Shown: positions 1-64,000 of the stretch, piece by piece | How the letters are laid out: each line of letters opens with the position of its first letter | Numbering within the stretch: position 1 is the first letter of the stretch | DNA from: Candidatus Krumholzibacteriota bacterium | GTDB taxonomy: Bacteria > Krumholzibacteriota > Krumholzibacteriia > LZORAL124-64-63 | DNA length: 64,000 nucleotides | Assembly (NCBI GenBank): GCA_022711765.1 | Contig: JAKLEB010000002.1 | Span: 689,726-753,725 of the forward strand | Direction: 5' to 3' | Made by a program: the position numbers and the translations under genes | The notes under the pieces: model-generated | Seen by the model: only the letters and a program-made list of their open reading frames with translations | Databases searched by the model: none | What the model was told of the DNA's origin: nothing

Positions 1-1451
1 AAGAAGCTCGGCATCAGGATCCCCTGCTCCTCGGCGATCGACTTGACCATGAAGTTGGGCGCGTTGCCGATGTAGGTGTTGGCGCCCATGAAGACCGCGC
101 CGGCGGAGATCGCCGTGAGGATCCTGACGAACTCGGGGCTGGGCGCGACGCCGAGCGCGTTGGCGTAGCCGAGCATGCCAGCGACGTGGCTCTCGGGCGC
201 GCCGATCTGGCCGAGCGCAGCGTTGAAGAACGTCAGGTAGGTCGGCGCGTTGTCGAGGAACGACGAGAGCGCGCCGGTTGCCCAGAAGTAGTGCGCCGGT
301 TCGCGCACTGCGCGCACGAGACCGGCCAGGGCGCCGTGCTCGCCGGCCTGCAGGATCGCGAGCGCGGGGATGATCGTCACGAAGATGCCGAAGAATAGGT
401 AAGCGACCTCCTGGATCGGTCCCCAGCTGAACCCGTTGGCCTTGCGCAGGTCCTGCTTCGTGGTCACGAGGCTCAAGACGCCCATGGCGATCAGGACAGC
501 GTCCTTGATCAGATTGCCCGCGTGCAGGGTCACGTGCCCGTAGACGTGGACGTCGCCGAGGCCCTTCGCGGCCGCGGTGCCGCTGAAGACCACGCCCGCC
601 ATCACGCCGGCCAGGAACAGGCCGTTGTGCGCGCCGCGGAGCGCGACGCCGCCCTTGCCGGCCGGGACCGGCTTGCTGGGCTCGGCAGCATAGCAGCGGC
701 GGTCCAGGAGATAGAAGACGGCGAGCAGGATCACGGCGGCGAGGAGGGTCTCCCGGATCATCCCCTTCGTGACCCAGAAGAACGGGACGCCGTGCAGAAA
801 ACCGAGGAACAGCGGTGGATCGCCGAGCGGCGTGAGGCTGCCGCCGATGTTGGCGACCAGGAAGATGAAGAAGCAGATCAGGTGGACCTTGTTCTGGCGC
901 CAGGCGTTGGCGCGCATGAGCGGGCGGATCATGAGCATCGCGGCGCCGGTCGTCCCGATCCAGGACGCCAGGAGGGTGCCGATCGACAGGACGAGCACGT
1001 TCGCGGCCGGCGTGCCGCGCAGGTCGCCTTCGAGCACGATGCCGCCGCTGATCGTGAAGAGCGCCCACAGCAGGATGATGAACGGCACGTAGTCCGCAAG
1101 CAGGATGTGCAGGAGCGACTGGACCGCGGCGCTTCCGAGCGCGATCACGAACGGCACGGCGAAGATCGCAGCCCAGGCGAAGCTCACCTTCGGGAAATGG
1201 CGGTGCCAGAAGTGGGGCGCGAGCAGCGGGAAGAGCGCGATGCTCAGCAGGATGCCCACGAACGGCAGGACCGTCCACAGGGGCAGCTGGCCGACGGGAT
1301 CGAGGTGCCCGCTCGCCGCGTCCCCGGCAGCCGCCTGGTCCGGCGGTGCGCCGGGTTGCGCGCCGGCCGGCGCCGCGCAGCCGCACAGCACGGCCGCGGC
1401 CAGGACCCCCCACGCGAGCAACCTGGTCGCCAAGGCCCGGGTCGATGTCAT
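1..1451 (-). CDS. ArsB/NhaD-superfamily ion transporter (putative Na+/H+ antiporter/anion permease); 3' end runs off the window
   Basis: Reverse-strand translation from ATG (rc of 1449-1451, preceded by GGAGG) gives a signal-like N-terminus, then polytopic membrane protein ending in the window as ...GANTYIGNAPNFMVKSIAEEQGI, typical of ArsB/NhaD/CitT-like permeases. Not in the ORF track because it is truncated. Confidence 0.6.
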   Translation of the reverse strand, partial: MTSTRALATRLLAWGVLAAAVLCGCAAPAGAQPGAPPDQAAAGDAASGHLDPVGQLPLWTVLPFVGILLSIALFPLLAPHFWHRHFPKVSFAWAAIFAVPFVIALGSAAVQSLLHILLADYVPFIILLWALFTISGGIVLEGDLRGTPAANVLVLSIGTLLASWIGTTGAAMLMIRPLMRANAWRQNKVHLICFFIFLVANIGGSLTPLGDPPLFLGFLHGVPFFWVTKGMIRETLLAAVILLAVFYLLDRRCYAAEPSKPVPAGKGGVALRGAHNGLFLAGVMAGVVFSGTAAAKGLGDVHVYGHVTLHAGNLIKDAVLIAMGVLSLVTTKQDLRKANGFSWGPIQEVAYLFFGIFVTIIPALAILQAGEHGALAGLVRAVREPAHYFWATGALSSFLDNAPTYLTFFNAALGQIGAPESHVAGMLGYANALGVAPSPEFVRILTAISAGAVFMGANTYIGNAPNFMVKSIAEEQGILMPSF

Positions 1452-1628
1452 ACGGCCTCCGTGCGGGAGTGACGGCCGGTGCGCGACGGGAGCGGGAGCG
1501 ACCGGATCGGGTTCTTCGGCTGCGTGCTGGCGCCGAGCGAGAAGCTACGGTACGTTCCCGGCGAAGTCAATTTCGCTCGACCGCGCCTCGCCGGCGTCCC
1601 ACGGAGGCAACCGGTCTTGCGCATCGCG

Positions 1629-2768
1629 ATGCTCAGCTCGCAGCGGGAGTTCTACGGGGGAGAGGTCCACCTGCTGGACCTGGCCGTGGCGTTGCGCGAC
1701 CGCGGGCATCGCGTGGCGTGCTTCGTGCGACCGGACAGCGAGCTGCGCCGCCGCCTCGTCGCGGCGGATCTCGAGGTCGCGGCGCTGCCGCTCGTCGACT
1801 GGTACGAGCCCGTCGGCATGGTGGCGCTCGCCCGTCGCCTCCGCGACTGGCGGCCCGACATCCTGCACACGCACAATCCGCGCGACTACTACATCGCGGG
1901 CGCGGCCACCGTCAATCTACGGACGGCGAACGTCGGCACGCGCCATCATCTGCGGCCGATCGCCTGCGCGCGCCTCAAGCGGCCCTTCTTGCGCCGCTTC
2001 GCCGCGATGATCGCCGTGAGCGAGGCCGTGCGCGGCAGCCTGCTCGCCGCGGGTCTGCCGGCCCGCCGCGTGGTGACCATTCCCAACGGCGTCCGCCTGC
2101 CCGTCGAGACCGCGTGCGCGACGGACCTGCGGCGGGAGCTGGGCGTGGACGCCGCGGCCGGTCCGGTGGTCGGCTGCGTCGGCCGGCTGAGTCCTGCCAA
2201 GGGGCCCCACCGGCTGCTCTGGGCGGCGGCGCTCCTGCGCCGGCGCTGGCCGGGCTTGCAGGTCGTGTTGATCGGCGGCGACAGCGGGAACGGCGGCTAC
2301 GCGCGCCGCCTGCGCGAGCTGGCCGCCGACCTGCGCGTGGATGCGAGGTTCTGCGGCTACCGGGAGTCGGCGGCGCGGCTGCTGCCGGCGCTGGACGTGC
2401 TCGCGGTGCCGTCGCGGGCCGAGCCATTCGGTCTGGTGACCGTCGAGGCGCTGGCGCGCGGTGTGCCCGTCGTGGCGACTCGCTCCGGCGGCAGCGGCGA
2501 GATCGTGAGGGACGGCCGGGACGGTCTCCTGGTGCCGCCGGACGACCCGGAGGCGCTGGCGGCGGCGCTCCACCGGATGCTCGCCGATTCCCTGCTGCGG
2601 GAGCGATGCCGGAGGTCCGGCGCCGCCCGCGTGGCCGCCCGCTTCACCCTGGCCCGCCAGTGCCTGTTGACGGAGAGGGTCTACGCGGCCGCGATGGCGG
2701 GGTGGCCGCCGGTCGCGCCGGCAACCGCCGGCGAGACCAGGCTCACCGGCGCCGGGGCGGGGCGCTAG
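1629..2768 (+). CDS. glycosyltransferase family 4 (GT-B fold)
   Basis: MLSSQREFYGGEVHLLDLAVAL..., EPFGLVTVEALARGVPVVAT and GGSGEIV motifs are characteristic of GT4 retaining glycosyltransferases. In-frame part of track ORF 1479..2768. Confidence 0.7.
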   Translation: MLSSQREFYGGEVHLLDLAVALRDRGHRVACFVRPDSELRRRLVAADLEVAALPLVDWYEPVGMVALARRLRDWRPDILHTHNPRDYYIAGAATVNLRTANVGTRHHLRPIACARLKRPFLRRFAAMIAVSEAVRGSLLAAGLPARRVVTIPNGVRLPVETACATDLRRELGVDAAAGPVVGCVGRLSPAKGPHRLLWAAALLRRRWPGLQVVLIGGDSGNGGYARRLRELAADLRVDARFCGYRESAARLLPALDVLAVPSRAEPFGLVTVEALARGVPVVATRSGGSGEIVRDGRDGLLVPPDDPEALAAALHRMLADSLLRERCRRSGAARVAARFTLARQCLLTERVYAAAMAGWPPVAPATAGETRLTGAGAGR

Positions 2769-3424
2769 AGGCGCTCGGCGAGATCCACGACCACCGGCAC
2801 GAGTCCGTCGATGATCAGCTGGACCGCGATCACGGTCAGCAGGAGGCCCATCAGCTTCTCGATGATGCGCATGCCGGTCCGCCCGAGGCGTCCGAGCACG
2901 CGATCGGCACCCGCGACGATCAGCCCGGTCAGCGACAGGATCACCACGAGCGCGGCCGTCACGAGGATGGCGCCGGTGGGACCGGGGATCTCCGGCCGCA
3001 GGACCATCACGGTCGTGATCGAGCCCGGGCCGGCCAGCAGGGGAATCGCGAGCGGGGTGATCGAAGGATCGTCGTCCTGATGGGGCGCGTCCGCTTCCTG
3101 CGGCGCCGGCTCGGCGCTGCGGCTGATGCCCGTCCGCCAACGACGGGGCTGGCTCTGGATCATGTCCAACCCGATGCCGAAGAAGATCACGCCGCCCGCG
3201 ATGCGGAAGGCGTCGATCGTGATTCCGAAGAGCGCCAGCAGGGCATTGCCGAGCCACGTGAAGAGCGCGAGCACGCAGAACGACACCACGAGCGCCCGGT
3301 ACAGCGTCCGGCGCTTCTGGCGCTCCGTCTGGTGGGCCGTGAGTCCGCTGAAGAAGGGAAGGCAGCCGAGGGGGTCGATGACCGCGAACAGCGACGACAG
3401 CGACAGCAGCACGAACGCGAGCAT
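2765..3424 (-). CDS. MarC family (UPF0056) integral membrane protein
   Basis: 219 aa, hydrophobic; N-terminus MLAFVLLSLSSLFAVIDPLGCLPFF matches the MarC/NAAT family. Confidence 0.65.
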   Translation of the reverse strand: MLAFVLLSLSSLFAVIDPLGCLPFFSGLTAHQTERQKRRTLYRALVVSFCVLALFTWLGNALLALFGITIDAFRIAGGVIFFGIGLDMIQSQPRRWRTGISRSAEPAPQEADAPHQDDDPSITPLAIPLLAGPGSITTVMVLRPEIPGPTGAILVTAALVVILSLTGLIVAGADRVLGRLGRTGMRIIEKLMGLLLTVIAVQLIIDGLVPVVVDLAERL

Positions 3425-3833
3425 GTCGAACCTTCCTGGACCGCCGGGCCGCCGGCGGCGCGAGCGCGACGGCGCCGGGCGGCTACGCTGCGGTCACTCG
3501 CGGACGCCGTGAGGGCGCACGCGATCCGGGTCCTCGTCGTCGCCCACGCGGACGGCGACGCGTACAGGTCCGGTCCACTCGCACCTCGCCTGCCCGATCA
3601 CCGCGAGGACGAACCTCACCAGGGGCAGGACGACTCTGGGCGCCATGGTCTTCACCCCACGCTTGCCGATGCACCGTCGAGTTGCCGGGACAGTCTCCCC
3701 ACGAGCGTGAGACGCGCCGAGGGCGCGATCGCCACGACCTAGCGGGAATTTACGCGCCGGATCGCCGCGATCAAGAACGAGATGTTGATTTTCGGGAAAC
3801 CTTTAGGTGTGTTGTAGGCCGGTCTCAGGAGAA

Positions 3834-3869
3834 CGCGCGCGCCGCCTTCTGCGGGGAAGGCGGCGCGCG
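3834..3869 (-). terminator. GC-rich hairpin (14-bp stem) immediately downstream of the MCP gene
   Basis: cgcgcgccgccttc-tgcggg-gaaggcggcgcgcg is a perfect inverted repeat 18 nt past the MCP stop. No clear U-tract. Confidence 0.4.
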
Positions 3870-3887
3870 GTGGTCCGACCGGGTCGA

Positions 3888-6113
3888 TCAGATCTCGGCC
3901 AGGTCGTCGTCGTCCAGCGGCAGCACGTCGGACGCGGTCACGCCGACTGCGACCTGCCGGGGCGCGGCCTTGGCCGCCGGCTTCGCCGGGGCCTTGGCCA
4001 TGGCCGCGTGAGCCGCGGCGGCCGGCTTGTGCGTCACGACGGACCGGTGCGCCGCGGCCGAGGGGCGCCGTGCCTTGTTCGCCGGGGACCTGGTCGCCTG
4101 GGGCGCGCCGTGCGACGCGGGCGCTTTCGCGACCACGTCGCGAACCTTGGCGGCTTCGCCGTAGGTCAGCTGGCGCAGGCCCTCGACCGAGGTCTGCACC
4201 AGGCGCGCCTGGCTCTCCAGATCCTTGCTCGCGGCAGCCGACTCCTCGGCGCTGGCCGCGTTGGTCTGGGTCAGCTGGTCGAGGCGGGTCATGGCGGTAT
4301 TGATCTCGCCGATGCCCTCGGCCTGCTCGTGGCTCGCCGACGCGACCTCGCCGACCAGGCGCTTGACCTCGTCGACGCTGGTCGTGATCTCGGCGAGGAT
4401 CTCGCCGACCTGCTCGGTCGCCTTGACCCCGCCGTCGGCGCTCTGCTGGCTCGCCTCGATCAGCTGGGCGGTGTTGCGCGCCGCCTCGGCGCTGCGCTGG
4501 GCCAGGTTGCGGACCTCTTCCGCCACCACGGCGAAGCCCTTGCCGGCCTCGCCGGCGCGCGCCGCCTCGACCGCGGCGTTCAGGGCGAGCAGATTCGTCT
4601 GGAACGCGATCTCGTCGATGGTCTTGAGGATGCGCGCCGTCTCGTCGCTGCTGCTCTTGATCTCGCCGATCACCTTCGAGAGGCGGTCCATCGCCTCGAC
4701 GCCCTTGCGGGCGGCCGCCGCGGCATTGGCGGTCACCTGGTCCGTCGCGGTGGCGTTGGTCGCGGTCTGCTGGGTGACCGAGGACATCTCCTGGAGCGAC
4801 GCGGCGATCTCCTCGAGCGCCGCAGCCTGCTCGCAGGCGCCGTCGGCCATCATCTGGCTCGAGCTCGCGACCTCGATCGACGAGTTGCCGACCTGGGCCG
4901 ACGCGCGGTTCAGTTCCCCGGACAGGTGGCCGATCTGGCGCGTGACCCCGGAGGCGACCAGGTACCAGAGGAGGCCGGCGAGCACGAGCGCGACGCCGGC
5001 GGTGACCAGTGCCGCGACGGTGTTGGCGCGGCCGAGGGCGGTCACCTTGTGCTCGGCGGCCATGAACTCGGCTTCGTAGGAGCCGGCGCCGATGATCCAG
5101 TCCCAGGGCGCGAAGTAGGCGACTCGCGCCACCTTCATGCGCGCCGCGGATTCGCCCTCGTTCTTCCAGGGGTACCACTGCTCGGCGAGGGTCCCTTCGG
5201 GCTGAGCCTTGGCCTTGGTGATCATCTCCTGGATGAACAGAGCGCCGTCCTCGTCCTTCGCCTGCCAGACGTTCTCGCCGTCACGAGCGCCGCCCTTCGA
5301 GATCACGTAGTTGCCCTGGCTGTCGAGGACGAACACGTAACCGGTCTGGCCGACCTTGACGTCCATGATGGACTGGCGCAGCGCCGTCGCGGACTCCAGC
5401 GGCACGCCGAAGTAGTTGATGCCGACCACGTCGCCGGTCGCGTCCTTGATGGGCTCGTAGGCGGTGATGTACCAGCGGTCCACCACGTACGCCTTGCCGA
5501 TGAAGGTCTTGCCGCCCAGGACGGACTGGACCACGGGGTTGGGCGCGCCGTCGGGATTCACCGCGGGGATGTAGGTGCCGATCGCGCGGGTGCCGTCCTC
5601 CTTGAGGACGGACGTGCACACGCGGAGCATGTCGCCCTGGACGTTCATGCGCTGGAAGATCGTCGCCGTGCCGCCGACGAGATCGCGCACCTCGTCGACG
5701 ATCGGGCTTTCGACGCCGGGGCTCTCGTTCTGGCCCAGCCATTCGTCGCCGACCAGCAGCTTGGGCAGTTGCACCTGCGTGGCCTGCTTGGTGGCCTGGT
5801 TGACGGCGTTCCAGGTCGCGTAATCGGCAGCGAAGGTGACCACGCCGCGGGAGGCGATCGCATCGCGAGCCACGGCGAGGCCGTCACGGACGTTGTCCTC
5901 GAGGACGGCCTGCTGGGTGGTGCACATCGCCCGGATGCCCGTGACGATGTGGTCCAGGTCGGCGAACGCCAGCGTCCGGCATTCCTCGGCCGCAGCCACC
6001 TTCATCTGGTTCTGCTTCGTGATCACGACGCCGATGATGACCGCCAGGGGGACCACCGTGATGGAGATGCCGATCAGGAGCAGGCGACTCCGCAGGGAGA
6101 GACGCGACCACAT
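3888..6113 (-). CDS. methyl-accepting chemotaxis protein with periplasmic dCache-type sensor, HAMP and MCP signalling domain
   Basis: Start [21 protein letters not shown] (TM1), large periplasmic domain, second TM, then the classic MCP signalling region ([30 protein letters not shown]). Ends with a long Ala/Pro/Lys-rich tail ...DDDDLAEI. Confidence 0.85.
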
Positions 6114-6249
6114 GTGCGACGTCCTTTCGCGAGCAAGGCCAGGCGCTCCCCTCAGAACTCCCCGGCGCACAGAACGATCGACGTCGTTTTCGGAGTCGCG
6201 CCGACAAACTGTAGCATTTTCTTGTCCGATTGGTCGGTCTCGCGGGCGG

Positions 6250-7368
6250 TCAAGATCGTCCGGGGAGCGCCGCGGCCAGGACCGCCACCAGCCGCCGGGC
6301 CAGCTCGCGGCCGTTCTGGGCGTCGTGGTTCAGGATGGAACCGGCCACCGTCACGTCGAGCGCTGGCACGTGGAAGGCGAAGGTGTTCCAGAAGCCCTGA
6401 TGGCCCCAGGCGAGGTGTCCGTCCAGATCCACGCACATCAGACCGAGGCGGTAGGTCGCGGTGCCGCCGCCGGTCATGGCCGCGAGGGAGGACGCCTCGC
6501 GCAGGACCCGGCCGCCGAGCAACGCGCGCATGAAGACGGCCAGATCACGGGCGTCGGACACCAGTCCGCCGCCGCCGTAGAGGTCCAGCGACGGATTCCA
6601 GTCGGTCGTGTCGAGCTCGCCGAAGTACTGGTGGGCGCGGGGGCCGGCGGCCCGGGGCGGGGTCTCCGCGACCTCCCACCAGGTCGCGTCCAGGTCCAGC
6701 GAGGCGAAGTCGAGCAGCTCCCGCACGGCGGGGCCGAGGCCGCGCCCGGCGACCCGTTCGACGACGCCGCCCAGCAAGACGTATCCGGTGTCCGAGTAGA
6801 CGAACCGCTCGCCGGGAGCGCCCACCGGGTCCTGCCATTCGACGCAGAGCCGGAGGTCCTCGGCCGGGGTCCATTCGTGCTGCGGATCGGCGAGGATCGC
6901 CTCGGCGAATCGCGGATCGGCGGTGTGGTCGCCGAGTCCCGCGGTGTGGCTGAGGACGTGGCGCAGGGTGATCGCGTCCAGGTCGTAGCGGTCGCCAGCG
7001 AGGAGCGCCCGCTGATCGGCGGAGAGGTAGCGGCCGAGGAGGTCGTCCAGGGAGAGCCGGCCCTGCTCGGCGAGCCGGAGCACCGCGGCGGCCACGTACG
7101 TCTTGGTGTTGCTGGCGATGCGAAAGGTGTGGTCCGGCGTGAGGGGGACCGTCGATCCGTGCGCCTCGGCGCCCGCCGCGCCGGTCCAGACCAGATCGAC
7201 CCCCGGCGCCTCCACGTGGGCGACCACGCCCGGCGCGAGCGGATTCTCCGCCAGGTACTGGGCGACGACGGCCTGCAGGTCGCGCGCCAGGGTGCCCGGG
7301 TCGGCGGCGGTCGCGGACCCGGCCAGCCAGGCGCCGAGGGCGAGGCTGAGACCGAAATGGCGGTTCAT
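6250..7368 (-). CDS. serine hydrolase, beta-lactamase / D-Ala-D-Ala carboxypeptidase family (class C-like), secreted
   Basis: Signal peptide [21 protein letters not shown]; S-x-x-K motif in [10 protein letters not shown]; YSDTGY (Y-x-N-like) motif. Confidence 0.75.
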
Positions 7369-7486
7369 GGCGTCTCCCGTCAAGCGAGCGGCCGGTTGTG
7401 CGGCGGCTCCATCTGGATTACCTTCCAGCGATCAGCGCCGGCCTTCCGGGCCGGCACATCGTCGCGCGATCCCCATGGCGAGAACT

Positions 7487-8347
7487 ATGCGATTAGGCGA
7501 CTGGACCTTCAAGCTCTTCAGTGACGGCCGCTTCCGCCTGGACGGCGGCGCGACCTTCGGAATCGTCCCCAAGCCGATGTGGGAGAAGCAGCTCGCGGCC
7601 GACAGCCTGAACCGCGTTCCGGTGGCGCTGCGGTGCCTGCTCGCCGAGGGTCACGACTGCCGCGTCCTGGTCGACACCGGGATCGGCGACCGCTGGGATG
7701 CCCGCCAGCGCGAGATCTACGGCATGGAGCGGCGCGCCGGGCAGCTGTTGACCGAGCTCGACGCGGCCGGCATCGCGCGCGACAGCATCACCGACGTCAT
7801 CCTGACGCACCTGCACTTCGACCACGCCGGCGGCGCCTGCCTCGACCTGGCGGGCGGCATGACCCCGGCCTTCCCGAACGCGCGCTGGTGGCTGCAGCGG
7901 CAGCACTGGGAATGGGCGCATCACCCCAGCGAGCGGGACCGCGCCAGCTTCCGTCCCGAGGACTTCGAAGCGCTGGCCGCGACCGGCCGCCTCGAGCTGG
8001 TCGAGGGCCACGTGGAGATCCTGCCCGGGCTGCGGGTCGCTCCGGCGAGCGGCCACACGCCCGGCATGCAGATCCCGGAATTCCACACCGACGAGGGCAC
8101 GCTGGTCTTCCTCGCCGACCTCATCCCCTCGGTGTCCCACGTCCATCTGCCCTGGGTCGCGGGCTGGGACCTGAATCCGCTGCTCACGCTCAGCGAGAAG
8201 CGCCAGCTGCTGAGCCGGGCGGTCGAGGACGACTATCTGCTCGTGTTCCAGCACGATCCCGTGCACGAAGCCTGCCGCGTCACGTTCCAGGACGGGCGGT
8301 TCCGGGCGCGCGAGATCTGCCAGCTGACGACGGCGACCGCCTCGTAG
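7487..8347 (+). CDS. MBL-fold metallo-hydrolase
   Basis: THLHFDHAGG (HxHxDH zinc motif) and MBL-like downstream His/Asp residues. Start could alternatively be ATG 7475. Confidence 0.75.
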   Translation: MRLGDWTFKLFSDGRFRLDGGATFGIVPKPMWEKQLAADSLNRVPVALRCLLAEGHDCRVLVDTGIGDRWDARQREIYGMERRAGQLLTELDAAGIARDSITDVILTHLHFDHAGGACLDLAGGMTPAFPNARWWLQRQHWEWAHHPSERDRASFRPEDFEALAATGRLELVEGHVEILPGLRVAPASGHTPGMQIPEFHTDEGTLVFLADLIPSVSHVHLPWVAGWDLNPLLTLSEKRQLLSRAVEDDYLLVFQHDPVHEACRVTFQDGRFRAREICQLTTATAS

Positions 8348-8360
8348 GAAGGACTCCGCG

Positions 8361-9248
8361 ATGAGCCCCCGGACCGTAGCGCGCAAGCCTCGCTGGCTGG
8401 TGATGCCGCGTCAGGGCGGCGAGGACTACAACCGCATGAAGCGCCTCCTTCGGACGGCGTCGCTGCACACGGTCTGCGAGTCGGCGAACTGCCCCAACCG
8501 CGGGGAATGCTTCGCCAGCGGCACGGCCACCTTCCTGCTCATGGGGCACACCTGCACCCGCCATTGCACGTTCTGCAACATCCCGGGCGGCCGGGTCTCG
8601 GCGCTCGATCGCGGCGAGCCGCGCCGCGTCGCGGAGACCGTCCGCCACCTCGGCCTGGGATTCGCGGTCGTCACCAGCGTGACCCGTGACGACCTGCCCG
8701 ACGGCGGCGCCGCGCACATCGCCGCCACGATCCGCGAGATCCGGCGGCTCAACCCTGGCTGCGGCGTCGAGGTGCTGATCCCCGACCTGCGCGGCGACCC
8801 GGTCGCGCTCGAGACGATCTTCACGGCCGCGCCGGAGGTCCTCAACCACAACCTGGAGACCGTGCCGCGGCTCTACCCGGCGATGCGCCCTCAGGCGCGG
8901 TACCTGACCTCGCTCCAGGTCCTGCGGCGAGCGCGCCAGTGGTCGGACGCCGAAGATCACGCCATGACCGTCAAGACCGGCATCATGGTCGGGGTCGGCG
9001 AGACGCGAGACGAGGTGGTCCAGGTCCTGCGGGACGCGGTCGAGCACGGGGTCGAGGTCATGACGATCGGGCAGTACCTGCAACCCACGGCGACCCACCA
9101 CCCGGTGGCGCGTTACGTGGAGCCCGCCGAGTTCACCGAGCTCGCGGCGATCGGGCGCGAGCTGGGGCTCGCCTGGGTGGAAGCGGGGCCGATGGTGCGG
9201 TCCAGCTACCACGCCCGCGAGCAGAGCGAGGCGCTGGGCGGCTCGTGA
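8361..9248 (+). CDS. lipA: lipoyl synthase (radical SAM)
   Basis: N-terminal auxiliary cluster motif CESANCPNRGEC and radical-SAM motif CTRHCTFC; length and overall profile of LipA. Confidence 0.9.
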   Translation: MSPRTVARKPRWLVMPRQGGEDYNRMKRLLRTASLHTVCESANCPNRGECFASGTATFLLMGHTCTRHCTFCNIPGGRVSALDRGEPRRVAETVRHLGLGFAVVTSVTRDDLPDGGAAHIAATIREIRRLNPGCGVEVLIPDLRGDPVALETIFTAAPEVLNHNLETVPRLYPAMRPQARYLTSLQVLRRARQWSDAEDHAMTVKTGIMVGVGETRDEVVQVLRDAVEHGVEVMTIGQYLQPTATHHPVARYVEPAEFTELAAIGRELGLAWVEAGPMVRSSYHAREQSEALGGS

Positions 9249-10399
9249 CCGTGTCCGCGAAGCTCGTGGCGTGGTCCGTCGCGGCCACCGTGTGCGCGCT
9301 CGCGGGCTGCGACCGGGCCCACCCTGAGCCGCGCGCGCCCGCGACGTGCCGCGGGCTCTGGATCACCCGCTGGGACTACCGCACGGCGGACGACGTCGAC
9401 CGCTGCCTCGACGCCGCCGCCGAGCTCGGCGCGACCGACGTGTTCTGGCAGGTGCGCGGCCAGGCGGACGCGCTCTACCGCAGCGATCTCGAGCCGTGGA
9501 GCGACCTGCTCGGCGTTGGCGATCCGGGCTTCGATCCCCTCGACCACGCCATCGCGCGCGCGCACCGGCGCGGGCTGCGCCTGCACGCCTGGGTCAACGT
9601 CTACCCGCTGTGGAAGGGGCTCGCGCCGCCGGCGGCCGCGACGCACCCCCTGAACCGCCATCCCTCCTGGCGACTGCACGACGAGACCGGCTCGCCCCAG
9701 CCGCTCAACGATCACTACGTCGTCGCGAATCCGACCGACCCGGCGGTCCAGGACCACATCGCCGCGGTCCTGCGCGATCTCTGCGCTCGATTCGAGATCG
9801 ACGGCCTGCACCTGGATTACGTGCGATTCGTGAGCGAGGGCCTCGACACGGCGCGCGTCTGGCCCGGCGATCCGGCGAGCTTCGACCGCTGGCGGGCAGC
9901 CGGCGCGAGCGGCGACCCGACGACGGCCGCCGGGCGAACCGCCTACCGCGCCTGGATCCGCGACGAGATCACGCGCCTGGTCGCCCGCGTGGCGCGCGAG
10001 GGGCGGGCGGCGCGCCCCGGGCTGGCGGTGTCGGCGGCGGTGATCCGGCGGCCCGACCGCGCGCGCGATCTCTACCTGCAAGACGCGGCCGCCTGGCTCG
10101 CGGCCGGCCACGTCGACCGCCTCCTGCCGATGATCTACACCCGCGACGCGTCGTCGTTCGCCGACGACCTCGCGGCGTGGCGGCTCGCGGCGCCGCCGTC
10201 CCGGCTGGTCGCGGGGATCGGCGTCCACCTGCAGGAGCCGGCGGACCTGGCGCCGCAGCTCGCCGCCTGCGCCGGCGCGGGCGGGTGGTCGATCTTCGCG
10301 TTCTCCTCCGTGGCGGAGAGCGTCGATCCCGAGCAGGACGACAGCCCGCTGGCCGCGCGGCGCCGCGACCGGCTGCGGTCGATCATCGCCGGATTCTGA
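9245..10399 (+). CDS. glycoside-hydrolase-like family 10 (GHL10/DUF187, YngK-like) lipoprotein
   Basis: GTG start overlaps the lipA stop (GTGA). Lipobox ...CALAGC; LWITRWDYRT...ATDVFWQVRGQADALYRSDLEPW matches the Glyco_hydro_like_10 family. Confidence 0.65.
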   Translation: MTVSAKLVAWSVAATVCALAGCDRAHPEPRAPATCRGLWITRWDYRTADDVDRCLDAAAELGATDVFWQVRGQADALYRSDLEPWSDLLGVGDPGFDPLDHAIARAHRRGLRLHAWVNVYPLWKGLAPPAAATHPLNRHPSWRLHDETGSPQPLNDHYVVANPTDPAVQDHIAAVLRDLCARFEIDGLHLDYVRFVSEGLDTARVWPGDPASFDRWRAAGASGDPTTAAGRTAYRAWIRDEITRLVARVAREGRAARPGLAVSAAVIRRPDRARDLYLQDAAAWLAAGHVDRLLPMIYTRDASSFADDLAAWRLAAPPSRLVAGIGVHLQEPADLAPQLAACAGAGGWSIFAFSSVAESVDPEQDDSPLAARRRDRLRSIIAGF

Positions 10400-10557
10400 C
10401 GCTTGCCAGATCCACGGCGCCGGTCCAGTATCGGCCGTCGACTGCGAATTCCAGCCGCGGAGGCCGCGCCTTGCCAGCCTGGTCCTACGCCCGGCAGACG
10501 ATCTTGAATCCGCATTCTCGCGCGTGCCTCTGGAAGCATCCGGTCCAGGCGACGCGG

Positions 10558-11277
10558 ATGATCGTCGGCGTGGGCGTGAACCACCTGCTCGGCCTGAGCG
10601 AGACGATCCTGCCGGCCGCCGACCAGACCTGTCCGGTCTGCCGCTGGCAAGGGCGGCGATTCCGGACCTTCGTCGCGCCCGACATCGTCATCCCCGCCAG
10701 CATCTGTCCCGAATGCGGCTCGTTCGACCGCCAGCGCCACGTGGTGCTCGGCATGCGCGAGGTGCTCGCGAACCCCGCGCGGGTGCCGCGGACCCTGCTC
10801 GGGCTGTCGCTCTCCCAGGCGATGAGCTACCTGGTCGCGCACGAGGGCCTCGGCCGCTGTTTCCGCTCGGACTACGACCGCCGCGACCCGCGTTACGAGC
10901 CCGACGCGATCATCGACATCGCCCGCGCCGGTTTTCGCACGGACGCCTTCGACTGGATCCTCTGCAGCCACGTGCTCGAGCACGTTCCGGACTTCGACGC
11001 CGCGGTCGACGAGCTGGTCCGCATCCTGCGGCCGGGCGGCCTGGCCTGGATCCAGGTCGCGTACCAGGAACACCTGGCCGAAAGCCGGCGGATTCCCCTC
11101 GATCCCCGCGACTTCGACGCCCACGCGTGGCGGTTCGGCCAGGATTTCGCGGTGCGGCTGGGCCGGCCGGGCTGGCAGGTGACGACAGTCGAGGCGTCGT
11201 TCCTGGCGCCCGCGGTGCGCCAGCGCCACGGCATCCACCCGGTCGAGCGCTACTGGCTCGCGCGCAAGCTCGGCTGA
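10558..11277 (+). CDS. class I SAM-dependent methyltransferase
   Basis: Methyltransf_11-like core (WILCSHVLEHVPDFDAAVDELVRILRPGGLAW). N-terminal CxxC...CxxC zinc-ribbon-like pair (CPVC...CPEC). Confidence 0.6.
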   Translation: MIVGVGVNHLLGLSETILPAADQTCPVCRWQGRRFRTFVAPDIVIPASICPECGSFDRQRHVVLGMREVLANPARVPRTLLGLSLSQAMSYLVAHEGLGRCFRSDYDRRDPRYEPDAIIDIARAGFRTDAFDWILCSHVLEHVPDFDAAVDELVRILRPGGLAWIQVAYQEHLAESRRIPLDPRDFDAHAWRFGQDFAVRLGRPGWQVTTVEASFLAPAVRQRHGIHPVERYWLARKLG

Positions 11278-11382
11278 CGGCTCCGGTCGACCGGCTGGTT
11301 CGCGCGAGCCCCTTGTCTGCATCGCCTGGAAGCGGGATAATCCTGGTTGACTGACGCCCGCCAACCCATGAGGAGCGGTCCC

Positions 11383-13047
11383 ATGCGTGCCTGTCTGGTT
11401 CTCTGCGCCCTGCTCGCGCCCGCGGTCGCTGCCGCCGACGTGACGTTGTCGACGATCCCCACCTGGATGTCGGTCGAGACCGACTTCAACGGCACGGGCC
11501 TCGACGTCGGCGACGTCGACGGCGACGGCTGGCTCGACCTCGCCGTGAGCAACGGCAACGACATCACCGCGTCGCCGAACTTCGTCTACCTGAGCCGGGA
11601 CGGCACGCTGCCCACCCAGGCCTCGTGGCTGAGCGACGACGAGCGCTTCAGCGGCCACTGCCAGCTTGCGGACGTCGACCACGACGGATTCCCCGAGCTG
11701 ATGGTCGCCAACTACATCGCCGCCGGCTGGGGGCCGGCGCAGGTGCAGCTGTACGACAACGTGGGCGGGGCGCTGGCGACCACGCCGACGTGGGAGACTC
11801 CCCCGACGATCCACAGCTTCCGCGCCGCCTTCGGCGACCCCGACCAGGACGGCGATCTCGACCTCGCCGTCGCCACGGGCGAGGCGTACAACGGGTACTA
11901 CGAGACCAACCGGATCTATTTCAACACGGGCGGCGCGCTCGCCACCGCGCCGGGCTGGACGAGCGCGGTCGCGGATGCGTCGTACGACATCAAGTTCGTC
12001 GACGTCGACGTGGACGGCGATCAGGACCTGGCCTGCCTCGGTGGCGGCTCGACCGGCAGGGTCCGGATCTACCTGAACGACGGCGGGGTGATCGCGACCG
12101 TCGCCGGCTGGACCACGACCGCCATCGACAACGGCAACACCTTCGACTTCGACGACCTCGACGGAGACGGCCGACCCGACCTGCTCGTCGGGTTCAACTC
12201 GCAACTGGGCGGCAGCGGCAAATTCGCCGTGTACCTGACTGCGGGCGGCGCGCTGCCCACGACGCCGACCTGGACGAGCGCCTTCAGCGGCTACGCCTCC
12301 GCCGTGGTCTGCTGCGACGTCGACGGCGAGAACGGGCCGGACCTCGTCTGCGGCGGCTGGTGGGAGCCGGTGCGCATCTACCTGAACCACGGGACGGGCG
12401 GCTTCGGGCGCGACCCGGAGTGGCAGACGGACGCCGCCTGGGAGTCCGTGGTCGAGAACCTCTGCTTCGCGGACTTCGACGAGTCGCACGCGCGGCAGGC
12501 GACGGCCGCGTTCCCGGCCGGCTCGCGCCTGCTGCCGCTGCCGGACCGGCACCTTCAGGCCGTGACCTCGGTATCCGTGGCGGGCAGCGAGCTGCCGGCG
12601 GCCGGCTGGTGCGCCAGTCTGCGCGACGGCTGGGTCTCGCTCGCGAACGCGGCGGCTGGTCCGGTCACCGTCGCCTACCGGGTGTCCGACGCGACCGACC
12701 TCGCGATCAGCAACTGGGACCAGGCCACGTTCGTCTTCCACGACCTGCGGCCGACGGCGGCTCCCGCCGCCGTGCCCGCCGCGGCGATCGGCGAGCTGAG
12801 GGCATGGCCCAATCCCTTCAACCCGAACACGACGCTCGGCTTCCGGCTCGCCGCCGCGACGCCCGAAGCGAGCGTCCGCGTCTACGATCTGCGGGGGCGC
12901 CTGGTCGACACGGTCCAAGCGGGACCGCTCGGCGAGGGCGCGCACCGGTTCGAGTGGCGGCCGCGCGGACTCGCCAGCGGCGTATACCTGTACCGGGTCG
13001 CGGCAGGGTCCGCGGTCGCCGGCGGCAAGATCGTGCTGGCCAGGTGA
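11383..13047 (+). CDS. FG-GAP/VCBS-repeat secreted protein with C-terminal FlgD-Ig-like (T9SS-CTD-like) domain
   Basis: Signal peptide MRACLVLCALLAPAVAAA; repeated DVDGDGWLDL / DQDGDLDL / DVDGDQDL FG-GAP motifs; C-terminus WPNPFNPNTTLGFRL...VRVYDLRGRLV...GVYLYRV. AGGAG RBS 7 nt upstream. Confidence 0.8.
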   Translation: MRACLVLCALLAPAVAAADVTLSTIPTWMSVETDFNGTGLDVGDVDGDGWLDLAVSNGNDITASPNFVYLSRDGTLPTQASWLSDDERFSGHCQLADVDHDGFPELMVANYIAAGWGPAQVQLYDNVGGALATTPTWETPPTIHSFRAAFGDPDQDGDLDLAVATGEAYNGYYETNRIYFNTGGALATAPGWTSAVADASYDIKFVDVDVDGDQDLACLGGGSTGRVRIYLNDGGVIATVAGWTTTAIDNGNTFDFDDLDGDGRPDLLVGFNSQLGGSGKFAVYLTAGGALPTTPTWTSAFSGYASAVVCCDVDGENGPDLVCGGWWEPVRIYLNHGTGGFGRDPEWQTDAAWESVVENLCFADFDESHARQATAAFPAGSRLLPLPDRHLQAVTSVSVAGSELPAAGWCASLRDGWVSLANAAAGPVTVAYRVSDATDLAISNWDQATFVFHDLRPTAAPAAVPAAAIGELRAWPNPFNPNTTLGFRLAAATPEASVRVYDLRGRLVDTVQAGPLGEGAHRFEWRPRGLASGVYLYRVAAGSAVAGGKIVLAR

Positions 13048-13057
13048 CGGCCCGCCG

Positions 13058-13741
13058 CTAGAACGGCTGCCCCAGCGCTTCGCAGAGGAACTTCACGAAC
13101 GGCGCCGAGCGGCGGAAGACCGTCGCGACGCGCTCGAGCGCGTCCGCGGCGAGCACGTCGCGGTGCGTGAGCGATCGCCAGACCCCGTATTCCTTCCAGC
13201 GCAGCTCGCCGGCCTGCGGGTGGTCCTTGGCGTAACCGGCGGGCACGCGCTGCAGCTGCTCGCCGAATCGCTCCAGGCTCGCCACGCCGGGGTCGTCGAG
13301 CACGGCCTGCCAGCGGGCGGGCCGCGCGGCGATCGCCTCGCGGATCCGGCTCAGCGCGGGCGCGTCCGGCTGCCAGACGCCGGCGGCGGCCAGGCACCCG
13401 CGTGGTTCGAGGTGGACGTAGAAGCCGGGCGCGTGCGCGTCGCGTCCGTTCTCGTGGCGGAAGTGGATGCCGGCGTGCGTCTTGTAGGGGCTCTTGTCCG
13501 CGCTGAAGCGGACGTCGCGGTGGATGCGGAAGAGCGAGCCGCCGCTCGGCCGCGGGTCGGCGTCGAAGTGGGGGCTCACCGCGCGCAGATGCGGGCCGAA
13601 GTCCACGATGAAGCGCAGCGCCGGCGTCTTGACGTGCTCCTCGTAACGGTCGCGGTTCCGCTGGAACCAGTCGCGGTCGTTATGCGCGGCGAGATCCTCG
13701 AGGAACGCGAAGAGCGCGGGCGTGAAGTACGGTCTGGCCAT
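13058..13741 (-). CDS. DUF2461 (TIGR02453) family protein
   Basis: N-terminus FLEDLAAHNDRDWFQRNRDRYEEHVKTPAL and HRDVRFSADKSPYKTH match DUF2461. Confidence 0.7.
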   Translation of the reverse strand: MARPYFTPALFAFLEDLAAHNDRDWFQRNRDRYEEHVKTPALRFIVDFGPHLRAVSPHFDADPRPSGGSLFRIHRDVRFSADKSPYKTHAGIHFRHENGRDAHAPGFYVHLEPRGCLAAAGVWQPDAPALSRIREAIAARPARWQAVLDDPGVASLERFGEQLQRVPAGYAKDHPQAGELRWKEYGVWRSLTHRDVLAADALERVATVFRRSAPFVKFLCEALGQPF

Positions 13742-13745
13742 GCGG

Positions 13746-14516
13746 TCAGGGCTCCTTCTCGTCGTCGATCGCCTCGAAGCGGCGGTCCGGGTAGGCGACG
13801 ACCAGCGTGCCGTCCACCGCGGTCAGGCCGCAGGCGGTCTCGTCCGGCAGCGTGAAGTACCGCGTGACGACGCCGCCGGCGAAGCCCTGGACCACGGCCG
13901 CGCCGGTGGTGTCCGCGCCGAGCGCCCAGAGCCAGCCGTCGAGCCAGGTCACGGCCCGCACGCCGGTCGCCGGGTCGAACAGGCTGAGCTCGTGAGTCTC
14001 CGGCAGGCTCGATTCGCCGGCGAATCCCGGCCCGTACTGCACGGTCGTGTAGGTCGTCGTGCCGGGGTCGCGGTAGATGACCACGAAGGAGTCGACGTCG
14101 GCGCGCCAGGCGATCCCGCAAGCCAGCGCGTGGCTGCCGACGAAGGGGTCCGCCCGGGTCCAGCCGATCTCGCCGACCGGCGAGACGGCGAAGAGCTGGC
14201 CGGTGCCGCGCGCCTGGAGATAGAGCGACTCGCCGTCGCTGCAGGCGGCGAGGTACCCCATCCCGTTCAAGCCGAGGCCGAAGCGGCCCTCCGGGAAGCC
14301 CCCCGGCGCGAACTTGAAGAGGTCGATCTGGCTGCCGCCGTGGCCGGACCGATCCTCGTTGGTCGTGAACAGATAGCCGCCCAGCGCCGCCACGTCGGCG
14401 ATCGGGTCGGTCAGGGTGTCGCGGTCGGTCGCGATCTCGTCCTCGTCGTCGCAGCCCGCGAGGACCAGGGCGACGGCGACCGCGGCCGCGGTCGCCAGCA
14501 GTTCGCGGTGGGACAT
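13746..14516 (-). CDS. hypothetical lipoprotein
   Basis: Lipobox LVLAGCDDEDE; 256 aa, GC3-biased ORF; no recognisable family. Confidence 0.5.
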   Translation of the reverse strand: MSHRELLATAAAVAVALVLAGCDDEDEIATDRDTLTDPIADVAALGGYLFTTNEDRSGHGGSQIDLFKFAPGGFPEGRFGLGLNGMGYLAACSDGESLYLQARGTGQLFAVSPVGEIGWTRADPFVGSHALACGIAWRADVDSFVVIYRDPGTTTYTTVQYGPGFAGESSLPETHELSLFDPATGVRAVTWLDGWLWALGADTTGAAVVQGFAGGVVTRYFTLPDETACGLTAVDGTLVVAYPDRRFEAIDDEKEP

Positions 14517-14725
14517 GGCAGACCTCCTGGGACACCATGATTGAACACGCGTCCGCCGCGCGCGTCAACCCGGGCGCGGCCGCCGCCCGGACCGGCGGGC
14601 TCGCCCCCCGGCGCAACCGACTTTCCGCCCACGGTGCGCTGTGTTATCTTGCGAGGTCCTTGCGGGCCCGGCCCGCGCGACTGTCGGTGCCGCCCTGGGC
14701 ACGCCCGGAAAGGACCTCGAGGACC

Positions 14726-16210
14726 ATGGCCGAGATCACCAAGCGCTCGGAGGACTACAGCCGCTGGTACCTGGACGTCATCCGTGAAGCCGAGCTGGCG
14801 GACAACTCGCCCGTGCGCGGCTGCATGGTCATCCGGCCGAACGGCTACGCGATCTGGGAGAACATCCAGCGCGATCTCGACGACCGGTTCAAGGCGCTCG
14901 GCCACGTCAACGCGTACTTCCCGCTGTTGATCCCCAAGAGCTTCCTCGCCAAGGAGGCCGAACACGTCGAGGGCTTCGCCAAGGAATGCGCCATCGTCAC
15001 GCATCACCGGCTCAAGCAGGTGACGCACCCGGACGGCAGGGTCGACGTGGTCCCGGACCCCGAGTCGAAGCTGGAGGAGGAGTACGTCATCCGCCCCACC
15101 AGCGAGACCGTGATCTGGGACATGTACCGCAAGTGGATCCAGAGCTACCGGGACCTGCCCCTGCTGATCAACCAGTGGGCCAACGTGATGCGCTGGGAGC
15201 TGCGCACGCGGATGTTCCTGCGCACGACGGAATTCCTCTGGCAGGAGGGGCACACCGCCCATGCGACGGCCGCCGAGGGGCGCCAGGAGACCTTGCAGAT
15301 GCTCGAGACCTACCGCCGGTTCGCCGAGGAAGCCCTGGCGATGCCGGTCGTCGCGGGCACGAAGACCGCCAACGAGCGCTTCGCCGGCGCGGTCGAGACC
15401 TACTCGATCGAGGCGATGATGCAGGACAACAAGGCGCTGCAGGCGGCGACGAGCCACGACCTCGGCCAGAACTTCGCGAAGGCTTTCGACGTCAAGTTCC
15501 AGTCGGCCGAAGGCCAGGTCGACCACGTGTGGGCCACGAGCTGGGGCATGTCGACGCGCATCGTCGGCGCCCTCATCATGACGCACAGCGACGACGATGG
15601 CCTGGTGCTGCCGCCGCGGATCGCGCGCGCCAAGGCGGTCGTCGTGCCGATCTGGAAGAACGACGAGGAGAAGGCGGCGGTCTGCGAGGCCGCCCGCCGG
15701 CTCGCCGCCGAGCTGCGCCCGGCGATCGGCCCGGTCCACGTCGACGACCGCGACAACCTGCGCCCCGGCTGGAAGTACAGCGAGTGGGAGCGCAAGGGCG
15801 TGCCGCTGCGCCTGGAGATCGGGCCGCGCGACGTCGCCGGCCAGACCGCCGTCTTGAAGTCGCGCCACGACCGCGCCAAGACCACCGTGCCCTTTGCGGG
15901 GATCGTGGCCGGCGTCGAGGCCGAGCTGGCGCGCATCCAGGACGACCTGCTCGCGCGCGCCCGGCGGCGCCTGGTCGCCAACACGTGCCGGGTCGACACC
16001 TGGGACGATTTCGTCGACCTCTTCGAGAACCGCGGCGGCGGCTTCGCGATGTGCCACTGGTGCGGTGACGGCCACTGCGAGCAGATGGTGCAGGACAAGA
16101 CCAAGGTCACGATTCGCAACATCCCGTTCGAGCGGGACGAGACTCCCGGCGCGTGCGTGCACTGCGGTAAGCCGAGCCGCGGCCGCGTGCTGTTCGCGCA
16201 GGGGTACTAG
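14726..16210 (+). CDS. proS: proline--tRNA ligase, archaeal/eukaryote-like type (no INS editing domain, C-terminal Zn-binding domain)
   Basis: Class II aaRS motifs, anticodon-binding domain and C-terminal HWCGDGHCE...CVHCGKPS zinc motif; 494 aa. Start at MAEITKRSEDYSRWY. Confidence 0.9.
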   Translation: MAEITKRSEDYSRWYLDVIREAELADNSPVRGCMVIRPNGYAIWENIQRDLDDRFKALGHVNAYFPLLIPKSFLAKEAEHVEGFAKECAIVTHHRLKQVTHPDGRVDVVPDPESKLEEEYVIRPTSETVIWDMYRKWIQSYRDLPLLINQWANVMRWELRTRMFLRTTEFLWQEGHTAHATAAEGRQETLQMLETYRRFAEEALAMPVVAGTKTANERFAGAVETYSIEAMMQDNKALQAATSHDLGQNFAKAFDVKFQSAEGQVDHVWATSWGMSTRIVGALIMTHSDDDGLVLPPRIARAKAVVVPIWKNDEEKAAVCEAARRLAAELRPAIGPVHVDDRDNLRPGWKYSEWERKGVPLRLEIGPRDVAGQTAVLKSRHDRAKTTVPFAGIVAGVEAELARIQDDLLARARRRLVANTCRVDTWDDFVDLFENRGGGFAMCHWCGDGHCEQMVQDKTKVTIRNIPFERDETPGACVHCGKPSRGRVLFAQGY

Positions 16211-16277
16211 CTTCCTTCGCGGTCGCCGCCGCCCGGGCGGGCGGCGCGGCGCCGGTGCGGGCACGGGAGGTACGGCC

Positions 16278-18188
<1,911 letters not shown>

Positions 18189-18189
18189 G

Positions 18190-19215
18190 CTAGTAGGACA
18201 TCGAGTCCAGCTTCACCTTGCCCTTGAACACCCGGTAGATGTGAATCGTGTAGCCGATCACGAGCGGCATCCCGATCGCGGCCATGACCAGCATCGTCTT
18301 GAGCGTGAGCGGCGAGCTGGACGCGTTGTACGCGGTCAAGCTGTTGGCGACGTCCGGCCGCGAGTGGATCAGCTCGGGGAACATGCCGAGCCCGAAGAGC
18401 AGCAAGAGCAACGCCATCGCCACCGCCGACGAGGTGAACGCGCGGACCTCGCGGCCCAGGTGCATCTCCCGCGGGATGTTCGCGATCGCGAGCACGTTCA
18501 GCGCGGGCACCAGGAACAGCAACGGCTGCCGGCGGAACGGCTCGGCCATGTGCTCGAGGTAGAGCAGCGTGGCGAGCGTGGTCACGGCGTACATGAGGAC
18601 GAAGAAGATGATGCAGGGGCGGACCCAGCCGCGCACGCGCTGGTTGAGGTCGCCCTCGGTCTTCATGACCAGGTAGATCGCGCCGTGCATCATGAAGACC
18701 GCGACCACCATGATCCCGGTGAGCAGCGAGTAGGGATGGATCTGCTGGAGCAGGTCGCCGCGGTAGCGGAACCCGGCCTCGATCGGCACGCCCCAGGCGA
18801 CGTTCCCCAGCGCGACGCCGATCAAGAGCGACGCGATCACGCTCGAGGCGCTGAACGCCCAGTCCCAGAACGCCCGCCAGGCGCGGCCGGCGCGCAGGCT
18901 GCGCACGTGGATCGACACCCCGCGGAAGATCAACATGAACAGCAAGAGGATGAACGCGACGTAGAAGCCGCTGAACGCCGTCGCGTATACGTGCGGGAAC
19001 GCGGCGAAGAGCGCGCCGCCGCCGGTCACGAGCCAGACCTGGTTGCCGTCCCAGAACGGGCCGATCGCGTTGAGGAAGACCCGGCGATCGCGATCGCTTC
19101 GCGCCAGCAGGTGGAGCGCGCCGGTGCCGAGGTCGAACCCATCCAGGATCGCGTAACCGGTGAGCAGGATGCCCACGAGGGCGTACCAGATCACGTTGTA
19201 GAGCTCGCTGCCCAT
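18190..19215 (-). CDS. cydB: cytochrome bd ubiquinol oxidase subunit II
   Basis: 341 aa polytopic protein MGSELYNVIWYALVGILLTGYAILDGFDLGTG... typical of CydB. Start overlaps the cydA stop (ATGA-type coupling). Confidence 0.85.
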   Translation of the reverse strand: MGSELYNVIWYALVGILLTGYAILDGFDLGTGALHLLARSDRDRRVFLNAIGPFWDGNQVWLVTGGGALFAAFPHVYATAFSGFYVAFILLLFMLIFRGVSIHVRSLRAGRAWRAFWDWAFSASSVIASLLIGVALGNVAWGVPIEAGFRYRGDLLQQIHPYSLLTGIMVVAVFMMHGAIYLVMKTEGDLNQRVRGWVRPCIIFFVLMYAVTTLATLLYLEHMAEPFRRQPLLFLVPALNVLAIANIPREMHLGREVRAFTSSAVAMALLLLLFGLGMFPELIHSRPDVANSLTAYNASSSPLTLKTMLVMAAIGMPLVIGYTIHIYRVFKGKVKLDSMSY

Positions 19216-20561
19216 CAGCGCACCTCCGCGACCGGGGGCAGGTCTTCGGGCAGGGGGCCCTTGCGGACCTTCTGGTCCAGCAGCACGATGAAGACGACGA
19301 AGAGCGCGAGGTAGATCACCGTGAACAGGATCAGGGAGAACAGGACCTGCCCGGCGGTGACCGTGTCGCTGGTGGCGTCGGCGGTGCGCATCAGCTCGTA
19401 GACGATCCACGGCTGGCGGCCGACCTCGGCGGCGGCCCAGCCGAGCTGGTTGGCGGCCTGGGGCAGCAGCACCGCCAGGACGTAGATCCACAGGAGCCAG
19501 CGCCAGCGGAACAACTGGCCGCGCCACGCGAGCAGCGCGCCCCCCCAGGCGAGTGCGATCAGGACCATCCCGATCGCGACCATCCAGTGGTAGCTCTGGA
19601 ACGTGAGCTGGACGGGCGGCCGGTCGGACGCCGGCCACTCGTCGAGGCCGCGGATCACGGTGTCCGTGCCGCCGCCCACGAGCCAGCTCAAGAGGCCGGG
19701 GATCTTGATGCCGCGGACCGTCCGGTTCTCCTCGTCGACCCAGCCGACGATCGTCAGGTCGGCGCTGGCGCCGGTCTCGTAGATCCCCTCGAAGGCCGCG
19801 AGCTTGGCGGGCTGGTGCTCGGCGACCATCACGGCGTTGCTGTGGCCGCTCACGAGCTGGCCGAGCGAGGCGACCGCGGCGACGGCCAGCGCGACCCGGA
19901 TCGAGGCGCGCGCGAACGCCTCGTGACGGCGCTTGAGCAGGTAGTACGCCGCCACCGAGATGACGAAGAACGCGCCGGCCTGCCAGGCGCCGAGCAGCGT
20001 GTGGACGAGGCGGTCGCCGGTGGAGGGATTGAGCACCGCGCCCCAGAAGCTCGTGATCTCGGCGCGCGGTCCGACCGCGGTCTCGACGATGCGGTACGCG
20101 GTCGGGGTCTGCATCCAGCTGTTGGCGACGATGATCCAGATCGCGCTGAAGTGCGCGCCCAGGCAGACCATCACGGTCGAGAAGAAGTGCAGGCGCGGGC
20201 TCACCCGCTCCCAGCCGAACAGCAGGACGGCGAGGAAGCCGGATTCGAGGAAGAACGCGAAGATGCCCTCGGCGGCGAGAGGGCTGCCGAAGATGTCCCC
20301 CACGAAGCGCGCGTAGCGGGACCAGTTGGTGCCGAACTCGAACTCCATGACGATGCCCGTGCCCACGCCGAACGCGAAGATCAGGCCGAATATGCGCACC
20401 CAGAACCGCGTGAGCTGGTGATAGAGCGGGTTGCGCGTGCGCAGGTAGAGCCCTTCCATCAGCACGAGCACGAGCCCCAGGCCGATGCTGAGCGGCGGGT
20501 AGAAGTAGTGGAAACCGATGGTGACGGCGAACTGGATCCGCGACAGTAGGACCATGTCCAT
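19215..20561 (-). CDS. cydA: cytochrome bd ubiquinol oxidase subunit I (short Q-loop type)
   Basis: MDMVLLSRIQFAVTIGFHYFYPPLSIGLG... and GRQPW motif; 448 aa. Confidence 0.9.
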   Translation of the reverse strand: MDMVLLSRIQFAVTIGFHYFYPPLSIGLGLVLVLMEGLYLRTRNPLYHQLTRFWVRIFGLIFAFGVGTGIVMEFEFGTNWSRYARFVGDIFGSPLAAEGIFAFFLESGFLAVLLFGWERVSPRLHFFSTVMVCLGAHFSAIWIIVANSWMQTPTAYRIVETAVGPRAEITSFWGAVLNPSTGDRLVHTLLGAWQAGAFFVISVAAYYLLKRRHEAFARASIRVALAVAAVASLGQLVSGHSNAVMVAEHQPAKLAAFEGIYETGASADLTIVGWVDEENRTVRGIKIPGLLSWLVGGGTDTVIRGLDEWPASDRPPVQLTFQSYHWMVAIGMVLIALAWGGALLAWRGQLFRWRWLLWIYVLAVLLPQAANQLGWAAAEVGRQPWIVYELMRTADATSDTVTAGQVLFSLILFTVIYLALFVVFIVLLDQKVRKGPLPEDLPPVAEVR

Positions 20562-20564
20562 CGT

Positions 20565-21824
20565 TCAGCTCACCGCCTCGCGCCCGATCGGCAGGGTCAG
20601 GCAGCGACAGCCGCCGCCGCCGCGGGCGAGCTCCGAACCGTCGATGGTGATCACGCAGCGCGCGTGCGCGTCCGGGTCGGCCCTGCCGGCGATGACGTCG
20701 CCGGCGGCGAGGATCGCGAAACCGTGCCGGTCGAGCTCGGCGAGCGTGTGCTCGTTGCGAGCGTAGCCGATGACCTTGCCGGGGGCCAGCGCGAAGAAGT
20801 TCGTGCCGGAATGCCACTGCTCCCGCTCCTGCGTCCAGCGATCGGCCGGCCCGCCGCAGACTGCGGGCGCGAGGTCGATGCCGATCTCGCGCAGCCCCGC
20901 GAGCAGCGAGTCGACCTCGCGGATCCGCTCGACCCTGCCGCCCGCGAGGCGGATCTGCACGGTCTCGTAGTGATTGTGCTCCAGGATGAGCGGGGCGTAG
21001 ACCATGCAGAGATCGCGGTCGAGCTGGGTGAACGCCATGTCGAGGTGGATGAACGACTCGGGCTCGGGCGGCAGTTCCTGCACGAAGACGTGGCGGACGG
21101 CGTGGTCGCCCGCGAGCCGCTCGAGCAGGAAGTCGACCGCGTGAGTGCTCGTGCGCCGGCCGACCCCGACGAGCAGCACGTCGTCGCGGATCACCAGCAC
21201 GTCGCCGCCCTCGATCGTGACCTCGGGGCGGTCAGCGCCCAGCCGGACCGGGTCGATGGTCTCGGTCCGCAGCTGCGGATGGTGGGTGAAGACGGCGTCC
21301 ATGATCAGCGCCTCGCGGGCGCGCACGGGGCTCGCCATGCGGCCGATGAGGACGCGGTCGCCGAGCGCGGCGGCGGCGTCGCGCATGAAGAAGAAGTTGT
21401 GCAGGGGCGGCAGGGCGAAGCGGTCGGGGCTCAGGAAGCGGGTCAGGGTGTCGCGCACCAGGGGCACGCCCTCGATCAGCGCGCGGGTCAGCTCCGCCGG
21501 CTCCAGGCCCAGCAGCGACGGCGCCAGCTCCGGCACCCGCTCGCGGGCGCAGACCCGCTCCACCAGGACCTCGCGCACGCTCCGCTCGGCGAGGATGTCC
21601 GCGAGCAGGTCGCGGACCGCGAAGGTGCGGGTCCAGCGCTCGAGCACGCCCTGCAGCTGCGCGTACTCCTGGGCGGCGACCCGCCGATTGAGGATGTCGC
21701 TGTAGAGCGCGCGCTCGGCCGTGGCCGGCGTCATCAGGGCGACCTCGGGACCCGGGCGGTGCAGGATCACGCCGGTGAGGCGGCCGACCTCCGAGCGCAC
21801 GTCGACCGGGAACGTCTCGCTCAT
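20565..21824 (-). CDS. arcA: arginine deiminase (amidinotransferase superfamily)
   Basis: N-terminus EVGRLTGVILHRPGPE, FFMRD motif and C-terminal catalytic Cys motif GGGGCRCLTLP; 419 aa; strong AAGGAAGGAG RBS. Ends 3 nt before the cydA start. Confidence 0.75.
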   Translation of the reverse strand: MSETFPVDVRSEVGRLTGVILHRPGPEVALMTPATAERALYSDILNRRVAAQEYAQLQGVLERWTRTFAVRDLLADILAERSVREVLVERVCARERVPELAPSLLGLEPAELTRALIEGVPLVRDTLTRFLSPDRFALPPLHNFFFMRDAAAALGDRVLIGRMASPVRAREALIMDAVFTHHPQLRTETIDPVRLGADRPEVTIEGGDVLVIRDDVLLVGVGRRTSTHAVDFLLERLAGDHAVRHVFVQELPPEPESFIHLDMAFTQLDRDLCMVYAPLILEHNHYETVQIRLAGGRVERIREVDSLLAGLREIGIDLAPAVCGGPADRWTQEREQWHSGTNFFALAPGKVIGYARNEHTLAELDRHGFAILAAGDVIAGRADPDAHARCVITIDGSELARGGGGCRCLTLPIGREAVS

Positions 21825-21853
21825 GATGCTCCTTCCTTGGCGGGCCGACTGGC

Positions 21854-22717
21854 TCAGCGCACCCGCGCGCGGCCGAGCGCCGCCAGAGCCGCCTCGAGGT
21901 CGGTCAGGTCCGCGACGCCGTCCAGGCGGTGCTCGTCGCCGACCAGCACGACGACCCCGGCGGAGGGAACCTCACGCCACGCGACCCGCTCGCCGCCGCG
22001 CTCCTGCAGGTGCCAGCTGCGGCCGAGGGTCTCGAAGAACCCGGCCGGCGGCGCGAAGGCGAAGAGCCGGTACCGGATGCTCGTCGCGGGGTCGCGGTAC
22101 GTCGCGTGCACGCACCCGCGCAGCTCGCCGAGGCCGAGGTAGTCACGACTCGCGTAGCCGGTCGAGCCGGGTATGCGGCCGGCGTCCGGGAGCCAGGATA
22201 GCTCCGGCGGCAGCTCGTCGCCGCCGGGCAGCCCCGCGGCCAGCGCCTCGACGATCGCCCGCAGCGCCTGCGCATCGAGGTCGCCGCGCGTGGCCTCGAC
22301 CTTCACGTAGAAGCGGTCCTTGAGCAGCAGCGCGCGGTAAGGCGGTTGCAGCACCGCGGCCGCGCCCGCGCGAACCGTGCCCTCGTCGCCGGCCGGACGC
22401 TCGAGCGCGAAGATCCCGAACGCGTCGAGGGGGCGACCCATGTCGTAGACGTGGAGCGAGATCGTCGTGTCGCCACGGGCGGCGTCGAGCGCGACGAGCT
22501 CGCGGCAGCCGTAGTCGAGGAACAGCGCCGCGGCGCCGCCGATGCAGGTCGAGAGGCGATCGGCCGGGTAGCGGACGGCGGGGGCGACCGCCTGCCAGCC
22601 GGCGGGCACCGGGACGTCGACGGGCGCGCCGTCGCCGGCCGGCGGCAGCGCCGTCGCCGGACAGGCGACGGCCAACAGGACGGTGGACGTCGCGACGGCG
22701 GGGATCCAGCAACGCAT
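21854..22717 (-). CDS. hypothetical secreted protein
   Basis: Signal peptide MRCWIPAVATSTVLLAVACPATA; strong GAGGAGG RBS; GC3-biased; no family recognised. Confidence 0.55.
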   Translation of the reverse strand: MRCWIPAVATSTVLLAVACPATALPPAGDGAPVDVPVPAGWQAVAPAVRYPADRLSTCIGGAAALFLDYGCRELVALDAARGDTTISLHVYDMGRPLDAFGIFALERPAGDEGTVRAGAAAVLQPPYRALLLKDRFYVKVEATRGDLDAQALRAIVEALAAGLPGGDELPPELSWLPDAGRIPGSTGYASRDYLGLGELRGCVHATYRDPATSIRYRLFAFAPPAGFFETLGRSWHLQERGGERVAWREVPSAGVVVLVGDEHRLDGVADLTDLEAALAALGRARVR

Positions 22718-22747
22718 CCGAAACCTCCTCGATCGGGCCGGGCTGAT

Positions 22748-24382
22748 TCAATCCGTGCCGGCGCCCGCGCGGCCGCCGAGCAGGGGCTGGTTCGCCGGAT
22801 GGCGGTCCTCGCCGGCGCTGGTGACGCGGATCGCGGCGACATCCTGGAACGGACACTTGGTCTCGCAGATGCCGCAACCGGTGCAGCGGTCGGGGTCGAC
22901 CCGGGGGAACTTCAGGGTCCGCACGCTCGCGTCGCGCTGGACCGACTCGCGCCGCTCGAAGGTGATGGCCTTGTCCGGGATCGGGCAGTGCTCCTCGCAG
23001 ACGATGCACTCGCGGCCGTGGGCGTACGGCAGGCAGCGCGAGGTGTCGATCACGGCGAGCCCGATCCTGACCTGCTTCTTCTCGGCGAGCGCCAGCGGCC
23101 GGATGGCCTGGGTCGGACAGACCTGGCCGCAGGCGTGGCACTCGAACTCGCAGTAGCCGATCGCCGGCACCAGCATCGGCGTCCAGACGCCTTCGAGGCC
23201 GGCCTCGTGCCAGGTGGGTTGCAGGCCGCCGGTGGGACAGGTCTGCAGGCAGAGGCCGCACTGGATGCAGCGCTGCAGGAACTCCCGCTCCGCGCGAGCG
23301 CCGGGCGGGCGGATCAGGAGCGGGTGGAACGTCTTGCCGTGAGCGGCCGGGGTGATCCTCATGAGCGCGACCGCGACCGCGCCGGCCGCGAGCGCGGCGA
23401 GCGAGCGGCGCTTGCCGAGGTCCACGGAGCCTCGCGAGGTCGCGCGCCAGGGAAGGGTCCAGCGGAAATCGAGACCCTCGTTTCCGCAGGCAGCGACGCA
23501 ATTCCAGCAGCCGAAGCACTCCGTCGCGAGCCACTGGTCCGGCTTCTCGGGCTGGGCGGCCGCCGGGCACCTCAACGTGCAGCGGCCGCAGCTATTGCAG
23601 GCGTCCGTCCGGCTGCGCAGGCGCAGCAGCGGACGGACCGCCGCGAAGCCGAGCAGGGCGCCGAGCGGGCACACGTAGCGGCACCAGAAGCGGTTGCGGA
23701 CGAGGTTCGCGCCGAGCGCCGCGGCGAAGACCAGGAGGATCACGCCGGCGCCGGTGAAGACGCGCAGCTCGGAACCGGCGACCCGGGCCTGCCACCACCG
23801 GTCGATCGGCTCGGTGAGGTCCCGCAGGTGGAGCGGGCCGAGCTGCGGGTCGCCGAGATAGACCGCGTTGGCCACCTCGCTCAGCGCGACGTCGCAGGCC
23901 GGCAGCACCGTCAGCGCCAGGCTGCGGTAGAGCAAGGAGAACGGGTCGAACACGCCGATCCAGTGCACGCCGCCGATCGCCATCAGCAGGAGCGCGATCA
24001 GGAGGTAGTACTTGGCGCGCTGCCAGCGGCTGGACCCCTCGGACCGCGGCGTCAGTCGCCGCCAGCCGCCGCGAAGCGAACCGACCGCGTTGTGCAGGGT
24101 CCCGAGCGGACAGAACCAGCCGCAGAACCAGCGGCCGAGTACGGCGGTCACGGCGAGGGTCACCAGACCGAGCAACGCGAGGCCGGCCAGCGTGCGGGTG
24201 GCGAGCCAGGTGGCGGCGAGCGCGAGCGGATCGAGGTCGAAGAACAGGCTGACCGGGCCGGTCGGGCCCTCACCCGAGGTCGGCCGGTTGGCCACGACAA
24301 GGACGAGGAACAGGAGCAATGCTCCCGTCTGCACAGCCCGGCGCGTCCAGATCAGGCGGCGGGCCCGCGCGCGGACCGTCAC
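22748..24382 (-). CDS. NapH/MauN-like membrane polyferredoxin (multiple 4Fe-4S binding motifs)
   Basis: Two CGWFCP/CRYVCP motifs in a membrane region plus six CxxCxxCxxxCP-type ferredoxin motifs. GTG start overlaps the DUF362 stop. Confidence 0.8.
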   Translation of the reverse strand: MTVRARARRLIWTRRAVQTGALLLFLVLVVANRPTSGEGPTGPVSLFFDLDPLALAATWLATRTLAGLALLGLVTLAVTAVLGRWFCGWFCPLGTLHNAVGSLRGGWRRLTPRSEGSSRWQRAKYYLLIALLLMAIGGVHWIGVFDPFSLLYRSLALTVLPACDVALSEVANAVYLGDPQLGPLHLRDLTEPIDRWWQARVAGSELRVFTGAGVILLVFAAALGANLVRNRFWCRYVCPLGALLGFAAVRPLLRLRSRTDACNSCGRCTLRCPAAAQPEKPDQWLATECFGCWNCVAACGNEGLDFRWTLPWRATSRGSVDLGKRRSLAALAAGAVAVALMRITPAAHGKTFHPLLIRPPGARAEREFLQRCIQCGLCLQTCPTGGLQPTWHEAGLEGVWTPMLVPAIGYCEFECHACGQVCPTQAIRPLALAEKKQVRIGLAVIDTSRCLPYAHGRECIVCEEHCPIPDKAITFERRESVQRDASVRTLKFPRVDPDRCTGCGICETKCPFQDVAAIRVTSAGEDRHPANQPLLGGRAGAGTD

Positions 24383-25323
24383 GACAGCGTGCGCTCGACC
24401 TGCGGCAGCGAGCGGAAGTCGAGGGTGCCGAGGCCCCGCGCCGCCGCGGCGCCCAGGCTGGCGATCGCCGCCGGCTGGTGGCCCAGGAGGGTGGCGCCCA
24501 GCGCGTCGATCGCCACGAGGTCGGTGCCGGCCGCGACGGTGCCCACGAGCGTCACGTCGGCGGGGTCGCCCCCGGTCGGTCCGTGGGCGGTGAGCACGCG
24601 AACGGCGTCGAGCACGACGAGCCGCGGGCGCAGGAACGCCGTGACGTCGCAGAGGCAGTCCGCCATCTGCTGGTGCCAGGCGCTGCGCTGGCCGCCGGCG
24701 ACGCCCATGAGGTTCTTCATGCCGAGCGAGACGTCGGTCAGACCGTGGTGCTTGGCGATCGGGACGTTGATGACGAGGTCGGCCTCGACGATCTCGGGAT
24801 ACAGCGGCCAGGAGTCGAGCCGTTCGCCGCCGAGTTTCAGGTCACGGAAACGGCGGTCGTCCAGGAAGACGACCTGGGCTCCCTGGGCCTCGGCGGCCGC
24901 CGCGATGCCGCTCGTGGCGTAGCAATGCCGCGCGGGGTGGCACGGATTGTCGCCGACCTTGACGGTCTTCGCGCCGGCCTCGTAACACAGGCGCACGAGG
25001 GCGCCGACCACGTCGGGATTGGTGTCGGCCGCGAGCGCGGGCGCCCGGTTCCAGCCGATGTTGGGCTTGACCCAGACCACGTCGCCCTTGCTCACGAACC
25101 GGCCCATGCCGCCGAGACCGGCGATCGCCGCCTCGGTGAGCCTGCCTGCGGCCGCGGCGAGGTCGGCCGTCGCGAGCGCAGCCGGGTCCCAGCGGGCGAC
25201 GCTCAGCGCCATGGGATCCTGGGCCAGCGCCGCGCGGGGCAGCGCCAGGGCATCGCCGAGCGCCAACCCGCCGCCGAGGACGGCCGCCGTCTTGAGGAAC
25301 TCGCGCCGAGTGGGTCGCAGCAT
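24379..25323 (-). CDS. DUF362 domain protein with twin-arginine (Tat) signal
   Basis: RREFLKTAAVLGGGLAL Tat motif; DUF362-like core (VWVKPNIGW..., VINVPIAKHHGLTDVSLGMKNLMG). Confidence 0.7.
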   Translation of the reverse strand: MLRPTRREFLKTAAVLGGGLALGDALALPRAALAQDPMALSVARWDPAALATADLAAAAGRLTEAAIAGLGGMGRFVSKGDVVWVKPNIGWNRAPALAADTNPDVVGALVRLCYEAGAKTVKVGDNPCHPARHCYATSGIAAAAEAQGAQVVFLDDRRFRDLKLGGERLDSWPLYPEIVEADLVINVPIAKHHGLTDVSLGMKNLMGVAGGQRSAWHQQMADCLCDVTAFLRPRLVVLDAVRVLTAHGPTGGDPADVTLVGTVAAGTDLVAIDALGATLLGHQPAAIASLGAAAARGLGTLDFRSLPQVERTLS

Positions 25324-25567
25324 GGGATCCGCCTTCGCTGATCGCCCGCGGGCGATGGAGGGACATCAGGGGAAACCCGCCGGGGGCGTAGGCGTCGATT
25401 CTAGCGACATCGCGGGGGCAAGTCCACGACGGCCTGGGGCCGCGACGCGTCGCTCCAAGGAGGGCGCGGCCGCGGGTGGCGATCCTCGGGCGCATATTCC
25501 GGACTATTTACCTCTCGCAATGAACCCGAATCCGATCTTTCCGTCGTTCGATACAGATACCGCTAAA

Positions 25568-25596
25568 TTGACTGGCGATAATCAATGATCTACAGT
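25568..25596 (+). promoter_or_regulatory. sigma70-like promoter (TTGACT-17-TACAGT) giving a ~170-nt 5' UTR for the CRTAC1-like gene
   Basis: TTGACT at 25568-25573, 17-nt spacer, TACAGT at 25591-25596, in the AT-richer divergent intergenic region. Confidence 0.35.
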
Positions 25597-25772
25597 CACC
25601 TTCCTTTTCCACCGAGATCCGACCGAGTTGCCGGCACCGCCGCGCCGGTCTCCGGTCCGCACTCGTGAACCGATTCGCCATGCCAAGGAGGTGCCGATTC
25701 GCGCAATGACCCCGGCCTCTTCGTTGCGTCGTTCAATCCGAGATCCAGTTCATCGATCGAGGAGGATCGCCC

Positions 25773-28700
25773 ATGAATCACCATACCAAGATCACGAGAC
25801 TACTTCTTGTTCTCACCGTCATGGTCGTCATCTCCAACCTGCCAGCCATGGCCGCGACGGAACAGGTCAAGCGCCAAGCCATCGATTCCGGCCTCGTCTG
25901 GCTCGCCGTCAACCAGACCCGCGCTGGCGACGAAGGATACTGGCCCTATGAAAACACCGGCACCCTGGCGGCCACCGCTGCCGCGGCGCTTGCCTTCATC
26001 GAGGAAGGATACCTGCCGGGCGCCGACGTCGTGATCAACGAAGTCAACTATGGCGACGTCGTCGGCTACGCCCTCAACTACATGTTCAACCGTGCCCTCG
26101 TCGACACGCGGTTCGGCGTGGAGTATGCGGTTTATGAGCGTTATGCCGAGGACTACAACAACGACGGGATCTACGGCGAGGGCAACGACCAGGCGATCTA
26201 CTTCGAACCTGGCGATTCCAATCGCCGGCTCTACACGACCGGCATCTGCACGCCCGTCGTCTACGCGCTCGGCGTCGCGCTGGGTCGCGATACGGTCATC
26301 GGCCGCGGGACGGCAGTCGTCGAGAACATGACCTATGCCGAGGCCATGCAGGACCTCATCGACTGGTTCAGCTTCGCGCAGGTCGAACCGAACCTGGGCA
26401 ACTGGCGCGGCGGCTGGCGCTACGACGCCAACTACTCGAGTTCGGACAATTCGACGGCGCAGTGGGGAGCGCTACCGCTCCTGTACGGTATCTCCTGGGG
26501 TCTGGGCACGCCGAACTACGTCTTCGCTGAACTCGAACTCTGGGTGAACTACATCCAGAACGCCAACGGCGGCTCCGGTTATTCCTACCCCTGGGAGTAC
26601 GTCAACGTGTCCAAGACGGGCGGCTTGCTCCTCCAGATGCGGGCGATCGGCAGGCCGCTCGAGCATGAGCGGGTCCAGGCCGCGATCAACTACATCAACA
26701 GCTACTGGAACACGTATCCGAGCGGGACGTGGTACGGAAACCTGAATCACCCGTACGCGATGTGGGCAGTCTACAAGGGACTCGAGATCTATGGTCTGAC
26801 GGACGTCATCATGTCCTTCAACCATCTCGTCATGATCGGCACGGACATGCCGGCGGCTCCCGGCGGTTTCACGATCGGCTACGAGCAGGATCCCTCCTTG
26901 TCTCTGGCCGGCGACTGGTACTCCCATTACTCCGATTACCTGGTGAGCATCCAGAACGCCAATGGGAGCTGGAACGGTTACGATTACTGGACCGGTTATC
27001 TCGCCTCGGCGTGGTACATCAACATCCTCAACGCCGGCGGCAACATCCCGCCGCCCGGCAATCCCTACATCGAGATGACCTCGACCTTCGCAGGTCCCTG
27101 CCCGTGGCATGGCGACCCGATTCTGCACGATGTCCACTACTTCTATGGAACGCCGGGAAACCCCGATCCCGAGGTACCGCCGGCCGAGGACGTCGAGGTC
27201 GTCGTCACGCTCAACGAACACATGACATTCGTGGCCGCGAGCGGCGCGGGCGATTACGATCCCGCCACCCATACCGTCACGTGGGAGGTGGGCCAGTTGC
27301 CGGACGGCAGCGAGGGCTTCGAATCCGTATCTTGCGTGATCGCGGATACGGCGCCACCGGATGCTGACCTGCGCACCTTGGCGGACGTGAGCGCGAGCAA
27401 TGTCCCCTGGTACGAGTGGGGGCACGCCGAGACCATCGTCCACACCTGCGCGACCCCGGTACCCGACGAATGCGTCTGGCAGGAGTGGACCGACCTCGCC
27501 GAGCACGCGGTATCCCACGCCACCGCCTGGGGCGACTATGACAACGACGGCGATCAGGACCTCTTGATCGCCGGCTCGGGGCTCAACCGGCTCTACGAGA
27601 ACGTCGGCGGCGTGATGGTGGAGGTCGTCGGTTGGTGCGACGACGCCGAGCCCTCGTTCGGCGCGGTGTGGGGCGACTACGACAGCGACGGCGACCTCGA
27701 TCTCTACGTGGTCAACGCGCTGGTCGCAAACGCGCTGTATCGCAACGAAGGTGGCGCTTTCGTGCGCGTCGATGCCGGGGATGCCGCAGACACCGGCGAC
27801 GGTTACGACGCAGCCTGGGCCGACGTCGACAACGACGGCGATCTCGACCTTTATCTCTGCAACCGCGACGGCACGAACCACCTTTACCGCAACGATGGAG
27901 GCGCGTTCGTAGACTGGGGCGGCGTGACCGCAGTCAGCGGCACCAGCCGTGGCTGCGCGTTCGCGGACTACGACAACGACCAGGACCAGGACCTCTACGT
28001 GAGCATGCTGGGCGCCAACTACCTGTTCCGCAACGATGGCGGGGTGTACGTCGATGTGTCGGCGCCGCCGGTGAACGACCTGGGCCAGGGCAAGGGCGTG
28101 GCCTGGGGCGACTACGACAACGATGGCGACCTGGACCTGTACCTGGTCAACACGGGCGGTGCCAACAAGCTGTTCCGCAACGACCTGCCGGAGTTCTTCA
28201 CCGACGTGACGGACGACCTCACGGGCGACGCGAACAACGGCCGGGCCTGCGCCTGGGTCGACTATGACAACGACGGTTGGCTCGACCTGTTCCTGACCAA
28301 CATCTCCGGCTGGAACCGCCTGTTCGAGAACATCGAGGGCGCCTTCGCGGACAGCACGTGCGGCGCGCTGGCCGTGACCGCGGACCTACCGTCGTGGGGC
28401 TGTGCGTTCGCGGACTACGATGCAGACGGCGACCAGGACCTGGCGATGGCGGTCGCCAGCCTCGCTGATCCGAGCAAGCTGTTCCGCAATGACCGCTACG
28501 AAGTGCCGATCGCGAACTGGCTGCAGATCGATCTACGCGGCGTCGCGTCGAACCGCTTCGGCGTGGGGGCGAAGATCTTCGTCGACAACGGCGAGTTCAC
28601 CCAGCTGCGCGAGGTGTCCGCGAGCGGCAACTACCTGAGCCAGGCGCCGCTGACGGCGAGCTACGGCGTGGCGGCGGCGACGCGCGTCGACGTCACGATC

Positions 28701-29087
28701 GTCTGGCCGTCGGGCCTGGTGCAGGAGCTGCAGCAGGTGCCGGTGAACCAGCGGCTGGTCGTGCCGGAGCAGGCCGGTGCGTTGCCGGTCGGCGAGCTGC
28801 CGGTGCCGACTCTCCTGGAGGTTGTGAACTACCCGAACCCGTTCAACCCGAGCACGACGATCGAGTTCGCGCTGCCACGGGCTTCGCGCGTCGATCTGCA
28901 GATCCTCGATGCGCGCGGGAGGCTGGTGAGCGCGCTGCTCACCGGGGAACGCTACGCTGCGGGCCGGCATCAGGTGCAGTGGTTGGGGCGTAACGCCGAG
29001 GGCCAAACCGTGCCTTCGGGAGTGTATTTCTACCGGTGTGTCGCGAACGGGGAGTCCGTGACCGGAAGAATGGTGTTGTTGAAGTAA
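25773..29087 (+). CDS. CRTAC1-family secreted protein: N-terminal prenyltransferase/terpene-cyclase-like alpha-toroid repeats, FG-GAP/VCBS repeats, ASPIC/UnbV domain, C-terminal FlgD-Ig-like domain
   Basis: Signal peptide; repeated WGDYDNDGDLDLY... FG-GAP units; RFGVGAKIFVDNGEFTQLREVSASGNYLSQAPLTASYG (UnbV_ASPIC); C-terminus NYPNPFNPSTTIEFALP...GVYFYRC. GAGGAGGA RBS. Confidence 0.85.
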   Translation: MNHHTKITRLLLVLTVMVVISNLPAMAATEQVKRQAIDSGLVWLAVNQTRAGDEGYWPYENTGTLAATAAAALAFIEEGYLPGADVVINEVNYGDVVGYALNYMFNRALVDTRFGVEYAVYERYAEDYNNDGIYGEGNDQAIYFEPGDSNRRLYTTGICTPVVYALGVALGRDTVIGRGTAVVENMTYAEAMQDLIDWFSFAQVEPNLGNWRGGWRYDANYSSSDNSTAQWGALPLLYGISWGLGTPNYVFAELELWVNYIQNANGGSGYSYPWEYVNVSKTGGLLLQMRAIGRPLEHERVQAAINYINSYWNTYPSGTWYGNLNHPYAMWAVYKGLEIYGLTDVIMSFNHLVMIGTDMPAAPGGFTIGYEQDPSLSLAGDWYSHYSDYLVSIQNANGSWNGYDYWTGYLASAWYINILNAGGNIPPPGNPYIEMTSTFAGPCPWHGDPILHDVHYFYGTPGNPDPEVPPAEDVEVVVTLNEHMTFVAASGAGDYDPATHTVTWEVGQLPDGSEGFESVSCVIADTAPPDADLRTLADVSASNVPWYEWGHAETIVHTCATPVPDECVWQEWTDLAEHAVSHATAWGDYDNDGDQDLLIAGSGLNRLYENVGGVMVEVVGWCDDAEPSFGAVWGDYDSDGDLDLYVVNALVANALYRNEGGAFVRVDAGDAADTGDGYDAAWADVDNDGDLDLYLCNRDGTNHLYRNDGGAFVDWGGVTAVSGTSRGCAFADYDNDQDQDLYVSMLGANYLFRNDGGVYVDVSAPPVNDLGQGKGVAWGDYDNDGDLDLYLVNTGGANKLFRNDLPEFFTDVTDDLTGDANNGRACAWVDYDNDGWLDLFLTNISGWNRLFENIEGAFADSTCGALAVTADLPSWGCAFADYDADGDQDLAMAVASLADPSKLFRNDRYEVPIANWLQIDLRGVASNRFGVGAKIFVDNGEFTQLREVSASGNYLSQAPLTASYGVAAATRVDVTIVWPSGLVQELQQVPVNQRLVVPEQAGALPVGELPVPTLLEVVNYPNPFNPSTTIEFALPRASRVDLQILDARGRLVSALLTGERYAAGRHQVQWLGRNAEGQTVPSGVYFYRCVANGESVTGRMVLLK

Positions 29088-29126
29088 CGCACCGATATCA
29101 GAGTCGATCGAGTAATCCTCTCCTTC

Positions 29127-29158
29127 CCGGGCCTGGAGAAGCAGTACTCCAGGCCCGG
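29127..29158 (+). terminator. hairpin terminator downstream of the CRTAC1-like gene
   Basis: ccgggcctgga-gaagcagtac-tccaggcccgg is an 11-bp perfect stem 40 nt after the stop codon. Confidence 0.45.
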
Positions 29159-29750
29159 TAGGCAAATCAGATCTGATGAGACACGTCAGATGGTGATCTA
29201 TGAGAGACTTCGCGCCGGAGAAGAAGAGGGGCGCAAAGGCAGTAAACAAAGCGAGGAAGAGGCACGAAATGGATGGTTCTGGTCGATGGCGCGAGTACTT
29301 CGCTTGGAGCACACGTGGACGCAAAGTGCCCGGCGATAGTGAAACTCGAAAAGCGGACGATCCAAAACGTCTCCATGAGGCGAACGCATACGCCAAGCCG
29401 ACCATGACGAATTTAATTTGAATGACTGCGAATCGCACTTACGAAAGTAATCCGCGTCGTACAAACTTGGACAGGCGGCTTATCGAGCTGACCATTCCCG
29501 CTCGTTCGATACATCTCACATCCAGTCACCGAAACAGCCGAGAACTAAGGAGATACCGCTATCGTTGAATCGCGAAGCCAACGGTCACTTGGTTTGGAGG
29601 CTTCCGCCGTTTGCTGTTGTGGTATGAGCGACTGATTGGAACGTACCAGGAGTTGTTTAATGGCGCGTGTGCGTTTGTTGAGCTTTCGAGATATACGAAA
29701 TGGGCGCTGGGTACGGAATTGTACTTATGTAATTAATGAGAGGTACTAAG

Positions 29751-32700
29751 ATGTCACGTCGAAGCATCGTTCCCTGCGGTTCTTTAAGCGTAGGATTCGG
29801 GTACTTCTGGTTCGCGCTAGCCGTAGTCGCACAGACGCCCTCGCCGATGGATTTGCCGCCTATATTGCCGGTGGAATGGTCGATACCACAATCAATAGAA
29901 GTCTACTACGACGAAACAATAAGCTCACAAAGCAATCCGTTCGGTGATCCCGCTACGGTGCGCGCGGCGATCGAACAGGCTATTGAAGAGTGGAACTTCG
30001 AGTTGCTAGAAGCAGGGGCGTGGCTGAGTTTCCATCGCAATAACGCTGAGATGTACCTCGGCGGTAGCTTGCCTAGTCCCGCATTTCATGGAGTTGTGTT
30101 TAGTTATGGGACGCACTATATGGACGAAGATGGACAGCCAGACCTCTTTGGGTGGACTTACTACAGCCCACGGAATGTCTGCGGCGCAATGGACTGGAAC
30201 GTCGTTGAAATCAGTGACGGGTGGGATAGAAGCTGCCCGGCGATGTTGCGTGCGGTAGCGCTTCATGAATTGGGACATGTGCTGGGGCTTGGCGATCATC
30301 CGGATGATCTTTCTTGTCTCGACGACCAACTAATGTGTAACGCGTATTTAAATTGTGAGATGTACCAGAATCGATTCATCGATCCAATCACGCTGACCGC
30401 GCTCCATTGCATATACGGATGGGGTGAGTGCCCAGGTCAGAATGTCAGCGTAGATATGTGGTACTATCTAGACGGTCCTCACACAATTCACCTCGGCCGT
30501 TGTAGCTGCCAACCGATTCCTAGCGGTGGTAAGTCGAAGGAGGTTACACACGCAGAAATCGCTCGCGCAAGAATACGCGATACAATTTATGAGTTGGCCA
30601 TTAGCCAAGATGACAGCCTCTATATGCCGTTTGCTTACGTGGGGGAGGAGGAGTGGGTTGATGACATCTACGGCCACGCTTTCGCGACATCCCGTGAGCA
30701 CGCGAAGGTGAGAATGCGATATTATAATAGCGGCGTGCTAGTTGACGAGGCTAAAACGTATCAATGGGTAGACGTTGAGGCGGCCGGTCTCGGTGTTGTG
30801 CCGGAATTGCCGTGGTACGTAGACGGCTTTCAGGGCGGACCGTTTGACACGACTTGTGTAGGTTATACAGTCCGGAACAACACCGCAGCGGGGTTGGAGT
30901 GGCGCGTAGCGCTCGATGCGCCGTGGCTAGAGATAGGGCCGGATTATGGAATCCTATCGGCCGGCCAAGAGGTCATGCTAGACCTCTGTCTCAACAGTGG
31001 CGCGGACGCACTCACCTTGGGCGTACACGAGGGGATCCTCACGTTTACGGATGTTACGGCCGGCTATTCGTTCACCCGTAAGTATCAACTATACGTAGAG
31101 TTGTGTCCCCCCTCTCCGCTACCCTTGTGCGATAACGTTGTGATCGAAACTCCTGTCGGAGGTAGCGGTGAGGCTGTCCTCCAGATCGGTAACGATCTCG
31201 ATGCGTGCCAGCCGTTGGAGTTCTCGATCACCACGGCCGTGCAGGGTGGCGCGGGGAGCAGTGTGGACGTCGAAGGAAGCACTGCGCTGGCAAACTATGC
31301 CAATGGACGCTATATCGGCAATGTCTTCGAGGTTGCGGAGAGCACCAGTATTCTGCAAATCGGTGCATATCTGAACTTTACGGGTAGCCGCCAGCTGAAT
31401 TTCGTGATCCTCGAAGCGCCGGTTCAGGCTGGCCCCTACCAGGAGATCTGCAGTCAGGTCGTCGACGTCGTTGGCAACGGCGAAGGGTTCTACGATTCGC
31501 AGCCGTTGAGCGTGCCGCTAGCTGAGGGGAAGTTCTACATCGTAGGTGTCGGCTGGACGGGCGGTAATATCACATACTACTGGGATACGGCTAGCATGCC
31601 CCACGCGGTCAGTTTTGGTCAGAAACACTACGGCTTCCGGTGGGATGGATATCCACTGCCAGGTACGGTACCCAGCCCGGCTTTCTACACCGCGAATTAC
31701 TACCAGCGTATAACAACGGAAAGCATGTGGTTGTGCGTCGTCCCGAACTTCGGGAGCGTTATTCCTGGCGGTCAGTTGGATGTGATCGTAAGTGTTTCGG
31801 CTGTTGGTCTGGAGGAAGGTATCCATCTCGGGAGCGTTCACGTTGCGACAAACGTCGGAGAATCGGAGCCTGATTCTATCCCGGTAGCCTTAGTTGTTGG
31901 ACTGACCTCAGAAGAGCCGGCATGTACGGTGGAACCAGATACGGTTCAGTTGACGATGCAGCCGGATTCGCAGCAGGCTGCAACCGTGACGGTCAGTAAC
32001 ACGGGTGAAGAGGCGTCGGTACTTCTGTACGTTTTGACGGTTCAGGGGAACGCGCTGCGACAAGCCGGACACGGCGCAAAAAACATCGCGGGCTCGACGG
32101 TTACCTGCGCGGAAACCGTCTATATGCCAGCAAGCACGGTTAATCTGCACTTCACAGTCTACAATGGCAGCGCGGATGACGAATGGCTGACGGACGTGAC
32201 GCTCGATTTCCCGCCGGGGATGTTCGTCAATTTGTCCACGAACTTTGTTGGTGGCTCCGTCGGGCCGATGGTTTCCAATGGAGCATCGGGAAACGGTGCA
32301 ATCGTTGCTTGGCACGGCGACAGCGGCGCACCGGATTACTACGGTGTGGTCCGAATGGGCGAATCGGCGACGGCCACCGTCAACGTCAGTTTCGCCGCGG
32401 ACCTCGCGGGCCTGCAGCAGATAGCGTACACGATTACCGGCGATCAGTGGGGCGATGCCCCGCACACGGTATCCGGCATGATCGCGCTACAATATGGTGG
32501 GTCGAGTATCGCGGTTCTGGCGCCCAATGGCGGAGAGAGACTTGCCATCGGGTCGCTGTACGACGTGCTCTGGACAACCACGGGCAGCCTGCCGGCGGTG
32601 AGGATCGATCTCAGTCGCAATTCGGGTGGCAACTGGGAACCCGTAGTAGCCAGCATACCCAATGGCGGCATTTACCCTTGGGAGGTCAGTGGATCGAGCG

Positions 32701-33269
32701 CGAATCAGTGCCTTTTCCGGGTCTCGAGCCCCGATCAGACCGTCAGCGATCAGAGTGACGGCGTCTTCGCGATTCATGACCCGGCACCCTGGCTACAGGT
32801 GAATCCGTCAAGCGGGATACTTGAGCACGGGCAGAGCCATGTGCTTGATCTCAACGTGGATACCACTGGGCTGACGGAGGGACAGTACCAAGCGTGGATC
32901 GTCATCGACCATAACGGGCAGAGCAGCCCTACCGTCTTACCCGTCGCTCTGGTCGTCGAACCCCCCAGTGGTGCGGAAGAGAGTCTCCCGGCAGTATTAT
33001 GGCTTGAGACCAACTACCCGAATCCGTTCAACCCTGTGACTACAATCCGCTTCGGCCTGCCATCCCCTTGTCCCGTGGTTCTGAGGATCTATGACGTTCA
33101 GGGCCGCCTCGTGCGTACACTCTGGACTGGCGACCTGCCTGCCGGTGAGCAAGAAGTGTTCTGGAATGGACGGGACGACAAGGGTCGGACAGTCGCATCG
33201 GGTGTCTATTTCTGCAGCCTCCGTGCGGGCCGGGAGTCTCGAACGACGAAGATGACGATGGTGCGATAA
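29751..33269 (+). CDS. secreted multidomain protein with N-terminal metzincin-type zinc-metalloprotease motif and C-terminal FlgD-Ig-like domain
   Basis: Signal peptide; HELGHVLGLGDH (HExxHxxGxxH); about 800 aa of beta-rich, unassigned sequence; C-terminus NYPNPFNPVTTIRFGLP...GVYFCSL. GAGAGG RBS. Low GC3, unlike neighbours. Confidence 0.8.
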   Translation: MSRRSIVPCGSLSVGFGYFWFALAVVAQTPSPMDLPPILPVEWSIPQSIEVYYDETISSQSNPFGDPATVRAAIEQAIEEWNFELLEAGAWLSFHRNNAEMYLGGSLPSPAFHGVVFSYGTHYMDEDGQPDLFGWTYYSPRNVCGAMDWNVVEISDGWDRSCPAMLRAVALHELGHVLGLGDHPDDLSCLDDQLMCNAYLNCEMYQNRFIDPITLTALHCIYGWGECPGQNVSVDMWYYLDGPHTIHLGRCSCQPIPSGGKSKEVTHAEIARARIRDTIYELAISQDDSLYMPFAYVGEEEWVDDIYGHAFATSREHAKVRMRYYNSGVLVDEAKTYQWVDVEAAGLGVVPELPWYVDGFQGGPFDTTCVGYTVRNNTAAGLEWRVALDAPWLEIGPDYGILSAGQEVMLDLCLNSGADALTLGVHEGILTFTDVTAGYSFTRKYQLYVELCPPSPLPLCDNVVIETPVGGSGEAVLQIGNDLDACQPLEFSITTAVQGGAGSSVDVEGSTALANYANGRYIGNVFEVAESTSILQIGAYLNFTGSRQLNFVILEAPVQAGPYQEICSQVVDVVGNGEGFYDSQPLSVPLAEGKFYIVGVGWTGGNITYYWDTASMPHAVSFGQKHYGFRWDGYPLPGTVPSPAFYTANYYQRITTESMWLCVVPNFGSVIPGGQLDVIVSVSAVGLEEGIHLGSVHVATNVGESEPDSIPVALVVGLTSEEPACTVEPDTVQLTMQPDSQQAATVTVSNTGEEASVLLYVLTVQGNALRQAGHGAKNIAGSTVTCAETVYMPASTVNLHFTVYNGSADDEWLTDVTLDFPPGMFVNLSTNFVGGSVGPMVSNGASGNGAIVAWHGDSGAPDYYGVVRMGESATATVNVSFAADLAGLQQIAYTITGDQWGDAPHTVSGMIALQYGGSSIAVLAPNGGERLAIGSLYDVLWTTTGSLPAVRIDLSRNSGGNWEPVVASIPNGGIYPWEVSGSSANQCLFRVSSPDQTVSDQSDGVFAIHDPAPWLQVNPSSGILEHGQSHVLDLNVDTTGLTEGQYQAWIVIDHNGQSSPTVLPVALVVEPPSGAEESLPAVLWLETNYPNPFNPVTTIRFGLPSPCPVVLRIYDVQGRLVRTLWTGDLPAGEQEVFWNGRDDKGRTVASGVYFCSLRAGRESRTTKMTMVR

Positions 33270-33493
33270 GGAGAAACATCGGCTAATACGGGCATTCGCC
33301 ATAGGAGGCGAACCTGACATCCTGCATCCTCGGCGGCGATGAGGAACAGGGAACAAGGAAGTAGGGCCGGCGACGTCCGACGGTTGCGGGTTGGCGCGGC
33401 GCTCGCTACCGTCGTCTGTCCGGCGCTGCCCGCCCGTCCTGTCTGGACCGCCTTCCTCCCCGAGGCGGTCGCCGTCGCCGAGGGAGGCCGCCC

Positions 33494-34087
33494 GTGAGAT
33501 TGCTCATGGTCGACAACTACGACAGCTTCACGTACAACGTCGTGCAGGCGTTGAGCGAGCTGGGGGCGGAGGTCGCGGTCCGGCGCAACGACGCGATCAC
33601 GCCCGACGAGGCCGCGGCCCTCGCTACGGCCGGCCTCGTGATCTCGCCCGGTCCCGGCGCGCCCGCCGACGCCGGGGTGTCGGCGGTCCTCATCGAACGC
33701 TTCGCGGGCCGCGTGCCGATCCTCGGCGTCTGCCTCGGCCACCAGGCGATCGTCGAGGTCTTCGGCGGCCGCGTGGCGCGGGCCGACCGCGTGATGCACG
33801 GCAAGACGAGCCCCGTTTACCACGACGGGCGCACGGTCTACGCCGGCCTCGGCAATCCGTTCACCGCGACCCGCTACCACTCCCTGATCGCCCGCGAGCA
33901 GGACGTGCCGGCGAGCCTAGAGATCTCGGCCCGCACCGCCGAGGGCGAGGTCATGGGCGTGCGGCACCGCGTGCTGCCGGTCGAGGGCGTGCAGTTCCAT
34001 CCCGAGTCGGTGATGACCGGGGAAGGTCGACTGCTGTTCGCCAACTGGCTGCGGCTCTGCGGGCTGGCGGCGGAAAGCCGGGCATGA
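33494..34087 (+). CDS. anthranilate/aminodeoxychorismate synthase component II (class-I glutamine amidotransferase)
   Basis: MVDNYDSFTYNVVQ..., catalytic GVCLGHQ and HPES motifs; GTG start with GGGAGG RBS. Confidence 0.85.
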   Translation: MRLLMVDNYDSFTYNVVQALSELGAEVAVRRNDAITPDEAAALATAGLVISPGPGAPADAGVSAVLIERFAGRVPILGVCLGHQAIVEVFGGRVARADRVMHGKTSPVYHDGRTVYAGLGNPFTATRYHSLIAREQDVPASLEISARTAEGEVMGVRHRVLPVEGVQFHPESVMTGEGRLLFANWLRLCGLAAESRA

Positions 34088-34419
34088 CCGGGGCAACGTT
34101 CGCGCTCTCTCGCGGGCGAGCACTGCGACGCCGTCCGGCTCGGCGGCCGAGTCCGTCCTGGCGGCAGGCAGTCGACAGGTGATACTCTGCGAGCGAGGAA
34201 TCCCGACGTTCGCGACGGCGACCTTCGTCCCGCCGGACATCGGCGCGGTTTCGGTCGCCAGGAGCCGGCGCCGCCCGCCGGCGGCGCGCGCTCGTGCGCT
34301 CCCGCCCTCGCGCTGTCAGCGCTGGCCGCAGGTCAGGACGGGATTATGGTGAAGATGCGTCCGGCGCTGGGTCGGCCAACGGCGCACGGGAGGTCCCGAG
34401 GCGGCCTGGAGGTGACGGC

Positions 34420-35739
34420 TTGAGACTGGTCGTGAAGCAGTGCGAACGCCTGGCCGGCGAGCTGAGGATGCCCGGGGACAAGTCGGTGGCGCACCGGGTG
34501 TTGATCCTCGGCGCTCTCGCCGACGGAGCGATGCGGATTCGCGGGTTGCCCCAGGGCGGCGACGTGGCGAGCACCCGGCGTTGCCTCGAGGCGCTCGGCG
34601 CCGGCTTCGTGGCGGAGGCCGGCGGCCTGCGCGTCGTCCCGCCGGACTCCTGGCGGCGCGACGTCCGGCTGGACTGCGGCAACTCGGGCACGACGACCCG
34701 CCTGCTCGCGGGCGTCCTCGCGGGGCTGGGCGTGCCGGCCGTGCTCGACGGCGACGCGTCGCTGCGCCGCCGGCCGATGAGCCGGGTGACGGAGCCGCTG
34801 GCGCGGCTCGGCGCCCGCGTCACGAGCAATCCCGACGGGCTGCTGCCCCTGCGGATCGAAGCCGGCGACGGTCCCCTGCGCGGTGCCCGCATCGACGTCG
34901 CGGTGGCGAGCGCCCAGGTCAAGAGCGCGATCCTCCTGGCGGGGCTCTTCGCCGAGGGCGAGACGACGGTCGTCGAGCCGGCCCCGACTCGCGACCATAC
35001 CGAGCGGCTGCTCGCCGCGATGGGTGCGGACGTGCGGCGCGACGGCCTCGCCATCACCGTGCGCGGCAACGAGTCGGGCGCGAACCTGCGCGGTCTCGAC
35101 CTCGATCTGCCGGGCGACATCTCGACGGCTGCGTTCTTCCTCGTGGCCGCCACCCTCGTCCCCGACGCGCGAGTCACGCTGCGCGGCGTCGGCACGAATC
35201 CCACGCGGACCGGCGTGCTCGACGCGCTCGCGGCGATGGGCGCGCGGATCAAGATCACGGGCAAGCGGGATGCCGGCGGCGAGCCGGTCGCTGACCTGAC
35301 CGTCAAGACCGCGCCCCTGCGGGCGACCACGGTCGAGGGCGCGCTCGTGCCGCGCCTCATCGACGAGCTGCCGGTCCTCGCGGTGCTCGCGACCCAGGCC
35401 TGGGGCACGACCCTGGTGCGCGACGCGGCCGAGCTGCGGCACAAGGAGTCCGACCGCATCGCGACCACCGTGAGCCAGCTCCGGCAACTCGGCGCGGAGA
35501 TCGACGAGCATCGCGACGGTTTCTCGATCCACGGTCCCACCCCGCTGCACGGCGGTGAGGTCACGGCCGACGGCGATCACCGGCTCGCGATGGCGCTCGC
35601 GGTGGCGGGTCTCGTCGCCACCGGCGAGACCGTGATCACGGGCGCGGAGGCAGCCGCGGTCTCGTACCCGGCCTTCTGGGAGGACCTCGCGCAACTCGCC
35701 GGCCCCGGCATCGTGCGGACCCCGGAGACGGCGGCATGA
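34420..35739 (+). CDS. aroA: 3-phosphoshikimate 1-carboxyvinyltransferase (EPSP synthase)
   Basis: MPGDKSVAHRVLILGALADG, LDCGNSGTTTRLLAG, RPM..., LRHKESDRIA motifs. TTG start 5 nt after GGAGGTGA; start uncertain by a few codons. Confidence 0.85.
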   Translation: MRLVVKQCERLAGELRMPGDKSVAHRVLILGALADGAMRIRGLPQGGDVASTRRCLEALGAGFVAEAGGLRVVPPDSWRRDVRLDCGNSGTTTRLLAGVLAGLGVPAVLDGDASLRRRPMSRVTEPLARLGARVTSNPDGLLPLRIEAGDGPLRGARIDVAVASAQVKSAILLAGLFAEGETTVVEPAPTRDHTERLLAAMGADVRRDGLAITVRGNESGANLRGLDLDLPGDISTAAFFLVAATLVPDARVTLRGVGTNPTRTGVLDALAAMGARIKITGKRDAGGEPVADLTVKTAPLRATTVEGALVPRLIDELPVLAVLATQAWGTTLVRDAAELRHKESDRIATTVSQLRQLGAEIDEHRDGFSIHGPTPLHGGEVTADGDHRLAMALAVAGLVATGETVITGAEAAAVSYPAFWEDLAQLAGPGIVRTPETAA

Positions 35740-36596
35740 CCATCGGCGGCGCGACCCGCGTCTTCGGACTCGTCGGCCGGCCCATCGCCCACAGCCTCTC
35801 GCCGCGCCTGATGAACGACGCCTTCGCGCGGCTCGGCCTCGACGCGGTGTACGTCGCGTTCCCTGCGGATCCGGCGCGACCGCGGGAGCTGCTCGCGGGC
35901 CTCGATGCGCTCGGCGTCGCCGGGGCCAACGTCACCTACCCGCTCAAGGCCGCCGTGATGCCCGACCTGGTCGTGGTCGCTCCGGCAGCGCGGGCGATCG
36001 GCGCGGTCAACGTGCTGAGCCGCGAGCCCGCCGGCGGCTTCCGCGGCGAGAACACCGACGGCGGCGGCCTGGTCCTGGCCCTGCGCCAGGCCCTCGGCTG
36101 GGAACCCGGCGGCTGCCGCGTCGCAATCGTCGGCGCGGGTGGCGCGGCGCGGGCCGCGGCCCACGGTCTGTGTGATGCCGGCGTGGCGTCGGTCACGTTT
36201 CTTGCGCGGTCGCCGGAGCGAGCGGCGGCCGATCTCGCGAGCCTTCGCGCGGCCCTGCCCGGCCGGCCGCTGGCGGTCGTGGCGCTCGGCGCCGGGGCCG
36301 CGGCCCTGGCGGACGCGGACCTCGTGGTCCAGGCCACGCCGATCGGCCTCGACGGCCCCGGCGCCGCGCTGCTCGTCGATCCCGACGCGGCGCCGCGCGC
36401 CGTCGGCTTCGAGCTCGTGTACGGTGCGCAGCCCACGTCCTTCGCCGCGGCCTGGCGCCGGGCCGGGCGCGTCTGCCTCGACGGTCGCGACCTCCTTGCC
36501 GCGCAGGCGCACCTGACGCTCCGCGTGTGGCTCGGAATGGCGCCCGATCTCGCGGACATGCGGAAAATCATCGCGGACCGGGAGATCCCGGCATGA
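35736..36596 (+). CDS. aroE: shikimate dehydrogenase
   Basis: [17 protein letters not shown]... and NVTYPLK motifs; ATGA overlap with the aroA stop. Confidence 0.8.
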
Positions 36597-38260
36597 GCGA
36601 CGCTGCCCGCAACCTCGTCGTCGTGGGCTTCATGGGCACCGGCAAGACCGCCGTGGGGCGCGAGCTGGCCGCGCTCCTGGAACGCCCGTTCATCGACCTC
36701 GACGACGTGATCGCCGAGCGCGCCGGTCGCTCGATCTCCGGGATCTTCGCCGCCGAGGGCGAGGCCGGGTTCCGCGATCGGGAGCGCGCGGCGGTCGCGG
36801 GTTTCGCGGAACCGTGCGGATGCGTGCTCGCCACGGGCGGCGGCGTCCTGCTCGACCCGCGCAACCGCGACCTGCTCGCCGCCGGCGGCGACCTCGTGCT
36901 GCTTCGCGCCGCCCCGGCGGTGCTCGCCGAGCGGCTCGCCGCCGACCGCGACCGCCCGCTCCTGCGCGGCGCGACCGACCTGCGCGCGCGCATCGAGGAC
37001 CTGCTCGCCGCCCGCGAGCGGGCGTACACGGGCTGCCCGTATACGCTCGACACGAGCGAGCTCGCGCCGAACGAGGCCGCGGTTCGCATCGCGGCGATGG
37101 TGCCGCTCGGACTCGGCGAGCGCGCCATCCCGATTCCCGGCGCGGCCGGTCATCCCGCGCTCGCGGCGCGCGACCTCGACGCGACGCGCGTGATCACCGG
37201 CCGGGGCGCGGCCTGCCGGCTCGGCCTCGACCTGCGGCGCTGCGGGGTCGAGGGTCGCGTGGTCGTGATGCTGCCGGAGGTCGTCCGGCGTCACTACCAG
37301 CCGCGCCTCGGCGCGTCCCTCGCGGCGGCGGGCCTGCCGTGGGCCGCCGTCACGGTCCGCGACGGCGACGCCGAGAAGACCTTCGCGCAGGTCGCGGAGC
37401 TGGTCGAGGAACTCGCGGCTCTCGGCGCCGATCGAGGGACCTGCGTCGTCGCCGCGGGCGGCGGCGTCACGGGCGACCTCGTCGGCTTCGCCGCCGCGGT
37501 CTACATGCGCGGCATCACGCTCGCGATGGTGCCGACCACGCTGCTCGCGATGGTCGACGCGCACCTCGGCGGCAAGACCGGGGTGAACGGCGCGCGCGTC
37601 AAGAACCTGGCCGGGGCGTTCCACCCGCCGGTGCTCGTCGCGGCCGATCCGAGCGTGCTCGCGACCCTGCCCGACCGCGAGCTGGCGAACGGCTACGCCG
37701 AGGTCGTGAAGACGGCGCTGATCGGCGATCCCGCCCTCTTCGCGCGCCTCGAGAGCGAGCTGGCGGGGGAGAGGGCGGGCGCGGTCGACCCGCGTCGCGC
37801 GCCCGCGCTGCTCGAGGCCTGCGTCGCGGCCTGCGCGGCGGTCAAGGGCGGCATCGTGGGTCGCGACCCCTGGGAGCTGGGCGAGCGACGGCTTCTGAAC
37901 CTCGGCCACACGCTCGGCCACGCCCTCGAGGCGCAGAGCGAGTTCGGATTGAGCCACGGCGAGGCGGTGTCGCTCGGGCTGGTGGCCGCGCTGCGGCTCG
38001 CCGTGGAGCGCGGCGCGGCCGCGCCCGAGTTGCTCGCCCGGACGCGGCGGGTGCTGCGCGCCTGCGGCCTGCCGACCGTGATCCCGGCCTTCGACCCCGT
38101 CGACCTTCGCGCCCGCCTGCGCCTCGACAAGAAGAACCGCGACGGCCGGCTGCGCTTCGTGATGCCGCTGGACGTCGGCCGGGTCACGGTCGCCGCGGAC
38201 GTCTCGGAGGACGAGGCGCTCGCGGCCCTCGCGAAGGAGCAGGCATGCGCATCCTCGTGA
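36593..38260 (+). CDS. aroKB: bifunctional shikimate kinase / 3-dehydroquinate synthase (AroK-AroB fusion)
   Basis: N-terminal P-loop [14 protein letters not shown] (AroK, about 170 aa), then AroB core ([20 protein letters not shown]..., HTLGHALE). ATGA overlap with aroE. Confidence 0.8.
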
Positions 38261-38703
38261 TCCATGGCCCCAACCTCAACCTGCTCGGCCGTCGCGAGCC
38301 CGCGATCTACGGCTACGACACCCTCGCCGACATCGAAGTGCGCCTGCGGGCGCGCGCCGGCGAGCTCGCGGTCGACCTCGATACCTTCCAGAGCAACCAC
38401 GAGGGCGCGATCGTGGACCGGATCCAGGCGGCCGTGCTCGCCGAGCCGCACGCCGACGGTCTCGTGATCAACCCGGCTGCGTACACGCACACCAGCGTCG
38501 CGATCCGCGACGCGATCGCCGCCGTCGCGCTCCCGGCGTGGGAGGTCCACCTCTCCGACCCCGCGACGCGCGAGGGCTTCCGTCGCGTCTCGTACGTGCG
38601 CGACGTCTGCGTCGGCCACACCGCCGGTCGCGGCGCCGACGGTTACCTCGAAGCGCTCGCGGGTCTCGTCGAGCACCTGCGCGGCCCGGGCGCCCGAACC
38701 TGA
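38245..38703 (+). CDS. aroQ: type II 3-dehydroquinate dehydratase
   Basis: [23 protein letters not shown]... hallmark N-terminus; 152 aa; overlaps the end of aroKB. Confidence 0.85.
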
Positions 38704-38714
38704 AGGAGTCCGCC

Positions 38715-39812
38715 GTGTCCAGCTCGTTCGGTACGCTCTTCCGCGTGACCACCTTCGGCGAGAGCCACGGCGCTGGACTCGGCGCGGTGGTCGACGGCTG
38801 TCCGCCGCGGCTGGCGCTCGCGGCCGCCGACATCCAGGCCGCGCTCGACCGCCGCCGCCCCGGCCAGAGCGACCTCACGACGCCGCGCCAGGAGACCGAC
38901 CGGGTCGAGATCCTCTCGGGCGTCCAGGACGGCGTCACCCTCGGCACGCCGATCGGCCTCATCGTGCGCAACGCCGATCAGCGGCCCGGCGACTACGGGA
39001 ACCTCGACACGGTGCCGCGCCCCAGCCACGCCGACTTCACCTACCAGGCGAAGTATGGTCTGCGCGCCCGCAGCGGCGGCGGCCGGGCCAGCGCGCGCGA
39101 GACGGCGATGCGCGTGGCGGCGGGCGCGATCGCGGCGAAGCTGCTGCGCGTACGGTGGAACGTGGAGATCGTCGCCTGGGTGGACGCGGTCGGCGACGTC
39201 GCGCCCGCGGCGGTCGACCCCGAATCGGTGACCGTCGCCGCGGTCGATGGGAATCCGGTGCGCTGTCCGGACCTCGCGGCGGCCGAGCGATTCACCGCGG
39301 CGATCGTCGCGGCGAAGGCGGACGCGGACTCGGTGGGCGGCGTCGTCGCCTGCGTCGCGCGCGGCGTGCCAGCCGGCTGGGGCGAACCCGTCTTCGGCAA
39401 GTGCGAAGCGCAGCTCGCCGGCGCGATGCTGTCGATCCCGGCGACCAAGGGCTTCGAGGTCGGCAGCGGGTTTGCGGGCGCGCGCCTGCGCGGCAGCGCG
39501 CACAACGACGCATTCGTGGCGCGCGCGGACGGTACTCTCGGCACGGCCACGAATCGCAGTGGCGGCATCCAGGGCGGGATCACCAACAGCGAGCCGATCG
39601 TCTTCAGGATCGCGTTCAAGCCGCCGGCCACGATCGGCCGCGAGCAGGTGACCGCCGACTACGCCGGCCGGCCGGTGACCCTCGCCGCGCGGGGTCGCCA
39701 CGACCCGTGCGTGGTGCCGCGCGCCGTGCCGATCGTCGAGGCGATGGCGGCGCTGGTGCTGGCGGACCTGGCGATGATCCAGGCGGCCCGGGAGGCGGCG
39801 GCGCCGCGGTGA
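38715..39812 (+). CDS. aroC: chorismate synthase
   Basis: [15 protein letters not shown]..., GGRSSARETA and [13 protein letters not shown] motifs; GTG start 6 nt after GAAGGAG. Confidence 0.9.
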
Positions 39813-39890
39813 AAGCGACCTCGCCGGCGACCAGCCGGTCGCCATCGTCGGGACCACCGGCCACGATCATCGCGGAGCGATGGTCTGCGA

Positions 39891-40529
39891 TCAGGGACCG
39901 CGGCGACGCTGATAGTGCCGGCGAGCCTTGGCGCGGTTGCCGCAACTCGCCATGGAGCACCAGCGGCGCGAGCGGTTGCGGCTCGTGTCGATGAACAGCC
40001 AGGTACAGCCGTCGGCGTCGCATTCGCGCACGCGGGCCCGGCGCTCGCCGGTCAACAACTCGGCGGCCGACCGCACGATCGGCGCCAGCGGCCGATCCAG
40101 GTCTCCGGGCGCGGCATCGTTCCAGTGCCAGGCGAACGCACCATCCTCGGGCGCGATGCGCAGCCGCGCCAGGGCGGGGCCGAGCGCCTCGTTGAGCCGT
40201 GCCAGGTCCGCTGCCGCGATGGGACGACCGGCGGCCAGGTTCGAGAACAGGCGGTAGAGGACGTCGCGCAGCCCGCGCGCTCGCGCCAGCGCGCGGTAGG
40301 CGCCGGCCGGGTCGCCCGCCGCGAGGTCGCGGAGTCCCTCTCCCGCCTGCCGGCCGACAGCCTCGGACTGGACCGCGAAGGCGACGAGCTGGTCGTACGA
40401 CGCCAGCCGGTCGGTCTCGGGCCGGCCGCGATCACTCCAGGTATTCGCGAAGTCGAGGCACAGCGAGCCGCTGGACAGATCGAAGGGCTCCTGGGGCGGA
40501 TTCGGATCGGTGACGCTCATGGTCACCAT
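39891..40529 (-). CDS. ABATE-domain / CGNR zinc-finger putative regulator
   Basis: C-terminus CDADGCTWLFIDTSRNRSRRWCSMASCGNRAKARRHYQR is the CGNR zinc-finger signature. Start at 40529 or 40520. Confidence 0.75.
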   Translation of the reverse strand: MVTMSVTDPNPPQEPFDLSSGSLCLDFANTWSDRGRPETDRLASYDQLVAFAVQSEAVGRQAGEGLRDLAAGDPAGAYRALARARGLRDVLYRLFSNLAAGRPIAAADLARLNEALGPALARLRIAPEDGAFAWHWNDAAPGDLDRPLAPIVRSAAELLTGERRARVRECDADGCTWLFIDTSRNRSRRWCSMASCGNRAKARRHYQRRRGP

Positions 40530-40549
40530 GATAACCCATAAAAGGCCGG

Positions 40550-40578
40550 TTGACAGGTTAGAATATTCGGACTATACT
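40550..40578 (+). promoter_or_regulatory. near-consensus sigma70 promoter (TTGACA-17-TATACT) embedded in GGTTAG/CTAACC repeats
   Basis: TTGACA 40550-40555 and TATACT 40573-40578. GGTTAG copies at 40556, 40593, 40601 and CTAACC at 40576. About 75 nt upstream of the 40655 start. Confidence 0.5.
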
Positions 40579-40654
40579 AACCCCATTATATAGGTTAGAG
40601 GGTTAGGCGGTGTGAACTCGACCGACCGGCGCGCGCGAGCGCGGGAGGCAAGGC

Positions 40655-41629
40655 ATGACCACTCTCGAAATTCACGCCCGCGAGCACTTGCTCGCCCGCC
40701 GCGCGCAACTCGTCGACCTGACGCGGTCGCGTCGCGAAGAGAGCCTCATCGACCTGCTCCGGCGGGTCGACGCCGCTCTCGGCGCGCTGGACGTCGGCGA
40801 GTGGGGAAAATGCTCGGTGTGCCACGACCCGATCTCGCCCGCGCGGCTGGCGAACGATCCGCTGGTCACCGTCTGCCTGGAATGCCTCTCCGAGGACGAT
40901 CGCCGCGCGCTCGAGCGCGACCTCGAGGCGGCCGCGCGCGTGCAGCGAACGCTGCTGCCGGCGCCGCTCCTGCGCCGCGACGGCTGGGAGGTCGCGTTCG
41001 CCTGGGACCCCCACGGCGTGGTGTCCGGCGATCACGTGGATATCCTGCAGCCGCGCGGCGACGGAATGCCCCTGCACCTGCTGCTCGGCGACGTCGCCGG
41101 CAAGGGGGTGGCGGCGTCCTACCTTCAGTCGCACCTGCATGCCCTCGTCCGCGTCGTCGCCGCGGCCGAATGTTCGGTCGCCGAGCTGCTCGCGCGCACG
41201 AACCGCTTCTTCTGCGAGGCGACGCCGGCGGCCAACTACGCGACCCTGGTCGTGCTGAGGCTCCATCCCGACGGGCGGGTCGAATTCGGCAACGCCGGCC
41301 ACCCGCGGCCGCTGCTCGCCGATGCGCGGGGGGTGCGGCCGGTCGAGGGCGCCGGGGTGCCGCTCGGGCTCTTCTGCGAGTCGACCTACGAGGTCCGGGA
41401 CCTCCAGCTGAAGGCCGGTGAGACCCTGCTGCTCTACACCGACGGGTGGACGGAGCCGGAGCGCGACGGCAAGGAGTACGGAGCCGGCCGGGCGGCCGCC
41501 GTCCTGAGCCGCGCGCGGGACCTGCTCTTGCCGGACCTGATCGCCGCCTGCCGGGACGACCTCGCGGAGTTCCTGCGCGGCGTCCCGCGCGACGACGACC
41601 TGACCCTCCTCGCGGCTCGGCGGGTCTGA
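40655..41629 (+). CDS. DksA/TraR-type C4 zinc finger fused to PP2C/SpoIIE-family protein phosphatase domain
   Basis: CSVCHDPIS...CLEC zinc finger (res. 54-77), then LHLLLGDVAGKGVAASYL..., VVLRLHPDGRVEFGNAGHPRP, LYTDGWTEPE PP2C motifs. Confidence 0.75.
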   Translation: MTTLEIHAREHLLARRAQLVDLTRSRREESLIDLLRRVDAALGALDVGEWGKCSVCHDPISPARLANDPLVTVCLECLSEDDRRALERDLEAAARVQRTLLPAPLLRRDGWEVAFAWDPHGVVSGDHVDILQPRGDGMPLHLLLGDVAGKGVAASYLQSHLHALVRVVAAAECSVAELLARTNRFFCEATPAANYATLVVLRLHPDGRVEFGNAGHPRPLLADARGVRPVEGAGVPLGLFCESTYEVRDLQLKAGETLLLYTDGWTEPERDGKEYGAGRAAAVLSRARDLLLPDLIAACRDDLAEFLRGVPRDDDLTLLAARRV

Positions 41630-41672
41630 GCGGTCGCTGGCGCGGATCGGGCGCGTGCCGGGCGGTGCGCCG

Positions 41673-42452
41673 TCAACTCCGCAGTTCGCCCGCGAGCCAG
41701 GTCACCGCTTCCCCGGCCACGAGCACGCGGTCGCCCGCGAGCTTGCACCGCAGCTCGCCGCCGCGCGTCGAGACCTGGCGCGCCGCGAGCTCGACGCGTC
41801 CCAGCCTCGCCGCCCACCACGGCACCAGCGTGCAGTGCGCCGATCCGGTCACCGGGTCCTCGTCGATCCCCGCGCGCGGCGTGAAGTACCGCGAGACGAA
41901 GTCGACGTCGCCGCCGCGCGCCGTGACGCAGACCCCGGCATCGTCGAGACGGGCGATCGCCGCGAAATCCGGCCGCAGCGCGCGCACGGCGCCCTCGTCG
42001 CCGAGTTCGACGAGCAGGTCCCGACCGCGCGCAACCGCGAGCGGTTCGGCGCCGAGCGCCGCGGCGAGCCCCCGCGGCTCGGCGCACGCCGAGGCCGGGC
42101 ACGACGGCAGATCGAGCACGAGCCGCGGCTCGTCCCGCGTCACCTCGAGCCGTCCGCTCTGCGTGTGGAACACCAGGCTCTCCGCCGACACGCCGCGCTC
42201 GCGCCACAGCACGTGGGCCGAGGCGAGCGTCGCGTGCCCGCAGAGGTCGACCTCGACGGCTGGCGTGAACCAGCGCAGGTTCCAGGCGCCGTCGGACCGC
42301 GGCACGAGGAACGCCGTCTCGGACAGGCCGACCTCGCCGGCGATCCCCTGCAGGCGAGCGTCCGGCAGCCAGGCGTCAAGCAGGCACACGCCCGCAGGAT
42401 TGCCGCCGTGCGGGTCACGGGTGAAGGCCTGGACCTGGTAGTAGGAAATCAC
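41673..42452 (-). CDS. PhzF-family (phenazine-biosynthesis-like) isomerase
   Basis: MISYYQVQAFTRDPHGGNPAGVCLL...FLVPRSDGAWNLRWFTPAVEVDLCGHATLASAHVL matches the PhzF/YddE fold family. Confidence 0.75.
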   Translation of the reverse strand: MISYYQVQAFTRDPHGGNPAGVCLLDAWLPDARLQGIAGEVGLSETAFLVPRSDGAWNLRWFTPAVEVDLCGHATLASAHVLWRERGVSAESLVFHTQSGRLEVTRDEPRLVLDLPSCPASACAEPRGLAAALGAEPLAVARGRDLLVELGDEGAVRALRPDFAAIARLDDAGVCVTARGGDVDFVSRYFTPRAGIDEDPVTGSAHCTLVPWWAARLGRVELAARQVSTRGGELRCKLAGDRVLVAGEAVTWLAGELRS

Positions 42453-42626
42453 AGGGAACCTCCTCGCGATGAATTCAGGCGGGTAGAGCGAGCAGCCAGT
42501 GCGCGGCCGGGAGCGTCAGTGGTGCTGGCGGTCGAGGCGCGGGCCATGGTCGGTCTCCGGGAAAGAGGAGTGTAACGACGCGATTGCCACAATTAACTTG
42601 ACGGGTACAATCGATGCAATTTAATT

Positions 42627-42643
42627 ATTGTCACTATGACAAT
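42627..42643 (+). promoter_or_regulatory. perfect 7-bp inverted repeat ATTGTCA-cta-TGACAAT spanning the start codon of the MocR-family regulator (candidate autoregulatory operator)
   Basis: attgtcactatgacaat; the ATG of MTIWRP lies at 42636-42638 inside the palindrome. Confidence 0.45.
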
Positions 42644-44021
42644 ATGGCGACCGGAGATCAGCGAGAGGCCGGGTCCTCGCTACAAATCGATCGCGGACGC
42701 GATCGGCGACGATGTCAGCCTCGGCAAGCTCAGGCCCGGCGACCAGTTGCCGACCCAGCGCGACCTGGCCGAGTACCTCGATCTGACGCTTGGCACGGTG
42801 ACCCGCGCCTACAAGGAGGCCGAGCGCCGCGGACTGATCCAGGGCGAGGTCGGCCGGGGCACCTTCGTGTGCGCCGAGCGCGACCACCACGATCCGCTCC
42901 TCGAGCCGGGCCGCGAACCTGCCGGGATGATCGACCTCGGACTGAACCTCCCGCTGTATGCCGAGGACCCGGACCTCGCGGGCGCGTTGCGCGGGCTGAG
43001 CAAGCGGCGAGACCTGGCGGGCCTGCTCTCGTACCAGCCGTTCACCGGCAACGAGCGGTACCGCCGCGCCGGCGTGGAGTGGATCGGGCGGCACGGCCTT
43101 GCGGTTGAGCCCGAGCAGATCGTGATCACCGGCGGCGCCCAGCATGCGATCACGGTCGCCCTCAGCGCGCTGTGCCGCGCCGGGGATCTGGTCCTCACCG
43201 AGGCGCTCACCTATCCCGGCCTCAAGACCGCGGCCAAGCTGCTGGGCGTCGAGGTCGCGCCGGTCGCGATGGACGGCGAGGGGATCCTGCCGGCGGCGCT
43301 CGACCGCGCGGCGCAGGAGACCGGAGCGCGCGTGGTCTACTGCATGCCGACCCTGCACAACCCGACCACCGCAACGATGAGCCGGGCGCGGCGCGACGCG
43401 GTCGCCGAGGTCGTCGCGCGGCGGCAGCTGCAGGTCATCGAGGACGACGTCCACGGACTGCTCGCGGCCGAGCCGGAACCGCCGCTCGCGGGTCTCGTGC
43501 CCGAGCGCGCGCTGTACATCGCGAGCACGTCGAAGGTGCTGGCGGGCGGCCTCCGCGTGGCCTTCGTGGCGGCGCCGCCGGCGCTCGTCGAGCGGCTGGC
43601 GTTCGCGGTGGCGGCGTCGCTGTGGGCGCTGCCGGCGCTGAGCGTCGAGGTGGCGACGCTGTGGATCGCCGACGGCACGGCCGCAGCGGTGACCGGCCGC
43701 AAGCGCAGCGAAGCAGCGGCCCGGCAGGAGCTGGCGCGGCGAGTGCTGCCGGAAGCGCGATTCCGGCGCACCGAACGCTCGTACTTCCTGTGGCTCGAGC
43801 TGCCCGAGCCGTGGCGCAGCGACCGCTTCGCCCGCGCGGCGCGCGACCTCGGCGTCGTGGTTTCGCCGGCCGAGGCGTTCGCCGCGGGGCGGACGCCGCC
43901 GCCGCCCGCGGTGCGCGTGAGCCTGAGCTCGCCGGCCGGCCGCGGCGAGCTCGAACACGGGCTGCGCACCCTGGCCGGGATGCTGGAGCGGGGCCCGGCC
44001 CCCGAACCGGCCATCGTCTGA
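42636..44021 (+). CDS. MocR-family transcriptional regulator (GntR-type HTH fused to aminotransferase-like PLP domain); PdxR-like by context
   Basis: N-terminal [53 protein letters not shown] (GntR wHTH) plus fold-type-I aminotransferase domain with the SKVLAGGLR lysine region. Sits directly upstream of pdxS and pdxT. Confidence 0.75.
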
Positions 44022-44193
44022 CCCGGCAAGCCGGCCGGGCCGCGGTGGCCGTGAGCTTTCGCCGTCGCGAGGGAGGACTTATCTTGCCCCCTCGCGCGAA
44101 GCTGCGGGGCGCCCGGCCGGGTCGGGCGCTGCAGACCTGACGCAAGCGGGGGCGCGCCGCGCAGCGGCGGCGATCCCGAGGAGGCATGGAGCG

Positions 44194-45099
44194 ATGATGT
44201 TCCCCTGGGTCAGCACCGAGGCGCAGGAGCTGATGCGCCAGAAGATCGGCCTCGCCGACATGCTCAAGGGCGGCACGATCATGGACGTGACCAATGCCGA
44301 CCAGGCGAAGGTCGCCGAGGAGGCCGGCGCGGTCGCGGTGATGGCGCTCGAGCGCATTCCCGCCGACATCCGCGCCGACGGCGGCATCGCCCGCATGAGC
44401 CAGCCGCGCATGATCAAGGAGATCCAGGACCGGGTGTCGATCCCGGTCATGGCCAAGTGCCGGATCGGCCACTTCGCCGAGGCGCAGGTCCTCGAGGCCC
44501 TCGGCGTGGATTTCGTCGACGAATCGGAGGTCCTCACTCCCGCCGACGAGCACAACCACGTCTGGAAGTGGGACTTCAAGGTGCCGTTCGTCTGCGGCTG
44601 CCGGGATCTCGGCGAGGCCCTGCGCCGCATCGGCGAGGGCGCCGCGATGATCCGGACCAAGGGCGAGGCCGGTTCGGGCAACATCGTCGAGGCGGTGCGC
44701 CACATGCGGATGGTCCAGGAGGGGATCAGGCGCCTGACCGTGCTGCGCGACGACGAGCTGATGGCGGAGGCCAAGAACCTGGGCGCGCCGGTGTCGCTGC
44801 TCTTCGAAGTCAAGCGCCTGGGCAAGCTGCCGGTGCCGAACTTCGCGGCGGGCGGCGTCGCGACGCCGGCCGACGCAGCGCTGATGATGCAGCTCGGCGC
44901 CGAGACCGTGTTCGTCGGTTCCGGCATCTTCAAGAGCAACGACCCCAAGCCGCGCGCCGAGGCGATCGTGCAGGCGGTGACCTACCACGACGACCCGCGG
45001 AAGCTGCTCGAGATCTCGATGGAGCTGGGCGAGGCCATGGCGGGCATCGACGTCGCCGCGATCCCCGACGAGAAGAAGATGGCGAGCCGCGGCTGGTGA
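44194..45099 (+). CDS. pdxS: pyridoxal 5'-phosphate synthase lyase subunit
   Basis: GGVIMDV-like [35 protein letters not shown] motifs; GAGGAGG RBS. Confidence 0.9.
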
Positions 45100-45103
45100 C
45101 ACG

Positions 45104-45691
45104 ATGACGCTCCCGATCGGATTGCTGGCGCTGCAGGGCGATTTCGAACTGCATCGACGCGCGCTGGCCTCGCTGGGACGCGCGACCATGCCCGTGCGCC
45201 GGCCGGCGGAGCTCGCCGCGGTGAGCGGTCTCGTGATCCCGGGCGGCGAGTCGACGACCCTCTCGCGCCTCATCGATCGCGCCGGCCTGCGCGTTCCGCT
45301 CGCGGACTTCGCCGCCGGCGGCCGGCCGATCCTGGGCACCTGCGCCGGGCTCATCATGCTCTCGAGCGGACTCGACGGCGAGACCCGGCCCGACTGGCAC
45401 GGCGTGCAGCCGCTGGGCCTGCTCGACGTGCGCGTCCAGCGCAACGGTTTCGGGCGCCAGGTGGACAGCTTCACCGAGGATCTCGACCTCGACGGTCTCG
45501 CGGCGCCCGGCGCGCGCTTCGCGGCCGTTTACATCCGGGCGCCGCGGATCACGGCAGTCGGACCGACCGCCGCCGTGATCTGCCGCCGGCCGGGCGGCGA
45601 GGTCGTGGGAGTGCGTCAGGGGCGCGTGGTCGGACTCACCTTCCATCCCGAATTGACCGACGACGGGCGCTTTCACGCGCTGCTGACCTGA
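45104..45691 (+). CDS. pdxT: pyridoxal 5'-phosphate synthase glutaminase subunit
   Basis: IGLLALQGDFELH..., GTCAGLIML (catalytic Cys), FHPEL motifs. Confidence 0.9.
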   Translation: MTLPIGLLALQGDFELHRRALASLGRATMPVRRPAELAAVSGLVIPGGESTTLSRLIDRAGLRVPLADFAAGGRPILGTCAGLIMLSSGLDGETRPDWHGVQPLGLLDVRVQRNGFGRQVDSFTEDLDLDGLAAPGARFAAVYIRAPRITAVGPTAAVICRRPGGEVVGVRQGRVVGLTFHPELTDDGRFHALLT

Positions 45692-45788
45692 CCATCCACG
45701 GGGGGCCGGGAGCCGGCGCGCGTGCGGATGCCGGCAATTTGGCTATTCGTGTGCCTGAAAAATCCCAGTCTATAAAGAGGAGCTCGAG

Positions 45789-48146
45789 ATGCCCGTCGGC
45801 GCCCCACCGTCCAGCGGCCGCGAAGTCCGGGATCCGGTCTGCGGGATGACCACGACCGAGCCGTCCCGCTGGCTCGCGCAGGAGCACGCCGGCCGAATCC
45901 ACTATTTCTGCAGCGGCGGCTGCCGCGAGAGGTTCCTGCGCGACCCCGAGGCGTACGGGTCCGCGCCGGGGCACGATGCCGCCGGCCCCCGCGCGCCAGA
46001 GCCCGGACCCGCCGCTGCCGGGCGACTCTATACCTGTCCGATGCATCCCGAGGTGCGCCAGCTCGGGCCGGGGTCGTGCCCGAAGTGCGGGATGGCGCTC
46101 GAACCGGTCCTGGCCGAGTCCGACGACGAGGCCGCTGCGGACCCCGAGCTGCACGACTTCGCCCGGCGGTTGCGACTCGCCGCCGCGCTCACCCTGCCGC
46201 TGGTCCTGGTCGCCATGCGCCACATGCTCGGGCTCGGTTCGCTGGCGCACGCGTTGCCGGCGCGGGTGTGGCCCTGGCTCGAACTGCTCCTCGCGACGCC
46301 GGTCGTCGTGTGGGCCGGCTGGGTCCTGCACGCGCGGGCCTGGCGATCGCTGCGGCTCCGCAGCCCGAACATGTTCACGCTGATCGGGCTCGGGACCGGC
46401 GTGGCCTACGCGTACAGCGTGGCCGGCGTCGTCGCCCCCGGGGCGTTCCCCGCGTCGGCGCGCCTGGACGACGGCTCGGTCGGCCTGTACTTCGAGGCTG
46501 CCGCGGTGATCGTCACGCTGGTCCTCCTGGGCCAGGTGTTCGAGCTGCGCGCGCGCGGCCGCACGGGCGCCGCGATCCGGTCGCTATTGCAGCTCGCGCC
46601 GCGGACGGCGCGGCGGATCGGCGGGGACGGCACGGAGTCGGAGGTGGCGCTGTCCGCCATCCAGCCGGGCGATCGACTCCGCGTCCGTCCGGGCGAGAAG
46701 ATCCCGGTCGACGGGGTCGTCCTCGAGGGGAACAGCCGCGTCGACGAATCGATGCTCACGGGCGAACCGGCGCCGGTCGCGAAGTCGACGGCGGACCAGG
46801 TCACCGGCGGCACGGTGAACGGCTCCGGCTCCTTCGTGATGAGGGCGGACCGGGTCGGCGCCGACACCCTGCTCGCGCGGATCGTCCAGATGGTGGCGGA
46901 AGCGCAGCGCAGCCGGGCGCCGATCCAGCGGCTGGCCGACGCGGTGGCCGCGTGGTTCGTGCCGGCGGTGGTCGCGATCGCGGCCGCGGCGTTCGCGGCG
47001 TGGCTGATCTGGGGCCCGCAGCCGCGGCTCGCCCACGCGCTCGTCGCCGCGGTGTCCGTCCTGATCGTCGCCTGTCCGTGCGCGCTCGGCCTCGCGACGC
47101 CGATGTCGATCATGGTCGCCACCGGCCGCGGAGCCCTGGCGGGCGTGCTGTTCCGCAACGCCGAGGCGATCGAGAACCTCAGGCGCGTCGATACGATCGT
47201 CGTCGACAAGACCGGCACCCTCACCGAGGGCAAGCCGCGCCTGGCCGACGTGGTCGTCGCCGAAGGCTGGGACGCGGCCGAGGTGGTGAGCCTGGCGGCG
47301 GCGGTGGAGGTGGGGAGCGAGCACCCGCTCGCCGCCGCGGTCGTCGCCGGCGCGCGCGAGCGGAACGCCGGGCAGGCGGCGGCCGCCCGCGATTTCGCGT
47401 CGTACGCCGGCAAGGGAGTCACCGGCGAGGTCGGCGGGCGGACCGTCCTCGTGGGCACCGCGGACCTGCTCGCCGAGCACGGCGTCGACGGCGGCGCGCT
47501 CGCGTCGCGGGCCGAGGACCTGAGAGCCATGGCCAGCACGGTCGTCCACGTGGCCGTCGACGGCCGGCTCGCGGGTCTGCTCGCGATCGCCGACCCGATC
47601 AAGGCGAGCACGCCCGACGCGCTCGAGCGGCTGCGGGCCCTGGGACTGCGGATCGTGATGGTGACGGGCGACAGCGAGGCGACGGCGCGAGCGGTCGGGT
47701 CGAGGCTCGCGCTGTCGGACGTCGTCGCGGGGGTCCTGCCGGAGCAGAAGGCGGCGATGGTCGCGCGCCTACAGGGCGAGGGCCGCATCGTCGCGATGGC
47801 CGGCGACGGGATCAACGATGCGCCCGCGCTGGCGCGCGCCGACGTGGGGATCGCGATGGGAACGGGGACCGACGTGGCGATCCAGAGCGCTCCGGTGACG
47901 CTCGTGCGGGGAGACCTGCGAGCGATCGCGCGCGCGTACGCACTCAGCCGGGCGACCATGCGCAACATCCGCGAGAACCTCTTCTTCGCGTTCGTCTACA
48001 ACGCGCTCGGCGTACCCGTGGCGGCTGGGGTCCTGTACCCGGCCTTCGGGATCCTGCTGTCGCCGATGATCGCGGCGGCAGCCATGAGTTTCAGCTCCGT
48101 TTCGGTCGTCGCCAACGCCCTGCGGCTGCGCCGCGTCCGGCTGTGA
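45789..48146 (+). CDS. copA: copper-translocating P1B-type ATPase with N-terminal YHS/TRASH-type metal-binding domains
   Basis: DPVCGM...YFCSGGC (YHS), YTCPMHPEV...CPKCGM, CPC transmembrane motif ([12 protein letters not shown]), DKTGTLT phosphorylation site, [10 protein letters not shown]. Confidence 0.85.
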
Positions 48147-48202
48147 GCCCGGGGACCCGGCCGGGTCTCGCCGACTCCCCGCCCGGGAACGATGGCCGTC
48201 GC

Positions 48203-49285
48203 TTGCCGAGCGGCCTCTCGGTCATCCGATCTCGCGCCGAGTTCGCCCGCCTGCGGCGGGCCTGGAACGAGTGCCTCGCCACGATGCCGGGCGCGCATCT
48301 CTTCCTCACGCACGAGTGGCTCGCGGCGTGGCTCGAGCATCAGGGCCGCGGGGCCGAGTTGTTCGTGCCGGTCGTCGCGGACGGCGGCGCGATCCTGGCG
48401 GCCGCCCCGCTGGTCCGGCGGCGCGGCCGGTACTACGGGCTGCCGGTCGAGGAGATCGTCCTGATCGGCAACCACACCAGCGATCGCGTCCAGTTCCTCG
48501 TCCAGCCCGACCACGAGGATCTCTGCGAGACGCTCTGGCGGGCCATCCTGGCCGAGTGCGGACAGTGGCGGATCGTCCGCCTGGAGCAGGTCCCGGCCAC
48601 GGCGCCCACGGTGACGCGCCGCCCCGTGCGCGGTTGCCGCGTGGGCTGCGAGCCGACCTCGTCGCTGCCCTTCATCGACATCGCCGGCAGCTGGGAGGAC
48701 TTCGAGAAGTCGCTGGCGCCGAAATTCCGGTCCAAGCTCCGCAACAAGGAGAAGACGTTCGCCCACTGGGGGGACTGGACGCTGCGCGTCGTCCGCGGCT
48801 GTGAGACGATCGACCACCTGGATCAGCTCGTCGCCGTCGAGCTGGACAGCGCGAAGGCGGCGGGCGGTTATGCGTTCTTCGCCTCGGCGACCAACGTCGA
48901 GTTCGCGCGCGCCCTCCTGCGCTCCAGCCCGCCGCTCGATCCTCTCCTGTGCGAGCTGGTCATCGGGGACGAGGTCGTCGCCTATACCCTCGGGTTCATC
49001 CACGGCGGGGTCTACTTCGGCTACAACATGGCCTACCGCCGTGGCTACGAGGCGGGCAACTGCGGCAAGTGGCTGATCCACCAGACTTTCAAGTACGCGT
49101 TCGAGCATGGGTTGCGCGGCCTGGACCTGTTGCGCGGCGCCAGCGACGTCAAGCGCAACTGGCGCCCGCGCCTCGAACAGAACTGCCGCCTCGTGGTCTT
49201 TCCCCGCAATCCGCTGTTCCTGCCGCACAAGCTCGCGGTCTTCCACGTCCGGCCGGCCCTCAAGTCCCTCGTGAAAGGGAGGTAG
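48203..49285 (+). CDS. GNAT-fold acetyltransferase, FemAB/BioF2-like/CelD-like family
   Basis: N-terminus ...EFARLRRAWNECLATMPGAHLFLTHEWLAAWLEH and C-terminus GYEAGNCGKWLIHQTFKYAFEHGLRGLDLLRGASDVKRNW match the Acetyltransf_6/CelD-like family. Start codon (TTG 48203) uncertain. Confidence 0.6.
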   Translation: MPSGLSVIRSRAEFARLRRAWNECLATMPGAHLFLTHEWLAAWLEHQGRGAELFVPVVADGGAILAAAPLVRRRGRYYGLPVEEIVLIGNHTSDRVQFLVQPDHEDLCETLWRAILAECGQWRIVRLEQVPATAPTVTRRPVRGCRVGCEPTSSLPFIDIAGSWEDFEKSLAPKFRSKLRNKEKTFAHWGDWTLRVVRGCETIDHLDQLVAVELDSAKAAGGYAFFASATNVEFARALLRSSPPLDPLLCELVIGDEVVAYTLGFIHGGVYFGYNMAYRRGYEAGNCGKWLIHQTFKYAFEHGLRGLDLLRGASDVKRNWRPRLEQNCRLVVFPRNPLFLPHKLAVFHVRPALKSLVKGR

Positions 49286-49402
49286 TCCCGCGGCGCCGCG
49301 CCGGGTCGAACTACGCCTTGCGCTCGTGGACTTCGGCGGACATTATGTCGTGGCTGTCCATCGTCGAGACCGGGTGTCTCCGGGTGGGAATCGAGGCGAC
49401 AG

Positions 49403-50113
49403 ATGCAGATCGGCGTCCGTGAGGCTGCCCGCCTCCTGACCGTTTCCGAGAAGACGATCTACCGGTGGATCAAGGACGGCCGGCTGCCCGCCTACCTGAT
49501 CAACGAGCAGTACCGCTTCAACAAGGCGGAGCTGCTCGAATGGGCCACGGGCCGCAAGATCAACGTGTCGCCCCAGATCTTCGAGGAGCCGCCGGACGCC
49601 GACCGCGTGACGCTCCCCGCGGTCAGCGAGGCGCTCGAGGCCGGTGGCATCCACTATCGCGTCGCCGGCAAGGACACGTCCGCGGTGCTGATGGCGATCG
49701 TGGAATTGATGCGGCTGCCCGACGAGGTCGACCGGACCTTTCTGCACCAGGTCCTGCTCGCCCGGGAGTCGCTCGGCTCGACCGGCGTGGGCGACGGCAT
49801 CGCGATCCCGCACGTTCGCAATCCGATCGTCCTGCACGTCCCGCGGCCGACGGTGACGCTCTGTTTCCTGGAGCGGCCGATCGATTTCGGCGCGATCGAC
49901 GGCAAGCCGGTCAGCACGCTGTTCACGATCGTGAGCCCGGCGGTCCGGGCGCACCTGCATATCCTCTCGCGCCTCGTCTTCATCCTGCGCGACCTGACGC
50001 TGCGCGACCAGCTCGCCCGTCAGGCCTCCCGCGACGAGATCCTGGCCACGGTGCGCCGGGCCGAGGCGAGGGCGGTCACGGAGCCGCCGGCGGCGCCGCG
50101 GGAGGCGCCGTGA
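49403..50113 (+). CDS. putative regulator: N-terminal HTH_17 (excisionase/MerR-type) DNA-binding domain fused to PTS EIIA(Ntr)-type (PTS_EIIA_2) domain
   Basis: LTVSEKTIYRWIKDGRLPAYLINEQYRFNKAELLEWA (HTH), then EIIA-2 fold with active-site His in GDGIAIPHVRNP. Stop overlaps the GTG start of the next gene (GTGA). Confidence 0.75.
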   Translation: MQIGVREAARLLTVSEKTIYRWIKDGRLPAYLINEQYRFNKAELLEWATGRKINVSPQIFEEPPDADRVTLPAVSEALEAGGIHYRVAGKDTSAVLMAIVELMRLPDEVDRTFLHQVLLARESLGSTGVGDGIAIPHVRNPIVLHVPRPTVTLCFLERPIDFGAIDGKPVSTLFTIVSPAVRAHLHILSRLVFILRDLTLRDQLARQASRDEILATVRRAEARAVTEPPAAPREAP

Positions 50114-52083
50114 TCCTGCTGATCGCGTCGCTCGCCCTGCTGCTCGGCGGCGGCGCCGCGGCGCTGGCCGCGTCACGCCGGGATCGGCTGAGGAACGGGA
50201 TCGTGCTCGGCAGCCTGGTCGGCGCCTCGCTCGCGTCGCTGCCCGTGGCCATCGTGACGATCGCGCGCGGCGAATCGCTGGCGCTGCAGTGGCCGTGGAG
50301 CGTACCGCTGGGGTCGTTCGCCCTGGGCCTGGATCCGCTGTCCGCCTTCTTCCTCCTGCCGATCCTGGTGCTGGCACCGCTCGCGGGGATCTACGGCGTC
50401 GGTTACCTGCGCGCGTGGCAGGGCCGCAAGAATCTGGGCGCCTCGTGGTTCTTCTTCAACGTCCTGGTCGCCTGCATGATGCTGGTGGTCGTGGCGCGCA
50501 ACGCCGTGCTCTTCCTGGTCGCCTGGGAGGCCATGGCGCTCGCGTCGTACGCGCTGGTGGTGTTCGAGGACGAGCGAGGCGACGTGCGCGGCGCCGGCCG
50601 CACCTATCTCGTCGCGACGCACCTCGGGACGGGCGCCCTCTTCGTGCTCTTCGTCCTGCTGGGCCAGCCCGCGGGCTCGCTCGACTTCGCCGACCTGGGC
50701 GCCGGCGCGGGATCGCTGTCGCTCCTCTTCGCGCTGGCCGTGATTGGTTTCGGCACCAAGGCCGGGTTCATGCCGCTGCACGTCTGGTTGCCGGAGGCCC
50801 ACCCCGCGTCGCCGAGCCACGTCTCGGCGCTGATGTCCGGCGTGATGATCAAGACCGGCATCTACGGGCTGCTGCGCATCCTCATGGTCCTCGGGGCGCC
50901 GCCGCCGGCCTGGGGCTGGACGATGGTCGCGATCGGCGCGACCTCCGGCGTGCTCGGCGTGCTCTTCGCGCTGGCCCAGCACGACGTCAAGCGGCTGCTC
51001 GCCTATCACAGCGTCGAGAACATCGGCATCATCGCGCTCGGGCTCGGCGTGGGCCTGCTGGGCCGAAGCTACGACCAGCCGGCGATGGCGTACCTCGGGT
51101 TCGCCGGGGCGCTGCTCCACGTCGCGAACCACGCGCTGTTCAAGGGGCTGCTCTTCCTGGGCGCCGGCGCCGTCGCGCACGCCACGCACACGCGCGAGAT
51201 CGATCACCTGGGCGGCCTGCTGAAGCGGATGCCCTGGACCGGAACGACCTTCCTGGCCGGCTCCGCGGCGATCAGCGGGCTGCCGCCGTTCAACGGTTTC
51301 GTGAGCGAGTTCCTCATCTTCCTGGGCGCGCTGACCGGCGCCGTCACGCTCGGCGGCGCCGGCGCCGCGGTCGGGGCGGTCACGACGGGCGCGCTCGGCC
51401 TGATCGGCGGCCTGGCGGCCGCGTGCTTCGCGAAGGCCTTCGGCATCATGTTCCTCGGCGAGCCGCGCAGCCGTCACGCGGCGGATGCGACCGAGGTGGG
51501 CCGGTCGCTGCGCGTGCCGCTCGTCGTGCTGGCCGCGGCGTGCCTCGCGATCGGCCTCGGCGCTCCGTTCGTGGTCGCCGGCCTGGACAGCGTCGTCGTC
51601 GCGGCCGCCGGGTTGCCGCCGCACGACCCGGCCGGCCGAGCGCTGGCGGGACCGCCGCTGCGCATGGTCGCGCTCGGCAGCGCCGTCCTCCTCGCGCTGG
51701 TCGGCGCGCTCGTCCTGGCTCGCCGGGGTCTGCTGGCGAGACGGACCATCACGACCGCCCTGACCTGGGATTGCGGTTACGCGGCGCCCGATCGGCGGAT
51801 GCAGTACACCGCCGCCGGCTTCGCCCAGCCGCTGACCAGCCTGTTCCGGTTCGCCCTTCGGACGCGGCGCGAGGGCGAGCCCGTGCGGGGTCTGTTCCCG
51901 GCGCGAGCGTCGCTCGCGACCTCGACCCCGGATCCGATGCACCGCGAGATCTACGAGCCGGTCTTCGCGGCGGTCGGCCGGCTGTTCGCGAAACGGCGGT
52001 GGGTGCAGGGCGGTCAGACGCAGCTCTACGTCCTGTACATCGTCCTGACGCTCCTGGTGCTCCTCGTCTGGGAGCTCTCGTGA
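50110..52083 (+). CDS. HyfB/HycC/NuoL-like proton-conducting antiporter-type membrane subunit
   Basis: 657 aa polytopic; PF00361-type core (WLPEAHPASPSHVSALMSGVMIKTGIYGLLR...). Translationally coupled at both ends. Confidence 0.8.
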   Translation: MILLIASLALLLGGGAAALAASRRDRLRNGIVLGSLVGASLASLPVAIVTIARGESLALQWPWSVPLGSFALGLDPLSAFFLLPILVLAPLAGIYGVGYLRAWQGRKNLGASWFFFNVLVACMMLVVVARNAVLFLVAWEAMALASYALVVFEDERGDVRGAGRTYLVATHLGTGALFVLFVLLGQPAGSLDFADLGAGAGSLSLLFALAVIGFGTKAGFMPLHVWLPEAHPASPSHVSALMSGVMIKTGIYGLLRILMVLGAPPPAWGWTMVAIGATSGVLGVLFALAQHDVKRLLAYHSVENIGIIALGLGVGLLGRSYDQPAMAYLGFAGALLHVANHALFKGLLFLGAGAVAHATHTREIDHLGGLLKRMPWTGTTFLAGSAAISGLPPFNGFVSEFLIFLGALTGAVTLGGAGAAVGAVTTGALGLIGGLAAACFAKAFGIMFLGEPRSRHAADATEVGRSLRVPLVVLAAACLAIGLGAPFVVAGLDSVVVAAAGLPPHDPAGRALAGPPLRMVALGSAVLLALVGALVLARRGLLARRTITTALTWDCGYAAPDRRMQYTAAGFAQPLTSLFRFALRTRREGEPVRGLFPARASLATSTPDPMHREIYEPVFAAVGRLFAKRRWVQGGQTQLYVLYIVLTLLVLLVWELS

Positions 52084-52085
52084 TC

Positions 52086-53000
52086 ATGGCCATCGCCGCC
52101 GTCATCCACCTGCTGGTCGCGCTGCTCCTGGCGCCGCTGCTGCTCGGCGTCATCAACCGGACCAAGGCCGTCTTCGCCGGACGGCGAGGGCAGCCGCTGC
52201 TGCAGCTCTACGCCGACCTCGCCAAGCTCCTGCGCAAGGGAGCCGTCTACAGCGGCACGACGACCTGGGTGTTCCGGGCGGGACCGCTCGTGACCCTGGC
52301 GGCGGTCACCGTGTCCCTGCTCGTCGTGCCGTTCGCCGGCGTGCGCGCCGTGGGGGCCTTCCCGGGCGACTTCGTGCTCTTTGCCTACCTGCTCGCCGTC
52401 GCCCGCTTCTTCACCGTGATCGCCGCGCTCGACACCGGTTCGAGTTTCGAGGGGATGGGCGCGAGCCGCGAGGTCGCCTTCTCCGCGCTGGCCGAGCCCG
52501 CCCTCCTCGTCGGGCTCGCGGCCCTGGCCAGGCGCGCCGGCGGCGCGTCTCTGTCGGACTGCTACGAGGCGGTGCGGCTCTTCGACTTCGGACCGAACGG
52601 CGGCTTGCCGCTGCTCTTGATCGGCGCAGCCTTCTTCGTCGTCTTCCTGGCGGAGAACGCGCGGATCCCGTTCGACGATCCGAACACGCACCTCGAATTG
52701 ACGATGATCCACGAGGTGATGGTCCTGGACCACGGCGGGCCGGACCTCGCGTTCGTGCAGTACGCGGCGGCGCTGAAGCTGTGGGTGCTCGGCGCCCTGG
52801 TGGTGGGAATCCTGCTGCCGCTGCGCACCGGCTTCGTCGCCCTCGACTTCGGGTTCGGCCTGGCCGCCATGGCGGTGCTGGCCGTGGCGACGGGTTGTGT
52901 CGAATCGACGAAGGCCAGGGTGCGCCTGACGGGGGTGCCCCAGTTGCTGGTGGCCGCGACGGTCCTGGCCGGAGTCGGCTTCGGGCTGACGCTGCGGTAG
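52086..53000 (+). CDS. HyfC/HycD/NuoH-like membrane subunit
   Basis: MAIAAVIHLLVALLLAPLLLGVINRTKAVFAGRRGQPLLQLYADLAKLL closely parallels the HycD/NuoH N-terminus; 304 aa. Confidence 0.8.
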   Translation: MAIAAVIHLLVALLLAPLLLGVINRTKAVFAGRRGQPLLQLYADLAKLLRKGAVYSGTTTWVFRAGPLVTLAAVTVSLLVVPFAGVRAVGAFPGDFVLFAYLLAVARFFTVIAALDTGSSFEGMGASREVAFSALAEPALLVGLAALARRAGGASLSDCYEAVRLFDFGPNGGLPLLLIGAAFFVVFLAENARIPFDDPNTHLELTMIHEVMVLDHGGPDLAFVQYAAALKLWVLGALVVGILLPLRTGFVALDFGFGLAAMAVLAVATGCVESTKARVRLTGVPQLLVAATVLAGVGFGLTLR

Positions 53001-53026
53001 GAGGAGCGCGTGGTATCCGGGAGGCG

Positions 53027-53680
53027 ATGGCGGAGATGAACGACTGGATCGACGCGGCGATCGCGCTCGTCGTGCTCGGCAACCTGAGCTTGCTCGGGAC
53101 GAGCCGCCTCGTCGCCTGCATCCGGATCCTGGCGCTGCAGGGCCTCTTGCTGGGCCTGCTTCCCCTCTTCTTCCACGCGGACGACCTCACCCTGCGGGTC
53201 GTCCTCCAGGTCACCGCGAGCACGATCAGCAAGGGCATCGTCTTCCCCTGGCTGCTGACCCGCGCGGTGCGCGGCGCGGACGAGCGGCGCGAGGTCGCGC
53301 CCGTGGTCGGCTACACGCCGTCGCTGTTGATCGGCGGCGCGCTGCTCGGCCTCGCGCTGTGGCTGGGCGGGCGCCTGCCGCTGCCCGGCGACGCCGAATC
53401 GGAATTCCTGGTCGCGGTCGCGCTGAACACGACGATGGTCGGTCTCTTCCTCATCATCGCGCGGCGGATGGCGATCACCCAGGTGCTCGGCTACCTCGCA
53501 ATGGAGAACGGAATCACCACCTTCGGCCTGGTCTTCGCCGAGCGGGAACCGCTCCTGGTGGAGATGGGCATCTTCCTCGACGCGTTCATGGCGGTCTTCG
53601 TCATGGGCCTGATGGTCTACAACATCAACCGGGAGTTCCGTCACCTCGACACCGAACGGCTGTCGAACCTGACGGACTGA
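53027..53680 (+). CDS. HyfE-like small membrane subunit
   Basis: 217 aa, multiple TM helices, position and size equivalent to HyfE; GGGAGG RBS. Confidence 0.6.
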   Translation: MAEMNDWIDAAIALVVLGNLSLLGTSRLVACIRILALQGLLLGLLPLFFHADDLTLRVVLQVTASTISKGIVFPWLLTRAVRGADERREVAPVVGYTPSLLIGGALLGLALWLGGRLPLPGDAESEFLVAVALNTTMVGLFLIIARRMAITQVLGYLAMENGITTFGLVFAEREPLLVEMGIFLDAFMAVFVMGLMVYNINREFRHLDTERLSNLTD

Positions 53681-53695
53681 CGCCCGCGGAGCGCG

Positions 53696-55159
53696 ATGAT
53701 CGTCGCCCTCGTCCTGTTGCCCCTCACGGCCGGCGCGCTGGCGTTCTTCCTGCGCAGCGACGGGCTGCGCCGCGGTCTGCTGGTCGCGACCGCGCTCGCC
53801 CACTCCGGGCTCACGGTCGCGGCGTGGCTGCGGCGGCCGCTGGCCGAGCTGGGCGGCTGGCTGGAACTGGACGACCTCGAGCTGCTCATCCTGGCGGTCA
53901 CCAGCCTGCTCTTCCTGGTCGCGGCCGTCTACGCGGTGGGCTATCTGCGCCGCGAGGGCCGGGACCAGCGGGAGGACTACACGGAGGGTTTCCTCTTCGT
54001 CAACGCGCCGGAGGCCACCTTCACTGGCTGTCTGCTGCTCTTCCTCGGCGCCATGACCCTGGTCATCGGCGCGCAGCACTTCGGCCTGATGTGGGTCGCC
54101 GTCGAGGGCACCACGCTGGCGAGCGCGCCCCTCATCCACTTCCACCGCCATCATCGGTCCCTCGAGGCCGCCTGGAAGTACCTCGTCATCTGTTCGGTCG
54201 GCATCGCGATCGCCCTGCTGGGGAACTTCTTCCTCGTGGTGGCGACCTCCGCGCTGGACGACCAGCTCGGCGGCCTGACCGTGCGGGCCCTGGCCGAACA
54301 CGCCGGCCAGCTCGATCCCACCTGGCTGCGCGCGGCGTTCCTTCTCCTGCTCGTCGGCTACGGCACCAAGATGGGCCTCGCGCCCCTGCACACGTGGCTT
54401 CCCGACGCGCACAGCGAGGCGCCGTCGGTGGTCTCGGCGCTGCTCTCGGGTGCGCTGCTGAACTGCGCGTTCCTGGCGATCCTGCGCCTGCACGGCGTGT
54501 GCGTGGCCGCGGGTCAGGCGGCGTTCAGCGCGAACCTCCTGGTGGGTTTCGGCCTGGTCTCGATGGGCTTCGCCGCGGTCTTCATCGTCGGCCAGCGCGA
54601 CTACAAGCGGATGCTGGCGTACTCCAGCGTCGAGCACATGGGCATTGCCGCCCTCGGCGTGGGGCTCGGCGGCGCCGCGGGCTTCGGCGCGCTGCTCCAC
54701 GTGGTGAACCACTCGTTGACCAAGGGCATGCTGTTCCTGATCGCGGGCAACGTACTCGCGGCGTACCGCACGCGCTCCTCCGCGGAGGTCACCGGCCTGT
54801 TGCGCGCGCTGCCCGCCAGCGGCTTGCTGTGGCTGGCGGGGTTCCTCGCGGTCACCGGGTCGCCGCCGTTCGGACCGTTCCTGAGCGAGTTCACGATCCT
54901 GCGCGGCGGATTGGCGGCGCAGCGACCGGTCATCGCGGTCGTCTACCTCGTGCTCCTGTTGCTGGTGTTCGTCGGCATGGCGATGATCGTGCCCGGCATG
55001 GCCCATGGGGAGACGAACGTCGCCCGGCGGCGGGAGCCGTGGCTGGCCGTCGTGCCGCCGGCCTGCCTGGGGATCGGCGTGCTGATCCTCGGCGTCTACG
55101 TGCCCCGTCCCCTCGCCGACGCCATCACCCGCGCTCTGGGCGCCCTGGGGCTGTCATGA
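53696..55159 (+). CDS. HyfF/NuoM/NuoN-like proton-conducting membrane subunit
   Basis: 487 aa; PF00361 core (GTKMGLAPLHTWLPDAHSEAPSVVSALLSG...). Confidence 0.8.
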   Translation: MIVALVLLPLTAGALAFFLRSDGLRRGLLVATALAHSGLTVAAWLRRPLAELGGWLELDDLELLILAVTSLLFLVAAVYAVGYLRREGRDQREDYTEGFLFVNAPEATFTGCLLLFLGAMTLVIGAQHFGLMWVAVEGTTLASAPLIHFHRHHRSLEAAWKYLVICSVGIAIALLGNFFLVVATSALDDQLGGLTVRALAEHAGQLDPTWLRAAFLLLLVGYGTKMGLAPLHTWLPDAHSEAPSVVSALLSGALLNCAFLAILRLHGVCVAAGQAAFSANLLVGFGLVSMGFAAVFIVGQRDYKRMLAYSSVEHMGIAALGVGLGGAAGFGALLHVVNHSLTKGMLFLIAGNVLAAYRTRSSAEVTGLLRALPASGLLWLAGFLAVTGSPPFGPFLSEFTILRGGLAAQRPVIAVVYLVLLLLVFVGMAMIVPGMAHGETNVARRREPWLAVVPPACLGIGVLILGVYVPRPLADAITRALGALGLS

Positions 55160-56607
55160 GTGCGCATTTGGGCAACGGCGAATCGATCGCCCTTGGTGAC
55201 CTTCCCGTCCTGTCCGTGGCGGCGCTGCGCGACGAGGTGATCGGCGGCGTCGCGCGCGGCCGGCGGCTGGCGGCGTACTTCGGCGCGGGCCGGCGGGGCG
55301 ACGCGCTGCGCGTGGTCGCCGTCGTCGCGGGGGACGACGACGGCGAGTTGCTCGCGTGCGCGGCCGACGTTTCCGGCAGCTACGACGCGCTGACGCCCGA
55401 CTGCCCCCAGGCGCACTGGTTCGAGCGCGAGCTGGCCGAGCAGTGGGGTGTCGAGCCGCGCGGCCACCCGTGGCTCAAACCGATCCGCCGCATCCCGGAC
55501 GCGTTCTTCCGCGTCGACGGCGAGGAGGTCCACGAGGTCGCCGTGGGCCCGGTCCATGCCGGCGTCATCGAACCCGGCCACTTCCGTTTCCAGTGCCACG
55601 GCGAGGAGGTGCTGCATCTCGAGATCGCGCTCGGGTACCAGCACCGCGGCGTCGAGCGCGCGCTCGTCGGTGGACCCGACCGGCGCACGCTGGCGTACAT
55701 GGAGACCCTCGCCGGCGACACCACCATCGGGCACGCCCTGGCCCACGCGCTCGTCAGGGAAGCGCTCGGCGGCGGCGGCGCGCCGCCCCGCGCCCTGGCG
55801 ATCGCCGGCATCGCCCTCGAGCTCGAGCGCCTCGCCAACCACATCGGCGACCTGGGCGCTCTCGCCGGCGACGTCGGGTTCCTTCCGACCGCCGCCTACT
55901 GCGGGCGCATCCGCGGCGACGTGCTCAACGCCACCGCCCAGCTCTGCGGCAACCGCTTCGGCCGCGGTCTCGTGCGCCCCTACGGCCTCGACCACGACGT
56001 CGACGACGCCTTGCGCGAGGATCTCCAGCGCCGGCTCGCCGCCGCCCGCCAGGACTTCGCGGTCGCCGATCGCCTGCTCTGGGACTCCCCGTCGGTGATG
56101 GCCCGATTCGAGGGCACCGGCCTGCTCTCCCTGGACGTGTGCGACGAGATCGGACTCGTCGGCCCCGCCGCCCGCGCCTGCGGCGCCGAGCGCGACGTTC
56201 GCCAGAACCACCCCCACGGCATCTACCGCTTCGTCCACATCCCGATCTGCACCTGGCCGACGGGCGACGTCTTCGGGCGCGCTCACGTCCGCTCGATCGA
56301 GGTCCAGCGGTCGTTCGCCTTCATCCAGGAGCTGCTCGACAGCCTGCCGGGCGGACCGGTCGCGCTGGAGCGCCCGGCGCCGCCGGCGGCCGACCGACTC
56401 GCCGTGGCCCTCGTCGAAGGCTGGCGCGGCGAGATCTGCCACGTCGCGCTCACGGGCGCCGATGGGCGCTTCGCGCGCTACAAGGTCGTCGACCCCTCGT
56501 TCCACAACTGGTTCGGGCTGGCGCTCGCGATGCGCGGTCAGCAGATCTCCGACTTCCCGCTCTGCAACAAGAGCTTCAATCTCAGCTACTGCGGACACGA
56601 CCTATGA
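55156..56607 (+). CDS. NuoC/NuoD-like fused 'large subunit' (HycE/HyfG homologue) lacking the canonical [NiFe]-binding cysteine motifs
   Basis: GPVHAGVIEPGHFRFQCHGEEVLHLEIALGYQHRGVE (NuoD/HycE signature). The L1 motif RxCGxCxxxH is replaced by TLAGDTTIGH, and the C-terminus LCNKSFNLSYCGHDL replaces DPCxxCxxH. ATGA coupling on both sides. Confidence 0.75.
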   Translation: MSAHLGNGESIALGDLPVLSVAALRDEVIGGVARGRRLAAYFGAGRRGDALRVVAVVAGDDDGELLACAADVSGSYDALTPDCPQAHWFERELAEQWGVEPRGHPWLKPIRRIPDAFFRVDGEEVHEVAVGPVHAGVIEPGHFRFQCHGEEVLHLEIALGYQHRGVERALVGGPDRRTLAYMETLAGDTTIGHALAHALVREALGGGGAPPRALAIAGIALELERLANHIGDLGALAGDVGFLPTAAYCGRIRGDVLNATAQLCGNRFGRGLVRPYGLDHDVDDALREDLQRRLAAARQDFAVADRLLWDSPSVMARFEGTGLLSLDVCDEIGLVGPAARACGAERDVRQNHPHGIYRFVHIPICTWPTGDVFGRAHVRSIEVQRSFAFIQELLDSLPGGPVALERPAPPAADRLAVALVEGWRGEICHVALTGADGRFARYKVVDPSFHNWFGLALAMRGQQISDFPLCNKSFNLSYCGHDL

Positions 56608-57380
56608 TCAAGACGACCCTGGCGAGGCTCCAGCAGAAACACCGGACGACCCGGTACCCGGACGGTCCGCCGCCGTCGTTGCCGGATCGCTACCGCGGCC
56701 GGCCGGTCATCGCGGCCGGCGCCTGCCCCGAGGGATGCCGGCAGTGCGCGGACGAATGTCCGACCGGCGCGATCACGCTCGAGGGGAGCGTGGGCCTGGA
56801 CCTCGGGAAGTGCCTGTTCTGCGCGAGGTGCGAGGCGGTCTGCCCGGCGCAGGCGATCCGGTTCGGCCGCGACCATCAGCTCGCCGCGAGCCGGCGCGAG
56901 GACCTGGTGCTCGGCCCCGAGGGCGCCCGCCTCGCGGTCGAGCTGAGCGACCGGCTGCGACGCCTGTTGGGCCGATCCCTGAAGCTGCGCGTGGTGAGCG
57001 CGGGGGGCTGCAACGCTTGCGAGGCCGACACGAACGTCCTGTCGACCGTCGGCTGGGATCTCGGCCGGTTCGGCATCCAGTTCGTCGCGTCGCCGCGCCA
57101 CGCCGACGGGCTCCTGATCACCGGACCGGTGACCGCGGCCATGCGCCCGGCTCTGCGCAAGACGTGGGAGGCGGTGCCCGAGCCCAAGATCGTGATCGCC
57201 GTCGGCGCGTGTGCGATCAGCGGCGGCCCCTTCCTCGGCCATGCCGAGCAGCACGACGGCGCCGCGTCGACGGTGCCGGTCGACCTCCACATCCCGGGCT
57301 GTCCGCCCCACCCGCTGACCATCCTGGACGGCCTGCTCCGGCTGCTCGGCCGGATCCCGGAACCGGAGGCCGGCGGCTGA
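56604..57380 (+). CDS. fused NuoI-like 2x[4Fe-4S] ferredoxin and NuoB/hydrogenase small-subunit-like protein
   Basis: CPEGCRQCADECP and CLFCARCEAVCP (ferredoxin half), then GGCNACEAD...SPRHADGLLITGPVT...VGACAISGGPF...PGCPP (small-subunit cluster-binding cysteines conserved). Confidence 0.75.
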   Translation: MIKTTLARLQQKHRTTRYPDGPPPSLPDRYRGRPVIAAGACPEGCRQCADECPTGAITLEGSVGLDLGKCLFCARCEAVCPAQAIRFGRDHQLAASRREDLVLGPEGARLAVELSDRLRRLLGRSLKLRVVSAGGCNACEADTNVLSTVGWDLGRFGIQFVASPRHADGLLITGPVTAAMRPALRKTWEAVPEPKIVIAVGACAISGGPFLGHAEQHDGAASTVPVDLHIPGCPPHPLTILDGLLRLLGRIPEPEAGG

Positions 57381-57394
57381 CCAGGGTCGCGGGT

Positions 57395-58405
57395 TCAGGG
57401 CAGACCGGCCGCCTTGCGCACCATCTCCGCCGCTTCCATCGCGCGCAGCCCGTCGCGACCGCCGACCTGCGGCGCCACGCCCTCCCGGATGCACCGCGCG
57501 AATGCGGCGAGCTCGTCGCGCAACGGGTTCGCGTCCGGGTCCACCGGCGGTTTCTCGACCGAGACCAGATTATTCTGCACGAAATCGGTCGGGGACAGGC
57601 CGCCGAGGTCCTGGGGCGTCAGCGCTTCCGGTTTGATCTCCCCGGATTCGAGCCGCGGGTCGCGGCGGGTCACCGTCGCGATCCGGTCCATGAAATCGAC
57701 CTCGATGAACGCGTCCGGTTGGTAGATGCGCAGGCGCCGCTCGGTACGCAGCGCGGTGCGCACGGCCTTCAGCTGCGCGCAGGCGCCGCCCCTGAACTCG
57801 ATCCAGGCGGCGGCCAGGTCCTCGGTGGAGGAGAAGACCGGCGTCGCCCACGCGCGCACCTCGACGATCTCGTCGCGCACGAGGGCCAGGATGATCTCGA
57901 GGTCGTGGATCATGAGGTCGAGCACGACGCCGACATCGGTCGCGCGGAACGGGTAGGGCGCCACGCGCACCGCCTCGAGGAAGCGGGGATTGGCGATCTT
58001 CCGGGTGACAGCCCGCAGCGCGGGGTTGAACCGCTCGATATGGCCCACCTGGAGCAGGGTCTGCTGGCGCTCCGCGAGCTCGCAGAGCGAGCGCGCCTCG
58101 GCGGCGGTCGCCGCCATGGGCTTCTCGACCAGGCACGGGATCCGTTGTTCGAGGAAGTGGGTCGCCAGGCGGTGGTGCAGGGTCGTCGGCGCGGCGATCG
58201 TGACGCCGTCCACCGCGCCCGCTTCGAGGTCCTCGTGCCGCGGCACCCACCGGCAGCCGTAGAGGTCGGCGAGGGTCTTGCGCGAAGGATCGGGGTCGCA
58301 GATCGCGACCAGTTCGATACCCGACAGGCCGGCCAGCTGCTGGGCGTGCCAGCGGCCGAGATGGCCGGCGCCGACCACGGCGATGCGCAGGGATTGGGAA
58401 GGCAT
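57395..58405 (-). CDS. Gfo/Idh/MocA family NAD(P)-dependent oxidoreductase
   Basis: RIAVVGAGHLGRWHAQ (Rossmann GxGxxG), EKP motif (CLVEKPMA); 336 aa. Confidence 0.75.
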   Translation of the reverse strand: MPSQSLRIAVVGAGHLGRWHAQQLAGLSGIELVAICDPDPSRKTLADLYGCRWVPRHEDLEAGAVDGVTIAAPTTLHHRLATHFLEQRIPCLVEKPMAATAAEARSLCELAERQQTLLQVGHIERFNPALRAVTRKIANPRFLEAVRVAPYPFRATDVGVVLDLMIHDLEIILALVRDEIVEVRAWATPVFSSTEDLAAAWIEFRGGACAQLKAVRTALRTERRLRIYQPDAFIEVDFMDRIATVTRRDPRLESGEIKPEALTPQDLGGLSPTDFVQNNLVSVEKPPVDPDANPLRDELAAFARCIREGVAPQVGGRDGLRAMEAAEMVRKAAGLP

Positions 58406-58531
58406 GGATCGCGTCCTTTCGTTGCCGGCGAATCTAGCAGCGAAACGCCCGTCTGGCGATCCTGGCGTTGGCGACGGCGCCGGGCGCGGGCGTGCGGGCC
58501 GTGTCCCCGGCCGGCGGCCGGCCGGGCGCGG

Positions 58532-59923
58532 TCACTTCACGTACGCGAGGCGACAGGTCGCCGGACCCGCCGGGCGATCGACCCGGGCGACGTACGCGCC
58601 GGTCGCGAGCGGCCGCCCCCGGGCGTCGGCCGCATCCCAGTCCACCGTCCCGCGGCCGTCCCGCAGAGGCATCACGAGCGTGTCCACGCGGCGGCCGCGC
58701 AGATCGTAGATCACCGCCTCGGCGTTCGCCCCGACGCCGGGCGCCTCGAGCGCGAGGGTCGTCCGCCCGTTGAACGGGTTCGGACTCGCCGTCAGCCTGG
58801 CGGCCGGCGGCGCAACGGCCGAAGGGACCGCCGTCACGCCGGCGAGGCCGGCCACCGTGGCGGTCGCCGTCACGGCCACCCGCACGTTCCGCGTGGTGAA
58901 GGTCGGGTCGAGGTAGATCACGAGGTCGCCCGTCGTGTGGTAGCGGGGATTGAAGTCGGGGTCGCCCCAGTCCCAGGCTTCCTCGTGGTTGACGGCCGCA
59001 TACCCCTCCTGCCAGAACGAGTAGAAGTCGCCCCACCAGATGTCCTCGGCCTCGTGGAGGACGAAGGGCATGTCGGCGTAGGTGGTCGCCGCGTCGACGA
59101 CCGCGGCCGCGAGGCACTGCGAATGCGCGTTGGTCTCGATCTCGAGGTCGAACGGCACGCCGGGCTCCCACCACCCGACCATGTCGAAGTTCAGGGCGCC
59201 GAGGATGGCGGCGCCCTGCGACGCCTGCAGCTGGACCCACGCGCGGCTGCCGCGCAGGCCCTGCTCCTCGCCGCCGAAGAGCGCGTACTGGACGGTATAG
59301 CCCAGCTGGTGGCCGGCCAGCAGCCGGGCGCAAGTCAGCACCGCGATCGCGCCGCTCGCATTGTCGTCGGCGCCGGGAGTCGCGACCTCCGGCGCCTCGC
59401 TCGTGGCGTCGTAGTGCGCGCAGACCACCACGATCGAATCGGGCTGGACCTCGCCCACCTGGGTGGCGATGACGTTGGGCACGACGATCCCGGAGATCGT
59501 GAAGTCGTGCTGCTCGGTCGCGAGGCCCAGAGCCGCGAACCTGGCCTCGAGCTGGTCGGCCACGACGTGGATGTTCGCGTTCAGGCTGTGACGGACGCCG
59601 AGCCCCACGAGCCACTCGAGGTCGGCCTGGAGATCGCCCCAGACCACCTGGTCGGCGAGGTTCTGCACGCGCGGATCGGGGTCGCGCAGCGGGGTCCAGG
59701 CGCGCGCCGCGGCGCGCGGCGCGGGCACCGGTGCCGGCCGGGCGCCGGGCCACCGGTCGACGAGCTCGGCCGGACCCTCCACCAGCCAGAGGTCGCCGCG
59801 CCGGTCGAGGACGCGGACGCCCGGCGGAGCCGCGGGCGAGGGGACGACGAAGCGGATGTCGTCCGCCAGGGCCGCGGTCGCGACGGCGGTCAGGCAGAGC
59901 ATGGCGGCGATCGAGCGGGGCAT
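58532..59923 (-). CDS. M28-family zinc aminopeptidase with C-terminal FlgD-Ig-like domain, secreted
   Basis: Signal peptide; CAHYDATS, GADDNASG, LFGGEEQGLRGS M28 metal/catalytic motifs; C-terminus ASPNPFNGRTTLALEAP...GAYVARV. Confidence 0.8.
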   Translation of the reverse strand: MPRSIAAMLCLTAVATAALADDIRFVVPSPAAPPGVRVLDRRGDLWLVEGPAELVDRWPGARPAPVPAPRAAARAWTPLRDPDPRVQNLADQVVWGDLQADLEWLVGLGVRHSLNANIHVVADQLEARFAALGLATEQHDFTISGIVVPNVIATQVGEVQPDSIVVVCAHYDATSEAPEVATPGADDNASGAIAVLTCARLLAGHQLGYTVQYALFGGEEQGLRGSRAWVQLQASQGAAILGALNFDMVGWWEPGVPFDLEIETNAHSQCLAAAVVDAATTYADMPFVLHEAEDIWWGDFYSFWQEGYAAVNHEEAWDWGDPDFNPRYHTTGDLVIYLDPTFTTRNVRVAVTATATVAGLAGVTAVPSAVAPPAARLTASPNPFNGRTTLALEAPGVGANAEAVIYDLRGRRVDTLVMPLRDGRGTVDWDAADARGRPLATGAYVARVDRPAGPATCRLAYVK

Positions 59924-60069
59924 GGCGCGCTCCAGTCAGTTGGCTGGCCGGCGATTCATTTGAACAATGATACCATGGGACCCGGGCGGGCGACAGGCAG
60001 GAACTCCTGCACATCGCGATCCCGTTTCGCGCATAGCGGTCTGAACCCGAACCCCTGGAGGTCCAGACC

Positions 60070-61668
60070 ATGACTAGCAAGATCCTGATCGCCGCGTGCG
60101 TTCTCTCGCTCCACCTCGCCTCGATCGCCGAGGCCCGCTTCATCATGTTCGACGCCCACTTCGACAATCGCGCCGTCGGCTCGAGCCTCGACCGGCGAGG
60201 CGCCCGTTTCGGCGAGCCGATCGAGGCGGACGGCGACAACCACAGCGAGGTCGTCGTCCAGGACGGCCCCGGCGACCGCTCCGTGCAGATCTGGGACACG
60301 ACCAGCACCGGCAGCGACGAGCTCACCTTCGCCCTGGTCGACGGCCGGGAGGTCGTTGACGGCAAGCTCAACATCTCGCTCGAACTGCAGCTCGACTCGG
60401 TCGACGTCTACAAGGTCGCGATCGAGGGGCCGAATCCCAACGCCATGTGGTTCTTCGACCTCACCCTCGACGCCGCCGGCATCATGTACCTGTCCGACGC
60501 CGACGATTTCCCGCTGGCCGCGTTCGACACCTATGCCGCGGGCGACCTGCTCCTGATCGAGTTGAGCTTCAACCTGAACAACGGGACCTACGATTTCACC
60601 CTCAACGGCGTCCCCGTCCTCACCAACGAGACCCACGGCCTGACGGCCTACGGCCCGGCGCTCATCGTGGTCGGCAACCAGTCCGACGGCAACGCCACCG
60701 GCTCGGTCCGGCTGGACAACCTGTCGGTCGACTGGGCGCCGGGCACCGCCGACGAGCTGCTGACGGCGAATTTCAACGACGAGCCGATCGGCCAGCCCAT
60801 CGGCACCGGCGGCGCGGCGCTCGGCCAGCCGATCGAATATTCCGGCTGCACGCCGACCGTCGAGAACGGCGGCTTCGCCACGCCCGCGCTGCTGATCCAG
60901 GACGAGTCCACGACCACCACGTCGCGCGTGCGATTCGGGTTCCTGAACGACATCGAGGCGACCGGCGATCTCTCGATCTCGTTCCGGCTGTACTTCGAAT
61001 CCCTGGAATCCTACTTCGTCTACCTCCGCGAGGAGGGCACGAGCGCGGCCCAGTTCCTCACCCTCAAATTCACCCCGACAGGCGACGTGCTGTTCGACGA
61101 CGAGACCAGCGCCGGCACGCACTACCACACCGAGTCGTACGTCGCGCAGCAGCCGATCCACGTCGAGCTGGCCTACTACGCGGCTCTCGGCGTGTACAGC
61201 GTCTGGATGGACGGCGAGCGCGTGGTGCACCGCCGCGAGCACGGGGTCGCGGGCCGCGGCATCGGCGGGATCCTCTTCGGCGCGTCCTTCGATGGCAATG
61301 TCGACGGCCAGATGCGGGTGGACGCGATCAACGTCGACGCCCTGGACGGCACGTTGACCCCGGTCCGGGAGGATGACGCGCCCGCGCTCTTGCCGGCCAC
61401 GTTCCGGGCGGCGCCCAACCCGTTCAATCCGGCGACGGCGCTGCGCTTCACGCTGCCGCAGGCGGGTCGGGTCCAGCTCGACATCGTCGATCTGCGCGGC
61501 CGCCGCGTGCGGCAGCTCGTGAGCGAGGCGCTCGCGGCGGGCGAGCACGCGGTCACCTGGCAGGGGACCGATGAGGCCGGGTGCCCGGCGGCCTCCGGCG
61601 TGTACCAGGCGCTGCTGCGTGTCGACGGTCGCCTCCGCGAGCGCGTGCCGCTCACGCTGGTGAAGTAG
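60070..61668 (+). CDS. secreted hypothetical protein (two beta-sandwich-like regions) with C-terminal FlgD-Ig-like domain
   Basis: Signal peptide MTSKILIAACVLSLHLASIAEA; C-terminus AAPNPFNPATALRFTLP...GVYQALL. Confidence 0.65.
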   Translation: MTSKILIAACVLSLHLASIAEARFIMFDAHFDNRAVGSSLDRRGARFGEPIEADGDNHSEVVVQDGPGDRSVQIWDTTSTGSDELTFALVDGREVVDGKLNISLELQLDSVDVYKVAIEGPNPNAMWFFDLTLDAAGIMYLSDADDFPLAAFDTYAAGDLLLIELSFNLNNGTYDFTLNGVPVLTNETHGLTAYGPALIVVGNQSDGNATGSVRLDNLSVDWAPGTADELLTANFNDEPIGQPIGTGGAALGQPIEYSGCTPTVENGGFATPALLIQDESTTTTSRVRFGFLNDIEATGDLSISFRLYFESLESYFVYLREEGTSAAQFLTLKFTPTGDVLFDDETSAGTHYHTESYVAQQPIHVELAYYAALGVYSVWMDGERVVHRREHGVAGRGIGGILFGASFDGNVDGQMRVDAINVDALDGTLTPVREDDAPALLPATFRAAPNPFNPATALRFTLPQAGRVQLDIVDLRGRRVRQLVSEALAAGEHAVTWQGTDEAGCPAASGVYQALLRVDGRLRERVPLTLVK

Positions 61669-61913
61669 CGACCGCGTTTCCACGCAACGGCCCGGCGTCC
61701 GCCATCTCGCGGATGCCGGGCCGTTCCAGGGCCGATCGACGTGCGGTCCCGCCGCCCACCTGGTCAACGCGGCGTCGCGGCGAATCCGGTGACAACCAGC
61801 GCGAATCGGTGGCGCCAATGTGGTGGGATCGGTGAGCCGCGGCGAGGAGAGGCGGGCGAGGGCCTTGGGAGAGGTGCTGTGTCCGTCCTGCTGGCTTCAG
61901 AGGGGAGGGAGTC

Positions 61914-62382
61914 ATGGTCCGCATCACGTTCACCGTACGACGGTCGGCTACGGGGACGACTACGACGAGCTCTGCCCCGTGCTGGCATCCGGCTCGCCGG
62001 ACGTGGTCTACCGGTTCGCGCCGCAGGCCGACGTCACGGTCGACATCGACACGTGGGGATCGCAGTTCGACACCAAGATCTACGTCTACCGCGACGACTT
62101 CCAGCTGGTGGCGTGCAACGGCGACTACTGGAGCGAAGGGACCTCGCGGATCGACGCGCTGCCGCTCGCTGCGAGCGTGAAATCCTTCCTCGTCGTCGAC
62201 GGCCTTGTCGAGATCACCGGCGATGCGGAGGAACCCGCCGGGCTGATGGAGCTGGCGCCGGGCGAATGCGGAAACGTCGCGATCGTCCAGGCGTCGCCGA
62301 TACCACGCCGTGGGCCGGGCCCGCGGCGCCGGTCGCCATCGAGACCCGCACCTGGACGGCAGCGAAGGGCCAATTCCGCTGA
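61914..62382 (+). pseudogene. small gene with strong RBS whose coding signal hops between three frames (two apparent -1 frameshifts); beta-sandwich/PPC-like domain
   Basis: GGGGAGGGAG then ATG 61914 (frame 0) yields junk after about 8 codons. Strong GC3-biased coding from about 61940 to 62300 lies in the frame of track ORF 61820..62692 (DIDTWGSQFDTKIYVYRDDFQLVACNGDYW...). Coding signal then continues in the frame ending at TGA 62382 (...VADTTPWAGPAAPVAIETRTWTAAKGQFR). Confidence 0.35.
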
Positions 62383-62482
62383 CCGCGCTGGCTTGGCGGA
62401 GCAACCCGCGTCGTGCCGGAGCGCTTCGTCGTCGAAGCGTCCTCTTGTCCGCCCTCTCCGCTCGCCCGCACAGGAACGAAGA

Positions 62483-62512
62483 AAGGCCGTCTCCCTGAAG
62501 GAAAACGGCCTT
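62483..62512 (-). terminator. hairpin between convergent genes
   Basis: aaggccgt-ctccctgaaggaaa-acggcctt, 8-bp stem. It lies 20 nt past the stop of the 62532..63251 gene; the minus-strand RNA has a U-rich stretch after the stem. Confidence 0.4.
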
Positions 62513-62531
62513 GACCGGGGGTCACTCCAGA

Positions 62532-63251
62532 TCAACGGAACAGGGACTTCACCGTGGTCCAGGACTCCTGCTCGACCACGACCAGGCCCTTGGCGGGATC
62601 GTCGAGCGACACGTGCACGCGGCGCCCGCTGCCCGGAACGATACCGTCGACGCAGATCTCGTCGATCGCGAACTCCTGACCGCCGACGGTGAACCGGTCC
62701 ACGTGACCGACCAGCCGGCTGATGCCCTTCTTCCCGCCTGGCACGGCCACCTCCATCACGCTGTAGGCGACTCCGGGCGCGATCGCCGCCGGCGCCAGGT
62801 CCAGCTCGCCGACGTACAGCGGCGCGCCGTTCACGCGGAGGTTCTCGAAACCGCCGAGATCGAGCCAGTGAAACGTCACCGTGGTCACGACGATGCCCAG
62901 GCCGCTGAGATCGAAGGTCAGATTGACGTTGTTCTCGCGGCAGATGTTGACGTTGCCGAACACGAACGGCGCCACGATCGCGGGAACGATGCCGGCGCCG
63001 CCGAACGCCGACCCGCCGCCGGGGAACATGAACTGGTTGGCGGACACGGTGATGCCGTCCTCGACGAACAGGACGTCGCCCGGCATGACGCCGGTGGCCG
63101 GGCTGAAGACGGTGCCGGCGACGAGCGTGTCGAACGTCACCTCGGCCTCGCAGGCGTCGGCGGCGAACGGCACCCCGGTGACGAAGGCCAGGATCACGAT
63201 CAAGACGACGGCGCTGGTTCGCGGCGTACGGATCTCGGTGGACGTACTCAT
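62532..63251 (-). CDS. hypothetical secreted protein
   Basis: ATG with AGGAGG RBS; signal peptide MSTSTEIRTPRTSAVVLIVILAFVTGVPFAADA; 239 aa; GC3-biased. The longer 388-aa track ORF extends upstream as junk. Confidence 0.6.
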   Translation of the reverse strand: MSTSTEIRTPRTSAVVLIVILAFVTGVPFAADACEAEVTFDTLVAGTVFSPATGVMPGDVLFVEDGITVSANQFMFPGGGSAFGGAGIVPAIVAPFVFGNVNICRENNVNLTFDLSGLGIVVTTVTFHWLDLGGFENLRVNGAPLYVGELDLAPAAIAPGVAYSVMEVAVPGGKKGISRLVGHVDRFTVGGQEFAIDEICVDGIVPGSGRRVHVSLDDPAKGLVVVEQESWTTVKSLFR

Positions 63252-63525
63252 GACATTCCTCCTGTCGGCTGAGGATTCCCTGGAGCGGCCGGGGCTTGGT
63301 CCCCGCGTTCCTTCATCCTCGTGTGCCGGGACATGCGCAGGCCGGTCGCCGGATGTGCAGTCGGCGGTGCCGAAACTCCCGGCCGGTTGAACGGGCCGTG
63401 TCCGTCGCCGGGGAGACGGCGACAGAAATCGGAGTATATTAATCCGGTGTTGCCGGACGGCGGCGACGAGTCGCTGCACATCGAGACGGGGAAATGCGCA
63501 TCTCCCGGACAAAGGGAGTTCGATC

Positions 63526-64000
63526 GTGACCACTGGCCGCTTCATCGCCCTCGCCTTGCTCGCCAACGTCTTGCCGTACGCGACCGCCCGTGCGACCACC
63601 CGTGTCGTCGATCCCGGCGGCGGCGGCGACTTCACGGCCATCCAGCCCGCGCTCGCGGCGGCGGCGCCGGGCGACCTGGTGCTGGTCGTCCCCGGCACCT
63701 ACACCGGACCGGACAACCGGAACCTCGACTTCGGCGGGAAGGACCTGACGCTCCGGTCCACGAACGGCGCCGCCGCCACCACCATCGACGCCGAGAACGC
63801 CGGCCGCGCGTTCACGTTCGATTCGGGGGAGTCGGGTGCGGCCACCGTCGACGGATTCACGATCATCCGCGCGCCGGCGGGCAGCGCGCTGCGCATCGCC
63901 GGCGGCGCGTCGCCGACGATTCGCGACTGCCGATTCGAGGGCAACGCCGTCGCCGGCGCGCCGGGCGGCGCCGTGTCCTGCCTGGGCTCGTCGCCCGTGT
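63526..64000 (+). CDS. secreted right-handed parallel beta-helix repeat protein (pectate-lyase-fold); continues beyond the window
   Basis: GTG start after AAGGGAG; signal peptide VTTGRFIALALLANVLPYATARA; GGGGDFTAIQPALAAAAPGDLVLVVPGTYTG...TIRDCRF typical of NosD/pectin-lyase-like beta-helix proteins. Confidence 0.55.
   Translation, partial: MTTGRFIALALLANVLPYATARATTRVVDPGGGGDFTAIQPALAAAAPGDLVLVVPGTYTGPDNRNLDFGGKDLTLRSTNGAAATTIDAENAGRAFTFDSGESGAATVDGFTIIRAPAGSALRIAGGASPTIRDCRFEGNAVAGAPGGAVSCLGSSPV

Follow-up and report, generated by a model that had tools for sequence, protein, structure and literature searches.

A low-GC islet with an IS5-family relic and a metzincin-like protein gene at the place of trpE in a high-GC Krumholzibacteria genome

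Genes and features of the locus

The window, meaning the whole 64-kb stretch of DNA that was analysed, belongs to a Candidatus Krumholzibacteria genome of ~72% GC. Between a CRTAC1-like gene and trpG it contains an islet of lower GC content, in which the relic of a transposase gene adjoins one large gene. The features of this region are:

29125-29160, + strand: GC-rich hairpin (CCGGGCCTGGAG-7 nt-ACTCCAGGCCCGG), read from the sequence, ~40 nt 3' of the CRTAC1-like stop codon
29219-29326, + strand: IS5-family transposase relic, upstream piece (NCBIfam NF033580 positions 109-147, E = 0.032, 13.8 bits)
29398-29712, + strand: IS5-family transposase relic, C-terminal piece (NF033580 positions 169-255 of 258, E = 4e-8 to 8e-8, 32-33 bits, well under the curated cut-off of 110 bits)
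29751-33269, + strand: gene for a predicted secreted multidomain metzincin-like protein of 1172 aa (ORF, translation, RBS, homologue alignment)
29868-30440, + strand: metzincin-like catalytic domain, ~aa 45-235 (invariant motif, weak Peptidase_M10 match, PDB profile matches)
30798-31100, + strand: BACON/ASH-like Ig domain, ~aa 355-455 (alignment to the BACON-type repeats of protein P0003)
31224-31739, + strand: jelly-roll lectin-like domain of 170 aa, aa 497-668 (family alignments, AF2 model)
31899-32525, + strand: accessory beta module, ~aa 722-930 (matches to P0069, P0080, P0110, P0114 and P0140 at query 686-893)
32508-32903, + strand: Ig-like domain, ~aa 925-1005 (aligns to the repeats of P0002), then BACON_2, aa 1011-1056 (E = 2.6e-11)
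33015-33266, + strand: C-terminal sorting domain, T9SS type A / FlgD_ig, aa 1094-1177 (TIGR04183, FlgD_ig)
33270-33364, unstranded: low-GC 3' flank of the islet, GC 0.56
33365-33464, unstranded: stretch of host-like GC (0.76), possibly decayed trpE
33465-33497, + strand: trpE 3' remnant (...AVAVAEGGRP*, stop TGA 33495-33497), found by blastn and contiguous with trpG as in relatives
33503-34087, + strand: trpG/pabA-type glutamine amidotransferase (TIGR00566, 236 bits; 78-81% identical to the TrpG of relatives L096 and L093)

The full open reading frame (29736-33269) spans 1177 aa and begins with an alternative ATG at 29736. Translation likely starts at the ATG at 29751, judging from the GAGAGG upstream of it. 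The public annotation places the start at 29847 (1140 aa), and its product therefore has no signal peptide. Homologues can be aligned with the product over the hydrophobic stretch at its N-terminus and at the AQT site; an earlier note on this DNA had described a single large gene with a signal peptide. In the product, the signal peptide is followed by a matrixin-like metzincin domain, by Ig/BACON-like domains together with the lectin-like jelly roll, and finally by the sorting domain.

Domain structure of the islet protein

The zinc motif of the catalytic domain, HELGHVLGLGDH (H177-E178-x-x-H181-x-x-G184-x-x-D187-H188, at 30264-30299), reads HExxHxxGxxD followed by H, so the motif HExxHxxGxxH given previously has to be corrected: the canonical third-ligand position is occupied by Asp, not His. 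A candidate Met-turn residue, M200, is encoded at 30333-30335. Among seven family members, H177, E178, G180, H181, L183 and G184 are invariant, forming an HExGHxLG core. Peptidase_M10 matches weakly, at 20.6 bits against a Pfam cut-off of 24, and was found in all six family members compared (best E = 1.5e-6); a PDB profile search returned MMP-12, MMP-3 and karilysin with E values of 3e-5 to 3e-3. In the AF2 model of the domain, strands and helices succeed one another correctly, but the model is poor (pLDDT 48.9); with it Foldseek placed proMMP-9 on top (E = 0.03). The Cys of the N-terminal RWCP motif of the family is replaced by Ser. Because the closest homologue, encoded on contig L003, carries the identical Asp, we regard the substitution at the third position as a conserved change and not as decay.

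The protein resembles the matrixins (MEROPS M10A, PF00413) in its HExGHxLGLxH-type motif, the Met that follows it and the predicted succession of its strands and helices. It differs from them in scoring under the Pfam gathering threshold, in the Asp at the position of the third His and in having neither an MMP-type prodomain nor a hemopexin domain. Snapalysin-type metzincins (MEROPS M7), which are small single-domain enzymes of Streptomyces, have the motif HExxHxxGxxD, and in them Asp works as the third ligand. The islet protein and its closest homologue share this third zinc-ligand Asp; beyond the motif, we know of no detectable sequence relationship to snapalysins.

Downstream of the catalytic domain, the BACON/ASH-like unit (query 312-420) gave many matches with 4-16 matched stretches each, being multiply repeated in large relatives of the protein. 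The jelly roll is the best-conserved region of the family (YLNFTGxRxLNFVV...GWTGGNITYYW), with 51 domain copies among the retrieved proteins. It has no Pfam model and no sequence match in the PDB; PF18560 Lectin_like was matched weakly in two of 41 family members. Its AF2 model (pLDDT 94.5, pTM 0.89) was closest, among PDB structures, to the lectin-like domain of Cwp84 (TM 0.57, E = 4e-4, 14% identity). Cwp84 of Clostridioides difficile is a cysteine protease with a lectin-like domain (PDB 4ci7; PMC4089489). The two proteins are alike in placing a jelly-roll lectin-like domain beside a surface protease, whereas identity is low, TM stays below 0.6 and the partner protease is of another class. 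In other proteins that carry the tag, the accessory beta module also follows C25 gingipain-like and S8 subtilase domains, as identified with Pfam.

The sorting domain scored 28.1 bits with TIGR04183 (cut-off 23) and 42.1 bits with FlgD_ig (cut-off 27). An NPFN...GxY tail is also found in four other genes of the window, all with host-like GC3 (0.86-0.94), in agreement with the host-type NPFNP...GVY FlgD-Ig-like tail that had been reported as common to four high-GC neighbours. The tag is 64% identical to that of the L003 homologue, versus 33-51% to the other tags of the host. No T9SS machinery genes were seen among the ten large ORFs checked.

Composition and limits of the islet

Across ~29100-33360 the GC content is 0.48-0.60, compared with 0.70-0.77 in the flanks. 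The fall from about 70% to about 50% described before is thus real, but the mean of the islet is nearer 55%. The GC and GC3 profiles and the tetranucleotide comparison suggested in the earlier note were run and set the islet clearly apart. The protease gene has a GC content of 0.565 and a GC3 of 0.632, while the 33 other genes of the window have a GC3 of 0.923 ± 0.035 (z = -8.4 for the protease gene); the third-position bias is strongly reduced (0.63 vs 0.92) rather than flipped, as had been stated. Along the full gene GC3 stays low (0.48-0.77), with 0.62-0.68 in the C-terminal tag. For 29001-33000 against the rest of the window, the tetranucleotide distance reached z = 9.5-11 and the correlation fell as low as r = 0.49. 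Codon choice alone is insufficient to account for the low GC, since the non-coding and IS-relic DNA of the islet also has a GC content of ~0.52.

The left junction lies between ~29165 and ~29219, beyond the hairpin that follows the CRTAC1-like stop codon. This hairpin is probably the terminator of the CRTAC1-like gene and the last of the host DNA to the left of the islet. Relatives L096 and L093 have a hairpin at the matching position, but a different one; a chance miRNA match to the hairpin of the window was the sole result of the Rfam search here. On the right, composition changes at ~33364/33365, and the host-like stretch that follows showed no significant protein-level similarity to TrpE C-termini.

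The 648-bp 'intergenic' part upstream of the protease gene contains the frameshifted and 5'-truncated relic of an IS5-family transposase gene (29219-29712). Its upstream piece, weak alone, is colinear with the stronger C-terminal piece and lies in a different frame. The C-terminal piece, which includes FGGFRRLLLWYERLIGTYQ, has an in-frame stop at 29566-29568, a GC content of ~0.51 and no Pfam match. The previous statement that no integrase is visible is therefore misleading, and wrong if taken to cover mobility genes in general, as the relic directly adjoins the protease gene, while the reported absence of tRNA genes and direct repeats held: a tRNA search of the islet region found none, nor were direct or inverted repeats found at the islet ends. 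As in IS-associated genomic islets with IS5-family elements (NF033580), a single-gene cargo of foreign composition adjoins what remains of a DDE transposase, and the host gene beside it is deleted; in contrast to such elements, the IS is a pseudogene truncated at its 5' end, in which neither inverted repeats nor a target duplication can be recognised.

The locus in relatives

Orthologues of the CRTAC1-like gene, 60-70% identical, are present in three relatives (L096, L093 and L094), and in none is it followed by the protease gene. It is followed by trpE-trpG in L096, by CHAT-TPR-sigma and then trpE-trpG-trpD... in L093, and by an M14 peptidase gene in L094. The comparison of the CRTAC1-trpG junction proposed earlier thus shows absence of the protease gene in all three relatives and presence of trpE-trpG in two. 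The left flank, ADI-DUF6599-Fer4-DUF362, is kept in L093.

When aligned with L093 and L096, the DNA of the window is homologous as far as the CRTAC1-like stop codon (29086) and then again from 33465, which falls within the final 32 nt of trpE; this indicates that the islet replaced trpE, a point absent from the earlier note. By blastn, 33465-33696 is 80.6% identical to L093:19835-20066 and 75% identical to L096:6042-6273. The stop codon of trpE overlaps the start of trpG in L093 as well as in L096. In the window, trpG is intact and has a host GC3 of 0.93; it has no trpE partner at the locus, and no trpE was found anywhere in the 64 kb. Given trpE-trpG in two relatives and the trpE 3' stub in the window, we take trpE to be the ancestral occupant. 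The contents of the site 3' of the CRTAC1-like gene differ in each relative examined, marking it as prone to rearrangement.

Origin of the islet and proposed function

The islet is a clear, if unremarkable, instance of horizontal gene transfer, of low-GC DNA into a high-GC Krumholzibacteria genome; the acquisition claimed in the earlier note is backed by both composition and synteny (three relatives, trpE 3' stub). The kind of event is already known, and the protease family is uncharacterised. Taken as a whole, the locus is best explained, and in our judgement quite likely, by horizontal acquisition of an IS relic together with a secreted zinc-protease gene at the place of trpE.

We give almost no weight to the idea that the gene is native and owes its low GC3 to gene-specific codon selection, for instance through expression level or slow translation for export. 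The N-terminal half of its closest homologue has a low GC3 (0.52-0.58) within a high-GC contig, which might point to an intrinsic feature of the gene. However, the GC content of the neighbouring non-coding and IS-relic DNA is just as low, three relatives do not have the gene at this locus, and the junction is marked by a remnant of trpE. Moreover, GC3 is host-like in the genes for the window's other tagged secreted proteins, and family members in low-GC contigs simply match the composition of their own contigs. This explanation is already largely refuted. That the gene is an old resident, lost in the sampled relatives instead of gained here, would fit a site that differs in every relative examined, but we find it very unlikely: long residence should bring host composition, yet GC3 is 8 SD off, and two relatives keep trpE-trpG where the window keeps a trpE stub. 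An assembly or binning chimera is hardly credible, even though the genomes are metagenome-assembled and the NCBI and JGI records of the locus, identical to the window over 23 kb and hence no independent population sample, may share one dataset. In these records both junctions fall well within contigs that are 0.7-1.5 Mb long, the protein is recorded on seven contigs, and a chimera would leave the precise loss of trpE, with its 3' stub still fused to trpG, unexplained.

The search for a donor found no close homologue, the best non-self one (L003) being 48% identical. Another protein, P0035, shares architecture and tag type with the islet protein and is native in a 52%-GC contig, where a neighbouring gene has the same composition; further family members are found in Phaeodactylibacter and, again natively, in a 42%-GC contig. 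An organism of ~50-55% GC with the same kind of sorting tag was probably the donor. Of the earlier proposal of a lower-GC relative with the same sorting system, the part concerning the tag gained support, while the donor itself was not found. Acquisition of the sorting domain together with the gene is supported indirectly, by its islet-type GC3, its resemblance to the tag that the L003 homologue carries and the native occurrence of the tag type in the 52%-GC contig. A phylogenetically distant donor, for example from the Bacteroidota, with the tag match reflecting a feature that T9SS cargo has in general throughout the FCB group, seems unlikely to us. Most long family members look Bacteroidota-like (Phaeodactylibacter, and the 42%-GC contig with its TonB-dependent receptor neighbour), and over the N-terminal 480 aa no homologue exceeds 33% identity; the two nearest proteins, L003 and P0035, nevertheless have the NPFNP/FlgD_ig tag, whereas P0037, P0044 and P0045 end in a Bacteroidota-style tail, and the GC content of the islet (0.52-0.57) is closer to that of the P0035 contig than to 42%. 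Rather unlikely, but to be taken seriously, is the possibility that the product is an inactive protease whose metzincin-like domain has degenerated and which serves at the cell surface in adhesion or binding. The changed third His, the loss of the family-typical Cys, the deletion of a large loop of other members and the share of Ig, BACON or lectin-like binding modules (>75% of the protein) would agree with it, as would the existence of an NCBIfam model for T9SS-dependent inactivated M6-like metalloproteases, matched here through the tag only. Against it, H177, E178, H181, G184 and the downstream Met are all retained, the closest homologue has the same Asp, and snapalysins use Asp as a ligand.

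In the preferred account of horizontal acquisition, ~29170-33364 is acquired DNA, made up of a decayed, 5'-truncated IS5-family IS that is followed immediately, in the same orientation, by one intact gene. It entered after the lineage split from the sampled relatives and took the place of trpE, leaving ~30 trpE bases joined to trpG as before. The timing is loose, because these relatives are only moderately close (ProRS 84%, TrpG 78-81% and CRTAC1-like protein 60-70% identical), and the earlier term 'recent' holds relative to the split from relatives at 84% ProRS identity and no further. The protein is predicted to leave the cytoplasm via Sec through its signal peptide and to cross the outer membrane when a type-IX-like pathway of the host reads its type A sorting domain. 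At the cell surface or in the medium it may act as a zinc endopeptidase, with H177, H181 and either D187 or H188 as putative metal ligands, E178 as general base and M200 as Met-turn. Through its lectin-like jelly roll and Ig/BACON-like domains the protein is probably held to substrates that are polymeric and perhaps glycosylated.

Karilysin and the KLIKK proteases of Tannerella forsythia are T9SS-secreted metzincins, and, in a parallel to the islet, the KLIKK genes form a strain-specific array that is missing from a close relative (PMC4404884, PMC5445135). Compared with them, the islet protein has an Asp third ligand and ~850 aa of Ig/BACON/lectin-like modules separating catalytic domain and tag, similarity is confined to the region from the zinc-site helix through to the C-terminal helix, and the host is a member of the Krumholzibacteria instead of the Bacteroidota, with activity and secretion predicted. 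Common to both are a signal peptide, a matrixin-like/metzincin catalytic domain and a C-terminal type IX sorting domain, and the karilysin structures 2xs3 and 2xs4 were among the PDB matches of the family profile (E ~2e-3).

A single-gene islet of low GC content

The GC content of the window falls from 0.70-0.77 in the flanks to 0.48-0.60 within ~29100-33360, and a single open reading frame of 1177 aa (29736-33269), whose residue numbering we follow, occupies this low-GC segment. The elements of the locus are as follows:

25773-29087, CRTAC1-like gene, upstream of the islet
29088-29735, 648-bp 'intergenic' part
29751-33269, + strand, focal gene for a secreted metzincin-like protein
31224-31739, within the focal gene, 170-aa core domain
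33503-34087, trpG, intact and host-like
34119-34256, + strand, trpG/aroA interval, DAHP synthase fragment

The likely start of the focal gene is the ATG at 29751, which lies behind the ribosome-binding site GAGAGG and gives the 1172 aa already counted in the earlier note. The public annotation begins at Met38 (1140 aa) and leaves out the putative signal peptide (window 29736-29846); we preferred the start at 29751 because both the alignment of homologues and the ribosome-binding site favour it. The GC3 of the focal gene is 0.632, as compared with 0.923 ± 0.035 in the 33 other genes of the window (z = -8.4), and stays at 0.48-0.77 throughout the gene, including the part that codes for the C-terminal sorting tag. 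Tetranucleotide usage in 29001-33000 lies 9.5-11 SD from the remainder of the window. GC profile, GC3 and tetranucleotide usage thus all confirm the low-GC islet.

The islet in place of trpE

CRTAC1-like orthologues were found in relatives at 60-70% identity. At locus L096 the order is CRTAC1-like gene, 539 bp, trpE-trpG. Locus L093 keeps the left flank (ADI-DUF6599-Fer4-DUF362), and its CRTAC1-like gene is followed by CHAT, TPR and sigma-70 genes and then by trpE-trpG-trpD-trpC-trpF-trpB, while at locus L094 an M14 peptidase gene comes directly after the CRTAC1-like gene. When presence or absence was compared at the CRTAC1-trpG junction, the metzincin gene was missing downstream of the CRTAC1-like orthologue in all three relatives. 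The spot 3' of the CRTAC1-like gene is variable among them (CHAT-TPR-sigma70 at L093:13372-17875, the M14 peptidase at L094:13511-16513, nothing before trpE at L096:4058-4595), and the genes found there have a host-like GC3 of 0.86-0.92.

TrpG of the window is 78-81% identical to that of the relatives, and ProRS 84%. The DNA homology of the window to L093 and L096 ends at 29086 and restarts at 33465, 32 nt short of the trpE stop codon that overlaps the trpG start in both. As homology breaks at 29086 and resumes within the 3' end of trpE, the islet occupies the place of trpE, and the remaining trpE stub marks the right junction. The left junction can be placed at ~29165-29219, since a hairpin after the CRTAC1-like stop codon is common to all three genomes (window, L093 and L096). 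The low-GC DNA itself stops at 33364, and the following stretch, 33365-33464, is host-like in GC. An attempt to read this stretch as decayed trpE was rejected, the protein alignment not being significant (z = 0.8-2.6).

A transposase relic beside the gene

The 648-bp part between the CRTAC1-like gene and the open reading frame, where no mobility gene had been noticed earlier, holds an overlooked relic of an IS5-family transposase. One of its frames translates to FGGFRRLLLWYERLIGTYQ, which corresponds to the C-terminal third of NCBIfam NF033580 (positions 169-255 of 258, E = 4e-8), and a weaker, colinear piece upstream in another frame covers positions 109-147. These are the only parts of the model present, and the score of 33 bits compares with a curated cut-off of 110. 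The first ~100 codons are gone, an internal stop is present and a repeat search found no terminal inverted repeats, so the sequence is a relic rather than an insertion element. Its GC (~0.51) is similar to that of the focal gene, and its peptide had no match in plasmids or in Pfam.

In agreement with the earlier note, tRNA and repeat searches found no tRNA and no direct repeats at the islet; neither flanking direct nor inverted repeats rose above chance. No Rfam element was found at the islet, and its DNA had no match in plasmid or phage collections. A 78-nt direct repeat (71% identity) that links two tag-coding regions was considered as an integration scar and rejected, as it is the conserved NPFNP motif.

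Loss of trp and aro genes

None of trpE, trpD, trpC, trpF and trpB was found within the 64-kb window. The last four follow trpG at L093 and at L006, a further locus with trp and aro genes, where a DAHP synthase gene also lies just upstream of aroA. A genome scan with AroA gave, among the matches listed, at least one Krumholzibacteriia locus (AroA 53% identical), which is informative on operon order and not on the junction. The DAHP synthase fragment of the window comprises 46 codons, contains VILCERGIPTF and shares 52% identity with aa 226-271 in the open reading frame L006:8878-9942 (E = 4e-7). Because the genes that relatives carry between trpG and aroA are missing and this fragment is left, a second deletion flanks the orphan trpG. 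As judged from the trp genes within the 64-kb window, tryptophan auxotrophy of the organism is possible, as is a role of trpG as pabA. The decayed trp and aro genes are a hint that this digester organism, a presumed degrader of protein, depends on outside tryptophan.

The catalytic domain

The zinc motif HELGHVLGLGDH (aa 177-188) has the metzincin form HExxHxxGxx(H/D), with H177, E178, G180, H181, L183 and G184 invariant in an alignment of seven family members. The earlier reading of HExxHxxGxxH was off by one residue: the third-ligand position is Asp in the focal protein and in its closest homologue, an open reading frame on the contig L003 (HEFGHALGLDD), and His in the five others. In all members the zinc motif is followed by a Met at a distance of 8-25 residues. 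Met200 of the focal protein (QLMCN), the candidate for the Met-turn below the metal site, lines up with LMC, MMC or LMS in four of the six others, in a region where the AF2 pLDDT is <50.

The order of elements in the AF2 model, E-H-E-E-E-H(active site)-H, is that expected for the metzincin fold, taken as a five-stranded sheet, helix A, active-site helix B and C-terminal helix C, at a mean pLDDT of only 48.9. A fold search with so poor a model of the catalytic region is of low reliability; its top Foldseek matches were proMMP-9 (E = 0.03, TM 0.25-0.32) and snake-venom metalloproteinases. PF00413 (Peptidase_M10) scored 16.7 bits with the full protein and 20.6 bits with the domain alone, below the gathering threshold of 24; all six family members tested match this model weakly, with a best E of 1.5e-6. 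A PDB search with the family profile retrieved MMP-12 (E = 3.4e-5), MMP-3, MMP-1 and karilysin, at E values of 3e-5 to 3e-3. These profile matches indicate that the focal protein is related to matrixins, yet Pfam's curated criterion leaves it outside the family.

Most family members carry a W-containing N-terminal motif, RWCP, which recalls the short cysteine-switch profragment of mirolysin (PMC8259862). The corresponding site in the focal protein, VEWSIPQ (aa 45-52, window 29868-29890), immediately precedes strand 1 of the catalytic domain and reads EWSIP. With this replacement of Cys by Ser, cysteine-switch-like latency, if present in the family, would be lost.

A lectin-like core shared by a large family

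Pfam assigns to the focal protein BACON_2, the FlgD_ig/Por_Secre_tail tag, a sub-threshold matrixin match at the zinc motif and nothing else. Word-indexed protein searches, run with the full protein or the family alignment, found no full-length match besides the protein itself; all others have the tag or Ig/BACON modules in common with it. The family was detected solely by an exhaustive HMMER scan, for which aa 38-930 served as query and which gave 2185 proteins, including some that share only repeated Ig/BACON modules. A metagenome scan with the family alignment gave, among the matches listed, only unrelated metzincin domains matched through the generic HExxH.

The whole N-terminal module is common to six homologues (P0035, P0037, P0039, P0044, P0045 and the 1237-aa open reading frame on L003), in the order putative signal peptide, W-containing motif, metzincin-like domain, Ig/BACON-like domains and a highly conserved 170-aa domain. 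This 170-aa core, which no Pfam model covers, is present in at least 51 copies among the homologues compared, with up to three per protein. It is predicted by AF2 to form a jelly roll (pLDDT 94.5), a domain that occurs in hundreds of large secreted proteins. Its best structural match is the lectin-like domain of Cwp84 (TM 0.57, E = 4e-4; PMC4089489), a domain that accompanies its protease there as well. PF18560 did not match the domain of the window and matched 2 of 41 homologous domains at E = 0.0016, so that the predicted likeness to the Cwp84-type domain is one of fold only. Other tagged proteins have the segment aa 722-930 as well, there placed after C25 and S8 protease domains.

The sorting tag and the origin of the gene

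The C-terminal tag passes the cut-offs of TIGR04183 (T9SS type A sorting domain; 28.1 bits, cut-off 23) and FlgD_ig (42.1 bits, cut-off 27) and stays under that of PF18962 (20.7 bits, cut-off 27). At the N-terminus, the putative Sec signal peptide reads MSRRS, a 16-residue hydrophobic stretch and VVA/QT, and homologues align there. No T9SS machinery (PorK/L/M/N, Sov/SprA, PorU/V) was seen among the ten large open reading frames of the window that were scanned; the five tagged genes within 64 kb suggest that the sorting pathway is in use.

The tag is 64% identical to that of the L003 homologue, as compared with 33-51% to the host's own tags. This closeness, together with its islet-type GC3, supports the earlier claim that the tag came with the gene. 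Hosts of lower GC with this tag family do exist, as seen from the contexts of P0035 (alike in architecture and tag type; its contig has 52% GC, and the other gene there is of the same composition), P0039 (with a TonB-dependent receptor as its neighbour, on a contig of 42% GC) and P0046 (from Phaeodactylibacter). No sequence among the homologues was close enough to name the donor. The horizontal acquisition proposed in the earlier note is right in outline, by composition and synteny. The closest homologue is 48% identical (aa 175-1177).

This homologue (L003:3383-7096) lies on a high-GC contig. Its first ~550 codons have a GC3 of 0.52-0.58 and are 17-33% identical to the focal protein, while the remainder has a GC3 of 0.77-0.89 and 52-78% identity. 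The homologue is a mosaic in both respects, and this single observation suggests that the N-terminal part was exchanged within the family. The public call for this gene, P0034, begins at L003:5006 (residue 542), near the GC3 shift, and misses the N-terminal half.

Alternative explanations and implications

Low GC3 of a native gene through codon selection is excluded, since non-coding and IS-derived DNA of the islet is low in GC as well and the synteny speaks against it. Nor are tagged secreted proteins a low-GC class, since the four other window genes with an NPFN...GxY tail have a GC3 of 0.86-0.94. Long residence of the gene conflicts with its composition and with trpE having been the ancestral occupant of the site. 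An assembly chimera would not explain the trpE stub fused to trpG, which would not be left by such an event. As less likely readings, the donor may have been a distant member of the Bacteroidota, and the protein may be an adhesin that lacks catalysis. The locus is a well-delimited, IS-scarred, single-gene islet that codes for an uncharacterised cargo protein of metzincin type. It belongs to two known kinds, the horizontal islets and the metzincins with T9SS-type secretion, among them karilysin and the KLIKK proteases (PMC4404884, PMC5445135), and leaves the current understanding of gene transfer and type IX secretion unchanged.

Beyond this, the ~720-aa N-terminal module (metzincin, Ig/BACON and a lectin-like jelly roll that has no annotation) may be the mark of a sorting-tag cargo family not described before, and it may move among FCB-group lineages as an exchangeable cassette, an exchange supported by the mosaic nature of the L003 homologue. 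Arrival of the cassette would have physically replaced trpE, at a locus also without trpDCFB and DAHP synthase. Since the cassette would stand where these genes were also lost, gaining an extracellular protease and losing the ability to make tryptophan could, if this is true, be two sides of one shift to a life on external protein. Taken jointly, an undescribed cargo family, a mobile cassette and a protease gain tied to tryptophan loss make a reading that we consider improbable.

The main points of note are the displacement of trpE, the family of lectin-like domains that lacks annotation and the hint that cassettes are exchanged. For a phylum that has been little studied, the islet is a clean case of gene gain, with both junctions mapped, a mobile-element scar and the displaced host gene identified, and it shows that a gene for sorting-tag cargo can pass, tag included, between genomes that differ widely in GC. 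A large family without annotation also comes to light, in which a metzincin is joined to a confidently folded lectin-like domain with no Pfam model, and this domain deserves a family definition.

The CRTAC1-like gene and records of the locus

The protein and its neighbours are identical on 0.7-1.5 Mb contigs of the Candidatus Krumholzibacteria MAG GCA_035392125.1 and of the JGI metagenome 3300009771; the records L001 and L002 are identical to the window and therefore carry no population information. The CRTAC1-like gene (GC3 0.86) is native and owes its lower GC to amino-acid content, because its orthologues in relatives show an equally slight reduction (GC 0.62-0.65). Its N-terminal ~560 aa (window 25773-27450), which precede the FG-GAP/ASPIC part, recur alone in many tagged proteins of 620-740 aa. 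Some sources label these proteins as prenyltransferase/squalene-oxidase-repeat, and the fusion lies outside the label 'CRTAC1'.

Follow-up and report, generated by a model that had tools for sequence, protein, structure and literature searches.

The window analyzed here is a 64-kb stretch of DNA from a Candidatus Krumholzibacteria metagenome-assembled genome. It carries seven successive genes on the plus strand (positions 49403 to 57380), with no intergenic gap larger than 26 nt (Table 1). None of the reading frames is interrupted, the GC3 signal is strong, and public gene calls on identical contigs give the same boundaries, the start of EhrB being ambiguous. Every domain named in a sequence-only reading of this DNA, which had proposed the order regulator, HyfB-, HyfC-, HyfE-, HyfF- and NuoCD-like proteins and a NuoI-NuoB fusion, was recovered with Pfam and NCBIfam. 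The same reading held that almost every junction overlaps. Four of the six do, by 4 nt (GTGA at 50110, where the GTG start of EhrA overlaps the stop codon of the regulator, GTGA at 52080, and ATGA at 55156 and 56604), but at the other two the genes are separated, by 26 nt before EhrC (HyfC-like to HyfE-like) and by 15 nt between the HyfE-like and HyfF-like genes, each with a GGAG-type ribosome-binding site. Its further statement, that the seven products are made stoichiometrically from one mRNA, over-reads the sequence.

Table 1. Features of the locus, with gene boundaries from GC3 frame analysis
Feature	Coordinates	Strand	Evidence
Regulator, HTH_17-EIIA	49403..50113	+	PF12728, PF00359
EhrA, HyfB/NuoL-like antiporter-type membrane subunit, 657 aa	50110..52083	+	Proton_antipo_M, NCBIfam HyfB
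EhrB, HyfC/HycD/NuoH-like membrane subunit	52080..53000 (or ATG 52086)	+	NADHdh
EhrC, HyfE-like membrane subunit, C-terminal half NuoK-like	53027..53680	+	NCBIfam HyfE, Oxidored_q2
EhrD, HyfF/NuoM-N-like antiporter-type membrane subunit	53696..55159	+	Proton_antipo_M, NCBIfam HyfF
EhrL, NuoC-NuoD/HycE-type large subunit without NiFe ligands	55156..56607	+	Complex1_30kDa, Complex1_49kDa
EhrS, NuoI/HycF-like and NuoB/HycG-like fusion	56604..57380	+	Fer4 dicluster, Oxidored_q6
Candidate operator	49327..49360	+	TGGACttcggcGGACAttaTGTCGtggcTGTCCA, unique regex match in the window

Subunits and accessory genes

The module comprises six structural proteins, of which EhrL and EhrS form a two-polypeptide peripheral arm. 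EhrA is 40% identical to Escherichia coli HyfB (630 bits against the NCBIfam HyfB cut-off of 667, which it does not reach), and its E140, K217, K248 and E400 align with NuoM E144, K234, K265 and E407. The second antiporter-type protein, EhrD, is 41% identical to HyfF (2.7e-114; 383 bits, below the cut-off of 610) and keeps the HyfF pattern at E137, K225, N256 and E398. EhrC also falls short of its NCBIfam HyfE cut-off (8.5e-27; 94 bits against 136); its identity to HyfE, over the C-terminal part of the latter, is 42%, and its residues 129 to 215 match Pfam Oxidored_q2. EhrB (Pfam NADHdh, 9.3e-30; 31 to 32% identity to HycD and HyfC) shares R35, D46, R130, E139, D199, E206 and R282 with HycD and NuoH and would anchor the peripheral arm.

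In EhrS, the NuoI/HycF-like domain (35% identical to HycF) has two sets of [4Fe-4S] ligands, Cys 41, 45, 48 and 52 and Cys 70, 73, 76 and 80. The NuoB/HycG-like domain (49% identical to HycG) has one, Cys 136, 139, 203 and 233, aligned with the HycG ligands, and shows CxxC in place of the tandem-Cys (CC) N2 motif of NuoB. A single HSP covers both fused domains in 68 of the 71 related loci. Judging from these alignments, the iron-sulfur ligands, the antiporter Lys/Glu residues and the NuoH-type charges are all intact.

No match to HypA-F, HycI/H/B, HyfA, HydN, FdhF, FhlA or NuoE/F/G was obtained within the 64-kb window by tblastn with E. coli queries, and the HyfD query matched only the paralogues EhrA and EhrD (B and F). 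The earlier statement that HyfA, HyfD, hyp and formate dehydrogenase genes are missing thus holds for the 64-kb window alone, as distinct from the genome. Hyp and protease genes were likewise found neither in the window nor in the conserved neighborhoods of 80 loci, where no further conserved neighbor accompanies the module, formate dehydrogenase (FDH) and a HycB/HyfA-type connector included.

A remodeled pocket in the large subunit

EhrL has the Complex1_30kDa and Complex1_49kDa domains, and its AF2 model (pLDDT 82.5) has HycE as top PDB match (TM 0.83). When it is aligned with HycE (7z0s_E), HyfG, Nqo4 and MbhL, the HycE segment DRVCGICGFAH lies opposite ETLAGDTTIGH, and DPCYSCTDR opposite NLSYCGHDL. 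All four NiFe cysteines are thus replaced (CGIC by AGDT, CYSC by SYCG), as the sequence-only reading had said. It had also named, as refuting outcomes, canonical motifs on re-alignment and placement of the subunits inside a characterized clade. Neither the L1 RxCGxCxxxH nor the L2 DPCxxCxx[H/R] motif appears in EhrL, and the subunits lie outside Hyf, Hyc and Nuo, with NCBIfam equivalog cut-offs unreached and 22 to 49% identity to E. coli proteins, in a comparison that covered Hyf, Hyc, Nuo and, of Mbh, the large subunit (6cfw_L). MbhL (6cfw_L) was a poorer match to EhrL than HycE was.

Instead, the large subunit lies within a large non-NiFe clade, in agreement with the Ehr-type, complex-I/group-4-hydrogenase-like assignment first proposed. 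The signature of this clade, from the motif states of 80 cluster representatives, is xGD[ST] ... LSY[C/S/A]GxDL, and the closest relatives with true NiFe motifs (CGxC and CxxC; P0229, P0236, P0245 and P0251) are about 39% identical to EhrL. The pocket residues A186-G-D188-T189 and S477-Y-C479-G480-H-D-L are nearly invariant across phyla, with no variation at all in the beta1-beta2 loop or the last 18 residues of the protein. The pocket that stands in place of the NiFe site is under very strong constraint.

This pattern bears on the suggestion, made for Geobacter KN400, that such modules are decaying relics of a hydrogenase; one paper regards Ehr as nonfunctional, the NiFe site being missing (PMC13194489). 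The near invariance of the remodeled pocket across phyla argues for a working enzyme instead. Against decay stand also the seven intact frames with their strong GC3 signal, the retention of all iron-sulfur and pump residues, the identity of EhrL homologues across phyla (60 to 86%) and the invariance of the residues that have replaced the active site, the expression of the proteins in Geobacter (PMC7894505) and the conservation of a dedicated regulator with its cis-element. We regard a relic as extremely improbable, and the conservation pattern effectively refutes it.

Two known types of complex were also rejected. Group-4 [NiFe]-hydrogenases (Hyf/Hyc, 4f) were ruled out by the absent L1 and L2 motifs and the unmet HyfB, HyfE and HyfF equivalog scores. 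E. coli Hyf/Hyc (group 4a), which includes the closest solved structure, HycE 7z0s_E, shares the NuoC-NuoD fusion and the subunit set B, C, E, F, G, H and I, with 40 to 49% identity in the membrane and NuoB-type subunits (31 to 32% in EhrB) and 27 to 29% in the large subunit. The equivalents of HyfH and HyfI are fused in EhrS and, unlike Hyf/Hyc, the module lacks NiFe ligands, and within the 64-kb window there is no HyfA/HycB, HyfD, HyfJ, HyfR/FhlA, FdhF, Hyp or HycI. Respiratory complex I (NDH-1) has a homologous core (NuoB, C, D, H, I, K-like and L/M/N-like), shares the conserved pump residues and the NuoH charges, and has no NiFe site either. It was ruled out by the loss of the quinone Tyr and His, by CxxC for the CC N2 motif and by the absence of NuoA and NuoJ and, in the window, of NuoE/F/G; the operon has four membrane genes, and EhrL is only 22% identical to NuoCD.

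A widespread family with a dedicated regulator

A family of complexes that lost the NiFe site of their hydrogenase forebears has been known since 2005 as Geobacter Ehr (Ech-hydrogenase-related, Coppi 2005; "energy-converting hydrogenase-related," Marreiros 2013). Related stretches, 599 in species-representative genomes, come from Planctomycetota, Verrucomicrobiota, Geobacterales, Acidobacteriota, Gemmatimonadota, Spirochaetota, Omnitrophota and others, and the module of the window is an ordinary member of this widespread family, present in hundreds of species and many phyla. Its operon combines the NuoB-type small subunit, with four Cys for one [4Fe-4S], and membrane subunits resembling NuoH and antiporters. 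The cluster of Geobacter sulfurreducens (GSU0739-0745) encodes the same NuoL/HyfB-, NuoH-, HyfE- and HyfF-like subunits, a NiFe-less large subunit and a small subunit, and its proteome contains every Ehr subunit at levels that vary with condition (PMC7894505). G. sulfurreducens itself is absent from the 80 loci compared, and the orthology to the Geobacter ehr cluster is established through close relatives. In Geobacteraceae loci the large subunit is 53 to 57% identical to EhrL, the gene order is the same, and HTH-EIIA and the NuoI-NuoB fusion are also present. These loci have two HyfB-like genes (EhrA-1 and EhrA-2), whereas the window has one. Loci of Geomonas, Geobacter and Geobacteraceae (L046, L050, L051 and L053), with 55 to 57% identity in the large subunit, show the layout A-1, A-2, B, C, D, L, S, as published for Ehr. 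The regulator and EhrA-1 are inverted as a unit in two Geobacter loci, and the regulator stays paired with the HyfB-like subunit gene even in split operons.

The regulator combines an N-terminal HTH_17 domain (excisionase/MerR-like; PF12728, 4.7e-15, with a TIGR01764 score above the cut-off) with an EIIA(Ntr)-type domain (PF00359, PTS_EIIA_2, 9.6e-23). Compared with the PDB, its AF2 model gives EIIA(Ntr) structures as top fold matches (3urr, 1a6j and 2a0j; TM 0.83 to 0.85). The protein and E. coli PtsN are 35% identical and have in common the fold, the GIAIPH phospho-histidine motif and a downstream HLH motif. His137, in GDGIAIPH, aligns with PtsN His73 and is a putative phospho-acceptor. The protein differs from PtsN in its fused HTH_17 domain and in being encoded with ehr rather than rpoN, and scores 69.9 bits against the PtsN equivalog cut-off of 138.7, which it does not reach. 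Homologues across phyla are 64 to 79% identical, with His137 (32 homologues), His184 and His186 invariant. No homologue of NPr, the PTS(Ntr) partner, was found within the 64-kb window.

The coupling of an HTH-EIIA protein to such a module had been noted as an unfamiliar arrangement. It is real at this locus but not peculiar to it, for 39 of the 52 genome loci that could be evaluated have the gene within the Ehr cluster. The reverse survey found a HyfB-like gene directly downstream of HTH-EIIA in 56 of 63 evaluable metagenome loci. HTH-EIIA is a conserved, dedicated and mutually associated component of the Ehr family.

Upstream of the regulator gene lies a repeat element with two GGAC half-sites in 10-bp register followed by two inverted TGTC half-sites; in the 64-kb window it is the single match to TGTCS-N3-6-TGTCY. 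GGAC..GGACA..TGTC is invariant among the three closest relatives. The same hexamer occurs in tandem form, ATGTCCAnnnTTGTCCAA, upstream of 69 of 100 regulator homologues at a mostly fixed position, and a regex scan of 1.85 Mb of loci gave 52 matches, 42 of them no more than 120 nt upstream of a regulator gene. The element of the window departs from the majority consensus in its 9-bp spacing, partial inversion and poor weight-matrix score. We predict that the TGTCCA-repeat element is an operator bound by the regulator; a literature search found no earlier description of it.

Proposed electron transfer, ion translocation and control

Our favored reading, at somewhat above even odds (roughly 0.55), takes the locus for the full operon of a Geobacter-type Ehr complex and its dedicated regulator. 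On this reading the complex, under control of the PTS(Ntr) type, would couple ferredoxin-linked electron transfer to ion translocation, with an acceptor other than H+ that is most likely quinone. The low-potential donor, a soluble carrier and most likely ferredoxin, would dock on the NuoI-like domain (compare Ech and Mbh). Such a soluble donor is favored because the module is self-contained, with no conserved neighbors and no FDH, Hyp or HycB gene in the window. Electrons would run through the three clusters, ending at the N2-equivalent one, which would hand them to an acceptor in a pocket between EhrL, EhrS and EhrB. This acceptor would be not H+ at a NiFe center but, as a best guess, membrane (mena)quinone. 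The complex I quinone ligands Nqo4 Tyr87 and His38 are not conserved, lying opposite EhrL Gly187 and Ile138, so a quinone site would need a different design. The arm would sit on the NuoH-like subunit, flanked by the HyfE-like and the two antiporter-like subunits, and the redox reaction would drive, or in reverse be driven by, H+ or Na+ translocation through EhrA and EhrD. The donor, the acceptor and the ion are those we infer.

The electrons might instead come from formate, if the module were the membrane part of an FHL-like FDH-Ehr complex whose formate dehydrogenase is encoded elsewhere. Such a complex has been proposed in the literature for Margulisbacteria and Saganbacteria, Ehr subunits reach their highest abundance in G. 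sulfurreducens grown on formate (PMC7894505), a related "group 4f" cluster of Methylocystis has been described as co-induced with two FDHs at pH 5, and in the comparison with E. coli the Ehr membrane subunits are nearest to Hyf, i.e., FHL-2. The operon is nevertheless self-contained across many phyla, and neither the window nor the conserved neighbors in 80 loci provide an FDH or a HycB/HyfA-type connector, which makes this reading unlikely.

Another module without both CxxC motifs has been linked to H2. The Hyq "endo-hydrogenase" of Azorhizobium caulinodans and Rhizobium (hyqRBCEFGI) also has seven packed genes, in the order regulator-B-C-E-F-large-small, as in the window. Identities are 36% in the large subunit, 56% in the NuoB domain and 37 to 40% in B, C and F, and both large subunits have GD[ST] (GDS in Hyq) and DFPLCNKSF. 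Hyq is NifA-controlled, and deletion of hyqRBCEFGI raised H2 release 15-fold in N2-fixing cultures and abolished about 80% of microaerobic H2 evolution (PMC3357923; PMC2650096). The Ehr complex could accordingly be a true H2-metabolizing enzyme (H2:quinone, bidirectional) with a noncanonical active site, and the pocket is conserved as tightly as expected of a catalytic site. This seems unlikely to us, since in EhrL the four Ni/Fe-binding cysteines are replaced and hyp and protease genes are missing from the window and the conserved neighborhoods, while the Hyq evidence consists of in vivo whole-operon deletions whose authors had no cell-free assay and treated the site as speculative (PMC3357923). 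Hyq differs, moreover, in its regulator (HyqR, an unrelated 98-aa Xre-type HTH protein), in HyqI, which has no NuoI-like ferredoxin domain, and in HyqG, which keeps one L2 cysteine (NCSYSG, in ..RVSGDS../..NCSYSGHDL). The module of the window is a sister group of Hyq rather than a member. With its H2-related phenotypes and no NuoI-like domain, Hyq would not easily fit ferredoxin or non-H2 chemistry.

To our knowledge, MBS (formerly MBX) is the single characterized precedent for a non-NiFe group-4 relative, and by analogy the proximal cluster might directly reduce a sulfur compound or another soluble acceptor. Homology between EhrL and the MBS large subunit (6u8y_L) can be detected (1.3e-17), but EhrL is far nearer to HycE (1.1e-40), Mrp-type extra subunits are absent, and many hosts belong to lineages that do not respire sulfur; we hold this to be improbable. 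There is a slim prospect, comparable to that of an H2 enzyme, that the replacement residues (xGD[ST], PLCNKSFNLSYCGHDL, C147, C249, C264 and C428) form a new catalytic or cofactor site, for NiFe-independent H2 chemistry, as Hyq genetics hints, or as a metal site of Cys, His and Asp whose substrate would be CO2/bicarbonate or formate, and that the EIIA protein also gates the pump by touching the HyfB-like subunit directly.

Returning to the ferredoxin-linked complex with quinone as likely acceptor, we propose that its first gene encodes an autoregulator whose excisionase-type HTH would bind the TGTCCA/TGGACA repeats before its own gene. A PTS(Ntr)-like relay would phosphorylate His137, thereby switching the EIIA(Ntr)-type domain and tying expression to carbon, nitrogen or energy status. 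Alternatively or in addition, the EIIA domain might contact the pump directly.

Gene layout and membership in the Ehr family

At a G+C content of ~72%, raw ORF lists for the window were noisy, and the genes were therefore read from third-position GC profiles, which gave an unambiguous result of seven genes on one strand (see the table). The same gene calls were found on identical public metagenome contigs, for which the annotated organism is Candidatus Krumholzibacteria. The operon is separated by a 117-nt gap from a GNAT-family gene ending at 49285, while a convergent GFO/IDH/MocA oxidoreductase gene lies 14 nt from its 3' end. The proposal that almost every junction is an overlap held for four of the six junctions but not for EhrB-EhrC and EhrC-EhrD, which are gaps. 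Between 49000 and 57800, a sigma-70 promoter scan returned no promoter-like sites and a terminator scan gave terminator-like sites at chance level only, so that internal transcription units are unsupported.

Coordinates of the features discussed, in the window or, where an L-number is given, in a related locus from another genome
Feature	Coordinates	Strand	Description (Pfam and NCBIfam for the operon genes)	Junction to next gene
Ehr operon	49403-57380	+	seven genes, as follows
HTH-EIIA regulator		+	HTH_17 + PTS_EIIA_2	GTGA overlap
EhrA		+	HyfB-like	GTGA overlap, or ATG 52086 start 2 nt past stop
EhrB		+	NuoH/HycD-like	26-nt gap
EhrC		+	HyfE-like	15-nt gap
EhrD		+	HyfF-like	ATGA overlap
EhrL	55156-56607	+	Complex1_30kDa + Complex1_49kDa	ATGA overlap
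EhrS	56604-57380	+	2x[4Fe-4S] ferredoxin domain + NuoB domain
TGTCCA-repeat element, window variant	49327-49360		two GGAC half-sites in 10-bp register, then two inverted TGTC half-sites
Genes directly 5' of operon	45789-49285		heavy-metal P-type ATPase (YHS, HMBD, E1-E2_ATPase); GNAT/FemAB-like Acetyltransf_6 gene
Lower-G+C stretch	25773-33269		55-63% G+C; proteins of 1104 aa (FG-GAP, ASPIC/UnbV) and 1177 aa (BACON)
FlgD_ig-like C-terminal domain protein	58532-59923	-
FlgD_ig-like C-terminal domain protein	60070-61668	+
HTH_17-EIIA paralogue	L040:4348-4977		between HyfB-like and NuoH-like genes
SulP/STAS gene	L061:12113-14026	same as Ehr operon	Sulfate_transp + STAS
Ehr-type cluster, Variovorax sp. 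PBL-E5 plasmid 3	L169:2734-10018
Second hyf-like cluster, same plasmid	L169, from 13430

Profile searches bore out the domain assignments of the sequence-only reading for all seven genes, and no subunit reached the NCBIfam Hyf equivalog cut-offs. Compared with the proteins of annotated E. coli K-12 loci, EhrA was 40% identical to HyfB, EhrB 31-32% to HycD and HyfC, EhrC 42% to HyfE (over the C-terminal part of the latter) and EhrD 41% to HyfF. The NuoB part of EhrS was 49% identical to HycG and its NuoI part 35% to HycF. EhrL showed 29% identity to HycE, 27% to HyfG and 22% to NuoCD, so that the membrane arm and small subunit are Hyf/Hyc-like, whereas the large subunit is far more diverged.

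Close relatives of EhrL number in the thousands, the best 120 of them being 59-86% identical and coming from MAGs labelled Krumholzibacteria, Planctomycetes, Deltaproteobacteria, Acidobacteria, Kryptonia and others. Searching a collection of one genome per species with the invariant peptides IEPGHFRF and DFPLCNKS matched at least 599 related stretches; hosts among the matches listed include Planctomycetota, Verrucomicrobiota, Geobacterales, Acidobacteriota, Gemmatimonadota, Spirochaetota, Omnitrophota, Riflebacteria, Hydrogenedentota, Chlamydiota, Fibrobacterota and Alphaproteobacteria. Ehr is present in hundreds of bacterial species, among them environmentally dominant groups (Planctomycetota, Verrucomicrobiota, Acidobacteriota and Geobacter). 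A full-library search using 50%-identity representatives delimited a broad clade of non-NiFe sequences marked by xGD[ST] ... DFPLCNKSFNLSY[C/S/A]GxDL, and the nearest relatives still carrying CGxC and CxxC were ~39% identical to EhrL, with DFPLxNKSF in common; both agree with the reported branching of Ehr next to group 4f. The Geobacteraceae loci reproduce the published Ehr gene set exactly (EhrA-1, EhrA-2, B, C, D, L and S). Clade and composition together place the window operon in the Ehr family described by Coppi (2005) and Marreiros (2013). These complexes have been recognized since 2005 and their function is treated as unknown in the literature; the locus is typical of this family, which is known and named but uncharacterized, and the occurrence of an Ehr operon in a MAG would not surprise a specialist.

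A sister group is the alphaproteobacterial "endo-hydrogenase" Hyq (hyqRBCEFGI). Its gene order is that of the window operon and its large subunit is also devoid of CxxC motifs, but it differs in having an unrelated regulator of the Xre type and a small subunit devoid of a NuoI domain. Hyq-like H2 chemistry is one of the rival explanations for Ehr. An Ehr-type cluster on plasmid 3 of Variovorax sp. PBL-E5, with a large subunit 41-44% identical, has the NuoI-NuoB fusion but no HTH-EIIA gene; a second hyf-like cluster begins a few kb downstream.

Loss of the NiFe ligands and integrity of the complex

In the alignment, "DRVCGICGFAH" of HycE (7z0s_E) pairs with "ETLAGDTTIGH" of EhrL, and "SLDPCYSCTDR" with "SFNLSYCGHDL". 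All four ligand positions are substituted (Ala186, Thr189, Ser477 and Gly480), as expected from the earlier view that EhrL cannot bind NiFe. The quinone ligands of complex I are absent as well, Nqo4 Tyr87 and His38 pairing with Gly187 and Ile138. Among 54 large subunits from many phyla, little or no variation is seen in the beta1-beta2 loop (GPVHAGVIEPGHFRFQC), the AGD motif and the C-terminal 18 residues, showing that the Ehr family is very strongly constrained exactly at the former NiFe site. The AF2 model of EhrL (pLDDT 82.5) matched HycE best (TM 0.83), followed by NuoCD chains. Loops 131-141, 267-273 and 470-483, among the most conserved segments of the family, are modelled with the least confidence (pLDDT <50), and no pocket geometry can be derived from the model; these loops probably take on a fixed structure only once the complex is assembled or a ligand is bound. 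A universal metal site formed by Cys470, Cys479 and His481 was also considered, but is weakened by the variation of Cys479 and His481 across the wider non-NiFe clade.

The remaining machinery is preserved. EhrS, a NuoI-NuoB fusion in 68 of 71 loci, keeps the full set of Cys ligands, eight for the two ferredoxin-type clusters and four for the N2-equivalent cluster. The antiporter-like subunits retain the TM5 Glu, TM7 Lys, TM8 Lys and TM12 Glu (TM8 of EhrD has Asn, as in HyfF), and the NuoH-like subunit has seven charged residues in common with HycD and NuoH. In Geobacter, all Ehr subunits are expressed, most strongly with formate (PMC7894505). Some authors have dismissed Ehr as a dead hydrogenase (PMC13194489); the cluster Cys, the pump residues, the NuoH charges, the invariance of the large subunit and the Geobacter expression argue for a working machine rather than a relic, and the dead relic is the only rival explanation that is effectively excluded.

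The HTH-EIIA regulator and the TGTCCA-repeat element

The HTH-EIIA gene, an unfamiliar companion of such modules in the sequence-only reading, was directly 5' of the HyfB-like gene in 28 of the 52 genome loci with enough upstream sequence, elsewhere in the cluster in a further 11 and missing from 13, so its position at the operon head is no oddity peculiar to the window. With the regulator as query, a HyfB-like gene was directly downstream in 56 of 63 evaluable metagenome loci and the cluster was nearby in 3 more. The regulator is 64-79% identical across phyla, a conservation equal to that of the enzyme. In two Geobacter/Geobacteraceae loci (L050 and L053), it is inverted together with EhrA-1 relative to the remaining ehr cluster, suggesting that the two genes function as a unit. 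L040 and similar Opitutae/Verrucomicrobiota loci carry a divergent paralogue (~29% identical) which still matches HTH_17 and EIIA_2 and lies between the HyfB-like and NuoH-like genes rather than heading the operon; the Opitutae copy is counted among the 11. The best structural matches of the regulator model were EIIA(Ntr) proteins, and its EIIA domain shares 35% identity with E. coli PtsN, His137 falling on His73, the established phosphorylation site of PtsN.

We compared 100 nonredundant 200-nt regions 5' of regulator homologues with an iterated weight matrix. A direct repeat of TGTCCA, its two hexamers spaced by one helical turn (ATGTCCAnnnTTGTCCAA), was found in 69 of them, against ~5 expected from the shuffle threshold, and ~45 of these sites begin at -55 +/- 1 from the start codon. 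A regular expression for the repeat had 52 matches in 1.85 Mb of loci, 42 of them no more than 120 nt ahead of the regulator gene and on its strand, so that the element is highly specific to this position; several loci have the repeats between a TTGACA hexamer and the -10 position. TGTCCA/TGGACA repeats in front of the HTH-EIIA gene were seen across loci L004-L166. Apart from the window variant, no site in the whole window matches even a loose form of the pattern, and the GGAC..GGACA..TGTC bases of this variant are invariant across its three closest relatives. An exact inverted-repeat search of the 117-nt upstream gap found none, and the element was recognized only through the comparison of the 100 regions. 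Tandem direct repeats suit an excisionase-type HTH (lambda Xis), so the element is probably the operator of the regulator, overlapping the regulator's own promoter.

Neither the reciprocal, family-wide HTH-EIIA(Ntr) association nor the near-universal fusion of NuoI with NuoB, nor the TGTCCA-repeat element, was found in the accessible literature (Coppi 2005 lying outside this scope), nor was any mention of an HTH-EIIA regulator of hydrogenase-like operons or of GSU0738. The family is accompanied by a dedicated EIIA(Ntr)-type DNA-binding protein and a conserved TGTCCA-repeat element, and it keeps all its electron-transfer and pumping residues.

Possible function and genomic neighbors

By analogy with Ech and Mbh, a soluble low-potential carrier, for example ferredoxin, would dock and feed in its electrons at the NuoI-like domain, a reading also favored by the lack of a conserved connector or partner enzyme nearby. 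Electrons would then pass through the N2-equivalent cluster to an acceptor in the remodelled pocket. Membrane quinone is the favored candidate for this acceptor, since the equivalent position of complex I binds quinone and the hosts, to our knowledge, contain quinones. The Hyq authors likewise inferred quinone, but the step is weak because the canonical quinone ligands are missing. The redox step would drive ion translocation, and a reverse reaction may make reduced ferredoxin. In evolutionary terms, Ehr would stand alongside complex I and MBS as a second, independent example of a group-4 hydrogenase core put to a different chemical use. MBS-like sulfur reduction is a rival to the quinone reading.

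Expression may be under the control of a PTS(Ntr)-like phosphorelay. Together, the regulator and its putative operator could tie the complex to the sensing of carbon, nitrogen and energy status by PTS(Ntr) and reveal the conditions that switch it on, making the long-standing question of Ehr function more testable. An FDH-Ehr complex, another rival, would fit the formate response in Geobacter; among 80 genome loci, no conserved neighbors (FDH, Hyp, ferredoxin or PTS genes) were found beyond the seven genes, with SulP/STAS as the one exception. This SulP-family transporter gene with STAS lies on the same strand directly 3' of the small-subunit gene in seven loci, all from one lineage, Verrucomicrobiota. 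SulP members include bicarbonate transporters, so it might hint at a link to inorganic carbon or anions.

In the window itself, the P-type ATPase and Acetyltransf_6 neighbors are not kept in related loci. An Rfam gathering scan of the whole window found no RNA families, and the stretch of lower G+C (vs ~72%) contains no rRNA. The two very large proteins it encodes end in a FlgD_ig-like domain also found in two proteins downstream of the operon, and this common C-terminal domain looks like a shared secretion or sorting tail.

Follow-up and report, generated by a model that had tools for sequence, protein, structure and literature searches.

What does the first gene of an operon for a Hyf-like membrane complex encode, when public records label its homologues 'PTS sugar transporter subunit IIA' or 'nitrogen PTS EIIA component'? 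The gene lies in a 64,000-nucleotide stretch of DNA (the window). An initial interpretation made from the letters alone, the sequence-only reading, had proposed that the product is a DNA-binding regulator dedicated to the complex and controlled by phosphorylation. The gene and its parts are as follows:

49403 to 50113, forward strand: HTH-EIIA gene, 236 amino acids, ATG start, candidate regulator of the Ehr operon
49393 to 49396, forward strand: Shine-Dalgarno GAGG, 6 nt 5' of the ATG, read from the sequence
49415 to 49555, forward strand: winged HTH of the HTH_17/excisionase type, residues 5-51, by Pfam
49649 to 50053, forward strand: PTS_EIIA_2 domain, residues 83-217, with an R121/H137/H184 triad, by Pfam
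50110 to 50113, forward strand: GTGA start/stop overlap of the HTH-EIIA gene and ehrA, translational coupling

The ATG at 49403 is the earliest start codon past the in-frame stop upstream, and the GAGGCG block around the Shine-Dalgarno sequence is kept within the close clade. At the other end of the gene, the stop codon TGA (50111-50113) lies inside GTGA, so that it is indeed embedded in the GTG start (50110-50112) of the HyfB-like gene, ehrA, as had been proposed. The ehrA frame (657 amino acids, PF00361) agrees with the GC3 phase, and its GTG start is supported because homologues in many loci align from residues 1-4. The identical 4-nt overlap is found in 28 related loci; the other gaps are mostly shorter than 50 nt.

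The fusion of an HTH to a PTS_EIIA_2 domain with its phosphorylatable His is borne out by Pfam and by the GIAIPHVR motif, in which the codon of His137 is CAC at 49811-49813. The N-terminal part matches HTH_17 (PF12728) at residues 5-51 with an E-value of 4.7e-15 (56 bits, cut-off 27) and the excisionase-type profile TIGR01764 with 50.9 bits (cut-off 28.8). The sequence-only reading would have had to be given up if this region failed to score as DNA-binding in profile searches; both scores are well above threshold. An N-terminal HTH is found in all 120 of the 120 best matches to the protein, and close homologues hardly vary in the recognition helix VSEKTIYRWIK. In the AF2 model, residues 1-50 form a helix-helix-hairpin-helix arrangement with pLDDT 83-92 (helices at 5-11, 16-24 and 41-50, strands at 31-33 and 36-40), which is the fold of a winged helix. 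The nearest solved structures are RacA (5I41, E 5e-4), BldC (6AMK/6AMA, E 4-5e-3) and the phage Xis gp37 (4J2N, E 0.05), all of them DNA binders. Unlike the HTH-EIIA protein, these are single-domain proteins without a sensor, and their E-values to it are marginal.

Two other assignments of the HTH were considered and set aside. The canonical MerR profile of Pfam (PF00376) gives 20.2 bits, below its cut-off of 28.2; the AF2 model has no coiled coil, and a linker and the EIIA domain follow the HTH instead. Canonical MerR proteins use a palindrome in a 19-20 bp spacer; here the consensus spacer is 17 nt and the repeats are direct. A role in anti-phage defense was suggested by a match to the MADS MAD1 HTH of NCBIfam, but the match is weak (42 bits, cut-off 80), the similarity is at the level of the domain only, and the genomic context gives no support for defense.

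If the protein binds DNA, the region upstream of its own gene is a natural place to look for its site. Two features are placed there:

49327 to 49360, strand not assigned: candidate operator of four 6-bp half-sites (TGGACT 49327-49332, CGGACA 49337-49342, TGTCGT 49346-49351, TGTCCA 49355-49360), from a family-wide motif and its conservation across loci
49318 to 49346, forward strand: possible weak sigma-70-type promoter, TTGCGC-17 nt-CATTAT, overlapping the candidate operator

The half-sites of the window form two tandem pairs that are mutually inverted, with a central palindrome GACAT-T-ATGTC. Across the family, the tandem TGTCCA-N4-TGTCCA occurs within 150 nt upstream of the HTH-EIIA gene in 66 of 81 loci. 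Its density there is 147-fold that in the rest of the loci (82 matches in 11.9 kb versus 63 in 1.34 Mb), and its positions are fixed, at -49 and -77, with inverted copies too. The k-mer ATGTCCA is present in 36 of 79 upstream regions and in at most 12 in shuffles. When the upstream regions are anchored on the repeat, the consensus is TTGACAtt..tGG.C........tA.aaTGTCCA.aGtTGTCCA; of the 41 anchored loci, 28 have TTGACA, with at most one mismatch, 27-29 nt upstream of the first TGTCCA. In the window and three other loci of its clade (L090, L001 and L002), the only invariant intergenic blocks are GGAC.T-N4-GGACA, TGTC and the Shine-Dalgarno sequence. The operator of the window is a compressed, degenerate version of the family motif. 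Searched for within the window alone, the pattern gives 4 matches where 2.06 are expected, which is not significant; the signal comes from positional conservation across loci and not from enrichment in the window. The motif is present in three loci where the SEKTIYRW helix is kept (L081, L084 and L086) and absent in four where the helix has diverged (L083, L087, L088 and L089), both small samples.

A scan of 49100-50300 for promoters (9-of-12 threshold) and terminators was negative, and so we only infer the promoter of the window. No inverted repeat was found in the intergenic region at the search settings used, and an Rfam search of 49000-50300 gave one match at chance level (E = 1), which indicates no riboswitch or leader. 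A link to sigma-54 was considered because of the resemblance to PtsN and rejected: the conserved promoter is sigma-70-like, and the window contains no Sigma54 domain. A sigma-54 activator does lie near one divergent HTH-EIIA locus; it is not conserved elsewhere.

The candidate operator, TGTCCA repeats overlapping a sigma-70-like promoter, is new here. A conserved repeat on the gene's own promoter speaks independently for a DNA-binding regulator dedicated to the operon, and the HTH-EIIA protein, judged by its co-conservation with the repeat, would be the factor that binds it. BldC binds direct repeats head-to-tail (PMC5859096), and this mode matches the tandem half-sites with their 10-bp spacing. 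The tandem pairs of the HTH-EIIA operon are also inverted to each other, a difference from BldC, Xis and RacA; this arrangement suggests a bridging role for the EIIA domain between two DNA-bound pairs.

A regulator dedicated to the operon should stay with it across genomes. Close relatives of the protein are found in at least 596 species genomes, and one culturable carrier of the cassette is Fontivita pretiosa (L043). Where at least 1.5 kb of sequence is available downstream of the HTH-EIIA gene (77 informative loci), six ehr genes follow directly, in the same order and on the same strand, in 76; the sole exception is L063, where no Ehr operon adjoins the gene. In the reciprocal direction, all five informative loci seeded with EhrL have an HTH_17 plus EIIA gene immediately upstream. 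Divergent members of the family, with 39-51% identity, head an Ehr operon too. The loci span at least 12 phylum-level groups, and the genes flanking the seven-gene cassette are different in every locus. The protein is therefore not a common, unlinked family, which would have counted against the sequence-only reading; the suggested comparison with PF00361 operons places the gene at the head of the six-gene module across many phyla. The six downstream genes in the window are:

50110 to 52083, forward strand: ehrA, HyfB/NuoL-like antiporter subunit, PF00361, 657 amino acids
52080 to 53000, forward strand: ehrB, NuoH/HyfC-like, PF00146; its GTGA overlaps the ehrA stop
53027 to 53680, forward strand: ehrC, HyfE-like membrane subunit, from profile matches
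53696 to 55159, forward strand: ehrD, HyfF/NuoM-N-like, PF00361
55156 to 56607, forward strand: ehrL, NuoC+NuoD-like large subunit, with ETLAGDT in place of RxCGxC
56604 to 57380, forward strand: ehrS, NuoI-like 2x[4Fe-4S] part and NuoB-like small subunit in one protein, at the end of the operon

The module was originally described as Hyf-like. This holds for its subunit content, but the large subunit has no NiFe ligands. The L1 motif of group 4 [NiFe]-hydrogenases, RxCGxCxxxH, is missing from EhrL, and the Ni-Fe ligands are missing with it: RVCGICGFAH of HycE (7Z0S) and RMCGICSFSH of MbhL (6CFW) align with TLAGDTTIGH. The C-terminus of EhrL is FPLCNKSFNLSYCGHDL, which does not contain the L2 motif DPCxxC. 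Because EhrL has no N-terminal CxxC nickel-iron ligands, the complex is of the Ehr type and not a bona fide hydrogenase. Its composition is likewise that of Ehr, with two antiporter-like subunits and NuoH-like, HyfE-like, NuoCD-like and NuoIB-like subunits, and the subunit set and order are identical to those of ehrA-1/B/C/D/L/S in Geobacter sulfurreducens (GSU0739-0745). Fusions of NuoC with NuoD and of NuoI with NuoB have been described for Ehr (supplement of PMC6349859) and match the genes in the window, and Ehr complexes without the NiFe CxxC ligands are also on record (PMC10284858). The function of Ehr is still given as unknown in papers of 2019 to 2023 (PMC6349859, PMC10284858). The literature searched, which left the founding papers (Coppi 2005, Marreiros 2013) outside, holds no mention of a PTS or EIIA-type gene with Ehr.

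Taken together, we favor, with a probability of about 0.6, a dedicated, autoregulated transcription factor of the seven-gene cassette (the regulator plus ehrABCDLS) that is controlled through its EIIA domain and is likely a repressor. The excisionase/BldC-type winged HTH would bind 6-bp TGTCCA/TGGACA half-sites, which lie in two mutually inverted tandem pairs with 10-bp spacing over the core promoter, from the -35 to about +10. With the operator over the core promoter, the bound protein would most likely block RNA polymerase, and this placement is what points to repression. The EIIA(Ntr)-type C-terminal domain would be the switch. In the likeliest mechanism, a regulatory PTS would, through a protein of the HPr/NPr type, phosphorylate His137 and so change oligomerization or affinity for DNA. 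The cell would thereby make the ion-translocating Ehr complex according to its energy, carbon or nitrogen state, and the operon may in this way be linked to carbon/nitrogen PTS status. The domain architecture, the intact triad, the linkage to the operon, the coupling and the conservation of the repeats are observed; the binding of the repeats by this protein, the sign of its regulation and the signal are inferred.

Dedicated regulators of group 4 hydrogenase-type complexes have a precedent. HyfR and FhlA, sigma-54 enhancer-binding proteins that sense formate, regulate the hyf and hyc operons of E. coli, and hyfR is encoded with the hyf operon. They resemble the proposed regulator in this role; in sequence, domain content and promoter type they are unrelated to it.

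The EIIA domain matches PTS_EIIA_2 (PF00359) with an E-value of 9.6e-23 (81.2 bits, cut-off 27) over 134 of 144 profile positions. E. coli PtsN (1A6J) aligns with an E-value of 4e-20, with R121, H137 and H184 corresponding to R57, H73 and H120 of PtsN, and the best Foldseek matches of the AF2 model (pLDDT 86) are the PtsN structures 3URR, 1A6J, 4GQX and 2A0J. The two thus share a fold, the GxGIAIPH loop and the triad, and PtsN too is a regulatory and not a transport protein. PtsN is typically a single domain of about 150-160 residues in an rpoN-hpf-ptsN-rapZ-ptsO neighborhood and has no N-terminal winged HTH, whereas the protein in the window has one, is 236 residues long, and is encoded between a GNAT gene and ehrA, with no rpoN, hprK or ptsO beside it. 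The output of PtsN is protein-protein contact with TrkA, KdpD or PhoR; here it would be DNA binding.

A precedent for the logic is found in Firmicutes, where MtlR, LicR and ManR are PRD regulators with an EIIA(Mtl)-like domain whose activity is set by PTS phosphorylation. They, too, combine DNA binding and a type-2 EIIA domain in a single polypeptide. No PRD or EIIB(Gat) domain was detected in the HTH-EIIA protein by Pfam, which places it outside the PRD regulators; it is of about 230 residues as opposed to about 650 for the MtlR/LicR type, and its HTH is of another class. Its hosts are Gram-negative and candidate phyla, mostly without sugar PTS transporters, and its target would be a respiratory-type complex instead of a sugar operon.

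Phosphorylation control is plausible, but the protein could instead be a DNA-binding regulator whose EIIA domain is never phosphorylated and serves as a ligand or protein sensor or a dimerization module, His137 then having a structural or binding role. Domain searches of the main ORFs of the window turned up no PEP-utilizer/EI, HPr or HPr-kinase domain and no Sigma54 domain, in agreement with the earlier observation that PTS EI and HPr genes are absent from it. The EIIA domain scores below the cut-offs of both PtsN equivalogs (69.9 bits for TIGR01419, cut-off 138.7; 62.3 bits for NF008145, cut-off 221). His137 is replaced by Q, E, N, Y or A in 9 of 144 aligned sequences, about 6%, and both of the His137-less variants that were examined still head an Ehr operon, so phosphorylation cannot be universal. 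(One of the nine, P0383, looks frameshifted around residue 137.) Against these points, the Arg/His/His triad is invariant in 73 close homologues, and each of its residues is present in 134-135 of the 144 sequences (about 94%), 143 of which are diverse representatives of clusters at no more than 50% identity. The GIAIPH loop is PtsN-like, and loss of the phospho-acceptor now and then is common in families that are otherwise phosphorylated. Regulatory PTS proteins occur in several of the host phyla; in Planctomycetes and relatives, such components are found without sugar transporters (PMC2405797). We place an unphosphorylated EIIA domain on the unlikely side.

Another explanation has the protein acting chiefly, or in addition, as a regulatory partner of the Ehr membrane complex, with its EIIA domain docked on an Ehr subunit. 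Docking might tune ion or electron transfer, or sequestration at the membrane might make DNA binding report the state of the complex. PtsN docks on TrkA or KdpD and EIIA-Glc on permeases; Mlc with PtsG and the PutA-type trigger factors are examples of sequestration. Being encoded first in the operon and translationally coupled to a membrane subunit, the regulator would be made in step with the complex. The HTH-EIIA protein is the most conserved of the cassette, with a median identity of 65% versus 46-64% for the Ehr subunits in loci chosen by similarity to the HTH-EIIA protein itself. A transcription factor would not usually stand out in this way, and there may be an additional protein partner. 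Across phyla the conservation is exceptionally high, in the EIIA domain no less than in the HTH. Variants without His137 are retained at the same position, and fold matches show that the EIIA fold is also that of the cytoplasmic regulatory domain of SLC4 ion exchangers. Two apparent fusions of the regulator to HyfB, P0300 (836 amino acids) and P0373 (813 amino acids), are frameshifted gene calls; their long Arg/Pro/Ala-rich out-of-frame stretches deprive them of value as Rosetta-stone evidence. A repressor at the head of its own operon is a common arrangement, as with ArsR and CadC, and the conserved operator is explained without docking. We regard the docked partner as unlikely, and keep to the autoregulated transcription factor.

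It is improbable that the TGTCCA repeats are bound by some other factor, or form an RNA or DNA hairpin, while the HTH has a role unrelated to DNA. The two pairs of repeats are inverted and could in principle pair, but the outermost half-site on the upstream side reads TTGACA consistently, with 17 nt between it and TAnaaT, and so looks like a -35 element and not a stem partner. Spacing of the tandems by 10 bp suits a protein on one face of the DNA, and no Rfam family matches. The repeats also accompany the gene across at least 12 phylum-level groups while its other neighbors change, and are missing, in the small sample mentioned above, where the recognition helix has diverged. Finally, an ordinary PtsN/EIIA paralogue beside the operon by chance, which is how the public annotation would simply have it, is already refuted by the near-universal, reciprocal linkage and has next to no probability given the ever-present HTH and the scores under the PtsN equivalog cut-offs.

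A more speculative combination is a dual-function 'trigger' regulator, stoichiometric with Ehr and docking via its EIIA domain, for which the activity or assembly state of the complex, or the phosphorylation state of the PTS, sets the choice between membrane and operator. We consider this decidedly unlikely. If true, it would be the first EIIA(Ntr) domain wired directly to DNA, and it would give a complex-I-like ion pump a feedback sensor of its own, the whole being conserved in more than a dozen phyla as a single mobile seven-gene cassette.

For the favored reading, a transcription factor controlled through its EIIA domain, the implications are broader. If it is correct, EIIA(Ntr)-type domains would act not just by protein-protein contact but also directly on transcription, in phyla whose PTS proteins are regulatory and which have no sugar PTS. 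Ehr-operon HTH-EIIA regulator would be a better name for thousands of proteins whose present annotation is 'PTS sugar transporter subunit IIA'. Moreover, a near-universal dedicated regulator and its predicted operator provide an experimental handle on Ehr function, one that could reveal the inducer of the operon, the signal read by the EIIA domain and hence the purpose of the Ehr complex.

The HTH-EIIA gene at 49403-50113 (+ strand, 236 residues) is genuine: in this window of 70% G+C its frame carries a coding-type GC3 signal, and homologues align from Met1. Its start is the earliest start codon past the upstream in-frame stop, with a GAGG ribosome-binding site 6 nt before it. Pfam bears out the fusion proposed by the sequence-only reading, assigning residues 5-51 to HTH_17 (E 4.7e-15) and residues 83-217 to PTS_EIIA_2 (E 9.6e-23), and the HTH region does score as DNA-binding, since an excisionase-type DNA-binding domain from NCBIfam exceeds its cut-off. 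The architecture is a BldC/Xis-type HTH joined to an EIIA(Ntr)-type domain; among solved structures, the HTH is most closely related to RacA, BldC and a phage Xis. Three known classes were considered and rejected: canonical MerR proteins on score, coiled coil and spacer, PRD-type regulators because the PRD is absent, and PtsN equivalogs on score and context, the NCBIfam models falling far below their cut-offs (69.9 vs 138.7 bits and 62.3 vs 221). Public records label the protein ‘PTS sugar transporter subunit IIA’, and in the available papers we found neither the architecture nor its association with Ehr described.

The EIIA part is nearest to E. coli PtsN by sequence (1A6J, E 4e-20) and to four PtsN structures by fold (AF2 model, mean pLDDT 86). 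The phosphorylatable histidine is retained, as had been claimed, within an intact triad: R121, H137 and H184 align with R57, H73 and H120 of PtsN. All three are invariant among 73 close homologues, and in an alignment of 144 sequences (143 of them diverse representatives) each is kept by 134-135. In nine of the 144, position 137 is Q, E, N, Y or A; one of the nine, P0383, appears frameshifted near this residue, and the two variants that were examined both head an Ehr operon. The main ORFs of the window contain no PTS EI, HPr or HPr-kinase domain, in agreement with the first inspection. In Planctomycetes and neighbouring phyla, PTS proteins of the regulatory kind are reported to occur without sugar transporters (PMC2405797).

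Translational coupling to the downstream genes is likewise confirmed, the stop codon (TGA, 50111-50113) overlapping the GTG (50110-50112) of a 657-residue PF00361 protein. Three further junctions in the operon are 4-nt overlaps, and unrelated convergent genes after 57380 mark its end.

Genes downstream of the HTH-EIIA gene
50110-52083, + strand, HyfB/NuoL-like, first of six co-directional genes
52080-53000, + strand, NuoH-like, starts with a 4-nt overlap (52080 GTGA)
53027-53680, + strand, HyfE-like
53696-55159, + strand, HyfF-like
55156-56607, + strand, NuoC+NuoD-like large subunit (ehrL), starts with a 4-nt overlap (55156 ATGA)
56604-57380, + strand, NuoI-like 2x[4Fe-4S] fused to NuoB-like, starts with a 4-nt overlap (56604 ATGA)

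The description of this module as Hyf-like holds for the subunit set, but the complex is not a true hydrogenase, as EhrL lacks the NiFe-binding motif. TLAGDTTIGH replaces the motif of group-4 hydrogenases (RVCGICGFAH in HycE, 7Z0S; RMCGICSFSH in MbhL, 6CFW), and the C-terminus has FPLCNKSFNLSYCGHDL in place of DPCxxC; both replacements are invariant among 18 EhrL homologues. Judged from sequence, the six genes match the published description of Ehr, the energy-converting hydrogenase-related complex, in subunit set, NuoCD and NuoIB fusions and loss of the CxxC ligands (PMC6349859 and supplement; PMC10284858), and their order is identical to that of Geobacter ehrA-1/B/C/D/L/S. The function of Ehr is still given as unknown (PMC10284858); Geobacter has higher levels of Ehr subunits on formate (PMC7894505). 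EhrL has seven invariant cysteines (C83, C147, C249, C264, C428, C470 and C479) and a 100% invariant C-terminus, DFPLCNKSFNLSYCGHDL, across 18 homologues from several phyla (alignment A4), despite the absence of the canonical NiFe CxxC pairs, which suggests that it may hold a cofactor or active site of another kind, itself conserved.

Among 5.8 billion proteins searched, >7,200 matched HTH-EIIA, of which the best 120 all have both domains, at 64-85% identity, and come from Krumholzibacteria, Latescibacterota, Omnitrophota and Planctomycetota. When 1.84 billion cluster representatives were searched exhaustively, 404 clusters reached E <= 1e-30, the best 150 being nearly all full-length two-domain proteins of ~230 residues, and a scan of one genome per species found a close relative in at least 596 genomes. 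We retained 80 loci from at least 12 phylum-level groups, with one isolate, Fontivita pretiosa, among them. When the six window proteins were used as tblastn queries, the same genes lay directly downstream, in the same order and on the same strand, in 76 of the 77 loci with at least 1.5 kb of downstream DNA, with ehrA duplicated in some. The expected co-occurrence with PF00361 operons thus holds almost without exception, and the protein is not a common, unlinked family. At the junction with ehrA, 28 loci show a 4-nt overlap and most others a distance of <50 nt. The linkage is reciprocal: among loci seeded by large-subunit homologues (59-86% identity), an HTH_17+PTS_EIIA_2 gene immediately precedes the first PF00361 gene in all five with upstream DNA. 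Divergent HTH-EIIA members (39-51% identity) also head the operon, and the genes flanking the block differ in every large-subunit-seeded locus, as they do in loci L090 and L091. The regulator and six ehr genes are therefore a self-contained seven-gene cassette.

The sole exception is L063, a Spirochaetaceae MAG locus with an EamA transporter in place of the Ehr genes. Here (10001-10666) the transporter, a phosphorylase and other genes follow the HTH-EIIA gene, and a TGTCCA-type repeat is still present 47 nt upstream; the regulator may have moved here, or the operon may have been lost. About one-third of cassettes (L010, L012, L018, L022, L026 and others, and the P0313 locus) have two tandem HyfB/NuoL-like genes, reminiscent of Geobacter ehrA-1 and ehrA-2, so that ehrB begins ~4.1 kb past the regulator instead of ~2.05 kb. 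In L088 (4146-6383), a divergent locus whose regulator has Gln for His137, the gene directly before the cassette encodes the hydrogenase-maturation protein HypF, an odd neighbour for a complex without NiFe ligands and possibly a coincidence.

Upstream of the HTH-EIIA genes, ATGTCCA/TGGACAT is clustered by position and enriched (36 of 79 regions of 250 nt vs <=12 in shuffles). With up to two mismatches tolerated, 66 of 81 loci have a tandem TGTCCA-N4-TGTCCA pair in the 150 nt upstream, where its density is 147-fold higher (82 matches in 11.9 kb) than in the remaining 1.34 Mb of these loci (63 matches); typically, the plus-strand copy is at -49 from the start codon and the inverted copy at -77. 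The consensus of 44 loci anchored on the downstream pair, TTGACAtt..tGG.C........tA.aaTGTCCA.aGtTGTCCA, can be parsed as TTGACA at -35, a 17-nt spacer and a -10 box ending in the T that opens the repeat, and 28 of 41 anchored loci have TTGACA (<=1 mismatch) at a distance of 27-29 nt upstream. The conserved repeats overlap the promoter; from the consensus and the position of TTGACA, four half-sites with 10-bp spacing would thus cover its core. The window has a compressed form:

49327-49360, candidate operator, TGGACT-tcgg-CGGACA-ttta-TGTCGT-ggc-TGTCCA

When aligned with the closest clade (L090, L001, L002), the intergenic region keeps no invariant positions apart from the ribosome-binding site and the GGAC.T-N4-GGACA and TGTC blocks. 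The motif had no significance within the window alone, and nothing passed a promoter consensus scan at the window locus. A further match with two mismatches, TGTCCA-N4-TGTACG (29458-29473, - strand), precedes the gene at 29736, within the intergenic stretch 29088-29735; the window match count is at chance level, so this is probably not a second target. Where the motif occurs, the recognition helix of the HTH (VSEKTIYRWIK) hardly varies; in a small sample, the motif accompanies this helix in three further loci and is missing from four in which the helix has diverged. On direct repeats, BldC assembles into head-to-tail multimers (PMC5859096), a mode that fits the tandem half-sites.

Other genes in the window include a copper-type P-type ATPase (45789-48146) with N-terminal YHS and HMBD metal-binding domains, followed within 45789-49285 by a gene for a GNAT protein (Acetyltransf_6); with its GTG start at 48143, the latter would share 4 nt with the end of the ATPase gene. 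The pairing is unusual. A one-strand run (18190-25323, - strand) encodes cytochrome bd oxidase subunits II and I, an arginine-deiminase-family protein, DUF6599, a poly-ferredoxin with multiple 4Fe-4S domains and DUF362; the cytochrome bd genes show that the organism has an oxygen-reducing quinol oxidase besides Ehr. A shikimate pathway cluster (34294-39812) comprises EPSP synthase, shikimate dehydrogenase, chorismate synthase and shikimate kinase fused to 3-dehydroquinate synthase. Five large proteins end in a FlgD_ig domain (11347-13047, 25773-29087, 29736-33269, 58532-59923 and 60070-61668), three also with FG-GAP, BACON or M28 peptidase domains and two with weak Por_Secre_tail matches that stay below the threshold; all five resemble type IX secretion cargo, consistent with an FCB-group organism.

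The best-supported reading is that the HTH-EIIA protein is an operon-specific autoregulator; we infer that it binds the repeats, and likewise in which direction it regulates and what signal it reads. The winged HTH would sit on TGTCCA half-sites over the promoter, most likely repressing it, and the EIIA domain would set oligomerisation or DNA affinity, phosphorylation of His137 by an HPr/NPr-type donor being the most plausible switch. By analogy, the protein would work like a PTS-controlled transcription factor. Its EIIA domain may additionally contact the Ehr complex: it is co-translated with the first membrane subunit and is the most conserved cassette protein (median 65% identity vs 46-64% for Ehr subunits, in loci chosen by similarity to HTH-EIIA itself), but its fusions to that subunit are only apparent and were rejected as frameshift artefacts. 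As a probable autoregulator of the operon, HTH-EIIA gives experiments a direct way into a widespread relative of complex I.
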